The position numbers and the translations under genes were made by a program. This document shows, in pieces, positions 1-64,000 of a DNA stretch of 64,000 nt (position 1 is the first letter of the stretch; each line of letters opens with the position of its first letter). This DNA comes from Torpedo marmorata (lineage: Eukaryota): NCBI GenBank assembly GCA_977017645.1, contig OZ360227.1:59210001-59274000 (forward strand). The letters are read 5' to 3'. The notes under the pieces were generated by a model. It was not told the origin of the DNA. It did no database searches and worked only from the letters and a program-made list of their open reading frames with translations.

Positions 1-270
1 TTTTTTCCTTCTACCCTCCCACCTGTATCCACCTATGACTTCTTGCTTGATGGCCTGCGCTCCTCCCCCTGCCCCTCCCTCCCTCCTTTTCTCTCCTCCC
101 TCTACCTTTTTATTCAGGCGCCTGCCTACTTTTTGCTCATAGCTGACGAAGGGCCCAGGCCCGAAATGTTGTTTACTCTTTATTTCCTGTGGATGCCGCG
201 TGACCTGTTGAGTTTCTCCAGCACGTTTGTGTATTGCACTCGACCCCAGCATCTACAGACTTTCCTTTAC
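1..270 (+). mobile_element. Penelope-like element 3' terminal (pLTR) fragment
   Basis: Matches the 3' end of the Penelope element at 5590-5810 (pyrimidine tract, hammerhead motif, gacctg.tgagtttctccagc tail). Confidence 0.8.
138..175 (+). ncRNA. Minimal type I hammerhead ribozyme motif (Penelope-associated)
   Basis: CTGACGA (143-149), A, stem II GGGC-ccag-GCCC, GAAA (163-166): canonical hammerhead core boxes. Confidence 0.7.
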
Positions 271-769
271 AATTACATCCTATTTTAACCCTTTTCACTC
301 TCACGTTCTCCAATCTCATCCCACCCACATCTGTGACATTTCTGATGCAATACACAAAATACAGCATTTTGATAAACTGAGTTTCTCCTGCACTTTTGTG
401 CATTTGCACTCAACCCCAGCATCTGCAGATTTTCCTGTTTAACTCCATGTGACATTTCTGATGTCCAACTGTCCAACTGGCTCACTCTCTACCTTCATCC
501 CACACCAACGTAGCTTGTGGGTCCTTTATTTCTTCCTTGAGCAGAGGGCAAACTCTTCCCTTTCTCCAATCTCCCTCTCCCTCTGTCTCTTTCACATATT
601 AAACAACTTCTCCTTCAAATTCACTCACTTCCTTCATACTAGTGTTACAGCTGTATTCACCTACATAGCTCCAAGCAGTCTCTTTGTGCAAAACATGGTT
701 CCTAGTTCATTTCATTACCACCCCCCCCCCTCACCTCTTTTTCTGTTTTTAGTTAAAGAGTCACAGATT

Positions 770-1230
770 TATACAGTGTAGGAACAAGCCCTGTCACCCA
801 ACTTGCTCACGCTGACCAAAATATCCTACCCACATTCGTCCCACACGCCTGCATTTGGTTCATATCCCTCTAAACATATTTGCATCCGTCCAAATTTTCT
901 TAAACGTTCCAATGGTTCCTGCCTCATCCACCTCCATACACCCACCAACCTCTGTGTAAAAAAAGTTATCCCTCAGGTTCCCATTAAATTTCTCCCCCCT
1001 CATCTTACACCTCTGGTTACTGATTCCCCAGCTCTGGGTGAAATACTGTGCATTAACCCAATTTATTCCTCTCCTGATTTTGTACACCTCTATGAGAAAA
1101 CCCCTCATCGTCTTGTGCTTCAAGGAATAAAGCCCCAACCTGCTCAAGCTCTCCCTATAGCTCAGGCCCCCGAGTCCTGGCAACATCCTCGTAAATCTTC
1201 TCTGCACCCTCTCCAGCTTGACAACATCGT
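770..1230 (-). mobile_element. CR1-clade LINE 3' fragment
   Basis: ORF 860-1207 (QRRFTRMLPGLGGLSYRESLSRLGLYSL...LIEVYKI) is typical CR1 ORF2 C-terminus and is homologous to 42960-43742. Confidence 0.85.
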
Positions 1231-1749
1231 TCCGATACTAAAACTGTATTTATAACTGAATTAGTCCAGCTTCCAGCTCCCAGAAAGAATATGACAGTTT
1301 CTGTTGGATTTCTGGCTCGAACGTCGACCATTCTTTTTCTCCCACTGATGCTGCTCGACCTGCTGAGTTCCTCCAGCAGATTGCGTTTGGCTTCAGATTC
1401 CAGCATCTGCAGTCTCCTGTGTGTTGCCAGTGATAGTTTCATTTCCTTTGTTGCCAGTTTCCATTCTGTTCTCTATTTCACAGAGACCATCCCAAACATT
1501 GTCCTTTCTTTACTTTTCTGTCTCCATCTCATAGAATAGGTTAACTCCAATAATTGTTAACCTATCCTATGACTCGGAACCTTTCCTATCCAGGAACCAG
1601 TACAAATGTCTTTGTACTCACCTCTACCACTTCCTCTGACAGCTCTTTCCATTTACACAGGTCCCAGGACATCAGGTCCCTTTAAAATCTTATCCCTCTC
1701 ACCATCAATCAATGCCCTCTTATTTTAGACTCCCCTACCATAGGGGAAA

Positions 1750-2000
1750 GGGCAGCATGGTTAGCTTTGCGGTTAGTGCAATGCTTTTACCGCACCAGTG
1801 ACCCAGGTTCGAATCCAGCGCTGTCGGTAAGGAGTTTGTACGTTCTCCCTGTGACCTGCGTGGGTTTCCTCTGCATGCTCCGGTTTTGTCCCACCCTCCA
1901 AAAACAAACAGGATTTGTAAGTTAATTGGTGTATTTGTGTGGCACGGGCCGGAAGGGCCTGTTACCGTGCTGTAACTCTAAATTTAACATTTTTAATTTA
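1750..2000 (+). mobile_element. tRNA-derived V-SINE (HE1-like)
   Basis: tRNA-like head with B box (ggttcgaatcc), V-domain-like core (ggagtttgtacgttctccc...gggtttcctc...ctccggttt) and CR1-like tail (gggccggaagggcctgttaccgtgctgta). Confidence 0.8.
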
Positions 2001-2302
2001 AAGACTGTGACCATCCACCTTATCTTGGCCCCTCATAGCTTTATGAACCTCTCTAACGTCACCAATCAGCTTCCTTTGCTCCAATAAAACAGTCCCATTC
2101 TATCCAGTCTTCCCTTATAACTCAAGCTCTCCAGTCCCAGCAACGTCATTGAGAATCTCTTCTGCATCCTCTCTTGTTTTGTGATGTGCTTCCTGTCGCT
2201 GGACAACCAGAACCGCACAAAGTGCTCCTGGTGCTGTCATACCAACACCCTGTACAGCTGTAACATGACACTCCATCTGTTGTACTCAGTGTCCCATCCA
2301 GT

Positions 2303-2505
2303 TAGGGTGGCCATTTCCAAACTTCCAAAAAGGAGGACATGGTCATAGGTTACCATATATATATATATATATATACAGTGTGTTTCAAAAAAAAATTATA
2401 CTTTTTTAATAAAATTTAAAACGTTTTGCAAAAACAACAAATGCAAACACACTGTATATATATGGTAACCTATGGCCATGTCCTCCTTTTGGAATGACCA
2501 CTCTA
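2303..2505. mobile_element. Palindromic hAT (Blackjack-like) MITE
   Basis: Termini tagggtggccat / atgaccactcta; long inverted arms (ccaaaa[a]ggaggacatgg.cataggttaccatatat...acagtgtgttt); degenerate 8-bp TSD catccagt / c-tccagt. Confidence 0.75.
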
Positions 2506-2737
2506 CTCCAGTGAATGCAAGCGTGCCATATGCCTTCTTCACCACTTTGTCCACATGTGTCTCTACTCTCAGGGAACTATGTACTTATCCCTCTTGGTCT
2601 CCCTGTTCTGCAGCACTCCCCAGGGCCCTGACATTCACTGTACAAGTCCTGCCCAGGTTTAGTTTCCCAGAATGCATATTTGCCTGATTTAAATTCCATC
2701 TGCCATTCCTTTGCCCCCTTTTCTGGTTGATCTAGAT

Positions 2738-3112
2738 CAGTGGTTTTCAAACTGCCCCCCTAAATTCACATTCCACCTTAAGCAATCCCTATGCCATAAG
2801 TGCTCTGTGATTAGTAAGGGATTGCTTAAGGTGGTATGTGAGTGGAAATAAAAAGTTTGATAACCACTGTTTTAATCGTACCTAATTGACTCGTTATGTG
2901 CACGGTTTCATAACTCCAAAGGAAATGGGCCAATGACAATTTTTCTCAAGCAAAATATTTCAGTAACAATTGGGTCTAGAGCAGTGGTTCTCAACCTTCC
3001 CTTCCCATTCACATATCACCTTAAGCAATCCTTTACTAATCACAGAGCACCTATGGCATAGGGATTGCTTAAGGTGGAATGTGAGTCTAGGGGGGCAGTT
3101 TGAAAACCACTG
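2738..3112. mobile_element. Composite hAT-Charlie-like element: two inverted ~130-bp MITEs around a spacer
   Basis: CAGTGGTT.TCAA termini; perfect 8-bp TSD atctagat (2730-2737, 3113-3120); units 2738-2869 and 2982-3112 are inverted copies. Confidence 0.85.
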
Positions 3113-3427
3113 ATCTAGATCTTGTGGTAACCTTAAACAGCCACCTTCACTGTCCATATCACTGAAGATGCAGTTGGTTCCTGGCACACCAGTGCAGATC
3201 CTGTTGGCTACAACAGCCAAGCAACCTTCATCATTTACCTCCACACAACATGCAACTATTTAAACCCACATACCAAGTATAAACTGGGCTCTGACGAACC
3301 TATCAAAGTCATGACAAAGGAATAAAACACAAAAGTCTGCAGACTCCATGATTGAAGTAAAAACGCAATGATGGAGAAACTCAGCAGGTCAAACAGCGTA
3401 CTTTATATAGCAAAGATAAAGATATAT

Positions 3428-3464
3428 AGCCAACGTTTCGGGCTTGAGCCCTTCATCAAGGCAT
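3428..3464 (-). ncRNA. Minimal hammerhead ribozyme motif in the inverted pLTR
   Basis: Reverse complement reads catgcc TTGATGA a GGGC tcaa GCCC GAAACGTT ggc. Confidence 0.65.
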
Positions 3465-5456
3465 GACCGTGATTCTCCACCCCCCACCCAAGACCCTTTC
3501 TCCCGCTTCAAGCCTTCTTCCTCTTCTTGGACACCCCGCCCTGGCCAGCTGCCCGCTCTGGACCTTTTTATTTCCAACTGCCGCCGAGACATCAACTGTC
3601 TCAACTTCACCACTCCCCTCTCGTATTCCAACCTCACCTCCTCAGAACACTCTGCCCTCCACTCTCTCCGCAACAATCCCAACCTCACCATCAAACCCGC
3701 AGACAAGGGCGGTGCGGTTGTGGTCTGGCGCACTGACCTCTATCTTGCCGAGGTCAGTCGACAACTCTCAGACACCTCCTCCTACCGACCCCTCCCACAG
3801 GACCCCACCACAGCACATCAAGCCACTGTCTCCAACACCATCTCCGACCTCATCACCTACGGTCACCTCCCCTCCACGGCCACCAACCTCATTCTCCCCC
3901 ACCCCCGCACTGCCCGTTTCTACCTTCTACCCAAGATACACAAACCCAACCATCCGGGTAGACCCATTGTTTCTGCCTGCTCCTGCCCCACCGAACTAGT
4001 TTCATCTTACCTTGACTCCATCTTTTCTCCCCTGGTCCAATCCCTCCCCACCTACATCCGCGACACCTCACATGCCCTCCATCTCCTCAATGACTTCAGA
4101 TTCCCTGAACCGGACCGCATCATCTTCACCATGGATGTCCAATCCCTTTATACCTCCATCCCCCATACAGAAGGTCTGAAAGCACTTCGCTTCTTCCTGG
4201 ACCAAAGACCCGACCAGTCACCCTCTACCACCACCCTCCTCCGCCTGGCAGAACTTGTCCTTACTCTCAATAACTTCTCCTTCAACTCATCCCACTTCCT
4301 CCAAATCAAAGGAGTAGCTATGGGTACCCGCATGGGCCCCAGTTACGCCTGCCTGTTTGTGGGCTTTGTGGAGCAATCCATGCTGCAAGCCTACACAGGC
4401 AAGACCCCTCATCTCTTCCTCCGGTATATCGACGACTACATCGGGGCTGCCTCATGCACCCACGATGAGCTTGTCAACTTCATCCACTTCGCATCCAACT
4501 TTCACCACGATCTCAAACTCACCTGGTCCATCTCCGATAACACTCTCCCCTTCCTGGATCTCTCTGTCTCCATCTCGGGAGACAAGCTTTCCACCGACAT
4601 TCACTACAAACCCTCCAACTCCCACAACTATCTGGACTACACATCCTCACACCCTGTCCCCTGCAAGGACTCCATCCCCTTCTCTCAATTTCTCCGCCTC
4701 CGCCGCATCTGTTCCCAAGATGAGGTGTTCCACTCCAGATCTTCTGAAATGTCTGCCTTTTTCCACAAACGTGGCTTCCCCTCCACCACCATCAACTCAG
4801 CCCTCACCCGCATCTCCTCCATTTCCCACTCATCTGCCCTGGCCCCATCTGCCCCCAGACGCAACATACATAGAATACCCCTCATCCTCACCTACCACCC
4901 CACCAGCCTCCGCATCCAACACATTATCCGCCGGAATTTCCGGCACTTGCTGCAGGATCCCACCACCAGACACATTTTTCCTTCTCCTCCCCTCTCGGCC
5001 TTCCGTAGGGACCGCTCCCTCCGCGATTCACTCGTGCACTCGACCCTCCCCACCCATCGCACCCCCAGAACCTTCCCCTGTGCCCGCAGGAGGTGCAACA
5101 CCTGCGCCCACACCTCCCCCCTCACCACGGTCCAGGGCCCCAAACAGACCTTCCAAGTGAAACTACACTTCACTTGTACATCCAGAGGACTTATTTACTG
5201 CATCCGGTGCTCCCTTTGTGGCTTTCTATACATTGGAGAGACCGGTCGTAGATTGGGAGACCGCTTTGCTGAGCACCTCCGCTCGGTTCGCAACAACAGC
5301 GACCTCCCAGTAGCCAACCATTTCAATTCTGGGTCACACTCCCACACTCACATGTCTGTCCATGGCCTCATGTACTATCCCACCCAGACTACCCGCAAAT
5401 TGGAGGAACAACATCTCATATTCCAGTCTCGGCACTCTCCAGCCAGATGGAATTAA
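3444..5456 (+). CDS. Penelope-like RT + GIY-YIG endonuclease (5'-truncated; C-terminal frameshift near 5425)
   Basis: PADKG, GRPIVS, MDVQSLYTSIP, GVAMG, RYIDD; Cys linker CARRRCNTC; IYCIRCSLC..YIGET..R..EH. A 1-bp insertion shifts the family end LIFRLGTLQPDGINIDF. The listed start lies in the inverted repeat and is not a real start. Confidence 0.9.
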   Translation: MSPSSRHDRDSPPPTQDPFSRFKPSSSSWTPRPGQLPALDLFISNCRRDINCLNFTTPLSYSNLTSSEHSALHSLRNNPNLTIKPADKGGAVVVWRTDLYLAEVSRQLSDTSSYRPLPQDPTTAHQATVSNTISDLITYGHLPSTATNLILPHPRTARFYLLPKIHKPNHPGRPIVSACSCPTELVSSYLDSIFSPLVQSLPTYIRDTSHALHLLNDFRFPEPDRIIFTMDVQSLYTSIPHTEGLKALRFFLDQRPDQSPSTTTLLRLAELVLTLNNFSFNSSHFLQIKGVAMGTRMGPSYACLFVGFVEQSMLQAYTGKTPHLFLRYIDDYIGAASCTHDELVNFIHFASNFHHDLKLTWSISDNTLPFLDLSVSISGDKLSTDIHYKPSNSHNYLDYTSSHPVPCKDSIPFSQFLRLRRICSQDEVFHSRSSEMSAFFHKRGFPSTTINSALTRISSISHSSALAPSAPRRNIHRIPLILTYHPTSLRIQHIIRRNFRHLLQDPTTRHIFPSPPLSAFRRDRSLRDSLVHSTLPTHRTPRTFPCARRRCNTCAHTSPLTTVQGPKQTFQVKLHFTCTSRGLIYCIRCSLCGFLYIGETGRRLGDRFAEHLRSVRNNSDLPVANHFNSGSHSHTHMSVHGLMYYPTQTTRKLEEQHLIFQSRHSPARWN

Positions 5457-5665
5457 CATTGACTTTTCTGCTTTCCACTAAACCTGCTTGTTGTTCCCTT
5501 CCCCTCCCCTCACCTGTCCTTCCTGTTTTTTTTCCACCCAACCAGCCATCCCTCCTCCCCCTCTTTGCTGCTGTCCCCTCCCTCCTTTCTCCACCTATCA
5601 TCTCCTGCCTTTCCCACCCCCCTTCCCCCCTCACTCCTTTGTTCGGACGTCTGCCGGCATTTTCT

Positions 5666-5706
5666 CATACTTTGATGAAGGGCTCAAGCCTGAAACGTCG
5701 GTTATG
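5666..5706 (+). ncRNA. Minimal hammerhead ribozyme motif in the 3' pLTR
   Basis: catact TTGATGA a GGGC tcaa GCCT GAAACGTC ggttatg. Stem I is catact/ggttatg; palindromic ACGT replaces stem III. Confidence 0.7.
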
Positions 5707-6053
5707 TATTTCTACCTTTGCTACATAAAAGACACTGTTTGACCTGCTGAGTTCTCCAGCTTTTGTGTTTTTTACTTCAACCACGGTGTCTATAGATTTT
5801 CGTGTTTACTTATGAGCAAAATGTAGACAGGCACTTGAACAAAATGGTTGGGGGGGAAGAGGGGCAGGGGGGGAGCACATTCCCACAGGCAGGAGGTAAT
5901 AGGTGGATAAGGGAGCGAGGGCACACCAGCAAACAAGGGGAAGGAGGTGGTTCTATGAAAAGAGAGGGAAAGGGGGAGAGCTGGAGGAAAAAGACAGAGG
6001 AATGGGGAACAGAGGGAGAAGGAACCTTGATTTTATATCTTGTGGATTCTTTA

Positions 6054-6637
6054 GGCCCTTTTATAGTGGAAAAAAACCGATTGTAAAGACAGAATATTTC
6101 TGTCTTTAAATCGCTGCACTTACCTCCATAAAAGGTCCGATGGCGGATTGGCTAGTCGAACTCCGATCCGCCTAGGGGGGTACACTCAGAGGTGGAGTGA
6201 AGTCGCTCCACCTCCTCCATAAAAGGAATGCCGCTGAAAGCGGCTGCAAAGGGGAGGGCTGATGATGTTGCGAGCGACCCAAGCACGAATTTTAAAGCGC
6301 TCAGTGCATTCAGATACAGGGCAATAGCAACCGTGATTTGTCTCTAAAGTATCATTACTATTCATATGAGTGATGGCTAAAGGTTTATGTTCTTTTAGGT
6401 GGGAGGGAATGTCTATATTAATTTTTCACTTGCCGGCGCGTACGTTTGACATCACGGTGACGGGCGGCGCTACTGCACCACTCGTCCCGCCTCCCTCAGC
6501 TCCAGAAGACAGCTCCCGATTCTGATCTCCAAAAAGGCAACGTTGTATCCGCATTATAGGCTGTCACCATAAAAGGTAAATTCACCTTTTTTTTTCCTTG
6601 AGCCGGCTTTAATGCGGGGTTGCACCATAAAAAGGGT
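6054..6637. mobile_element. Putative PIF/Harbinger-like non-autonomous element
   Basis: Imperfect TIRs ggcccttttatagtg / caccataaaaagggt; TTA/TAA flanks; internal repeats ccataaaagg (~6126, 6217, 6567); CpG-rich interior. Confidence 0.5.
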
Positions 6638-7029
6638 TAATTGATTCATTTTTAATCAAGTAGACCTGATAGTGTTAGATATTTTTGATCCAGGGATTCA
6701 TGCACCAGAGATTTTCTGGGTCTTTTTTCCCCTCCTTTGTTGAGAACTCCTGATTTTAGTCCTCATACTGTAAATTATTATTTTTTTTAAATATGTCCAA
6801 CTTGCATCTTAACCACTTAATTTTAACCCAAAGTTCAGAAAACAGTAAATAATAGTTCCTGGGTATGTAAATGCCCTTTGGCTAAACTTGTTATGAGGCA
6901 CTCAAGTGGATTGAAACGTGTCTGTTGTTTGTCTTTCCTTCCAGCAGCTTTTGGGAATGGTTTCAAACCTCAGTGAATGACTTCATTTCCAGATCTCCAT
7001 CTTCCAACAGAGCACTGCCGTATTATTCT

Positions 7030-7100
7030 CCTCAGTTACGTGTGATTGAGAGGACCTTTGGCTCCTTGTTAATGGATTTCAGATGCCTTGACGATTTGAG
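7030..7100 (+). pseudogene. Harbinger/HARBI1-like transposase relic
   Basis: Translation RVIERTFGSLLMDFRCLD resembles the R..IERxFG.LK.RFRCLD motif around the catalytic Glu of Harbinger DDE transposases. The match is short. Confidence 0.5.
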
Positions 7101-8059
7101 GGAGTAGAGAATCATCAGATGTCTACAGCAAGTTTTATTCCACGTTGATCACATTATCACCCTTGGGCAGAGTTATGGTAGGACAGCATTAATCAATTGG
7201 GAAATGATATTGAAGGCAAGGAACAAATGAAGAAATTGTGGCAGCAGTCTCCAAGGACTGAAAGGTTTTGCTTTAACATTAAGAATAATTAATTAGTTTT
7301 TTGACTGCGAAGCTTATGAAAAACAGGAATCCAATGACTCATTCAGAAATCTTAGCTGAAGTACAGCCAGGGCTATTGCAATTTCCCTCCAGCTGCTGTG
7401 GAGAGTTGGCCTCATTAGATTCAACAAGGTCAGCTCTTAAATGCTTTCAGGACACGTTCGCCTTCTTTAACGTCAACCAGAAGCACCCAGTTGTCAACAC
7501 AGAAACAAGGAAACGATTAAGCAAAATATACATTGTCTTTCTTCAGAATAGATCACACAACTCCCTGAGTTGACAAGACAGTGAGAAGTAATTCCATGAA
7601 ACTGTTTCTCATCTTTCTGGTCCAGTAATGGAATCACACAAATGTGGTTTAATAGATCAATGAAATTTTTGAAGATGGAACAATGAATTATTTTATCCCT
7701 TTTTAAAACAAAAATGTTTACTTGAAAATTTTGCATCCACAATTGGGACAATTTGCATTAGCACTTTGAGTTACAACATTATATTCCAAATAACTTTGTG
7801 AAGTAATGTGAGCTACAAAACATTATCTGTGAAGATTACTTCTCAACAAGTGTGAGTTAAAGGAATTGGGCCAGTGTGATCTAGTCCAATAAAACAAAAT
7901 TATCATCTCACCTTGATTCTTTCTTTAAACTATGCCCTCTGGCTATTGATTTTCCAGCATTGGGGAAAATTGTGCACCATTTATACTCATGAAACAAAAA
8001 AAAAAAACAGTTTAATTTCCTTTTAACCTTCTCTATAACAAAACAATTTATGCCAGGTG

Positions 8060-8600
8060 TTCTAACGCGCTGGAGAAACACAGCAGGTCACGCAGCCTCC
8101 ATAGGAAGCAAAGGTATATAACCAATATTTCCAGCCTGAGCCCTTCGTCAAGGTATGAGCAAAAAGCAGGCAGGTGTCTGAATATAAAGGTGGGGGAAGA
8201 AGGGACAGAGGGAGTAAAACAAGCCAACAGGCAGGAGGTCATGTGGATATGGGTGGGAGGGCAGGAGAAAAAAAAGGTGAGGTGATGGGGAGGGAGTAGC
8301 TCTGAATGGAGAGGGAAGGGGTGGAGCTGGAGGAAAGGAGAGAGAGAGAGACAGAGACAGAGACAGAAAGACAAAGCGTCTAACAGAAACTGGAGAAGTC
8401 AATGTTAATGCCATCTGGTTGGAGAGTGCCCAGAGGGAATAATAGGTGTTGTTCCTCCAATTTGCCAGTGGCTTCGATTTGGCAGTGCAACTGGGCACTC
8501 TCCAACCAGATGGCATTAACAACGACTTTTCCAGTTTCCATTGAGCCCCTCCCCTGTCTGTCTCTCTCTTTTTCCCTATTCCTCTGGCGCCTATAATGCT
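8060..8600. mobile_element. Penelope 3' fragments in inverted arrangement
   Basis: Minus-strand KLEEQHLLFPLGTLQPDGINIDF and a degenerate hammerhead (~8122-8157), then a plus-strand copy from 8491. Confidence 0.8.
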
Positions 8601-9059
8601 CTACTTGTGACAAAAGCAATATATTCACAAATCAGAAATAAAAATAGAAAATGCTGGATAAAGTCTGCCGTCAGGATATTTATACAAAGACAAAAATATA
8701 AGGAACCCTCTTGCCCCATGACCTTCCATCAGAACACCTTCATGGCTTGTTTTATTTTACACTCCTTTGAGGCATGACAAATAATTTATTAACATTTTAC
8801 ACAACTACTTGCTTTTATGTTTCAGATCTACATTTATAAATCTCCAGAAGAATTTCTTTTAACAACTTTTTCAACTTGCCCTGACACCTACAAAGCTTTG
8901 CTCATGTCATTTCCCAGGTCTCACTGCCTGTTGCCTGTTAAAAACATCTAAGATTTTGTTTATTTCCCTTTGTTCTCTCCAAAATACATCACTTCGCAGT
9001 TCTCTTAATTGATCTGTCATATGATCTACCAATTCGCTTCTGTCCCTGTACTTAAACAA

Positions 9060-9600
9060 GAAAATCTGCAGATGCGGGGTTTCAAGTGCAATACACAAAT
9101 GTGCTGGAGAAACTCAACAGGTCATGCAGCGTCCAGAGGAAGTAAAAGGTAACCAACGTTTCAGGCCTGAGCCCTTTGTCAGGAATCTGGAAGAACAGGT
9201 TGATGCCTGAATAAAATGTAGGTGGAGGAGGGAGGGGGGAGGGGGGATGTGGAGAGGAGTGGAGGGAGGAAGGGGGAGGGGGAGGAGCACAGACTAACTG
9301 GTAAGAGGTAATAAGTGGATACAGGTGGGAGGGTAGAAGAGAAAGAAGCTGAGAAGTGATGGGGAGGGGTCAGAGGACTAAGAAGTGTAGCTGTCTGATC
9401 AAAGAAGAAAAGGAAGGGAATGGGGTGGGGAGCTGGAGGAAAGGAGACAGAGGGAAAGAAAGAGACCAGGGGAGACGGTTAACGGAAATTGGAGGTCGAT
9501 ATTGATGCTGTCTGGTTGGAGAGTGCCCAGACAGAATATAAGGTGTTTTACCTCCAAGTTGCGGGTGGCCTTAATTTGGCAAAGCATGAGGCCATGTCCC
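9060..9600 (-). mobile_element. Penelope 3' fragment
   Basis: LEVKHLIFCLGTLQPDSINID; hammerhead remnant ~9153-9183; same family tail. Confidence 0.8.
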
Positions 9601-10199
9601 TGCCCTTTTTTCTGATTACTCGATTTCTGTGTTATGGGTCAATTGAAAAATTGTGTATGCTTCCCCATCAATCAAAGTTCAAATTTCTAAGTTCAAATTT
9701 ATTGTCAGAGTATATACATGACATCACATACAACCCTGAAATTATTTTTATTAACATGTATTGAAAAGTAAAGTGGTCCCAATACCAAACTTTGCATAGC
9801 ATCTCTGCACACTTCTCTTCAGTTAAAATGCACTATCCAACATGTCCTTGTGCGATCGATCCCTTAATCATTATCCGCTGCCCCAGCAATCCTATGGGAT
9901 TAACGTTTCCTGCTATTTGTGCTTTGGTACCTTATTAACTTTGAAAGGTTTGGTGTTGAGATTAAAAAATGTTTCATAATTGAGATATATACCTGAGTAG
10001 CTCTTTTTAAATTCCATTCACATAAACAATAATGAGGTCTCTGGGGAAAACTGCACTGAACACTGTTAGTTCTCACACTGCATTATCTCATAATATCATG
10101 GGAGATTTTCTGATTCATCAAGTCGATGTCGGCCCTCAGTGCAATCCCATCAATCCTACACCCCACATTTCCCGCAACCGTACCTCTCCCACATGCCCA

Positions 10200-10420
10200 T
10201 CCACTCTGCTCGGAATCTTCTGCACACACCTACAGTAGCAGCAATTTAGAGTCCTCGATTAACCTACCAACCATGCCTCTGGAATGTGGTAAGAATGCGG
10301 AAATCCTAAGGGATACCCACGCACTCACGGGAAGAAGACGAGAACTCCACAAGGCAGCATCAAAGGTCAGGATTCAATGCGGGTGGGTGGAGATAAGAGG
10401 CAACGGTTTGTACCAGGCAT
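10200..10420 (-). mobile_element. Degenerate V-SINE
   Basis: Antisense similarity to the SINE at 1750-2000. Confidence 0.55.
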
Positions 10421-10628
10421 GTGTGATCCTCATGTGTTCATATGGCTCGATTAATGCTATTGTCATCTAGATTTGCCTTGGCTGACCAGTCATAGTCCAT
10501 TACAAATCATTTTGCCATTTTTTCTATTGTTAATGTGGCGACCACTATCCATAAAAAGGCCGCTCGGAGGTTAAGTAGGCTCTTAACTGTGAAGTCCAGA
10601 TGCGTTTTTAAACTGTTTATTAATGAAC

Positions 10629-11519
10629 TGTTGTAAGTGAGGAAACAGGTTTGGTAGGTCTCAAAGGCAAGGACTCTGGCCACACAGATTTGGTAGTAAA
10701 GGATTTTATTTACAGGAGGCAAATGTGGGAAAATGGCAACAAAGGCAACACACACATACACAATTTACAGCAGTGGTGGGAAAGTCGGATCAGCAATAAA
10801 GCACACGCGGACAATTAATAACGAACGTGGGAAAAGTCGGATCGGCAATAAACAACACGCACAGTTTAATAGCGAGCGTGGGAAAGTAATAGCGGCAATG
10901 AAACACACGCATACAATTAATAACGAACATGGGAAAATCGCGTGGGAACAAAGTATACACACACACACAATGAACTGGGTACATACAATAATCAAGGAAA
11001 AGTCAATACGATGCCCCACCACCCTTTGACTCAGTGCAGGCACGGCTCTATGCTACTAGGGACACTAATTAAATGCTCCCAACCCTTTTAAACAGTGCAC
11101 ATCTTACCAACAATTTCTCCAGCGGCCTTCCACGGTTCTAGGCCTGGAGTGAAGCAGGGTGGTCCCAAGCTGGCAAAGAGGGAGAACAAAGCACACGTGG
11201 CACCTTTTATAGTGCTGGAGGGTCCAGCCCAGGTCGTTAGCAGGGGGCCAATGGCTTGGTGCCAGCAAGGTTAATCCGATTACAATAGTCAATGGCCCAA
11301 GGCCAAGTACAGGCAGGCTGGAGAGTCCAGCCCAGGTAATTTACAAGGGGCCAATGGCTCGGTGCCAGTAAGGCTAAATTGATTACAAAGGAATTTAAAT
11401 TGGCCAACAGCAAGGTGTGCACTAATGGGTGGGGCCAAACCTTGATTGGCAGGTGGTGTGTCTTCTGACTAGGTAGAAGGCAGTGCTGTCATGTGACAGC
11501 CACGACCCTTCACAATGCA
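10629..11519 (-). mobile_element. Solo LTR inserted in the BEL 3' LTR
   Basis: TG...CA ends; TSD tgaac (10624-10628, 11520-11524); minus-strand TATAAAA (~11204-11210) and AATAAA (~10705-10710); duplicated CCAAT-bearing ~100-bp unit at 11224-11390. Confidence 0.75.
10724..10950 (+). repeat. 51-bp-period degenerate tandem repeat with GTGGGAA motifs
   Basis: Units start at 10724, 10775, 10826, 10877 and 10928 (the last is catgggaa); extra cgtgggaa at 10941. Confidence 0.85.
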
Positions 11520-11758
11520 TGAACACAAAAAGACTCGTAACGTCCATGGTAACGTGTAACGTGGTAACGTCCATGCAGTGTGGTAACGACTGTGGTAACG
11601 GTCAACAGAAAATATCGGAGCTCTACTCACCCTTCTCGTCTCTATCCGCCACACCAGTCCACGCGGGCTAACAACTCTCAAAACCCGCGAAACTCCCGCA
11701 CATGCGCCAACCACCCAAGTGAATAGCGCGTGCGCACCGGAAGAAACAGAATGCTTGC

Positions 11759-12630
11759 TGTTATGGACCATGAATGATCATTTGGACTGCGGACGGTCAG
11801 CAGGAAGGATGAAGTCTTTTGGAGTACACACTGGGACCAGGTACTGAAAGAGTTAACTTGCCCAGGACTTGGTGTACCCAGAGAGAGAGAGAGAGCGCAG
11901 AGAGAGAGAGAGGCTGTGGAAAAGATACTTTGTTGCACTTTTGCAAAAGCAGGTGCAGACCTCTGCAAAAAGCAGGCAGTTTGGAGTTGCAAAGGCTAGA
12001 GAACACAGCCAAATCCAGGCTTATGCATCCCAGAGAAAAAGGCTGGAAGAATAGCACATGGCCTCCTGTCTCAGAGAAATCCTGAGTTAAAAGCAACTTT
12101 TGTGGAGAACAGGCGTGAGATCAGCGAGACCAGCTGTGAGATCCAAGCACATGCCTCAATCAGTGGTATACTGATTTGGAGTCGCAATCCTCGTGAATCT
12201 CTACCAAAAGGGAAAGTCATCAGAGAAGAAAACAACAAGCCAAGTGTTCGTAAGCATAAACAGTCATTGTCTCTCTCCAACGTTCATTGAAAAGTCCTTC
12301 TACCAGCACACAGAGCTGAATTTGGAACCTGAACTTAGAGAGTGAATTTTTTTGTGGACTGTATTATATTTTTTTTGACTGACTTGTTTTTATGACTGAC
12401 CTGGGGTTTTTGGGGAAAGTTTTTCCATTTTTACATGAGGGTTTGGCACAGACTGTAATGGTCTGGGCTTTACACACACACACCTTTTAGATAAGAATAG
12501 TGCTTATAGATGTTTATAGTGGGGTTAATTGTTGTGAAATTATATGTTTAATTGTCTTTAATAAATATAAATTTCAATTTTACCCCTTTTGCATTGCGTC
12601 TTCTGTCGTTGCTGGTTTGATTTTGTAACA
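11759..12630 (+). mobile_element. Solo LTR of the Gmr1-like family inserted in the BEL 3' LTR
   Basis: Near-identical reverse complement of the LTR at 28990-29865; ends tgtta...taaca. Confidence 0.95.
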
Positions 12631-12789
12631 GCACAGCCTCCGGACCCCGGGACGCCGCTGACACTCGCAGCCATACCAACGACTATGAACAACATACGTT
12701 TGGCTCCTACAACACCGGCCCCTAATTATTATGTCTCAAATAATAATTGCACGATTATAAATAACAATCAAACACAGTATATTCCAATA

Positions 12790-13281
12790 TTATGTAGATC
12801 TTCTTTCTTCATTAGGCCAGAGGTTACTTGCACATAGCCTTGAAAAAGAGTGATCTTTACCACCACTCTGGACCAGTAAAGTCTGTAGTCTGTGTAGTGG
12901 GCAAGGTCCAAAAAACAAAAAAATAAAGTCAGTTCTGCTGGCTCCTGTAGAAGGCAGACTTTGTTGATGGGACTGTTCAGAAAGCCGGTTTTTGGTCTTG
13001 ATCCGAACATGACGTACAAGTCCCTTTTTGTCCAGAATGGTCTCAACAATTTTTCCAGTTAGCCAGGAGTTTCGAGGCGCTGAATCATCCACGATGATCA
13101 CGATGTCTCCTGGTGTGAAGTTGCGTCTAATGTTAGACCAGTTCTGTCGTTCCTGCAGTTGGGGAAGAGATTCTTTAATCCATCTTTTCCAGAACAAGTC
13201 CGACATATACTGAACTTGCCTCCACCTGCGACGAGCGTATACGTCTTTCTTCTGAAACTGCCCCAGTGGCATCGATGGCAT
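12790..13281 (-). pseudogene. BEL integrase C-terminal region
   Basis: [26 protein letters not shown]...PRNSW.TG. Confidence 0.9.
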
Positions 13282-13286
13282 AGTCT

Positions 13287-14988
13287 TTTTTTTAAAAAAT
13301 ATTTTATTTAAAATTTTAAATCACAAAATACATAAAATAAAATATGAAATTATCAAAATATTTGTGATACATTTTCACCCCCCCTCCCTCCCTCCCCACC
13401 CCAACCCTCCCAACCCCACTAATCTAATAAAAATAAAAAATATAAAATAAAAATAGAGAAAGAAAAAAAAAAGAAAAAGATAGAGTAAGGAGAATGCCAA
13501 TCTAAAAAACATACATCTATAAACTAATTACTGTATATTTCGGCGTATAAGTCGACCCTTGAAACCCTCAAAAATGTCTCAAAAAAAGGGGGTCGACTTA
13601 TACGCCAGATATACTTTTGAGACCTTAAAATCAGCTCAAAATCGAGTTCACGCCGATTCGGCGTATAAGTCGACCCCTGAAAACACGATTCGGCGTATAA
13701 GTCGACCCCTGAAAACACGATTCGGCGTATAGGTCGACCCTGGAAGCGCCTCTCCACCGCCGGCGCCGCCTCTCTACGACACCTCCCCACCGCCGGGCGC
13801 CGCCATAAACCACCCAGACATTTTACAATTGTAGAGCCCGAGGTCCCCGCTCCTACCCGGAAGAACGAGCTCCCCACTCCTGCTTGGGAGAATGAGCTCC
13901 CTGCTCCTGCTTGGGAGAACGAGCTCCCCGCTCCTACCCGGGAGAAAGACGTCCCCGCTCCTACCCGGGAGAACGACGTCCCCGCTCCTACTCGGGAGAA
14001 AGACGTCCCCGCTCCTACTCAGGAGAAAGACGTCCCCGCTCCTGCTCGGGAGAAAGACGTCCCCGCTCCTGCTCGGGAGAAAGACGTCACCGCACCTGCT
14101 CAGGAGAAAGACGTCGCCGCACCTGCATCTTCCCGGCCAGAAGCAAAGGTTTTTTAATTGTTTTTTTTTACTTACCGGTACTTGCTTAATTTACAGCTTT
14201 GTTACTTGGCGATTGGGATGTTGTAACAAATTTTGGGTTGTTGCTGGGAGGCCCAGACAGCCTGAAAATTGGGGGTCGACTTATACGCCGGATATACCAT
14301 AAAACCATTAAAATGAGGCTGAAAAAGGGGGGTCGACTTATCTGCCGGTCGACTTATACGCCGAAATATACGGTATATTGTGGAGGTCAGGTATGCCAGT
14401 AGATCCGATACCCAGAGATCTTCAAATCCTTAAACCAACAACTTTCATATATGGGCTCCAAATTTTTAAGAAGAAATTATATTTATTACGTAAATTATAA
14501 GTAATTTTTTCAAGTGGTATACACGAACGAAGTTCTGCATGCCATCTTTCTAATCCTAAATCTAAATCAGATTTCCAAGTAATAGCAATACATTTCTTTG
14601 AAACAGCTAAAGCAATTCGCAAAAATTCTATTTGATACATGTTTAATTTCATCTTAATACTAAATTTTCTAATATCTCCGAACAAAAATATCATAGGATC
14701 CATTGGAAATGTAATCTTAAATACTTTATCTAAAAAATTTTTAACTTTCAACCAAAAATCATAAACTTTTGGACAAAACCATGTAGAATGTACAAAAGAA
14801 CCTTCTTCTTTATTACATCTAAAACATAAACCTGATAATGTCGGATTAAATTTCTTTAGTTTTTTAGGTGTTAAATATAATTGATGAAAAAAGTTATATT
14901 GTACTAATCTATATCTAACATTATTAATCTTCGTCATACTTAATTTACATAATTCTTTCCAGTGATTCTCATCTATTGTTACATTCAA
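13287..14988 (-). mobile_element. 5'-truncated L1-clade LINE inserted in BEL integrase
   Basis: ORF 14422-14988 with C-terminal Cys motif CFRC...H..W.C and LEKITY; poly(T) at 13287; TSD atggcatag[t/a]ct (13275-13286, 14989-15000). Confidence 0.9.
13531..14373. mobile_element. Tc1/mariner Tc2-like MITE with internal minisatellite
   Basis: TIRs c[t/c]gtatatttcggcgtataagtcgacc; TA TSD; about 8 copies of ggcgtataagtcgacc; 24-bp tandem array ~13845-14125. Confidence 0.88.
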
Positions 14989-15630
14989 ATGGCATAGACT
15001 TATGTAGCAGAAGGTTGTTCAGGGTAAGTGCTTCAAGGTCATTTGGATCTGTAGAAGCCTTGGTGATTGGACGACTGTTAAGGATAGCCTCAGCTTCACA
15101 TAAAACTGTGTGAAGATCCTCCTCGTCAAAACTTTGCACATTTAGGGTGGAATTAAGAACCTTTCGCACTGATCTAATTAATCTTTCCCATACACCTCCA
15201 TGGTGTGAGCCAGCAGGGGGATGGAAGATCCAATTGATTCCTTTCTGAAGCAGTGTATTATGGATTTGACCCTGATTCCAGTTTTCAATCGCCTCCCTCA
15301 ACTCGCGCTGAGCTCCCACAAAATTGGTGCCATTGTCAGATCGTAATTCTTTCACTTGACCACGTCTGGTTATAAAACGCTGAAGGGCGTTGATGAAAGA
15401 GTCTGTGTCAAGTGATGATGCCACTTCGATGTGAATTGATCTTACAGCTAAACATGTGAAAATAACACCATAGCGCTTCACACCAAAAGGTCCAAAATAC
15501 TGTAAACGACTCCAACATATGTGAAGGGAGGTTCATCAGGAGAGACTCTGTCCAGGGGCAAATCTGCCATCTGCTGTTGTCCAGGAGTAGCATTTATACG
15601 CCGACAAACAACACATTTCGACACAATTTG
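14989..15630 (-). pseudogene. BEL integrase core
   Basis: KRYGVIFTCL...SDNGTNFVGA...GGVWERLIRS; upstream CVVC and MADLP in shifted frames. Confidence 0.9.
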
Positions 15631-16047
15631 TGGTCACTCTCACCAAAATGCTCCCCCACCGAGAGGTCCGCCACCTGACCAGGTTCATTCCCCTGAACCA
15701 GATCCAGTATGGCCTCTCCTCTCGTCGGCCAGTCCACATACTGTGTCAGGAATCCTTCTTGAACACACCTGACAAATTCAGCCCCATCTAATCTTCTTGC
15801 AGTCAGTAGGTGCCAGTCAATATTAGGAAAGTTGAAATCACCCATAACTACAACCCTGTATTTCCCGCACCATTCCAAAATCTGCCTGCTTATCTGCTCC
15901 TCGGTATCCCGAGGGCTATTTGGGGGCCTATAGACTACTCCCAGCACAGTGATAGCTCCCTTCCTATTTCTGACTTCCACCCACACCGACTCAGTGGACG
16001 CTCCCTCTGCAGCGTCCTCCCTTTCTATAGCCGTGACCAGTAATGAT
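15630..16047 (-). mobile_element. Internal CR1 AP-endonuclease fragment replacing BEL RNase H region
   Basis: GVVYRPPNS...MGDFNFPNIDW...ILDLV...GESDH; BEL RT stops at LTKW and BEL resumes at the integrase CxxC. Confidence 0.88.
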
Positions 16048-19000
16048 TATCCACTTGGTAAGTAGAAAGCCTCCCTTGAAACAAATCGCTCTTAGCTCAT
16101 GATAAAGAGCTATTGCATCTTCTTCAGAAGCTGCTGAAGTGAGGCAGTAATCCACATAGAAGTTGTTCATGATGGTGCTTACAGCTTGAGGGCTAAACTG
16201 TTTCATATTGTCCTCAGCACACTTCCTAAGGGCAAAGTTCGCACAACCTGGAGATGAAGTTGCGCCAAAGAGATGCACTGTCATTCTGTATTCCACCATG
16301 TTCTGACTGTAGTCTCCATCAGGCACCAGAGGAATCGTAACAAGTCACGGTCTTCATTTAGTACTTTCACCTGGTGGAACATTGTTTCAACGTCTGCAGT
16401 GATGACAACATGTTCTTTACAGAATCTAGCCAAGACTCCTATCAATGTACTAGTCAGGTCTGGCCCCTGTAAGAGCTGAGAATTTAGTGAAACTCCCCGA
16501 AATGTCGCTCCACAGTCAAATACCACTCGAAGTTTTTTCTATTGTGGATGCAAAACCCCATGGTGTGGTAGATACCATTTTCTGCCATCACTTCGTTCCA
16601 AGACACCATCTGGTACTTTCTCTGTATAACCTTTGGATATCATGTCAGACATGAAGTTGGTGTAGTCCGAATGAAAGGAAAAATCCTTCTTGAATCTTCT
16701 CTTTAGGTTCAGTGTACGTTGTTCAGCAACACTTCTATTGTCAGGCATGCATATTTCTTTTTCATTTAGAGGTTATCCAATGCAATAATGGCCATCGACT
16801 AGCTTGGCAGATTTTGAGAATAAATCCAAGAACTGCTTGTCTTCTCTTGAAGGTTCTTGGTCGTCACTGAGGCACTCAGGAAAGTCAGTCCTGAACTGCT
16901 GTTCCCACAGCTCATCAAGTCTCACAACTGATATCTTGTTGGCACCTGTCGCTGACTGCTCCTGAGCATTATCATTTTTTCCTCCTAATGGTCCATTAAT
17001 AGTCCAACCAAACATGGTTTTGACAGCGTAAGGTCCGTCTCCCACACTCCATATTACATCTAGTGGTTCCAGAGCCTTTGATACATCTGAGCCAATCAGA
17101 AACTCTATCGCAGAGTCAATTTCAGGTGGATGAACATTCCTTAGATGAGACCACCGATCGATATCGTTTTGATGGGGGATGTTTCCTTTGTGCTCAGGCA
17201 TAGTCTTCTGAGTGTATATGCCTGGGAGATCACAAAAATTGTTGCTGTCCAGTCCAGCAACTTCTAAGCCTGAAACAATGCTGGTTTCAATGACCTTCGC
17301 TTGACCCATAGTTCTCAATAGAATACTTAACCTTCTTCCCTGAAGATTAAGCTTATTCATTAGCCCCACTGTGCAAAATGATGCAGTGCTACCTGGGTCA
17401 AGAAATGCATAAGTATGCACTGTTGCATTCCTCTTCCTGGCCTTGACTTGTACAGGCACTATTGAGAGTTCATAGTTATCCTCACCGGCCCCAGTAAGAC
17501 TACTTGTCTGAACAGAGTCTGCAGCACTGTTTTCAGCTGCTTCCTTTCTTTCTGCTTGCTCCTTTTCCATTTCCTTCTTTCTTCGGTGGATATGCAGCAT
17601 TCTGGGATGCTTTAAACCTCATATGTTGCAGCTGAGTCACTTCCTGCAGTTTTTGCTGATGTATCCTTTACACAGACAGCCAAAACATACTCCATTTTCT
17701 TTTAGGAAAGTGATTTTCTCCCAATGTGCCCTCTTTTCCAACTGTGGACACATCTCCAAAGCATGTCCACCTCCACAGAACAAACAGCTCTTCACAACAG
17801 GCAAACTCTCCTTTTCCTTAGTTCCTTTATCATTTTCCTTATGTGCAACTGTCAGAGTGGTGGCAAAGATACTTCCCTTTACTCTTGGATGAGGCTGTGA
17901 CTTGGGCCTCCTTACATCTTTGCTCACTGTTGGAGTGTCTTTGATATCTCCAAATACTGGATCTGTTGCAATCTTCACTTGTCATTCAAGGAAATCCACC
18001 ATATCCTTAAAGGTAGCTCTTTGATTGTGTTGTTCCTGGAAATCACAGGCCACAGTTCTCCATATATTCCTCAGCCGGTAGGGCAAATTCCTTAAGATGA
18101 CTAGCATATTAGCAGGCATGTCAAGCTCATGTATGTAGTTGATATCTTCCATGGCATTACAACATCCTCTGAGAAAGAGGATGTATGCTTGTAGAGCTTT
18201 TGTGTCATCCGGTTTTATTGACGACCATGAAAGAGCCTTCTCCATAAAAGCTGTAGCAATTTTATGCTCGTTGCCAAAATGCTCCTGTAGTAAAGACTTA
18301 GCCTTCCTGAATCCTCTGTCCGAGGCCATATGTAGGCAACTCCTTACAAGTTCCCTTGGCTGTTCCTTTGTGTACTGTTCCAGATAATAGAGACAATCTT
18401 TGGGGTTTTTGTTCTTGCTTTCAATATTGTGTTCAAAGGATTGAATGAACGCTTGGTACTGAAGTGGGTCACCGTCAAAAACTTGAATCTCCTTCTTGGG
18501 CATGGAAGAGAGACACTGTAGCTGGATTAATAATGCAGTGATTTCATTTTGCCTTTCCATGACTAAGAATACGTTGTTCTGTTCACCGGCGTTTCTAATG
18601 CTTGACTGAAGTGTCAAGGGAGCTGTGGTGAGCGATTGGATTTAAGCTACAGCTCTGTCTACGGTTGTTATTATTGGTGTTTGTGGATTGGTAACACCGT
18701 GCTTTGGGAGGATTTGTCCATATGTACGCATGACTTGTAACTGTGTTTTCTTTCCCTGTTGTCCTTTCTCAAAATATGACTCATACCATCAGACTCTTTA
18801 GATAAGTTACTTCGAACACCGGATCCCCTTGAAGCTCCTAGTACCTTCACTTTGGCCATAGTAGCACCAATGTTTGCTTCCAGCTCCAGCTGCTCCTTTT
18901 CCCTCCTTAGCTGCTACTCTTTCCTCCTCAGCTGCTCCTTCTGCCTCCTTAGATGCTCCTCCTGCTCTTCCAAGGCATATTTATCCTTAAGCAATTTTTG

Positions 19001-19350
19001 TTGTACAACAAGAGCAGCCATTTCAGCCTCAGCCTTTATACATGCAGATGTTGTACTGGAAACTCTGGAGCTTGATCCAGAAGAACTTTGTTTGCTTCTC
19101 CTGATTCCAACATTTGACACACTGTCACCTGGTTGTATTTCATCCTGCATGTCAGATATTTGCCTTAATATTTGACCCTTTCTCCAGTTTGAATTGCACA
19201 TCTTTTGCATTTTCATCCTCTTCACCACCATTTTGTGACACACCTTCAGCCATTTCCAAGTTGCTGACTTTAAATTCAGTCAATGTCTTCTGCAGTGCTT
19301 CCCATCAAACAAAGCCACCTCTTCTTCTATTGCCTGTTTCAGCCTCGCAA
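16048..19350 (-). pseudogene. BEL/Pao gag-protease-RT remnants
   Basis: FDGDPLQY; Cys-His boxes CLFCGGGHALEMC and CFGCLCKGY...C; protease FLDPGSTASF; [36 protein letters not shown]. Many stops and frameshifts. Confidence 0.92.
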
Positions 19351-21009
19351 TGAGAATGCTTTTGACACCACTTATATCTAGGTTCCGCCGCTTCAGTTCT
19401 GATTTGAGATCTTCAACCCATAAGTCTGTGATACATCACGCCTCAGTGGCGACACCAGCAGCAGTGGCGGCGGCCATTTTACACATCTCCCTCTAACCGT
19501 CCGCCGAGCTCGAGCACCAAGCATGCACAACACAAGCCCAAAATCAACAGTCCCCAATGGACAAGCGGCAGCGCATCCAAACTGTGTTCAAACTTGCAAC
19601 AAATACACAGAAGGAATCCACAAACATAATCATATCGCTTCTGATGGCTGTGATACGCTGCTGTCAACGAGTGAGTTTCCACCTCGGCAGCAGACAATAA
19701 TATCGCTGTGATTCTCGGCAAATGACTCTACCAGCGTGTATATAGGACATTCTGCTCTAGGGTTAGAAGCCCTGGACCCCTCTGTGACCGATGCTCAGAC
19801 TGATGGAGGTGGATTGCTGTCAGCAGCCTGCACTCGGCATTTCCAACATGGCTGCCATATTGTTTTTAGTATCGCTCCAAACCGAAGAGGGGAAACAGTC
19901 CAAATGTTTCAACAATGTTCATTCAATCCAAAACTCCGAGATTCAAGGCGTCCATGCAGTCCTGTCATAGATGCGGCTATTATCTGTTGACTAAAATGTA
20001 GCGACTATTATCCATAAAAAGGCCGCTCGGAGGCTAAGTAGGCTCTTAACTGTGATGCATTAGAACAATTTCATAGTGAAGTCCAGATGCATTTTTAAAC
20101 TGTTTATTAATGAACACAAAAGGACTCGTAATGTCCATGGTAACGTGGTGATATGGTAACGTCCATGCAGCGTGGTAACGACTGTGGTAACAGTCAACAG
20201 AAAATATCAGAGCCCTACTCACCCTCCTCATCTCTATCCCACCATGCCAGTCCACGCCGGCTAATGACTCTCAAAACCCGCGAAACCCCCGCGCATGCGT
20301 CAACCACCCAAGTGAATAGCGCGTGCGTACCGGAAGAAACAGAACGCACGCAGCCTCCAGACCCCGGGACGCCGCCGACGCTCGCAGCCATACCAATGGC
20401 TATAAACAACACACGTTTGGCTCCTACAGTTAATATTGCAGCAGATCCTTCCAACTCATAACTTGCTGGTACATCTGCTTTCGGAAACTATCTTAGTGCA
20501 GTGTGTCGGAACAACTGTATCATTACGTACTGCAGCAAACTATGTGGCTGGGGTCTTTTGGGATAAGTATTAAAAGCTGTTCTAGTTTTTAAGCAAGGAT
20601 TAGTTATTTCCTTCAGCTGGAGAAGATTCGAGACATTTGTTCTGACAAGCAATGAAACAGAATTTAATGAACTCTGATATCAAATTCTCTGTGACAGGTA
20701 GCTTAATTATTAGGTTGTGAATGCCATTTAATACTTAGTTTATCCAGTTCATAGAAAATGTGTGATTTCTGTTTTTCACAAACCACATGAGCAATGTGGA
20801 GAACTGCAGAAATTCTTAAGCATGGAGCCACAGGGGATGAAAAGTAACAGCTAATAATATGATCAGATCATGTTGTCCTTTCAATGCTTACAACTCTTCC
20901 ATTGGAGTTTGCTGAATCCATATCATGCATAGTTACAAAATGAGGGATGAGATAACGTTAGTTGATCCACCAATCATGTGCCTTTCAAAATTAGTGTCAT
21001 CGCACAATA

Positions 21010-21930
21010 TCCTTTGAGCAGTAGAGAGGATGTGGGAGTTCACTTAACAGCGAAATAAGGAGGGCAACGAGTGGGAATGAGATGGCTCTGGTAGATAAGG
21101 TTAAGGAAAATCCCAAGAGATTCTAGAAGTATATTGAAGGCAGGAGTAACTGGGAAAAAATAGGGTTCCTTAAAGATCGACAAGGTAGTCCATGAGTAGA
21201 ACTCCATGAGATGGGTGAGGTCCTAAATGAATAGTTCTTATCTGTACTTACGGCGGAGAAAGACAAGGAGGCTCATGATCCTGGGGAAGTAAATTGGATG
21301 TCCCGAAGAATGTCCAGTTTACAGAGCAGGAGGTACTGGAAGTCTTAAGCTATAGTAAGGTCGAAAAATCCTTGGGCCTCATCAAGTGTATACGAGGATG
21401 TTGTGGGAAGTTGGAATAAATTGCAGGAGCACTGGTAGAGATATTTGCATCATCGTTGAGCACGGTGCCAGAAGACTGGACGGTGGCTAATACTTTATTT
21501 GGGATGAGGCAGCGTACTACAGGCAGCTGAGCTTCACATCAGTCATGGGGAAGTTACTGAAATGGATTCTGAGGGACAGGATTTTCATGCATTTGGAAAG
21601 GGAAGGACTGATTAGGGATAGTCAGCATGGCACCGTGCATGTGATATCGTGTCTCACAAACTTGACTGAGTTTTTTTTTTTAAAAAGGTGACCAAGAATA
21701 TTGATCAGCACAATGTGGTAGACATTGTCTACATGGACTTTGACAAGGCCCCGCATGTTAGGCTGGTGTCAGATCGCATGGGATCCAGGCTGAGCTGGTC
21801 CATTAGATACAGAATTGGCCTGATGGTAGGAGACAGCTTATTACTCAGTTTGGAGGCCTGTGTGCTGCCGGGATCGGTGCTGGGTCCACAGCTGTCATCT
21901 ATATTCACTACTTGGATAGCAATGCAGTTA
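21010..21930 (+). mobile_element. Degenerate CR1 RT fragment
   Basis: VDIVYMDFDKAPH and GSVLGPQL motifs. Confidence 0.75.
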
Positions 21931-21999
21931 GACCAGAACGAGAAGAGGCCATGCAGAGCACAACCAGAAGGGGAAGAGGAGCTTTTCTCCCCCTCTCTT

Positions 22000-22950
22000 G
22001 TCTTTTCCAGGGATGATCTGTGGTGACAAAGAGATGGTTGATGTTTTGGCTCAAGCTCCTGCATCAGGAGTGAGAGGGGTGGAGGGAATCCATTGTAAAG
22101 AGTTGAGAGGGGAGGCAAGAGATGGCCTGGAAGGTGAGAGGTGGGGCCAGCAGAGATGGGTGATGATGGGCAGATGGAGCAGGATGGGGGAGAGGTTGGG
22201 AATGGATGGCCAAGGGTGGAGAAACCCAGAGAAATACAAGAACTGGAATCTTCAGAAAACATAGAGGAACTGGAGATATTCAGCAGGTCAGGTAGCATCC
22301 AGGAAGGGAAATGAAGAGAACATTCCAGGTCTGTCCATTTCTCTCCGATGGATGCTGCTTGACCCGCTGAGTTACTTCATCTCCTCTTTGTTTGGAGAAG
22401 AAACCCAAGTGAATGGGTGTGTAGGGGATGGGCAGGTGGGTGAGGGTGAAGGGCCCAGATAATGGGCGGGTGGGGTGTGGTGGGGGGGAAACAAAAAAAG
22501 AGGGTAACTGGGTGGAGCGGTAAGAATGGGAGAGAAAACCAGGGGATATGGGTTATCTGAGATCGGACAATTCAACCTTCATACCCTTGGGATGTTGGCT
22601 GACCAAGTGGAATATGAACTATGGTTCTTCCGGTTAACATTTGGCCTCACAGCGACAGTGGAGAAGGCTGAGGGCAGACAGGACGGTGTGCAATGGGGAC
22701 GGGCATCAAAATGGCAGCGACTGTTGCTGGCAGAGGGCAGGCGCTCAACAAAGTCTGTCGCTGAGCCTGCGCTTGGTCTCACAGATGTGGAGGAGGCAAC
22801 ATCGAGAGCAGCAAACGCAGGAGACAAGGTCAGAGGAGGAGGTGCGTGTGAGCCTCTGACTCTCCTGGAAGGGCTGCTTCACTCCCTGGATGGAAGCAAG
22901 GTGGGAGATGCACGGACGGTCGCAGGAGAAAGTGCAGAGACAGAAAATAG
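22000..22950 (-). mobile_element. Old Penelope fragments including GIY-YIG remnant
   Basis: SDLVSCVCCSRCCLLHICETKRRLSDR resembles the Neptune endonuclease; family tail sequences present. Confidence 0.65.
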
Positions 22951-24199
22951 AACTTAGATATCTACAGCACAGTGCAGGCCCTTTGGCCACAGTGTTGTGC
23001 CGACCTAATAACCTATTCTAACATCTGCCTAAAATTTCCCTACTGCATAACCTTCCATTTTCTTCTCTATTCTATTTACCTATCTCTTAAAATATCCTAC
23101 TGTACCTGCCACCACCACCGTTGCTGGCAGTGCATTCCTTGCACCCACCGCTCTCTGTGTGAAGAAATTATCTCTTACATCCCCTCTGTACTTACTCCCA
23201 AGCTCCTTAAAACTATACCCCCTGTTACAAAATCAAACCAGCAACGACAGAGGACGCAATGCAAAAGGGGTAAAATTGCAATTTATATTTATTAAACACA
23301 ATTAAACATATAATTTCACAACAATTAACCCCACTATAAACGTCTATAAACACTATTCTTATCTCAAAGGTGTGTGTGTGTGTAAAGCCCAGACCATTAC
23401 AGTCTGTGCCAAACCCTCATGTAAAAATGTAAAAACTTTCCCAAAAACCCCAGGTCAGTCATAAAAACAAGTCAGTCAAAAAAAATATAATACAGTCCAC
23501 AAAAATTCACTCTCTAAGTTCAGGTTCCAAATTCAGCTCTGTGTGCTGGTAGAAGGACTTTTCAATGAACGTTGGAGAGAGACAATGACTGTTTATGCTT
23601 ACGAATACTTGGCTTGTTTTTCTTCTCTGATGACTTTCCCTTTTGGTAGAGATTCACGAGGATTGCGACTCCAAATCAGTATACCACTGATTGAGGCGTG
23701 TACTTGGATCTTACAGCTGGTCTCACTGATCTCAGGCCTGTTCTCCATAAAAGTTGCTTTAACTCAGGATTTTTCTGAGACAGGAGGCCATGTGCTATTC
23801 TCCCAGCCTTTTTCTCTGGGATGCCCGAGCCTGGATTTTGCTGTGTTCTCCAGCCTTTGCAACTCCAAAACTGCCTGCTTTTTGCAGAGGTCTGCACCTG
23901 CTTTTGCAAAAGTGCATCAAAGTATCTTTTCCACAGCCTGTCTCTCTCTCTCTCTCTGGGTACGCCAAGTTAACTCTTTCAGTACCTGGTCCCAGTGTGC
24001 ACTCCAAAAGACTTCATCCTTCCTGTTGACCGTCCGCAGTCCAAATGGTCAGTCATGGTCCATAACACCTCCCACCCACAAAGAAAATTTTGGTCTGCAT
24101 GAACAAAATTTTGGAAATTAATTGAGGTGTCACAATATAAACAAAATCCACAATATTCATCCACAAATACAAAATATGAACTATTTTCATTGATAAAGT

Positions 24200-25378
24200 T
24201 TAACATCTAGAAAGACAATCAGCAATTACATTATCTTTCCCTTTTATATGAGTGATTACCAAATCATATTCTTGCAAAACTAGACTCCAATTCAACAACC
24301 GTCGATTCTTATTTTTCATTTTACAAAGAAAAACCAATGGATTATGGTCAGTATACACTATGAGTGGTTTTTGAGCTGTACAGATATAAAATTCAAAGTG
24401 TTGTAGAGCCAACACAAGAGCCAACAACTCTTTTTCTATGGTTGAATAATTCCTTTGATGATCATTGAACTTCTTCGAGAAGTAGGATACCGGATGGTCA
24501 ATGTCCTCTTTGTTCTTCTTCTGTAACAGCACCGTGCCCACAGCTTCATCGCTGGCATCCACGGCTAAAGAAACCGGCTGTTCTAAATTAGGTGACTTAA
24601 GCACAGGTTGGTGGCATAACATGGCTTTCAACTTGACAAATGCTTCCTGACAACCTGTCGACCATACAAATTTTTCTTTCTTTCTAAGCAAATTTGTGAG
24701 AGGGAGCGCAAGATTAGCAAAGTTTTTACAGAACTTGCGGTAGTAGCCAATCATTCCCAGGAACCTCCTCAGAGTTTTCTTACCAGTTGGAACAGGGAAC
24801 TCGGAAATAGTCACAACCTTTGCCTCTACTGGCCCCAACTGCCCCTGTCCTACTATATAACCCAGATAAATAACAGTAGCATGTCCAAACTCACTTTTAC
24901 TTAAATTAACTGTGAGATTTGTTTGGACAGTCGTTCGAACAATTGCTTTAGCTCAAAGATATGCTCTTCCCAGGTCTCACTACTTACAATTAAATCATCA
25001 ATGCAAGCACCTGTGTTTTTCAACCCTTGAATTACTGAATTAATCATTCTCTGAAATGATCCTGGAGCATTCTTCATACAAAAAGGCAAAACATTATACT
25101 CATACAGCCCAAAACGTGTTACGAATGCAGAAATCCCCCATACCCTTTTTGTCAAAGGAACACATCTTTCAATAAGTCAATTTTTGTAAGAATTTGGCCT
25201 TCTTCACCTTGTCTATACAATCGTCTATTCCAGGAATAGGATAAGCATCTGTCTTTGTTACAGCATTTACTTTCCTATAATCAGTGCAAAACCTAACCAT
25301 TCCATCAGGCTTAGGCACTAAAACACAAGGGAAACTCCAATTGGAAGTAGACTTTCGAATGATATTGTTCTTTACCAT
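24200..25378 (-). pseudogene. Gmr1-like RT and RNase H (frameshifted)
   Basis: RFCTDYRKVN, NAPGSFQR, CIDD, VDASD, EKELLA, TDH, ADCLSR. Confidence 0.9.
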
Positions 25379-25402
25379 GTAGTCAATTTCCTGATCTACC
25401 AG

Positions 25403-27046
25403 TTAGCACTTTTCCGCATTGATTCGATAGGGATGCTGTTTTATCGGTCTTGCATCTCCTACATCCACATCATGATAAGCGATGGAAATTTTCTGAGGCA
25501 CATCGGGAAATAAATTTATAAATTTTAAAAATAACTGACTCATCTCTTCCTTTTCTGAAGTTTTCAGATGAGCCAACTTTGTCTCCAGATTGTGCAAAAT
25601 CATGGAATTTTCTAACCTCGGGTTTATCAATTTCTGTGTCCTGTGACCCTCTCTGAAACTAGTTTTATCTGTCTCCTGCTCACCCTGATCAATAACCAGC
25701 ACCTCTGGTAAATGTTCAGTCCCTTTTTGCGGCACCTGTTCAAAATATGGCTTAATCATATTCACATGACAGACCTGTGTGTCTCGTCTGCGATTAGGTG
25801 TTTCTATGACATAGGTGACATCATTAATTTTTGACTTAACTCTATAGGGTCCTGAAAATCCAGGCCTAAGAGAATTTGAATGGATGGGAAACAGAACTAA
25901 TACGATCTCACCAGGTTTAAAAGTTCTCATCTTCGCCTTTTGATCACACCAAACCTTCATTCTCTGTTGAGTGGCCTTTAAATTCTCCTTTGCCATCTGA
26001 CAAGCCCTATGCAACCGATCCTTAAATTTGGAAACGTAATCTAACAGATTTAAATGCACATCACTATTAATCCACTGTTCTTTTAATAATCTTAAAGGAC
26101 CTCTCACCTCATGTCCGAAAACTAACTCGAATGGACTAAAACCAAATGATTCTTGGACAGACTCCCTCACTGCAAATAACAACAAATGAACTCCCTCATC
26201 CCAATCCTTTTCCTTTTCACAACAATAGGTTCTAATCATGTTTTTCAAAATCGAATGGAACCTCTCCAAGGCCCCTTGACTTTCTGGATGGAACGCAGAG
26301 GATACAATCTGTTTAACTCCCAGTCCATCAACCACTTGTTGGAAAACGCCTGACATGAAATTACGGCCCTGATCTGATTGAATTTCCCTTGGCAAACCTA
26401 CCAAGGTGAAAAACTTTACTATAGCCTTTACAATTGACTTTGCTTTAATGTTTCTCAGAGGAATGGCCTCTGGAAATCTGGTGGCTGCACGCATAATTGT
26501 TAACAAATACTCATTCCCTGCTTTGGTTTTGGGCAATGGGCCAACACAGTCTACAATCACGCTCGAGAAAGGCTCACTGAAAGCAGGGATAGGTTGCAAG
26601 GGTGCCACCGGGGGACCCTGATTAGGTTTACCCACTACCTGACAAGTGTGACAGGCCCGGCAAAAGCTTACAACCTCCCTTCTCAAACTGGGCCAATAAA
26701 ATTGTTTCATTATCTTCCTTATAGTTTTCTTCACCCCAAGGTGACCACCTAAGGGTGTACTATGAGCCAAAGTTATTATTGCATCCCTATATACTTTAGG
26801 GATCACAACCTGCTGCACTACTGCCCATTCTTCATTGGCAGGAACATCACATGGTCTCCACTTTCTCATCAACACCCCATCTTTTTCATAATAACCCACT
26901 GGCACCTTTTTAATCTCCTCTTCAGAGAGAACCTTATCCCTCACCTCAGCGAGATCAGGATCCTCCTTTTGCCTTGCTATTAGCTCCTGTCGGGATAGTG
27001 ACAAATCTGTGCCTTTAGGTGTCTTATCAGTGGATGGGTGTAACAC
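25403..27046 (-). pseudogene. Gmr1-like integrase (upstream of RT)
   Basis: H..PLGGH...CHTC; VDCVGP, SDQG, GALERFH; GPY motif; bounded by in-frame stops. Confidence 0.9.
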
Positions 27047-27260
27047 AGGAGATTACTCAACCTTTTCCAGGTTTTCTTGATTATCACTGTCTTTTTCTTT
27101 CACCAAGTTATTTTCCACTGCCTTCTCTACAGTGACATTTTTCTTAGACATGGCCCTGGTTATGGCACATGCCGGATAAATATCAAAGTCTTTCTCTGAC
27201 TTATCAATGACTGGCTTAGTGGTCATTCGCACTGCAGGAACTACTTTAACCTTGGCCAAG

Positions 27261-28880
27261 TCATTGCCTAGCAACAGTAAAACTCCTTCTACTGGCAATT
27301 CTGATCTCACTCCTATTATAAACAGGTCCTTCCACCAAGTCTGAGTCTAACACTATTTTGTGCAAAGGAATGGATTCAACATCATCCCCAATTCCTTTAA
27401 TTAAATTTATGTCACCGGTGTCAGTAGCTTCACAAAATTCCAAGACACTATCTAACACAAGTGACTGAGCAGCTCCAGTATCTCTCAAGATTTTCACTGG
27501 AACTTGTTTTGATCCTGCCTTAACTGAAACAAAACCATCAGTCACAAAAGCTTTAAATACATCTCTAACTTTGTCAGTAAATTTATCTCCTTCCTGGGTG
27601 TTATGCCTCTTCTCACTCTGAATACAAGCATTAGGTGTTGCATCCTTTTCTCTCTTCTTTTTCAACACTGGACAACTTGCTAGCATATGACCAGCCTTCC
27701 TACAGTAGTGGCAAATGGGACCCGAAGGGTTTTCCCTTTTCCACTTTCCTTCATCCCTTTCCTTAACACTACTTCCAAATTTACTTTCCACTTGCTTGGG
27801 ATTATCCACAGTGACCTTTTGGAAAATTCTACCTGATGTCCACTTAGGCTTGTGGGTTAAAGCATATTCATCTGCTAACTTAGCTGAATTTTGCCAAGTT
27901 TTCACCTCCTTTTCATCTAAGTATGCCTTAATATCCTCAGGAACACACTTTTTTATCTCCACGATTGTTATCAATTCTCTCAATTGATTGTAATCATTGT
28001 TTACCGCATTAGATGTGCACCACCGGTCAAAACACACAACCTTTTCATAGGCAAACTCTGTGTAAGAATGGGTTGCTGATCTTTTTAAATTTCTAAACTT
28101 CTGTCTATAAGCCTCTGGAACTAACTCATAAGCCTGGAGTATAGCCTTTTTCACCGTTTCATAATCAGCAGCTTGCTCCGTGGTAAGAGTAGAATAAGCT
28201 TGCTGAGCTTTTCCTTTTATTACACTTTGTAACATAAGAGACCATTGGACTTGTGGCCATTTTAATTTCACAGCCACCTTCTCAAAATGTTGGAAGTACT
28301 TATCTATTTCTGCCTCCTCAAATGGAGGAACCAACCTAACTTCTCTACTAGCCAAAAACCCCTCAACTGGATGACAAATTTGATGTTGGTGCTCTTCTTG
28401 TCTCCCCTCATTTTCCAACTTTATCTTTTCCAGCACATATATCCTATTTTTATCCTCGTTCTCTAAGTCTAATCTCTTTTGTTCCAATTCCGTGTTTAAT
28501 TTCTTTTGTTCCAGTTCCAATTTCTTTTGTTCCAATTCCGTGTCTAATTTCTTTTGTTCCCTGGCTGCCTCCAATTTTAATTTTTTTTGTTCCCTGGCTG
28601 CCTCCAATTCCAATTTCTTTATTTCCAACTGTATGTTTTCAGAAGGTTTACCCTTGGGAAACTGCTCTAACACGCTCTCCTCAAATTTATTTTCTTTTAT
28701 ATAGTATTTGACAATTTTTCTCCCAATCTTTGCCTTTTTCATAGATGATTTTACAGAAGCAATGCCCAATCCTGTTGCTATAGCCACTAACTGTTCCTTT
28801 TTCGCATTTTTTAAAGTATCAGGTACAGGTGATTCCAAAAAATGTTCTACATCCATTGTTGCTGGTTTTTCGTTACACAC
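27261..28880 (-). CDS. Gmr1-like gag (coiled coil, SCAN-like capsid, CCHC knuckle) + protease
   Basis: YETVKKAILQAYELVPEAYRQKFR; CHYCRKAGHMLASC; LRDTGA; frameshift near 27320. Confidence 0.88.
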   Translation of the reverse strand: MCNEKPATMDVEHFLESPVPDTLKNAKKEQLVAIATGLGIASVKSSMKKAKIGRKIVKYYIKENKFEESVLEQFPKGKPSENIQLEIKKLELEAAREQKKLKLEAAREQKKLDTELEQKKLELEQKKLNTELEQKRLDLENEDKNRIYVLEKIKLENEGRQEEHQHQICHPVEGFLASREVRLVPPFEEAEIDKYFQHFEKVAVKLKWPQVQWSLMLQSVIKGKAQQAYSTLTTEQAADYETVKKAILQAYELVPEAYRQKFRNLKRSATHSYTEFAYEKVVCFDRWCTSNAVNNDYNQLRELITIVEIKKCVPEDIKAYLDEKEVKTWQNSAKLADEYALTHKPKWTSGRIFQKVTVDNPKQVESKFGSSVKERDEGKWKRENPSGPICHYCRKAGHMLASCPVLKKKREKDATPNACIQSEKRHNTQEGDKFTDKVRDVFKAFVTDGFVSVKAGSKQVPVKILRDTGAAQSLVLDSVLEFCEATDTGDINLIKGIGDDVESIPLHKIVLDSDLVEGPVYNRSEIRIASRRSFTVARQ

Positions 28881-28966
28881 ACACTAGCTTTTAATTAGCT
28901 TTACAAAAGGAATGTCTTAAACCAAACTGGGATTCCTTCAATTACCAAGATGGATTTTTAATTCAA

Positions 28967-28985
28967 ATCCAAGGACGAGCCCCCA
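28967..28985 (-). promoter_or_regulatory. Primer-binding site, tRNA-Pro
   Basis: tgggggctcgtcc(tt)ggat just inside the 5' LTR matches the tRNA-Pro PBS TGGGGGCTCGTCCGGGAT over the first 13 nt. Confidence 0.85.
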
Positions 28986-31359
28986 ATTTTGTTACAAAAT
29001 CAAACCAGCAACGACAGAAGACGCAATGCAAAAGGGGTAAAATTGAAATTTATATTTATTAAAGAAAATTAAACATATAATTTCACAACAATTAACCCCA
29101 CTATAAACGTCTATAAACACTATTCTTATCTCAAAGGTATGTGTGTGTGTATAAAGCCCAGACCATTACAGTCTGTGCCCAACCGTCATGTAAAAATGGA
29201 AAAACTTTCCCCAAAAACCCCAGGTCAGTCATAAAAACAAGTCAGTCAAAAAAAATATAATACAGTCCACAAAAATTCACTCTCTAAGTTCAGGTTCCAA
29301 ATTCAGCTCTGTGTGCTGGTAGAAGGACTTTTCAATGAACGTTGGAGAGAGACAATGACTGTTTATGCTTACGAATACTTGGCTTGTTTTTCTTCTCTGA
29401 TGACTTTCCCTTTTGGTAGAGATTCACGAGGATTGCGACTCCAAATCAGTATACCACTGATTGAGGCGTGTACTTGGATCTCACAGCTGGTCTCGCTGAT
29501 CTCACGCCTGTTCTCCACAAAAGTTGCTTTAACTCAGGATTTTTCTGAGACAGGAGGCCATGTGCTATTCTCCCAGCCTTTTTCTCTGGGATGCACGAGC
29601 CTGGATTTTGCTGTGTTCTCCAGCCTTTGCAACTCCAAAACTGCCTGCTTTTTGCAGAGGTCTGCACCTGCTTTTGCAAAAGTGCAACAAAGTATCTTTT
29701 CCACAGCCTGTCTCTCTCTCTCTGCTCTCTCTCTCTCTCTCTCTGGGTACACCTAATCCTGGGCAAGTTAACTTTTTCAGTACCTGGTCCCAATGTGTAC
29801 TCCAAAAGACTTCATCCTTCCTGCTGACCTTCCGCAGTCCAAATGGTCAGTCATGGTCCATAACACCCCTCATATTAGCCATTTCAGCCCTGGGAAAAAG
29901 CCTCTGGCCATCCACACGATTAATGCCGGTCATCATCTTATACACCTCTATCAGGTCACCCCTCATTCACCATCACTCTAAGGAGAAAGACCAAGTTTAC
30001 GCACCCAAGTTCACTCAACAGACCTCCTCGTGGCAGGGATAGATGATGTACAGGAAGCACCACGAACTGGTGGGAAAAGGAAAGGGGAGGTCCGTTGTCT
30101 GATGTGATTAATATAGGCGAACACTGCCATTATAGAAAATGATGTGTCACTTGCATTTGCATGGAACGTGTTGTTTTTTCTGTATGTCTGGATGTGGGTG
30201 GATGAGTGAGTGAGGGTACAAGTGCTTTTGTATGTGGAGAGCCAGTCGTGTCTGGGTGTGTGGTGTGTGTTTCTGCACCTTGTGTTTATAACGTGATCCT
30301 ATTAAACAGCAGAATTGTGTCTGCTTCTCAAACGATGTCACATCGTGCGCAAACTGTCTATGACACTCCAGTTGCAGAAAGTTGTAAATATTGATCGTAC
30401 ACTTTGTATCCTGTCTTGCAAATTATCTCTCTTGCATCTCAGTATGAAAACAGAGATTTTAAAAAAGAAGCACGTTCCTTAATTAATCACAAACAGTAAC
30501 TTTATTTCATTTGATACTGAGTTGGTTAAAACTCTAAACATAATTGCTCTGTCTTTTTTATATTTTCACAAACAGTTTGCTCAATGGTCCGTAACACTCA
30601 AAAATTATTAAGTCCCCTTCCTATTTTTTAACTTAATACATATGTATTTTTTCTTAAAATTGCCTCTTAAAACATTCCCACATTTAGAGCTGTAATATAA
30701 TTTTATTAACACTTGAACCCATCATATTTGTGATACTTGAATTCTCCTCAAAAATAGGAATATCAGATTTCCGATCTTGCCAAAACTAAAGCCAAATCTG
30801 CATTATTGTCATTGTGTTCCAACTTAAGTTATAAATGGTACTAAATCTTCAGAATAATTCTGAACAGTTTGCAAATTCACATACTGTACCTACCTCAACT
30901 CAAACTCTTTTATTTTATAAAGAATGTTATTCTTTTGTCCCCAGTGAATTCAGGAAAAATTCCACAGCCATTTTACAGTATTTTTATTTTTATTTAATGG
31001 CCCCATCCTGGTTGTCTCACATTCTTACAAATATTGTCTCACGATTGATTTCAGATCAGGTCCCTGGGCCAAGAAGTTGGATAGTGTCTTCTTTTCACAC
31101 TGTAAACTTGAACTGTGCACAGTACTAATTCCTGGTCAGATCTCATGCAAAAGTGCACAAAATCGGTCACAAATTATTTAAAAGCAGAAGTTGTGGCAGT
31201 TTGCATATGAAATCAAGACCTGGTTTATTCCAATGAGGAATTGCACAAACATCTTCCAGCTGCCGAATTATTCCTGTGCTTCTCGTTAGTAGGAACACTT
31301 CACAGAAGAAGATGCTCAGAACCTGCCGGATATATTCAATGAACTAGCATCTAATGAAA

Positions 31360-32645
31360 GGGCAGCACAGTTTGTGTGGCGGTTAGCACCATGCTATTAC
31401 AGCGCCAGTGACCCGGGTTTGAATCTGGTGCTGTATGTAAGGAGTTTCTATGTTTTCCTCATGACCCCATGGGTTTCCTCTGAGTGCTCCGGTTTCATCC
31501 CACCCTCCAAAAACTTATGGGGTTTGTAGGTTAATTAAGTGTATTACGTGCTCCCAGTTCATTTTCATTTGAGTGGGACTGTCACTTTAAGAGAACAAAT
31601 CAAGCTGCAAGCTTTGGATATGACTGTGGCTGACAGCAGACTGGGACAGCGTGTACTCAAATTGGATATTTCTGAAGAGAGAGGAAGTGGCCCTGGAAAA
31701 CACAGGTGCAGAGACCATGTGACCAACATGTTAAAGAAACAGTACTCGGTTTGATCGGGGCCATTTTTAAGGAGACAGCACAGGAGCAACAGCTCTTGGA
31801 AGTAATATTGTGCTGAAGTGGCCTCGTGTGGTGATAGACAATTTGTCTGATTTCTCCGTGTTATAGGGGAATGAGTAGGGGCCATTTTAAGGAGACAGCA
31901 CTTGGAGAAGCATCCTTTGAAGGGATACTGTGCTGAAGGGCCTCGTGTGGTAATAGACAATTTGTCTGATTTCTCCGTGTTATAAGGGAATGCGTATACC
32001 ACTCCGTGACCAAAAGGGAAGGTCACTTTGAACGGCTGACCCACGAAAGGGTTCTTTCTGGAAGCAGAGGAATTCTGCAGTCTGGTTGTGACCATTGTGA
32101 AGGTCACTTTGAATGGCTGAACCACAAAAGGGTTCTGGAAGCAGAAGAAATACTGCAATTCGGCTGACCCACAAAAGGGTTTTGGAAGCTTAGTGAGAAT
32201 CACTCGTTTCGTGTCCCCTACGCAAATAAAAGGGGAGTTTTTATTGCCACTCGTCTGAAAAGGACTTTTCTCTGGAAGCCTCGACAAGGATTTCGTGAGT
32301 TTTTGACAGTCTGTCACCCCGGTCTCTCCCACCTACTTCATGACTACTTCTTTGCATCAATTTCAAGCCTGCGTGTCAACACTGAATTTGTGAGACAGAA
32401 CTTTGAACGGCCTTTCGAGAATTGTGCCTTGAGCTGTTGTGGCATAAGTATATTCGCGCATAGTTGGGGGTTAAGTAGATAAGTTTAGATAAATTAGATA
32501 AGGTGTTATATTATTGTTGATTAATAATTAAAAATATTATTTTAAATCTATTGCTGCTGTCTGGTATGTAACAAGTGTATTTAGGCAGTACGGGTTCTAG
32601 GTCTGGAAGGGCCTATTACAGTGCTGTATCTCTAAATTACAATTA
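31360..32645 (+). mobile_element. V-SINE split by a solo LTR
   Basis: Head and core at 31360-31541, tail at 32574-32645. Confidence 0.8.
31542..32573 (+). mobile_element. Solo LTR (Gypsy-like) with internal tandem duplications
   Basis: Ends tattac (from tgttac) and gtaaca; TSD agtg; ~120-bp duplication at 31757-31990 and ~60-bp repeats at 32015-32190. Orientation is tentative. Confidence 0.75.
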
Positions 32646-32720
32646 AATGGAATAGCTGGAGTAACTAAGTATTGATAAAAAAGAGTAGTACAAGTTTCAG
32701 AGGCTTGGAGGATGTAGGTT

Positions 32721-35700
32721 TGTGGTAAACCACTGTATATGTATTGTGGGCTGGTGATAGGTTTGGACATGCCCTGCTGACTGTCCCGGTGGCTCCTCCC
32801 CCTACCCCCTTGAATAAAGGCCATTGTGCCACAACTCCTCCCCCAGTCCGGGACAGATCATCAGCACGAATGTAGGTCCATTCTGTAGTTAATAAAAGCC
32901 TTTCAGTTCTAGTGCAACTTCCAGTCTTTTGGAGTTATTGATGGGCGTATCAATTTTATTAACTACATTTTGAAATGGAGAGCGTTCTGAGACCCGATAA
33001 ACTGGACATCGACCCGCAGGCATCGGACGCCAGTAACGCCTTCGAACTCTGGCTAGTCTGCTTTGAGTCATTTCTACGGGCGATCAAAGTGCAGGACGAA
33101 GAAGGAAAACGCATGGTCCTCCTCTCTAGGGTAAGCCCTCGAGTTTACTCAATGATCCGCGACTTGCAGACCTACGAGGAGGCGATGGAAGCACTGAAAC
33201 GGCAGTATATACAGCCTGTGAACTCGGTATACGCGAGGCACAGGCTAACGACGCGGCAGCAGCGGCCCGGGGAGTCGATCGCGGAGTTCGTACGGGCCAT
33301 ACAGACACTCGTGCGGGCGTGCGACTGCAGGGCGCTGACAGCCGAGCAGCATGCAGAGTTGCTGGGGAGAGACACTTTTGTAACGGGGATCAGGTCAGTG
33401 TACGTGCGCCAGCGACTGCTGGAGCATGCTGACCTGACCTTCCGTTCGGCCATGGAACTGGCCCACACGCTGGAGGCCGCGCTTCAGAACGCGGACGCTA
33501 TTCAAGCGCGCGATCTCCAGCAGGCCCCGTGGATGCCACCGACCCCCCACCCTGCTAGCGACCCGAATACTGCCGCCATCAGCCGCGAGCCCGAGAAATG
33601 TTATTTCTGCGGGCTCGAGAAGCACCCCCGAAAACGTTGCCCGGCCCGCGAAGCGACCTGCTCCAGCTGTGGTAAAAAAGGCCACTTTGCGAAGGCGTGC
33701 CGCTCAAAGCCACGAGCGGGGTCGAGCAGAGCCGCGTGCGAGATTCGGGGGTGGCCATCTTATGCACCGTCACTTCCGGCGCCGCCGTCCTACCTACCCA
33801 CCACTGCCAACACGTGCGAAGAATGGGGGCAGCCATCTTGGACCTCGTCACTTCCAGCGCCGCCATCTTACCGACCCGACGCTTCACTTCCAGCGCCGCC
33901 ATCTTACTGCCTCGACGCCAACACGTGCGACCCATGGGGGCGGCCATCTTCTTCCACTCCAGCGAGCCGACACAGGGTGCTACCCCGGGACAGCGGGCAC
34001 TCCATCGCGACGTCGGATCAAGACAATGACCTAACACTGGCGTCAGTGACACTCGACCAGAGCGCACCCCATCAACTATCGAGGTCAATGATGGACATTC
34101 TGGTCGAGGGACACAGGACAAACTGCCTGTTCGACACAGGCAGCACTGAGAGCTTTATCCACCCTGACACAGTGCAGCGATGTGGCCTCGTGACACTGCC
34201 GGTAAGCCAAACGGTTGCCATGGCTTCCGGGTCACACACAACAGATATCCGGGGGGGTTGTGTGGCGACGATAGTAGTACAGGGCACGCAATACCGGGAC
34301 TTCACACTATTGGTCATGCCCCGACTGTGTGCACCTGTACTACTGGGCCTCGATTTCCAGAGCCACCTCCAGAGTGTTACCATGAAATATGACGGGCCCC
34401 TCCCACCGATTACCGTCAGTAACCACCAGTTCCTCAGAAACACACGCCACACTACCTGCGGTCTAGCCACCATCAAGATCCCGCCCCCGTCGCTATTCGC
34501 CAACCTGACCTCTGACTGTAAACCTGTGGCGACCAAAAGCAGGAGATATAGCGCAGGGGACAGAGCGTTCATCAAGTCAGAGGTGAGGCGACAACTCGGG
34601 GAGGGGATCATTGAACCGAGCACGAGTCCCTGGAGGGCCCAGGTGGTCGTCGTGAAGAACGGGAACAAAAATAGGATGGTGGTGGATTACAGCCAGACCA
34701 TCAATAGGTTCACGCACCTCGACGCGTACCCCATGCCACCCATTGCGGATATGGTTAACCAGATAGCGCAATATAAGCTCTTCTCAACCATAGACCTCAA
34801 ATCCGCCTACAACCAGCTCCCCATCCGCCGAGAGGACCGCCCTTACACCGCCTTTGAGGCGGACGGCAGGCTCTACCATTTCCTGCGCGTCCCCTTTGGG
34901 GTTACAAATGGGGTATCCGTCTTCCAGAGGGAGATGGACAGGATGGTGGACCAGCACAATCTAAAAGCCACCTTCCCGTACCTGGACAATATCACTATCT
35001 GTGGTCACGATCGCCAGGACCACGACAACAACCTCCGGAAGTTCCTCCAGGCGGCCAAAGCACTTAATCTCACCTACAACAAGGATAAGTGCGTGTTCGG
35101 GACCACCCGACTCGCTATCCTGGGGTGTGTCATGGAGAACGGGGTCATCGGCCCCGACCCCGACCGCATGCGCCCCCTGTTGGAACTACCGCTTCCCCAC
35201 ACCCTCAAAGCCCTCAAAAGGTGCTTGGGCTTCTTTTCGTACTACGCCCAGTGGGTCCCTAATTATGCAGACAAGGCCCGCCCCCTAGTCAAGTCCACCA
35301 CTTTTCCCCTTGCAGCGGAGGCACGTGAGGCTTTCAGCCTCATAAAAGGGGACATTGCCAGAGCAGCAATGCACGCGGTGGACGAGTCCATCCCCTTCCA
35401 AGTCGAGAGTGACGCGTCCGACTTCGCACTGGCTGCTACCCTCAACCAGGCGGGAAGACCGGTGGCGTTCTTCTCCCATACCCTTCAAGGCCCAGAAATT
35501 CGGCACTCCACGGTGGAGAAAGAGGCCCAAGCCATAGTGGAAGCTATCAGGCACTGGAGGCACTATCTCACCGGCAAAAGCTTTACCCTGCTGACTGACC
35601 AGCGCTCAGTCGCATTTATGTTCAACAACCAGCAGCGGGGTAAAATCAAAAACGACAAAATCCTGAGGTGGATTATTGAACTCTCCTCCTTCAACTACGA

Positions 35701-37174
35701 TATCATGTACCGGCCCGGGAAGCTCAATGAGCCCTCCGATGCTCTATCCCGGGGGACGTGCGCTAGCGCACAGATCGACCGGTTATATGCCCTCCACTGC
35801 GATCTCTGCCACCCCGGAGTTACCAGGCTGTTTCACTTTGTGAAGGCCCGTAATCTACCGTACTCCCTAGAAGAAGTCAGGGTGATGACCAGCAGCTGCC
35901 AGGTCTGCGCGGAGTGCAAACCGCACTTCTACCGCCCTGACAGGGCACAGTTAGTTAAGGCGACCCGCCCTTTCGAGCGACTCAGCGTCGACTTCAAGGG
36001 CCCCCTCCCCTCCACCGACCGCAACGTGTACTTTCTCAACGTTATTGACGAGTACTCGTGGTTTCCTTTCGCCATCCCCTGCCCCGATACCTCGGCCACC
36101 TCTGTCATAAGAGCTTTCCGCAAGCTCTTCACCCTGTTCGGTTTCCCCTGCTACATCTATAGTGACCAGGGGTCCGCTTTCATGAGCGACGAGCTGAGAC
36201 AATATCTGCTGGCAAAGGGGATCGCCACTAGCAGGACCACGAGTTACAATCCTCGGGGTAACGGCCAGGTGGAAAGAGAGAACGCCACGGTCTGGAAGGC
36301 CACTCTCTTAGCACTTAGGTCTAAGGGACTACCAGTCTCCCGCTGGCAAGAAGTCCTTCCCGAGGCCCTCCATTCCATCCAGTCCCTGCTATGTACGTCC
36401 ACCAACGTGATTCCTCATGAGAGACTCTTTTCTTTCCCCAGGAAGTCGACCACCGGGACGACCCTACCAGCATGGCTGACGTCCCCAGGGCCAGTGCTGC
36501 TCCACAAACATATCAGGAGCAGTAAATACGCCCCAATGGTCGAGAGGGTCCAGTTAGCCCACGCCAACCCCCAGTACGCCTACGTGGTCTTCCCTGATGG
36601 GCGGGAAGACACCGTCTCCATCCGGGACCTGGCGCCCGCAGGAGCACCGGAACCCGCCCCTGAACACCCCCTTGTTACAATTACCCCCATGCAGACACAA
36701 GACGCACCATTCGATCCCGCCACGACACCACAATCACCAGCACTTTCGCCGTCACCCGGCGTTCCGGTACCCCAAACCAGGCAGGAGGTGGCTCCGCCGC
36801 CTGCCCCATCACCACAAGTACTGCGCTGATCACGACGTCAGACTCGACCGCCTGATCGACTTGATCTATGACTGTAAAATATTTTAGATGTGTTGTAGTG
36901 TTCACTTCACCCCGCTGGACTCTTTTAAAAGGAGGGGTGAATGTGGTAAACCACTGTATATGTATTGTGGGCTGGTGATAGGTTTGGACATGCCCAGCTG
37001 ACTGTCCCGGTGGCTCCTCCCCCTACCCCCCTTGAATAAAGGCCATTGTGCCACAACTCCTCCCCCAGTCCGGGACAGATCACCAGCACGAATGTAGGTC
37101 CATTCTGTAGTTAATAAAAGCCTTTCAGTTCTAGTGCAAATTCCAGTCTTTTGGAGTTATTGATGGGCGTATCA
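32721..37174 (+). mobile_element. Compact single-ORF Gypsy LTR retrotransposon (Mag-like), young and near-intact
   Basis: ~232-bp LTRs (32721-32952, 36942-37174) with about 4 differences; TSD aggtt; PPT aaaaggaggggtgaa; inserted in a CR1 3' fragment. Confidence 0.97.
32975..36829 (+). CDS. Gag-Pol polyprotein (2 Zn knuckles, PR, RT, RNase H, integrase)
   Basis: CYFC..H..C and CSSCGKKGHFAKAC; FDTGS; IDLKSAY, PFG, YLDN; SDASD, EKEA, TDQ, SDALS; HHCC, SVDFKG, SDQG, VERE. The stop is probably premature (family end RRSxRxTRPPDRLDL at ~36870). Confidence 0.96.
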   Translation: MESVLRPDKLDIDPQASDASNAFELWLVCFESFLRAIKVQDEEGKRMVLLSRVSPRVYSMIRDLQTYEEAMEALKRQYIQPVNSVYARHRLTTRQQRPGESIAEFVRAIQTLVRACDCRALTAEQHAELLGRDTFVTGIRSVYVRQRLLEHADLTFRSAMELAHTLEAALQNADAIQARDLQQAPWMPPTPHPASDPNTAAISREPEKCYFCGLEKHPRKRCPAREATCSSCGKKGHFAKACRSKPRAGSSRAACEIRGWPSYAPSLPAPPSYLPTTANTCEEWGQPSWTSSLPAPPSYRPDASLPAPPSYCLDANTCDPWGRPSSSTPASRHRVLPRDSGHSIATSDQDNDLTLASVTLDQSAPHQLSRSMMDILVEGHRTNCLFDTGSTESFIHPDTVQRCGLVTLPVSQTVAMASGSHTTDIRGGCVATIVVQGTQYRDFTLLVMPRLCAPVLLGLDFQSHLQSVTMKYDGPLPPITVSNHQFLRNTRHTTCGLATIKIPPPSLFANLTSDCKPVATKSRRYSAGDRAFIKSEVRRQLGEGIIEPSTSPWRAQVVVVKNGNKNRMVVDYSQTINRFTHLDAYPMPPIADMVNQIAQYKLFSTIDLKSAYNQLPIRREDRPYTAFEADGRLYHFLRVPFGVTNGVSVFQREMDRMVDQHNLKATFPYLDNITICGHDRQDHDNNLRKFLQAAKALNLTYNKDKCVFGTTRLAILGCVMENGVIGPDPDRMRPLLELPLPHTLKALKRCLGFFSYYAQWVPNYADKARPLVKSTTFPLAAEAREAFSLIKGDIARAAMHAVDESIPFQVESDASDFALAATLNQAGRPVAFFSHTLQGPEIRHSTVEKEAQAIVEAIRHWRHYLTGKSFTLLTDQRSVAFMFNNQQRGKIKNDKILRWIIELSSFNYDIMYRPGKLNEPSDALSRGTCASAQIDRLYALHCDLCHPGVTRLFHFVKARNLPYSLEEVRVMTSSCQVCAECKPHFYRPDRAQLVKATRPFERLSVDFKGPLPSTDRNVYFLNVIDEYSWFPFAIPCPDTSATSVIRAFRKLFTLFGFPCYIYSDQGSAFMSDELRQYLLAKGIATSRTTSYNPRGNGQVERENATVWKATLLALRSKGLPVSRWQEVLPEALHSIQSLLCTSTNVIPHERLFSFPRKSTTGTTLPAWLTSPGPVLLHKHIRSSKYAPMVERVQLAHANPQYAYVVFPDGREDTVSIRDLAPAGAPEPAPEHPLVTITPMQTQDAPFDPATTPQSPALSPSPGVPVPQTRQEVAPPPAPSPQVLR

Positions 37175-37599
37175 AGGTTTTGAGGAGAAACTAGATGGGC
37201 TGGGATTGTTTACCCTGGAGTGCAGGAGACTCAGGGATGATCTGAGAGAGGTTTATAAAATCATGAGGGGCATAGATAGGGAGATAGTCAGGGTCTTTTT
37301 TCCAAGAATAGGAGACTTTAAAATTAGAGGTGAGAGGGGAAATACTTAGAGGATTTGAGATGGTTGGTGGGTATATGGAATGAATTTCCAGAGGAGGTCA
37401 TAAAGGCAGGTACGATTCTAACTTTTAAAAGACACTTGGACAGGTTCATGGATAGAATGGATTTAGAGTGATGTGGGTCAAATAAAAGCAAAAGGTAATG
37501 GTGTGGATAGGTATCTTTGTTGGTGTGAATGAGCTAGCCTGTTTTCATACAGTGTAACTCTGCAAATCTATGAATTCCTAAGCACTTGATTTATTACTT

Positions 37600-38200
37600 T
37601 TTTAATTTATAGATACAGCATGGTAACAGACACTTCCAGCCCACAAGCCTATGCTGCCTAATTACACCCAAGTGACCAAGTCATCCTCCAACCCCGTACA
37701 TCTTTGGAACAACCAGAGCACCTGGTTGAAACCCACCTGGACATGGTGATAACGTACAAACTCCCTACAGACAACACTGGATCTGAATCCAGTTGGCTGG
37801 CGCTGTAATAGCGTTGGGCTAACCACTGCATTGACTGTGCCGCCCCATCTAATTTGGATGACTAAGAGACAGTGTCGTGGAGTCATACAACACAAAACAG
37901 GCCCTTCAGCGAACTACCACGGACCAATCAAATTTTTTTTTAATTTAAATTTAGACATACAGCATGGTAACAAGGCCCTTTCGGCCCAGGAGCCCATGAC
38001 GCCTAATTACACCCAATTGACCTACAACTCCCGATACGTTTTGAACGGTGGGAGGAAACCGAAGCCCCGGGGAAAACCCATGCAGACACGGGGAAAACGT
38101 ACAAACTCCTTACAGAAAGTGTGGGATTCGAACCCCGGTCCCGATTGCTGGCGCTGTAACAGCGTTGTGTTAACTGCTACGCTAACCATGCCGCCCACTA
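37600..38200 (-). mobile_element. Two V-SINE copies
   Basis: Antisense SINE head, core and tail at ~37600-37850 and ~37940-38200. Confidence 0.8.
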
Positions 38201-38717
38201 AATGTATCCATTTACCAGCACTTGGTAACCTTCTATGCCTTGTCAATTCGTGTCCTCATCCAGATAGTTCTTAAATGTGATGAGAGTCCTTGCCTCCACC
38301 ACCCTCTCAGGCATTGCTTCCAAACACCAGCTGTCCTCAGGGTAATACAAAATCTTCGTCTATCCCCCCTGAACCTCTTACACCTTACCTTAAACCCATG
38401 CCCTCTTGTCATGGATCCTCTGCTATGGGTGAAAGTTTGCTTCTGTCTGCCCTATCTATACCCATCGTTATTTTTACATATCGATCAATCCTTCCTCCCT
38501 CAGTCTTCTCTGCCCTTGAGGAAAACAGAACCTGTCTATCCAGTCTATCTTCATTCTGCAAGAGATAGCTTCAGAGCTGGTGGATGCTCCAGTTATCACC
38601 TTGCATAGTTCTATAGATTCTGGAATTATCCGTGTGGATTAGCGGGTGATTCGACAGTTTAGAAAAGGAGGGAGAGGAAAGGGGAGAATGACCGTCTTGC
38701 TATTGGTGGGGAAATTG

Positions 38718-39151
38718 GTTTTTTTTTTTTTGTTTTTTTTTTTTTTTATAATTTTATTTAATTTTTTAAAATCACAAAATACATATATCAAAAAAATAAT
38801 GTATTATTGAAAATACATGTGATATATTACCACCCCCCCTTCCCGCCCTCCCCTCCCCAACCCTCCCAGGCTATCTAATAAAAAAGAAAAAATAGAATAT
38901 AAAAATGTTAGTTAAAAGAAAAGAAATAGATTGAATAATAAAGTTAAGAAAGTTAGTGTTAGTGTGAGGAGAAAACTATTTCAAGCTAACTCTACTTGTA
39001 TATTGGAGGTTACTTTGTCAGCGGTACTAACTTCTAGAGAATTAATTCATACCCATAATTCTCATGTATGGGCTCCAAATTTTCAGAAAGAAATGATATT
39101 TATCTCGTAAATTATATGTAATTTTTTCCAATGTTATACACGAGCGTAACC
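38718..39151 (-). mobile_element. L1-clade 3' end (same family as 13287-14988)
   Basis: Poly(T), LEKITYNLR-type end and 12-bp TSD gtggggaaattg (38706-38717, 39152-39163). Confidence 0.85.
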
Positions 39152-39489
39152 GTGGGGAAATTGTTGACATCTAAATTGAAGGATACAGTGACAGTATAGC
39201 TTGCAAACAATAATAGGTTTGAGCATATGGATTTATAAACAGAAACCATATTCGTTAACCTCCTGAGGTTCTTTGAGAATATGACGTGAAATAGATTGGG
39301 GTAAATTCAGTAAAAGTGGTATATTTGGATTTTCAAGGAATATTTAACAAGGCATATAGCAGGTTGATCAACAAGGTTAGATGACGTGGAATTTGGGGGT
39401 AATGTATTGAGAAGAATTGAGAATTGATGATTGGACAGAAAACAAAATACAGGAGTAAAAGGCTCCTTCTGAAGTTGAAAGACTGTGAT

Positions 39490-41053
39490 AGTGAGATAGT
39501 GAGATAGCCTGTGATATCTGTCTCTGAGGGCGACGTCAGAACATCATTCAAGAGGGTGAACCCTCGCAAGGCGTCAGGCCCTGACGGCGTACCTGGCAGG
39601 GTATTGAAAATCTGCGCCAACCAACTAGCCGGAGTGTTCACGGACATTTTCAACCTCTCATTGCGGCAGTCAGAGGTTCCCACCTGCTTCAAAAGGGCAT
39701 CAATCATCCCGGTGCCCAAGAAGAGTAGTGTGAGCTGCCTCAACGACTATCGCCCAGTAGCACTAACTTCTACGGTGATGAAATGTTTTGAGAGGCTGGT
39801 CATGGCCAGAATTAACACATACCTAAGCAAAGATCTGGACCCACTCCAATTCGCCTATCGTCACAATCGCTCCACAGCAGATGCAATATCGCTGGCTCTC
39901 CACTCAGCTCTGGATCACCTCGAAAACAGCAATTCATACATACGGCTGCTCTTCATAGACTACAGCTCGGCCTTCAATACCATTATTCCCTCAGTGCTGG
40001 TCAAGAAGCTACAAACTCTAGGCCTCTGTACCCCACTCTGCAACTGGATCCTTGACTTTCTCATCGGAAGACCACAATCAGTACGAATTGGAAACAACGT
40101 CTCCTCCTCACTGATTATCAACACAGGCGCACCCCAAGGATGTGTGCTTAGCCCACTGCTCTACTCGCTATACACTCATGACTGTGAGGCCAGGCACAAT
40201 TCCAATGCCATATACAAGTTTGCCGATGACACCACAGTTGTCGGCAGAATCACAAACGGCAATGAGGAAGCGTACAGGAGGGAGATAGATCAGCTCATTG
40301 AATGGTGTAATGACAACAACCTCGAGCTCAACGTCAGTAAAACCAAGGAGATGATTGTGGACTTCAGGAGGAAGTCAGGGGAACACAACCCAGTCCTCAT
40401 CGAGGGCTCAGTCGTGGAGAGGGTCAAGAACTTCAAATTCCTGGGTGTCAACATCTCCGAGGATCTGTCCTGGAGCATCCACGTGGATGCAATCACAAAG
40501 AAGGCTCGTCAGCGGCTATACTTTGTGAGGCGATTGCGGAGATTCGGTATGTCGCCAAAGACTCTTGTGAACTTCTACAGGTGTACCGTGGAGAGCATTC
40601 TAGCTGGTTGCATCACTGCCTGGTATGGTGGTGCCAACTCCCAGGACAAGTGCAAACTCCAGAAGGTTGTTACCTCGGCTTGTGACATCACGGGCACCAA
40701 ACTTCACTCCATCGAGGACATATACATGAGGCGATGTCTTAATAAAGCAGCCTCTATCCTCAAGGACCCCCACCACCCAGGCCATGCCCTCTTCACGCTG
40801 CTTCCATCGGGGAAAAGGTACAGGAGCCTAAAGACGAGCACTCAACGGCACAAGGTCAGCTTCTTCCCCGCTGCCATCAGATTCCTGAACAATCAATGAA
40901 CCAAAGACACTAGTGCACTATTGTTTATAATTTTTATATAGTAATGTCGTTAGAATGGTTAATATGAATGTTAATTGCACTATGATGCTGCCGCAAAGCA
41001 CCGAATTTCATGACTTGTTCATGACAATAAATTCTGATTCTGATTCTGATTCT
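39490..41053 (+). mobile_element. Rex1/Babar-type LINE, 5'-truncated, with open RT ORF 39511-40899
   Basis: [44 protein letters not shown]; AATAAA followed by (attctg)n tail. Confidence 0.92.
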
Positions 41054-41849
41054 TCAGTGCTTGGGCCCAAGCTTGTCACAATCTGTATCAATGATTTGGC
41101 TTAGGGAATGAAATTTGCTGTCGATATTAAATGAGATGGGGTTGTATAAAAGTTTTACAGGATTATGGTGAGAACAAGCAGATGGATACAGTTGGAGAGG
41201 CATGAGATCATCCATTTAAAAGAATGAATGAACGGTTTATTGTCATATACATGAGTACAATGTAGTGAAAGTCTTACTTGCTGCAACTTCCCTGGTGTAT
41301 AAAACACAACATGTAACAACATACAAAAGGAGAGAAGAAAAGATAATAAAGTATGATAGAAGAGGAAAACAATATTCACAGTTAGTCATTCTGTCAAAAT
41401 TGCTGAGTCGAAAGAGTAGTCATACCTTTAGTAGTACTGGAGTAGTGTCATGCTGAGGGTAGTGTGGGAAGGTTCAAGAGCTTGACACAATCTGCTGGAG
41501 GAACTCAACAGAGAAGCAGCATCAGTGGAAGAAATAGAATGTTTTACATTTCAGGCTGGAACCCTTCATAGTCCTGATAAAGAGTTTCAGCTGATTGTCT
41601 TTGGCTTCATATTCTGCCATCTGTGTCTCTGGGGTCGTGGAGGAAAATTTTAAATTTGCTGGTTTAATTGCTAGTTCACTCAGAAACTTTCTCTGGGGCC
41701 CAGCAAGGTTGACTGTTGATAACAAATATTCTATCAATCTCCTAGCCCACAGCTATCCCCCCATAGCTAAGCCCAATAAATTGTGTTGTAAGGTCAAGAG
41801 CGTGATGCCTGCTGGAATAAAATCTTCTCGTGAACCTAGACTTAGAGAG

Positions 41850-42690
41850 TCAAAGTCATACAGTGTGGAAACAGGCCCTTTGGCCCAACTTGCCCACACC
41901 AACCAAAATGTCCACCCGCACTAGTCCAACCTGCCTGCATTTGGCCCAAATCCCTCAAAACATATCCTATCCTTTTACCTGTTCAATTTTTTCTTCATCA
42001 TGGCAATAGTACCACCTCCTCCGGCAGCCCATTCCATACACCCACCACCCTCTGCGTAAAAATGTTACCCATCAGGTTCCTGTTAAATCTCTCCCCTCTC
42101 ACCTTACACCTATGTCCTCTGGTTACTTATTCCCCTACTCTGGGCAACTGACTCTGTGCGTTCACCCGATCTATTTCTCTCATGAATTTGTATAGATCAC
42201 CCCTCATCCTCCTGTGCTCGAAGCCCTTGCCTACTCCATCTCTCTCTACAGCTCAGGGCCCTGAGAACTGGCAACATCCTCATAAATCTTCTCTGCACCC
42301 TCTCTAGCTTGACAACATCTTTCCTGCAGTATGGTGACCAAAACTGAACACAATACTCTAAATGTGGCCTCACCAACGTCTTTTACAACTGCAACATAAC
42401 ATCTCAACTTCTATACTCAGTAATCTGATTAATGAAGGCCAATGTGCTGAAAGCCTTTTTGACCACCTGTGATGCCACTTTCAAGGTATATGTGCCTGTA
42501 CTCCTGGATCTCTCTGCTCTAACCACTCCCCAGATCCCTACCATTCACTACCCACATTCGACCTCCCAAAATGCAATACCTCTCATTTTTCTGTATTAAA
42601 TTCATTCTTCTGCCCACATGCCCAACTGATCAGAGTCCCACAGCAATCTGACAATTGTCTTCAATTTCTACTATACCAGACACTTTAGTA
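41850..42690 (-). mobile_element. CR1 3' fragment
   Basis: Closely similar to 770-1230. Confidence 0.8.
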
Positions 42691-42954
42691 TTCAGTGGTA
42701 GCTTCTTGAACTGTTCTTGAATTTAACATGAACATGATTTTTTTTAAATGTTGAGAGACAGAGTAATAGTGATCTCCAAAAGGACCAGGGTGTGCTTGTA
42801 CAAGTTTCTGAAGGCCAAGATGCATGTAGAACAAACAACTCCACACAAACTGCACCCTGGTCAGGATTGAACCACATCATTAGAGCTGTGAGGCATCAGC
42901 TCCACTAGCTACTCCATTGTGCCACTACTTAAAGGACCCCCATCACCCTGGGCA

Positions 42955-43840
42955 GGAAAATGCAGAGGGACTTGGACAGGTTGGGGGAGTGGGCTGAAGA
43001 ATGGAAAATGAAGTTCAATGTGAGCAAATGTGAGGTTATCCATTTTGGGGGCAGTAATAGGAAAGCAGAGTATTATCTAAATGGTGACAAGCTAGGGAGT
43101 GGGGAAGTGCAAATGGATCTGGGTGTACTTGTTCACCAGTCACTGAAGGCTAACATGCAGGTACAGAAAGCTGTGAAGAAGGCAAATGGCATGTTGGCTT
43201 TCATAAAGAGGGGATTGGACTATAGGAGCAGAGACACCCTTCTGCAGTTGTACAGGGCCCTGGTGAGACCCCACCTGGAGTATTGCGTCCAGTTCTGGTC
43301 TCCAAATTTGAGGAAGGACATACTAGCTATAGAGGGTGTGCAGCGCAGATTTACAAGGTTAGTTCCAGGAATGGCAGGGTTGACATATGCTGAAAGGTTA
43401 GAAAAACTGGACTTATATTCGATGGAGTTTAGGAGGATGAGGGGGGATATGATTGAGGTTTACAAAATTATCAAGGGGATAGACAGGGTGAAGTCAGATT
43501 ACTTGTTCCCAATGATGGGAGAGACGAGGACTAGAGGGCATAGTTTAAGAATTCAGGGAAGGCCCTTTAGGACGGAGATGAGAAAAAATTTCTTTAGCCA
43601 GAGAAGTGTGAATCTGTGGAATGCTCTGCCACAGAGGGTGGTAGAGGCAGATTCGCTGATTATGTTCAAAAGAGAGTTAGATAAGACTCTAATGGGCAGA
43701 GGATTTAAGGGTTATGGGGATAAGGCTGGTAAGGGGTACTGATAGTAGTGATCAGCCATGATCTGTAAAATGGCGGTGCTGGCTCGACGGGCCGAAGGGC
43801 CTACTCCAGCTCCTATTGTCTATTGTCTATTGTCTATTGT
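42955..43840 (+). mobile_element. Young CR1 3' fragment with open ORF 42960-43742
   Basis: MQRDLDRL.EWA..W.MKFN..KC; LYRALVRPHLEYCVQFW; tail gggccgaagggcct followed by (tattgtc)n. Confidence 0.92.
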
Positions 43841-43919
43841 CACTGCTATCTTCAGGCAGATGGTACAGAAGCCCGAAAGCCAGCACCTCTAGGTTCAAGA
43901 ACAGTTTCTTTCCAACGGC

Positions 43920-44335
43920 TGCAATGCACAAAAGTTCTGGAGAAACTCAGAAGATCACACAACATCTATAGATGTATAGTAAGCCCTTCGTCAAGGTATG
44001 AGCAAAAAGCAGGCAGGCACGTGAATAAAAAGGTAGTGGAGGAGAGGAGAGGAGGGAGGAAGGGGCAGGGGGAGGAGCATGGGCTAACAGGTAAGAGGTC
44101 ATAGTTAGATACAGGTGGGAGGGTAGAAGAAGAAAAAAAGCTGTGAAGTGATAAGGGGAGAGAATAGCTCTCTGATAGGAGAGGGAAGAGAAAAGGGTGG
44201 AGGAAAGGAGACAGAGGGATAGGGAAAAGGAGAGAGTCGGGGAGGGGTTTAACGGAATCTGGAGGTCAATGTTCATGCCGTCTGGTCTGAGAGTACCCAG
44301 AAAAAATATTAGGTGTTGTTCCTCCAATTTGGTAG
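43920..44335 (-). mobile_element. Penelope 3' fragment
   Basis: KLEEQHLIFFLGTLRPDGMNID and partial hammerhead. Confidence 0.8.
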
Positions 44336-44799
44336 ATGTCAGATAAGTGAATTTCCCGGTTGCTTGAGATTGCGTGTTGCGTGATTGGCGAACTAACGGT
44401 GAGGCGCACAAATTCTAAACTTGCATATTTTTTACCTATTTATTTTCTGCGATGTTTTTGTCGGTTGCTTGAATTCCAGATAACAGGGGTTTTACTGTAT
44501 TTAACATTTGGTAAATGCTAAGGGAAGAGCTTTGCCTCACTCTTATCACAAGACTGCTCTCTCTGCATAGGCCAAGACCAGAGGAACTGCCAATTTCTTC
44601 ACCAAGCAGCTGCAGTCAGGTCTCCCAATTGTTTCTGACCACCACCTGGCACAGGAAGAGCACATTTGGTGAACATTTGCATGTAACGTGGAGGTGAACT
44701 TCATCCATGGTAGCTGGGACCCAGGAACCTTAGCTTGGTGCAACTGCGACAGAATGTTTAGTCACAGAGTCCTGCAGAATGGGAAAAAGGCACACAGGC

Positions 44800-45470
44800 C
44801 CAAACAAAACACTCTACTGCATCAGTCCTACTGGCTCGCATTGGGCCCAGACCCCTCATATCCCTCCCATCCATGGTTATCCGTGTTTCGCAAAGGATGC
44901 TAACGTACCTGCCTCCACCACTTTGTCTGTTGGCTCGTTCCATGTGCCCACCACCCTCTGAGTGATGAACTGTTCCCTCACGTCCCTTCTAAATCCCACC
45001 CCTGTTACCTTGTAGTTATGCCCTCTCCTCTAAGATTCTCCCACTCTAGGAAACAGACTGTCACTGTTCACCTTATCAATGTCCCTCATGATTCTATAGA
45101 CCTTATTAAGATCCCCTCTCAACCTCCTATGCTCTCAGGCCTAGATTTTCCGGTCTCTCACAATAACTCAACTTCCCTAATGCTGGCAGTAACATTGTAA
45201 ACTTTCCTGTACTAATTCCAACTTTATAATCACCTTCCTATAGCCAAACAACCAAAACTGCAGACAATGTTCCAAGTGTGGCTTCACCAACGCTTTGTAT
45301 AACTTCAACATGACGGCCCAATACTTGTATTCAATGACCTGACCGATGAAGGTAAGCGTCCTAAATGTTCTATTCACTAATCTGTCTATCTGTGCTGCCA
45401 TCTTAAAGAACCATGTACCCGCACCCCGAGGTCTCTCTGCTCCACAACCCTCTTGAGTTCCTCCACAGAT
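44800..45470 (-). mobile_element. CR1 3' fragment
   Basis: LKLYKALVKPHLEHCLQFW. Confidence 0.8.
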
Positions 45471-45539
45471 ACCTCAGTTTAATTTAAAGAGACTGCACAG
45501 TTATGAGTCCTGCTCATGAGCCCGTGCCACTCAAATGCA

Positions 45540-46160
45540 CCCGTTCCCAGTCTCCATCCAGATCGCTTTGTTGAGCACCTTTGCTTTGACCACTGTAATA
45601 GTGACAACCCATTTCAACACCCCACCCTATTCCCAAACTGACATGTCTGTCTGTGCTAAACTGAGTCCACCCACAAATGGGACGAACAACACCTCATATT
45701 CTGGCTGGGCACCTTCCAACCAGACGTCATTAACATTGACCTCTGTTTCTGTTAGGTCCTTTGTCTCTCTCTTACCCTATCCCTATATCTCCTTTCCTCC
45801 AGCTCCCCACCCCCTATCTCTTTCCCTATGCCCTTGTCTCCTTTCCTCCATCTCTGTATTCACAGAGCTACCCCCCCCCCCACCCAACTAATTCTTAGCT
45901 TTTCTCTTCTGCCCTCCCACCCATGTCCACCTATGGCCTCTTGGCTGTTGGTCTGTTCTCCTCCCCCTGCCCCTTCTTCCCTCTTCTCTCCTTCCCCCAC
46001 CTTTTCATTCAGGCGCCTGTCTGCATTTTGCTCACACCTTGACGAAATGTTGGTTATATATCTTTGCCTCCGAAGGATGCTATGGGACTTGCTGAGTTTC
46101 TCCAGAACTTGTGTGTATAACTATAATCACAGCGTCTGCAGACTTTCGTGTTTTACACCT
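45540..46160 (+). mobile_element. Penelope 3' fragment
   Basis: GIY-YIG C-terminal remnant; tail; hammerhead with stem II deleted (~46035-46055). Confidence 0.75.
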
Positions 46161-46789
46161 TTTCGGTTCCTTATTTCCACTCACACTGCCTCGCGCAATA
46201 GTTCCCAGGCAATTTGCTCTCTGAAAACTACTGTGATATACTCTTTGACTAATATTGCAACACCCCCCCACCTCACTTCCCACTGTTCCTGTCACACCTG
46301 TAACTATGGTACCCAAACATTGAGTTGCCACTCTCTCTGCTACTACCACAACATCCTATTGTTCTGTACCTATCCGCACCCTAAGCTCGTCTGCTTTCCC
46401 CGTCAGGCTTCTTGCATTAAGTATACCCACCTCACCTCAACGCTTGTCCTCCACCATCCTGTTCTGCTTCAACGCACTTGATTTTTAGTTAAGACAGAGC
46501 ATGGTAACAGGCCCTTCCGGCTCACGAGCCTGCACCACCCAAATACACACGTGACCAATTAACCTACGAACCCTGTAAGTCTTCGCAACATGGGAAGACC
46601 CAGAGGAAAACCCAAGTGTTTTAACAGATTAGAACCCAGGACGCTGGCACTATAATAGCCATGCCAATCCTTTGCCTTCATCTCTACCCTTCTCAGTCCC
46701 TCGCACTCCCTCACTCCCATCCATCTGCCATTCATTTTAAGCCTCCTGGGAGAATCTAGCAAATCTCACTCCCAGAATAACCCTTCTCC

Positions 46790-47700
46790 CTTGTACAGGT
46801 CACCTCTGCCCCAGAGCAATTGTTTATAAATCTTAACCCCTCACCCCTGCACCAACTGCTCATGTGCATTATCCTCCTGTTCCTCCTCTCACTGGCAGGT
46901 GGCACTGGCAGTAATCCTACTTTTTAGCTTTCACCCTAACTTGAATTTGTTTTCCCCATCCCATTCCCTCCCTACGTCATTGGTACCAATGCGTACCACA
47001 ACTTCTGGCTGCTTGCCCTCCCCTTTAAAAATGCTGTGGACTCAATCGAAGACATCCCTGACCCAGGTACCCAGGATATAACATACCATCCGGGAGATAA
47101 CATACCAGCCGGGAGTCTCGATCCTGGTCACAAAATCTCCTGTCGGTCCCTCTGTCTATTGAGCCCACGATCACTATCGCTCTCCTTTATTTCCCCTTTG
47201 CTTCTGAGCCTCAGACCCAGACCCAGTGTTAGGGACGTGGCTGCTGTGACTTCCTCCTGGGAGGTCATCCCCCAACAGTATCCAGAATGTTGTCACTGAG
47301 AGGGATGGTCACAGGGGGTTTCTGCCCTTTCAGGCCGCAGCCTCTACCTTTCCTAATGGTCACCCATTGACTCCCTCTCTGCACCTTCGGTGAGACCCCT
47401 CACTGAAGCTCTCATCTCTGATGTCCTCTGCATTCCAAATGATCTGCTGTACGTCCAGTTGCAACTCCAGCTCCCTGATCCGGTCAGTCAGGAGTTGCAG
47501 CTGCATGCACTTCCTACAGGAGGAGCCATCAGGAACACTGGAAGATTCCCTGACTTCCCACCTCCCGCAGGAGGAGGATTGGACTGCCCTCGGTGCCATC
47601 TGATCTTCACCAACCTCTGCAGAGAAAGCAATGGTAAACCTTACTTTGTTTTCTTGTTGTAGCCCTGCAACCTCTGCTTACCAAAGCTCTCAAGCCAAAG
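46790..47700 (-). mobile_element. CR1 5' region / ORF1 remnant
   Basis: C..WEV...CRKC.QLQLL.DRI.ELELQLD resembles the CR1 ORF1 zinc finger-leucine zipper. Confidence 0.7.
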
Positions 47701-48484
47701 CCTCAATGCTCCACACTTCCACTGTTCACACTCACAATACATCACTCTTATTCTGGTTACACCCAGAATGCAACATTCTTACCCAAGTCACTGCCACTTA
47801 ATGCACCACTGTTGACACTTATATTGAGCAACTCTTCCACTGGTCACACCCACAATGACTGTTCTTACAGAGGTCACACCCAAAATGCATCTCTCTTGCA
47901 GTGGTCACATCCTCAATGCCCCACTCTTACACTAGTCATTCCTACAATGCCCCACGCTTCCACCAGTCACTTCCAAAATGGCCACACACTAGATCCAGCC
48001 CTCTCCAGAAACTAACCAGCATGCACCTCAACTTCTGTTTTTTTATTCTCCGGCTCAGCTCCGACTTCTCCTCTCTCCCGACAAGACAGCAACCCTTCCC
48101 AAATTGCCCTGGTGATTTGTAAAACCTTGAGTATTGTGAGGGAACAGATCAAAACCATCTGCAAAACAGCAAGAAATTGCAAGAGAAGTCCATGCTGGGA
48201 ATGGTCAACCACATCCAGAGTGGAAGGACCCCTGCCCCCTTCCAACCCAGCTCTCTTCCCCACCAGGTCCCAACCAATTTCCTGCACCTCCCAAAACTTT
48301 GTCACAAGGCAACTGGGGGAGACTGCCAGCTGTCAGCATCACACTCTCCAATGGAAGGAAGGACCTACCTTGGATATTGCTTCTGGGTGTAAAATCCTTT
48401 TTGAGAAGTGTGTTTTTATACAGGAACTGGTTAAATGTTGGCATTACACAGTCATGTTTCAGTGCATTAAAATAGGTGCAGTCA

Positions 48485-49441
48485 GATTTCAGATTTATTG
48501 TCAGAGTACATACATGACATCACATACAACCCTGGATTCTTTTTCTGCGGGCAAGGCAGAATTAACACTTATTGGTAGTGCAAAAAAACAAACTGTACAC
48601 AGCGTATACATGTAAACAAATAAAGAACTGTAAACAGATAACGAATGTAAACAAACCGACTGTGCAATACAGAGAGAATTTAAAAAATCAATAAAGTGCG
48701 CAAGAGTCCTAAAATAAGTCCCTGATTGAGTTTGTTGTTGAGGAGTCTGATGGTGGAGGGGTAGCAGCTGTTCCTGAACCTGGTGGTGCAAGTCTTGTGG
48801 CACCTATACCTCTTTCCTGATGGCAGCAGGAAGAACAGAGCGTGTGCTGGGTGGTGAGGGTCCTTGATAATTTCTGCTGCTCTCCAATGGCAGCATTCCC
48901 TCTAGATGTTCTTGATAGGGGGGAGAGTTTTGCCTTTGATGTCCTGGGCTGTGTCCACTACCTTTTGCAGGGCTTTACGCTCAGGGGTATTGGTGTCCCT
49001 ATACCAGACCGTGATGCAGCCGGTCAGCACATTTTCCACCACACATCTGTAGACATTTGCCAGGGTTTCTGGTGTCATACCAAACCTCCGCAAACTCCTG
49101 AGGAAGTAGAGGCGCTGATGTGCTTTCTTCATGACGCCTTTAGTGTGTTTGGTCCAGGAAAGATCCTCCGAGATAGTGACTCCCAAGAACTTAAATTTGC
49201 TCACCCTCTTCACTTCTGATCCCCCAATAATCACTGGATTGTATACCTCTGGCTTTCCTTTCCTGAATTCAACAATCAGCTCCTTAGTTTTGGTGACATT
49301 GAGTGCAAGGTTGTTGTTGGTGCACCATTCAGCCAAGTTTTCAATCTCCCTCCTGTATGCTGACTCATCACCTTTCTTTATACAACCAACTACAGTGGTA
49401 TCGTCGGCAAATTTGTAGATGGTGTTATTGTCGTACCGAGT
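48485..49441 (-). mobile_element. Rex1/Babar-type LINE 3' fragment
   Basis: EWCTNNNLALNVTKTKELIV.FR...FKFLGVTISEDLSW. Confidence 0.88.
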
Positions 49442-52293
49442 CAGTTTCTAGGCCTGATTTTTAAATTTATTTACCTACTAATTCTACAAATACCTCTTTA
49501 ATGCTGCAAATGTTATTCAGAAGCATCCACCTCTGGCACAACTCACCTCATACTCAAACATTTTGGAAACGATCAGACAGTCCAGTGACTTGCTGAACTA
49601 GTGATTTGCGGGGTCCTTATACCATTCCAACCTTACCACATTTCCCTTCTGTCTCACATGAGGTTTGCTTCACTGCATTTTGCAGAGTATAATTGTTATA
49701 TCTGGAATACTGGTGTAAGTTTCGTCTCCATATTTAAGGAAAATTACATTTACTAATGGCATTGCAGAGAAGGTTCATTAAATTTATTTCAGCGATTTCT
49801 TATGAGGAAATATTAAACTGACAGGGATTATACTCTGAGGTCTAGAAGAATGAGAATTGATTTTACTGAAACATGTTTGACCACACTTGAGTTTATTAAG
49901 ATAGGTGCCTTGTCAAGCCATTTTCCACCAGTGTCTTATTTCTACTGTTGGAGACACAGCCCAGTCCTCATTTAACTCAGATTTAAGACAACAAGGAATT
50001 TCTCCTCTCAAAAGAGTCACGCATCTTTCCCCTGGGACTTGTGGTGGCTGAGTCATGAAGTATATTCAAGAATAAAATCGTTTTTTAAACCTTGGAAGAA
50101 ACATGAGTTTCAGGAGCAGCCAGGAAAAGGATGGAAGGTCCAAATGAAATGTCTTTTTTTTAAAGTTAAGAAAGCACCTTGAGAGAGTCTGCAGCATAAA
50201 AATCCCTGCAGAAATATATTCCCTTCCTTCCACTCAATTTCCCTTTTTTTCCTGATCCTTCCATTTACTTTCATTGCTGCTCTCTCCTTATGTTTTCCTT
50301 TTTCTCTATTTTCCTTTTATTCTTATTCCCTTACTTTTCCTTGCTCCCGTCCAACCATCCAGGTTAAAAAAATAAATGTGGCAATGTTAGCCTGAGCAGT
50401 AATGATCGCCAGACTCTCGCAGGCACGTTCACTTTTCACAAGTATTAATCAGAGAAAAGTAAATATCTTGCGTAATTCTATCCATGACTGGGTTTCCATT
50501 GAATCAAAATTCTTACACTGGTCTGGCCAAATGCTCTCCACTGGTCCCTCATTCTCTCATTATTCAGCTCATATTCTGTCAGTAATCGACAGCTCGTGCT
50601 ACAAATTTAAACATTCGGAAAACAGCTAATTACAGCACTTTTTCCAATTGAATGGATATTCATGAGGTCTGTTTTACAATAATAATAAAAAATATATTCT
50701 CCTTGCGTCAACAACTAGAAACCTAGAAACTAGATTGCATTACTCCTGACAGGAAGGATATAGAGTGAAACACAAAAGTCTGCAGACGCTGTGATTGTAG
50801 TAAAAACACACAGAAATTGGAGGAACTCAGCCAGTCTCGCAGCGCCCATAGGAGGTAAAGATATATTACCAACATTTAGGGCTGAACCCTTCTTCAAGGA
50901 AGGATATAGATGTTTTAGAGAGAGTGCAGAGGAGATTTTCCAGGATGTTGCCCAGATTGGAGAACATGTCTTATGAAGCAAGGTTGACGAGCTAGGTCTC
51001 TTCTGTTTGGAGCTATGAAAGATAAGAGGTGACAATAGAGATAGATAAGATTATGAGGGGCTTAGGTAGGGTGAAGAGCCGACATCTTTTTTTCTTGGGG
51101 AGCCAATAGCAAATACCAGAGGACATCTGTTTAAGGTGAGTGGAAGAAAGTTTTGGAGAGATGTCAGAGGTATGTTTTTTTTACACAGAGAGTGGTGGGT
51201 GTCTGGAATATATTGCTGGGGATGGTGGTGAAGGCTGATACAATTGGGGCATTTAAAAGACTCTTAGATAGGTACATTGATGAAAATAACATAGAAGGTT
51301 ATGGGTTTGAGGTAGAGAGAATTCGATTGTTGTGGAGTAGGTTCAAAGTCAAAGTTCAAATTTATTGTTAAGAGTATATACATGACATCACATACAACCC
51401 TGAGATTATTTTTCCTGTGGTCCAGGCAGAATTTCTACTTATCGATAGTATAAACTGCACTTAAGAAAAAGATACGTATACAAAAGAGAGAAATGTAAAC
51501 AAAGGAAGAAATGTAGGTCAAGTCAAGTTCATTGTCAGCTGATTGCACAAGTACAACCTGACGAAACAGCATTCTCTGGTCCTCCATGCAAAACCCACAG
51601 ACACACAGCCAGACATAACACACATACAGCAAACAATACATATGCAGGACAAGTATTCATATATACAAATAAATAAATAAATATTGTTTGCGGAGCAGAC
51701 TTGATGGGCCTATTTCTGCTCCAATATCTTCTAAATATTAGAGTCTCGGATGGTTAGTGTGAACAGTTCCTATGGTCGTTCAGCATTCTCACTACCCGTG
51801 GGAAGAAGCTGTTTCTCAGCCAGGTGGTGCTGGCCCTGATTCTCCTGTATCTCTTTCCCGATGGGAGCAGTAAACAAACTGACTGTGCAAATACAGAAAA
51901 AATAAATCTTCAGTAATAAATAATGGGCAAAGTAAGAGTCCTTAAATGAGTGTTGTTTATTGTAGGAGCAAATAGAAATACCACACGGAGCTGGCATCCA
52001 AAACTACAGGTGATTTATTAAAACTGATGCGCATCAGGAGACCAGTCAAAGCTGATCTCCTGACTGTGATTTTGGTACAGGTTTTATAATCTCAACAGAC
52101 GCAATTACATTATCAACTTAGTTTTACTGTTTTGATTACAGAAGGGGAGTTACAAAGATCTAATGACTGGCAAGATAAAGGTTTATTACAGATTATCCAT
52201 GTTTAACTAAGTTAACTAAGTTATGAATGTAACTTACTTAATAATAAATCCAATTTCTTATTACAGCAAAGGGTGCACACTATAACATAATTA

Positions 52294-53278
52294 CCGTATA
52301 TTTTGGCGTATAAGTTGACTCGCTGATAAGTCGACCCCCCCTTTTCAGCCTCATTTTAATGGTTTTATTGTATATCCGGCATATAAGTCGACCCCCAATT
52401 TTCGGGCTGTCCGGGCCTCCCAACAACAACCCAAAATTTGTTACAACACCCCAATCGCCAAGTAACAAAGCTGTAAATTAAGCAAGTTAAAAAAAAAAAC
52501 AGTAAAAAAAACTTTTGCTTCTGGCCTGGAAGATGCCAAACGGAGCTGGGTCCAAGTCTTCAGCTTCGGCTGCAGCCAGAGTCGGCGACGGGCGACTCCA
52601 TTCTCCACATCGGGTGTGGTGCTGTCCTCATGGAAGAAGTCGCCTCGCTGCCCAAGTGTGCTCGGTGCAGGAACCACGGTACGTGTCGGCTCCCGAGCAG
52701 GTGCGGGGACTCGTTCTCCCGAGCAGGTGCGGGGACATCGTTCTCCCGAGCAGGTGCGGGGACATCGTTCTCCCGAGCAGGTGCGGGGACTCGTTCTCCC
52801 GAGCAGGAGCGGCGACCTCGTTCTCCCGGGCAGGAGCAGGGACCTCGTTCTCCCCGGCATGTGCGACGACTTCGTTCTTTCGGCAGGTCAGGAACGGACT
52901 CGGACTACGTGGCAGGAGCGGGAACCTCACCCTACCGGCCAGGAGCCTCGGCTTACCGGGCAGGAGCGGCGACCTCGTTCTCCCGGGTAGGAGCGGGGAC
53001 CTCGGGCTCTACAATTGTAGAATGTCTGGGTGGTTTATGGCGGCGCCGGCGGTGGGGAGGTGCTTCCAGCGTCGACCTATACGCCGAATCAGTTTTTTAT
53101 GGGTCGACTTATACGCCGAATCGGGTTTTCAAGGGTCGACTTATACACCGAATTGGCGTGGAGTAGTTTTTGAACTGAGTTTAAGGTCTCAAAAGTATAT
53201 CCGGCGTATAATTCGACCCCAGTTTTTTGAGAGATTTTTGAGGGTTTCAAGACTCGACTTATACGCCGAAATATACGG
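52294..53278. mobile_element. Tc2-like MITE, second copy (inverted relative to 13531-14373)
   Basis: Same TIRs, TA TSD, subterminal repeats and 24-bp minisatellite (~52690-53000). Confidence 0.88.
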
Positions 53279-53316
53279 TAATTGTGTTCCTGAAACTTGG
53301 GTGTCGTCACTGCTGT

Positions 53317-56300
53317 TGTGGTAAAACACTGTGTATAGGTTGTGGCTGGGTGATAGGTCTGGACATGCCCTCTGCTGACTGTTCCTGTGGGTCCTCCCAC
53401 AGACCCCCTGAATAAAGGCGATTGTGCCACTGCTCCTCCCCCAGTCCAGGACAGATAACCAGCATGGAGGTGACTCCGTTCTATTGCTAATAAAAGACTT
53501 TCAGTTCAAGTACAACTTCTAGTCTTTTGAAGTTATTGATGGGCTCATCAATTTTATTAGCAATATTTTAAGCATGGAAAACGTCCTGAGTCCCGACAAA
53601 CTAAACCTCGATCCGCAAACGCCAGAGGCCGGCAACGCTTTCGAACTCTGGCTAGCCTGCATCGAGTCATTCCTGGAGGAAATCAAGGTGCACGAAGACG
53701 CTTCAAAACGCAAATTCCTCCTCTCTGGGGTCAGCCCATGGGTGTACTCGATGATCCGAGACCTGCAGACCTACGAAGACACAATGAACGCCGTCAAAAG
53801 ACAGTCTATACGGCCAGTAAATACCGTATACGCGCGACATCGGTTAGCGACGCGGCAGCAGCGGCCCGGTGAGTCGAGCACTGAGTTCGTCCGGGCCCTA
53901 CAAACACTCATGCGAGCCTGCGATTGCCAGGGACTGATGCCCGGAGAACACACAGAGCTCCTGGTAAGAGACGCATTCGTCACTGGGACCAGGTCGGTGT
54001 ATGTGCGCCAGCGCCTGCTGGAACAAGCCGATCTCACCTTACGCTCGGCAATAGAGCTGGCTGATACGTTGGAAGCCGCGCTGCAGAACTCTGACGCTAT
54101 CCAGGCACGCGATCTTTTGCCGGCTCCGTGGATACCGCAGACCCCGCACCATGCCAGAAAATCGACCACAGCTGCCGCCAGTTGCGAGTCCGAGAAGTGC
54201 AACTTCTGCGGACTCGAAAATCACCCCCGGATACGCTCCCGGCCCAAGAGATGACCTGCGCCAGCTGCGGGAAGAAAGGCCACTCCGCCAAGGTCTGTAA
54301 GTCCATACTGCGAGCGGGATCGAACAGCGCTGCGTGTGAGGCATGGGGGTTGCCATTGTTGCCGTCGCCATCTTGCCCGTCCGCTGCCACCATGTGCGAG
54401 ACATGGGGGTGGCCATCTTGTTTGTCGTCATGTCCGTCGCCGCCATCTTACACATACGCGGCCAACACGTGCGAGTCATGGGAGCGGCCATCTTGTTCGC
54501 CACCTTCTTGCCAACACCCACGACCCACGGGTGCCGCCATCCCGGAACACCAGGCATTCCATCGCGTCGGATCAAGAGAGTGACTCAACTTTGGTATCTG
54601 TTACCCTCGACCAAAGTGCACCCCACCAACTCGCGAGGTCTATGATGGACATTCTGGTGGAGGGACACAGGACAAGCTGCCTTTTTGACACCGACAACAC
54701 GGAGAGCTTCATCCATGGTGCAGTGCTGCAGACTCACGACACAGCCGGTAAGCCAGAGGGTCGCCGTGGCTTCCGGGTCGCACACAACAGACATCCATGG
54801 GGGTTGTGTAGTGACGCTAGTGGTGCAGGACACTGAATACCGGGACTTTACACTACTGGTCATGCCTCAACTGTGTGCCCCTGTGCTACTGTGGCTCGAT
54901 TTCCAGAGCCACCTTCAAAGCGTGATGATGGAGTATGACGGGCCCCTTCCACCAATTACTGTCGGTAACCATCAATTTCTCAGACATACCAGACATATCC
55001 CGCCACATCACATGCGCAGCCGCATCACAGACACTACTTGCGGCCTATCCAACCTCAAGATCCATCCCCCAACGCTGTTCGCCAACCTGACCCCTGACTG
55101 TAAACCTGTGGCAACCAAAAGCAGGAGAAACAGCGCGGGGGACAGGGCCTTCATTAAGTCTGAGGTGCAGCGGTTGCTCAGGGAAGGGATCATTGAGGCG
55201 AGCACAAGTCCCTGGAGGGCCCAGGTGGTTGTCATTAAAAACGGGGAGAAAAATAGGATGGTGGTAAATTATAGCCAGACCGTCAATAGATTCAAGCAGA
55301 TCGACGTGTACCCTCTACCACGCATCGTGGATATGGTGAACCAGATAGCTCAGTACAAGCTATACTCCACGATAGACCTTAAATCCACCTACCATCATCT
55401 CTCCATCCACCGAGGCGGATTGCAGGCTCTATCACTTCCTGCGCGTCCCCTTCGGGGTCACAAATGGGGTATCCGTCTTCCAGAGGAAGATGGAGAGGAT
55501 GGTGGACCAGTGCCAATTAAAGGCCACATTCCCATACCTGGACAATATTACCATCTGTGGTCACGACCGGCAGGACCATGACAAAAATCTCCGGAAGTTT
55601 CTCTAGGTGGCCAAACATTCAACCTCACTGATAACAAGGATAAGTGCGTGTTCGGAACCGCCCGACTCGCTATCCTGGGGTGCGTCATGGAGAACGGAGT
55701 CATCGGCCCCGAACCCGACCAAACGCACCCCCTGCTGGAACAACCGCTCCATCACACCCTCAGAGCCCTCAAAAGGTGCTTGGGCTTCTTTTCATATTGC
55801 GCCCAACGGGTCCCTAATTATGCGGACAAGGCCCGCCCCCCCAGTAAAGTCCACCACTTTTCCTCTCAGCTGAGGCACGCGCGGCCTTCAGCCTCATCAA
55901 AGAGGACATTGCCAGAGCAGCAATGCACGCGGTGGACGAGTCCACTCCCTTCCAAGTAGAGAGCGACGTGTCTGACTTCACACTGGGTGCTATCCTCAAC
56001 CAGGCGGGAAGACCGGTGGCATTCTTCTCCCGTACCCTTCAAGGCCCAGAAATTCTGCACTCAGCGGTGGAGAAAGAGGCCCAGGCCATAGTGGAAACTA
56101 TCAGGAACTGGAGGCACTATCTTGCCGGCAAAAGGTTTACCCGGCTGACTGACCAGCGCTCAGTTGCATTTATGTTCAGCAATCAACAGCAGGGTAAAAT
56201 CAAAAATGATAAAATCTTGAGGTGGAGAATCGAACTCTCCACCTACAACTATGATATCATGTACCGGCCCGGGAAGCTCAACGAGCCCTCCTATGCCCTA

Positions 56301-57733
56301 TCCCGGGGACGTGCGCCAGCGCGCAGATGGACTGGTTATATGCCCTCCACTGCAAGCTTTGCCACCCCAGGGTCACCCGGCTTTTCCACTTTGTGAAAGC
56401 CCGTAACCTGCCATACTCCCTTGAAGAGGTCAGGACGATGACCGGGGACTGCCAAGTCTGCGCGGAGTGCAAACCGCACTTCTACCGACCCGAAAAGGCA
56501 CAGTTGATCAAAGCTACCCGCCCCTTTGAGCGTTGACTTTAAGGGCCCCCTCCCTTCTACCGATCACAATGTGTACTTTCTTAACGTCATTGACGAGTAC
56601 TCGCGGTTCCCTTTCGCCATTCTCTGCCCCGATACCACGACCACTTCAGTCATAAAAGCCCTCCGCAAACTCTTCACATTGTTTAGATAACCCTGCTATA
56701 TCCATAGTGACCGAGGGTCCTCGTTTATGAGTGACGAGCTACACCAATACCTGCTGGCCAGGGGTATCGCGACTAGCAGGACCACGAGCTATAACCCCTG
56801 GGGGAATGGACAGGTGGAGAGGGAGAACGCCACGGTCTGGAAGGCCACACTTTTAGCCCTCAGGTTTAAGGGACTACCAGTCTCCCGCTGGCAGGAAGTC
56901 CTTCCCGAGGCACTCCACTCCATCCACTCCCTGCTCTGCACATCCACCAATGCCACCCCTCATGAGAGACTCTTTTCCTTCCCCAGGAAGTTGACCACCG
57001 GGACTACCTTACCAGCATGGCTGACATCCTCAGGGCCAGTGCTGCTCCAGAAACATGTCAGGAGCAATAAATACGCCCCGATGGTCGAGAGGTTTCACCT
57101 ACTACACGTGAACCTCCAGTACGCCTACGTGGTTTTTCCTGATGAGCGGGAAGACACGGTCTCCATCCGGGACCTGGCGCCTGCAGGAGAACTGGGGACC
57201 GCCCCCGAACACTCCATGGTTACTGTTACCCTCGCACCAACCGCTAGGTACACACAGGAGACACCACTCAATTCAAACCCGACGCAGACACCAAACGAGA
57301 TCCCCATTCCGGCCACAGCATACACACACGAGGTTTTGCCGACGCCAGACGTGCTGGTACCTCCAATCAGGCAGGAGGCAGCACCGTCGCCTGTCCCATC
57401 ACCACAAGTGCTGCGCCGATCACAGCGGCGGACTCGACCACCTGATCGACTCGACCTGTAAATATACTAATTTGTTATTTATTTTTGTAAATATGGTTAC
57501 ATCCTTCACCCTGCGGGACTCTTTTAAAAGGAGAGGTGAATGTGGTAAACCACTGTATATAGGTTGTGGCTGGGTGAGATATCTGGACATGCCCTCTGCT
57601 GACTGTTCCTGTGGCTCCTCCCACAGACCCCCTGAATAAAGGCGATTGTGCCACTGCTCCTCCCCCAGTCCAGGACACATTACCAGCATGGATGTGACTC
57701 CATTCTTTTGCTGATAAAAGCCTTTCAGTTCTA
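53317..57733 (+). mobile_element. Compact Gypsy element, decayed second copy
   Basis: 5' LTR 53317-53550; truncated 3' LTR from 57541; frameshifted gag-pol (53574-57461) collinear with 32975-36829. Confidence 0.95.
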
Positions 57734-57829
57734 CTCCTGGGCCTGTCTTCTGTTCCCTGTTACCACATTACCACAATCCACATCCCTCTTTACTGGTTAT
57801 AGTCCTCATTATTGTTTCCCCTACAACAG

Positions 57830-58890
57830 GTAGCAACTGTTCCTGACCTGGTGGTACGAGTCTTGTGGCACCAACTCCTCTTTCCTGATGGCAGAGGCGA
57901 GAACAGAGCATATTCTGGATGGTGTGCTTGATGATTGCTGCTGCTCTCCAATTTTCTTGATGGTGGGGAGAGTTTTACCTGTGATGTACTGGGCTATGTC
58001 CACTACCTTGTGGTATTTGTGCCCCCATACCAGGCCATGATGCAGCCGGTCAGAACACATTCCACTACACATCTGTGGAAGTTTGCCAAGGTTTCCGATG
58101 TCATAACAAATCTCCGCAAAGTCCTGAGAAAGTAGAGGTGCTGAAGTGCTTTCTTCCCGATGACATTAGTGTGTTGGGACCAGGAAAGGTCCTCCGAGAT
58201 AGTGACCTTCAGGAATTTACATTTGCTCACCCTCTCCAACTTTGATCCCACAATGACCACTGGATCGCACACCACTGGTTTTCCCTTCCTAAAGTCTACA
58301 ATCAGCTCCTTCGTTTTGGTGACATTGAGTGAAAAGCTGTTGTTAGTACATCAATCAGCCAAATTTTCAATCTTCCTCCTGTATGCTGACTCATCGCCCT
58401 TTTTATACAACCCACTACTGTGGTATCATCAGCAAATTTGTAAATTTGTCATACCAAGCCACGGAGTCATACGTGCAAAGTGAGTAGAGCAGGGGGCTAA
58501 GAACACAGCCCTGTGGTACTCTGGTACTGATGGAGATTATGGAGGAGATGTTCTTCCTCTTCCTCACTGATTGTGGTCTGGAGGTGAGGAACTCCAGGAT
58601 CCCATTACACAGTGGGGTGTTGAATCCCAGGTCTTGGAGTTTTCTGATCAATTTTAAGGGGATAATGATGTTAAATGCTGAACTGTAGTCAATAAAGAGC
58701 ATCCTGATGTATGCGTCCTTGCTGTCCAGGTGTTCCAGGGATTTGTGTAGAGCCAGTGAGATGGCATCTGCCGTAGACCTGTTGCTACGGTAAGCAAATT
58801 GGAATGGATCCATTTCGCCGCTCAGACAGGAGCTAATATGCTTCAACACCAGCCTCTCAAAACACCATCACTGTGGATGTGAGTTCCATA
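57830..58890 (-). mobile_element. Rex1/Babar-type LINE fragment
   Basis: [16 protein letters not shown]...DYSSAFN...PQGCVLSP. Confidence 0.88.
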
Positions 58891-58949
58891 GTTCAACACA
58901 TTGTGGGCCAAAGGGCCTTCACTCTGCTGTAATATTTTATGTTCATTGC

Positions 58950-59560
58950 CTAACAATAGTTGCACCACAGAATTCAATTTAGAGATATTTTAGCTTTTTC
59001 CACGTTGATTGCCAGACGGGCAATTTTATTGAAATGGAAAGATGAGTTATCACCAACACACAGACAGTGGTTACTAGATGTAATGTCCTTTCTGAGTTTG
59101 GAGAAAATTAGATATAATATTAAAGATAGAAAGTTTCAATTTTTAAAGATCTGGGGGCCATTCATTGAATATTATCATGATTGGAAGGATTAACAAAACT
59201 GACTATCCCGGGGACTCTCTGTCCGATGCTTGGAGGTCGCTACAGGATCCATATACTTTTTTACAATATCAAGGTAACCTTGCTTAAAGGGAGGGGTTAG
59301 AATAGATTAGTTATTAGTGTTTCTTTTTTTGTCTTTTTTTTCGTTCTTTTTATTTTATTTTCAAGTGATTTTTTTTAAGATAATTATAAAGAACTAGAGT
59401 TTTAACCTATAGTAAGAATTTAGTTACGACAATTTACTTCGTTTTTTTTATATACATGTATGAATACCAGCTGATTTTTTGAATGTTTTTCTTAATCTTG
59501 TTACTCTGTATACATGTTTATTGTTGAAACTCAATAAAAATATTTTAAAAAGAAAGAAAA
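58950..59560 (+). mobile_element. L1-clade 3' end
   Basis: ARRAILLKWK...W...LEKIRY...F.KIW.PF; AATAAA and A-rich tail. Confidence 0.8.
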
Positions 59561-61619
59561 AGAGATAGTGAACGAACTTGGGATGTTTTCTCTGGAGTGT
59601 TAGAGGCTGAGGGGAGACCAGATAGAATTTTATAAAATGATGAAGCATAGATAAGCTCAACAGTAAGAATAATTTTTTCCACAGTAGAAGTGTCACACTC
59701 GAGAGGACCTGCATTTGAGGTGGAGGTGGGAGTTTGAAGAAAATGTGTGGACCACTTTTTTTTTTTTTTTTTTTTTTTTTAAACACAGGGTGGTAGTGGT
59801 GGAAGCAGGTGCAACAGCAGCATTTAAGAGGCTTCTTGGTGGACACAAATATGCAGGGAATGGTGGGATCTGTATCATGTGCAAGCAGCATGGTGTTAGT
59901 TTCATTTGACATCATGTTCATGGTAAACAGGCCTTCACTGCTCACATGACACTTGCTGCCTTGTTCATTAAAGGAGATGTGCTTGAGCAGGCACAGAAGT
60001 TAGACAACCAAAGTCCACCTCATGGACATACCCTTTCAGTAAAATCCTTACTCATCAGTGGCAGAAGATTTCGACAGGTTAAGAGAAATGGGAACAGCAG
60101 TCGGTTTGGACATTAAATGAGGAAAGGTAACTGACAGGTGCAATGAATATGACAATAAACTCTCAGCTCATAAGTACAACGTTCAGATGCACTAATATTC
60201 TTGCTTGCCACAGCTACACAGATATGTTAAATACACTAACACACAACAGGCATGCATTAAATTACCGCATGAGAAGAAAAAATATAACATAAAAGGCAGG
60301 ACATGGGCACAATGCAGGATGGTAAATGTATTATGTCTGCTCTTGCTTGGAGACATCATATACCCAACAGACCAAAGAATCTCCTTCCGTCCTGCAATTT
60401 TCCATAATCCTATTAGTTATTTAAGTTTGTGTCATGCAAATTATAGCTAATGTACTTTATGAATGATCTCAACATAGTGAATAGTTTAAAAGTAATGTGG
60501 AAGATAAACGAGTGACATATGAATGCCCATCTGGTTTAGATATGTTCCACACCAGGTACTGGACAGGAGCTCGGAGATATGCACCAGGCCTATGGGTGTC
60601 TTGTGGGTCCGCTGTAAAAATGTGTCACGTGCAAACCCAAATGACAGAATACAAGTAAGTTGGGGAGATGGGATCATGATCACATTGGAGTATATTGGCA
60701 GGAGTCCTGAAGGAGACCTGCAGAACAGTTGAGCAGAGGAGGCTTACCAGGGGGTGGTTCTCGTGGGAGTTTGATTTTCTGGTGAGGTTCTCGTACATCG
60801 AGCAGAGCAGCGCAGGAACAAGCCCTTTGCTCATGACTGCTCTGATCATGTTGCCAAATTAAACTAAATCTGCCTGTGCAGGATCCATATCACTGTGTTT
60901 CCTGCACATTTATGTGTGTATCTAGAAGCCTCTTAAATAATCCTATTGAATCTGCTTCCACCACCAATCCTGGCAGCCCGTTCCAGGAACCAAACACTTT
61001 TGGTGTAAAAAAATACTTGCCCCATACATCTCCTTTGAACTATCCCCCTTCTCACCTTAAACTCATAGCCTCTAGTACTAACTGGGCAGAAGACTCTGAC
61101 TGGTTACACTATCTATACCTCCCATAACTTTATAAACATCTGTCAGGTTTCCCCTCTGACACTTCAGAGGAAACAACCCAAGTTTATCCAACCTATCTCC
61201 AGAGCTTTTTAAACTAGGCAGCATCCTGGTAAATCTCTCCTGCAGCGCTAACATGTTGCCTACCTGTTAGTCATTCTGCTGTACAATAATTTCACAGACT
61301 ACACATTTTGTACTTCAGTTATCAAACAAATTACTGGCGTGTATGCTTCACTGGTTAGAATGGTTCACTATTCATTCCTATTGTATAATTAAACAGTACA
61401 GAGTACACTGGGCCTGTGCCAACTTTTGGCAAGAGTTCCCTGTGCCCCTGCTCTTCCCCGAGCCTTGCAACACTGGTCTTTTCAAATATAAGTTCAATTT
61501 CATGTTAGAAGTTACCATTAAATCTGCTTCTCCATCCTTGCAGGGTGAATGTTCGCGATGGCAACATCTAGCTGATCCAGTGTACTTCTTCCCCAATACC
61601 CTGATCCTCGGGGGCTGTT

Positions 61620-62095
61620 TTAAAATAAAAACACAGAAATGCTGGATGAACTCAGCAGGTCACGCAGCGTCCATAGAAGGTAAAGATGTAGTACCGACGT
61701 TTCGGGCCTGAGCCCTTCCACAAGGTATGAGTAAAAAGCTGGCAGGTGACTGTATTAAAAAGGCTGGGGAGAAGGGAGGAATGGGAGGTGGAGGGGTATA
61801 GACCAAAAGTCAAAAGGCGTTAATTGGATATGATAAGAGGACAGGAGAGAGGAAAGTTGATAATTGATTGGAGGAGAGGGGGTTGTTTTTGACTGTGAAA
61901 GGAGACAGGGGAAAAGGGAAGAGAGAGAGGAAAGGAGACATAGGGAAAAATGGGGGTTGCGTGGGGCTAATGGAAAATGGAGACGTCCGATAACGGCCCG
62001 AAACATTGGTTAAATATCTTTACCTCCTGAGATCCTCCACCATTTCTGTGTTTTTACTACAATCACAGCACCGGCAGACTTTCATGTTTCACTCC
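61620..62095. mobile_element. Inverted Penelope terminal fragments
   Basis: Minus copy with hammerhead remnant (~61694-61729), then plus copy starting ggcccgaaacattgg. Confidence 0.75.
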
Positions 62096-62099
62096 TCAG

Positions 62100-62410
62100 A
62101 GCTGTGTGCTCAGCCCGCTCCTGTTCACACCACTGACTCATGACTGCAACACCAGATTCAGCTCCAACAGTCATCAAGTTTGCAAATGACACAACAGTAG
62201 TTGGCCTCATCAGCAACAATGATGAGTCGAACTACAGAGAAGAGATGGAAAATCTCATGAAATGGTGTGAGAATAACAACCTGAATCTCAACGTGGACAT
62301 GACGAAGGAAATAATTGTGGACTTCAGGAGGACCAGAGATGACCACCCTCCACTACACATTAATAGCTCAGTAGTGCAGAGAGTAGAGAGCACCAAGTTC
62401 CTTGGTGCTC
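62100..62410 (+). mobile_element. Rex1-type RT fragment
   Basis: IKFANDTTVVGLI...WCENNNL.LNV..TKE. Confidence 0.8.
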
Positions 62411-64000
62411 TCTACTCTCCCCTAGCCCCCCCCAACCATCTGACTTCCCCAACCCCCCTCCCCCTCCAACCCCACAACACTCCTCCTCCTCCCTCCCCCA
62501 CCTTTCATCTCCACCCTCAGACCTCCCCGACCCGTCACCTCCCCCCAACACACTCCACAACACCGATTCCCACTCTGACTCCTGCTTGGTCTTTACTATC
62601 CCCTCTGACCTTCCCCTCTCTGAGACGGAGCGCTCGGCCCTCAGGAGAGGCCTCACCTTCGTCCCCTTCTGCCCACACCTAAATGAGTTCTGCGCACGCC
62701 ACGATGCCGAACTCTTCTTCCGCCACCTCCGCCTCTGGGATTATTTCCATGACCGTGACTCTCCACCCCCCAACCAAGACCCTTTCTCCCGCTTCAAGCC
62801 TTCTTCCTTCTCCTGGACACCTCGTCCTGGCCAGCTGCCCGCTCTGGACCTTTTTATTTCCAACTGCCGCCGAGACATCAACCGTCTCAACTTTACCACC
62901 CCTATCTCGTATTCTAATCTTACCTCCTCTGAACGCTCTGACCTCCACTCTCTCCGCAACAATACCAACCTCACCATCAAACCCGCAGACAAGGGTGGTG
63001 CTGTTGTGGTCTGGCGCACTGACCTCTACCTTGTTCAGGCCAGACGACAGATCTCAGACACCTCCTCCTATCTACCCCTCCCACAGGACCCCATTACGGC
63101 TCATCAAGCCACTGTCTCCAAAACCACCTCCAACCTCATCACCTCTGGTCACCTCCCCCCCACGGCCACCAACCTCATTGTCTCCAATCCCCACACTGCC
63201 CGTTTCTACCTTCTACCCAAGATACAAAAACCCAACCATCCAGGTAGACCCATTGTTTCTGCCTGCTCTTGCCCCACCGAACTAGTTTCATCTTACCTTG
63301 ACTCTATCTTTTCTCCCCTGGTCCAATCCCTCCCCACCTTCATCCGCGACACCTCACATGCCCTCCATCTCTTCAATGACTTCAGATTCCCCAAACTGGA
63401 CCACCTCATCTTCACGATGGATGTCCAATCCCTTTATACCTCCATCCCCCACACAGAAGGTCTGAAAACACTTCGCTTCTTTCTGGACCAAAGACCCGAC
63501 CAGTCACCCTCTACCACCACCCTCCTCCGCCTGGCAAAATTTGTCCACACTTTAAATAACTTCTCATTTAACTCTTCTCATTTCCTCCAAATTAAAGGAG
63601 TAGCCATGGGTACCCGCATGGGTCCCAGCTACACCTGCCTGTTTGTGGGCTTTGTGGAGCAATCCATGCTACAAGCCTACACAGGGAAGACCCCTCAACT
63701 CTTCCTCCGGTATATCGACAACTACATCGGGGCTGCCTCATGCACCCGCAATGAGCTTGTCAACTTCATCCACTGTGCGGCCAACTTCCAACCCGATCTC
63801 AAATTCACCTGGTCCATCTCCGACACACTCACCCCTTCCTGGATCTCTGTCTCCATCTCGTGAGACGTTTTCAACCGACATATATTACAAACCCTCTAAC
63901 TCCCACAACTACCTTGACTACACTTCCTCACACCCTGTCCCTTGCAAGGATTCCATCCCCTCTCTCAATTTCTCCGTCTCCACCGCATCTGTTCCCAAGA
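62410..64000 (+). mobile_element. Penelope-like (Neptune) element running off the window; ORF 62586-63863
   Basis: Highly similar to 3463-4720 and extends further 5'; RT motif mutated to YIDN; frameshift near 63830. Confidence 0.93.

Follow-up and report, generated by a model that had tools for sequence, protein, structure and literature searches.

Retrotransposons of the E1 clade, a group of animal Gypsy elements, probably prime minus-strand DNA synthesis with an RNA segment of their own LTR, a self-priming strategy similar to that of Tf1, instead of using a tRNA. An LTR segment, here called the arm, pairs with the sequence that occupies the primer-binding site (PBS) position, the paired stretch begins one base past the LTR end, its two strands covary, and the arrangement is spread across a deep animal clade. 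Since the polarity is the same as in Tf1 and a conserved junction falls exactly at the 3' end of the arm, the same chemistry is the likely one.

E1 occupies positions 32721-37174 of the window, i.e. the whole 64,000-nucleotide stretch of Torpedo marmorata DNA that was analysed, and has the features of a Ty3/gypsy element: TG...CA LTRs (232 bp the 5' one and 233 bp the 3' one, with 4 differences), a 5-bp target-site duplication (TSD), a polypurine tract (PPT) and the domain order gag-PR-RT-RH-IN. The best PDB sequence matches are Ty3-type RT chains; rays and sharks supply the best named homologues, followed by an anemone and a nematode, and many more are found on contigs of about 4 kb. The RT active site is YLDN instead of YXDD (34995-35006); in the 21 relative loci checked for this motif, the DN form is present in 14, YLDD in 4 and no motif in 3. 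No Chromo or SH3_Tf2-1 match was obtained, with E values up to 0.05, in any of 16 proteins (E1 and 15 relatives), and E1 can be considered a non-chromovirus, as first proposed, when judged by domain content. An Atlas search with Gag gave matches to generic Gag/zinc-knuckle clusters only, Rfam gave no match, and no relatives were found in the viral contigs searched; a sigma-70 promoter scan was also empty, which is irrelevant to a eukaryote. The double zinc knuckle resembles that of Mag Gag. The Mag lineage of Gypsy, as described in PMC6238403 and PMC3601003, comprises the A, B and C clades and is characterized by short LTRs and animal hosts, both of which are also found for E1; by these general features E1 may be Mag-like. 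The searchable supplements of PMC6238403 contain no match for YLDN. A second, diverged subfamily is represented in the window by E2. The arm in its 3' LTR (57703-57760) is like that of another subfamily, and unrelated sequence cuts the LTR off soon after.

Table 1. Coordinates of E1 and E2 features in the window
Feature	Position	Strand	Basis	Details
Target-site duplication, left copy	32716..32720	+		5 bp; right copy at 37175-37179
E1 5' LTR, TG...CA	32721..32952	+		232 bp; 4 differences from the 3' LTR
AATAAA-containing upstream motif, possible TATA-like box	32812..32820	+	predicted	nearly invariant in host copies
Initiator-like motif	32843..32849	+	sequence; predicted	predicted start site A 32845 (model B, internal primer)
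Conserved 6-mer at the 5' boundary of the arm	32878..32883	+	host copies	initiator-like; alternative predicted start region (model A)
LTR arm, candidate self-primer	32884..32897	+		14 nt; 3' end 32897; AATAAA 32891-32896 inside
RCC motif directly 3' of the arm	32898..32900	+		predicted cut side (AAA|RCC); RCC in 16/20 families
U5 hairpin 1	32916..32936	+		6 bp; conserved, without two-sided change
U5 hairpin 2	32938..32953	+	conservation in host copies	6 bp; takes in terminal CA and spacer A; U5-IR-like
PBS position	32954..32967	+	sequence	exact complement of the E1 LTR arm, without TGG
Single gag-pol ORF	32975..36829	+		1284 aa; two Cys/His knuckles, protease, RT (YLDN), RNase H, integrase; no chromodomain
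Polypurine tract ahead of the 3' LTR	36927..36941	+	sequence	
E1 3' LTR	36942..37174	+		second arm copy 37106-37119
E2 5' LTR	53317..53550	+	sequence	diverged subfamily
E2 LTR arm	53482..53495	+	sequence	
E2 PBS position	53552..53565	+	sequence	exact complement of the E2 arm
E2 3' LTR	57541..57733	+		homology ends shortly past the arm; E2 reading frame fragmented

The E1 LTR ends with CA (32951-32952), which is followed by a single spacer A (32953) and then by 14 bases that are the exact complement of the arm; the ATG that opens the gag-pol ORF is located 7 nt downstream of the helix. The initial annotation had placed both halves of the pairing in E1 and E2 (Table 1), and all of its coordinates proved exact, and the TGG that it had found missing past the E1 5' LTR is indeed absent, in E2 as well; the three compensatory pairs it had reported between the two elements were also recovered, the E2 arm differing from that of E1 at positions 2, 4 and 6, each with a matching change on the other strand. 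When the E1 LTR was shuffled 100,000 times, perfect complements to the post-LTR bases reached 12 nt at most, compared with 14 observed. The window contains 15 inverted repeats of at least 13 nt within 120 nt; as such repeats are this frequent, what makes the arm/PBS pairing significant is that it lies one base from the LTR edge and is conserved. Of the small hairpins described in U5 both exist, although a 6-bp stem with one U-G/U-A pair describes the first more accurately; they are 95-98.5% paired in 47 distinct host copies, among which hairpin 1 displays no two-sided change and hairpin 2 only one, in 2 copies.

The complementarity is conserved, with compensation, both among the copies in the host genome and in more distant relatives, which is what a survey of covariation across the family had been proposed to test. 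Among 74 distinct close copies, a perfect helix of at least 14 bp is kept in 40 of 44 of E1 type and in 22 of 30 of E2 type. Further host subfamilies, each with its own arm and a matching PBS, were recovered when the Gag N-termini of two relatives served as queries. Over 143 host copies and 14 pairs, 1950 of 2002 cells are Watson-Crick, 13 are G-U, 37 are mismatches and 2 are gaps. In the 47 distinct copies, which derive from 49 picked out of the 143 with up to five per PBS type, two-sided changes are found in 7 of the 14 pairs; the percentage of pairing and the covariation score of the real helix were reached by 0 of 500 shuffles, while the number of pairs with a two-sided change was equalled in 56 of 500, and control alignments obtained by sliding were only 32-50% paired. 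For the E1 family, 487 junctions match the E1 junction pattern and 102 match the pattern with an A-to-G variant in the PBS. In 162 E1 copies, namely those with a readable junction, which are about 2% apart and were deliberately enriched for this variant, the combination of arm position 7 and PBS position 8 is C/G in 82, T/A in 68, T/G in 7, C/A in 2 and other in 3. Another host family of this clade, more diverged (L178:992-1108, minus strand), has its own arm and PBS, an ATTAAA-type hexamer and a few extra pairs past a short bulge.

The same data bear on the proposal that a host RNA, such as a tRNA half, a tRNA fragment or another small RNA, is the primer and the match to the LTR is secondary, which is highly improbable. 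Priming by half-tRNAs does exist in copia lineages (PMC6317226, PMC10886601). However, the PBS lacks TGG, and a single genome carries at least 7 recurring PBS variants, each of which tracks the arm of its own LTR. The longest match of the PBS to host tRNAs is 6 nt within mature-length sequences, in an incomplete and small sample of 33 genes of 9 anticodon types, which leaves some room for a host primer; 7-nt matches derived from one spurious long tRNA prediction. The many PBS forms in one genome, each following its own LTR, are a stronger argument against a tRNA than the tRNA screen. A neighbouring Gypsy element, on the minus strand of the window at 23223-29492, which carries a SCAN domain, an integrase whose C-terminus is of p58 type and LTRs that are about 97-98% alike, has an ordinary TGG primer site 4 nt past its LTR; it also speaks against host-RNA priming of E1 and is a useful internal control. 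We take this second element to be Gmr1-like and its primer site to be tRNA-Pro-like.

Relatives of E1 were collected as 88 loci from metagenome and MAG contigs, 31 of which, having a Gag start and upstream DNA, entered the pairing test. In 29 of the 31 the pairing of the LTR with the first 14 post-LTR bases surpasses that of all 300 LTR shuffles, the two exceptions being L106, matched by 4 of 300 shuffles, and L164, matched by 48 of 300. The LTR end was fixed independently by the 3' LTR, exactly or within 2 nt, in 13 relative loci, and in 9 of the 31 the best-pairing candidate was taken as the junction. Automatic choice of the junction went wrong in L001, L238 and L164, which all scored at background, and in L106 it fell on another copy of the repeat. 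Upon re-reading of 19 loci, complements of 12 bp in L100, 14 bp in L157 and 11 bp in L106 were found, and L152, L160 and L154 joined the pairing test; most of the others were truncated, rearranged or without a match. Only 1 of 420 cells is a G-U pair when L164 is omitted. The relatives are 51-63% identical to E1 in RT-RH, where at least 186 residues could be aligned, and 44-94% identical to one another, with a median of 56%; the letters of their arms are unrelated to those of the E1 arm, and nonetheless the helix is kept. The succession of CA, one spacer base and helix is common to the window copies and the relatives, in agreement with the primer geometry first recognized in E1, with the 3' end of the arm pointing into U5 one nt from the LTR edge. 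Some retrotransposons (L226-L233) lie on contigs filed as bacterial MAGs, where contamination from an animal host is the most likely origin.

Template switching is able to perfect inverted repeats, and the repeat could be functionless and be kept perfect by such switching at the DNA level or by gene conversion; the frequent differences between LTR pairs at polymorphic sites, a sign of exchange between copies, agree with this. Nevertheless, position, polarity and AAA|RCC context are kept in families with only 44-94% identity in RT-RH, and the element would still need a primer, making a functionless repeat extremely improbable.

The junction at the arm end was surveyed in 20 families, one representative each and E1 included; the RTs of three of them are 88-94% alike. 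AAA forms the end of the arm in 19 families, and RCC follows the arm in 16; a stem starting at the first base past the arm is found in 12, compared with 3.9 expected. On the other side, the base just past the PBS helix (32968 in the window, and its equivalents) is polymorphic in all three host families, being T/G, T/A/G and T/C, while the base after it is T in 113 of 113 cases; this variable base is suggestive, and only that, of a non-templated addition or of run-off at a discrete primer end. In host copies, the conserved motif that precedes the arm (32877-32882) may form a short helix with the start-codon region (32974-32979). As a general feature this second helix was rejected: it folds in E1 and fits some host subfamilies, and no general counterpart was recognized by eye in the relatives.

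In 10 of the 20 families the arm ends in AATAAA or ATTAAA, with one-off variants of the hexamer in most others. The initial annotation had interpreted the pairing as a self-primer, as a switch silencing the 5' poly(A) site, or as both; the self-priming geometry and its compensation have found support, whereas the switch is not needed, the canonical hexamer being present in 10 of 20 families only. In HIV-1 the 5' poly(A) hexamer is hidden in a helix, the poly(A) hairpin, a further helix joins U5 and the AUG, and a separate tRNA PBS is kept. E1 resembles HIV-1 in that AAUAAA is covered at the 5' end only and in that bases close to the start codon may be paired in host copies, and differs from it in that the partner strand is the PBS position itself. 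A helix acting mainly as a poly(A) switch, which would hide the hexamer in the 5' LTR transcript and leave priming to something else, would fit the frequency of the hexamer and its variants at the arm end, a PBS partner that adjoins the 5' copy only, and pairs 8-14, those of the hexamer, which have no internal-branch change in host copies. We regard it as quite unlikely: it leaves the element without a primer site, half of the families (10 of 20) have no canonical hexamer in the arm, and in L091 and L096, where the arm end is non-canonical, a canonical hexamer is unpaired in the loop; moreover, G-U pairs should be tolerable in a purely structural helix, which would not have to begin one base past the LTR. 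In the host lineage, masking of the poly(A) site may come as a by-product.

Self-priming has been described in detail for Tf1 of S. pombe, in which RNase H cuts between bases 11 and 12 and the first 11 bases then act as the primer (PMC7175516), and whose priming structure consists of three duplexes, named "pretzel" (PMC10085805). According to PMC7175516, PMC10085805, PMC4600332 and PMC11042837, Tf1/Tf2, Tj1, Tosmo1-3, Tcry1 and the Tf1/sushi group have, like E1, a PBS directly past the 5' LTR, complementary to the LTR, and no tRNA site; a U5-IR-like hairpin and the Ty3/gypsy domain order are further likenesses, and the stem that begins at the arm end in 12 of 20 families may recall the "pretzel". 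Conversely, the E1 clade differs from Tf1/sushi elements in the absence of a chromodomain, in the two Cys/His knuckles of Gag and in the YLDN of RT. The helix is 11-19 bp in the E1 clade, 14 in E1, versus 11 reported for Tf1; the E1-clade arm, unlike that of Tf1, has a poly(A)-like hexamer at its end and RCC behind it, and the AUG comes almost directly after the PBS. In the E1 clade the stem beside the helix is a hairpin local to the LTR, while the two side duplexes described for Tf1 pair PBS-adjacent sequence with the LTR. Comparators of sushi type were sought with PF24626; the 2 of 20 loci that were scanned had Integrase_p58_C, and this comparison was dropped. Self-priming has also been predicted for Tcn1 chromoviruses and for TAR (Houba/Osr-1) copia elements, the criterion being a complementarity to the LTR of at least 10 bp that starts 0-5 bp past it (PMC6317226). 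By the same criterion, the E1 clade has at least 10 bp of complementarity between LTR and post-LTR sequence, conserved with compensation; Tcn1 and TAR differ in having plant or fungal hosts and chromovirus or copia proteins, the E1 clade being a chromodomain-less animal Gypsy. The comparison supports well that the E1 clade would add a case of this kind to the known self-priming signature. No description of self-priming in the E1 clade was found in the literature searched; Repbase and GyDB entries and subscription papers (e.g. Butler et al. 2001) were outside that search and may note it.

If the E1 clade works like Tf1, the arm in the 5' LTR would fold onto the PBS and the RNase H of the element would cut at AAA|RCC, probably aided by the stem that begins right there; the freed 3'-OH at the arm end would then prime synthesis into U5. 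Plus-strand strong-stop DNA would subsequently copy the primer, so that the PBS may take over a change in the LTR arm with no further mutation; such copying from primer to PBS would explain the quick turnover of the helix with almost no G-U pairs. For Tf1, about half of the cDNA keeps a single-stranded PBS copy and the primer is copied into the cDNA end (PMC11042837), while Ty1 and Ty3 reportedly do not copy their primer into the PBS (PMC7472051).

Re-copying of the PBS from the primer is likely in the E1 clade, a reading that follows from the near absence of G-U pairs, from the rapid change of arm positions 1-7 on branches shared with the PBS and from the match to the 5' arm at position 7. 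In the 143 host copies, arm positions 1-7 have 1.86 internal-branch changes per site, compared with an LTR average of 0.79, and 9 of 13 arm changes fall on the same branch as a PBS change; this speed is not unique to the 7-nt arm window, since it is equalled in 21 of 226 LTR windows. In copies whose two LTRs have different bases at arm position 7, the PBS matches the 5' LTR in 16 cases and the 3' LTR in 3 (p=0.004; p=0.013 when tested against a general 3' bias). In a later batch, fetched after the idea arose, the figures are 7 versus 3 (p=0.34), and at the other arm positions the relation is reversed, with 9 matches to the 5' LTR and 17 to the 3' LTR; the bias at position 7 is also open to explanation by gene conversion. 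In 128 E1-type copies with both LTRs, these often differ at family-polymorphic sites (e.g. LTR positions 81, 141, 170 and 223) in spite of intact TSDs, suggesting intermolecular plus-strand transfer or conversion.

The match of the PBS to one or the other LTR also concerns the origin of the primer, since the 3' arm copy might be used: the RNA would circularise, the tail past the arm would be trimmed and the RNA 3' end would prime. As the arm is located at the predicted poly(A) signal, its 3' copy is near the RNA 3' end; but cleavage and polyadenylation take place 10-30 nt downstream of the hexamer, so extra trimming would be required, and the primer would also be the acceptor of strand transfer and would probably be degraded before being copied. 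The PBS moreover follows the 5' arm more often where the LTRs differ, in the proportion given above for position 7, which is suggestive. No precedent was found in the literature searched, and priming by the 3' copy is very unlikely.

For priming by the 5' copy, the position of the arm within the transcript has to be considered. A start at A 32845, about 40 nt upstream of the arm as first proposed, is plausible from the sequence motifs: this predicted site is about 32 nt past the TATA-like motif, and the TATA-like and initiator motifs are conserved and stand 23 nt apart in 138 of 139 host copies. The 23-nt spacing does not discriminate, since the next interval is also almost fixed. In the invertebrate-type relatives no TATA is found at a fixed distance, and initiator-like motifs at the helix start are not enriched (12 of 20 families versus 10.2 expected). 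A Tf1-type model, with the arm at the very 5' end of the transcript, has roughly an even chance; it is favoured by the sharp boundary of the helix after the conserved 6-mer in host copies, by the variable base past the PBS and by small LTRs, in which the arm lies close to the LTR start (67 nt away in L129). The model with the arm as an internal R segment, about 40 nt into the transcript, is somewhat less likely. As for RNA evidence, two contig-only runs cover the element with uninformative ends, and a contig that starts at 32877 is given no weight.

A more comprehensive scenario, which we consider doubtful, is that an ancient animal Gypsy clade outside the chromoviruses evolved self-priming with an internal R primer ending at the poly(A) signal, cut at AAA|RCC and copied back at each cycle, the same helix serving to prime, masking the 5' poly(A) site and adjoining the start codon; if this were true, primer and PBS would co-evolve by templating. 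Self-priming in the E1 clade, which is widespread and high in copy number, would also imply that tRNA-independent priming is commoner than its status as a hallmark of Tf1/sushi elements suggests, and that it probably arose more than once. Self-primed elements would likely evade control by 3' tRNA fragments and would be missed by LTR annotation based on the PBS. The conserved AAA|RCC offers a precise site that can be tested, and the natural variants let one ask whether the PBS derives from the primer.

Other features of the window include two related RT ORFs at 3420-5456 and 62367-63863, the first with a weak GIY-YIG match, which we assume to be Penelope-like; a non-LTR-type RT followed by an ALKBH8_N Pfam match (39508-40899); and arrays of tandem repeats of about 27 nt at 13807-14157 and 52690-53006.
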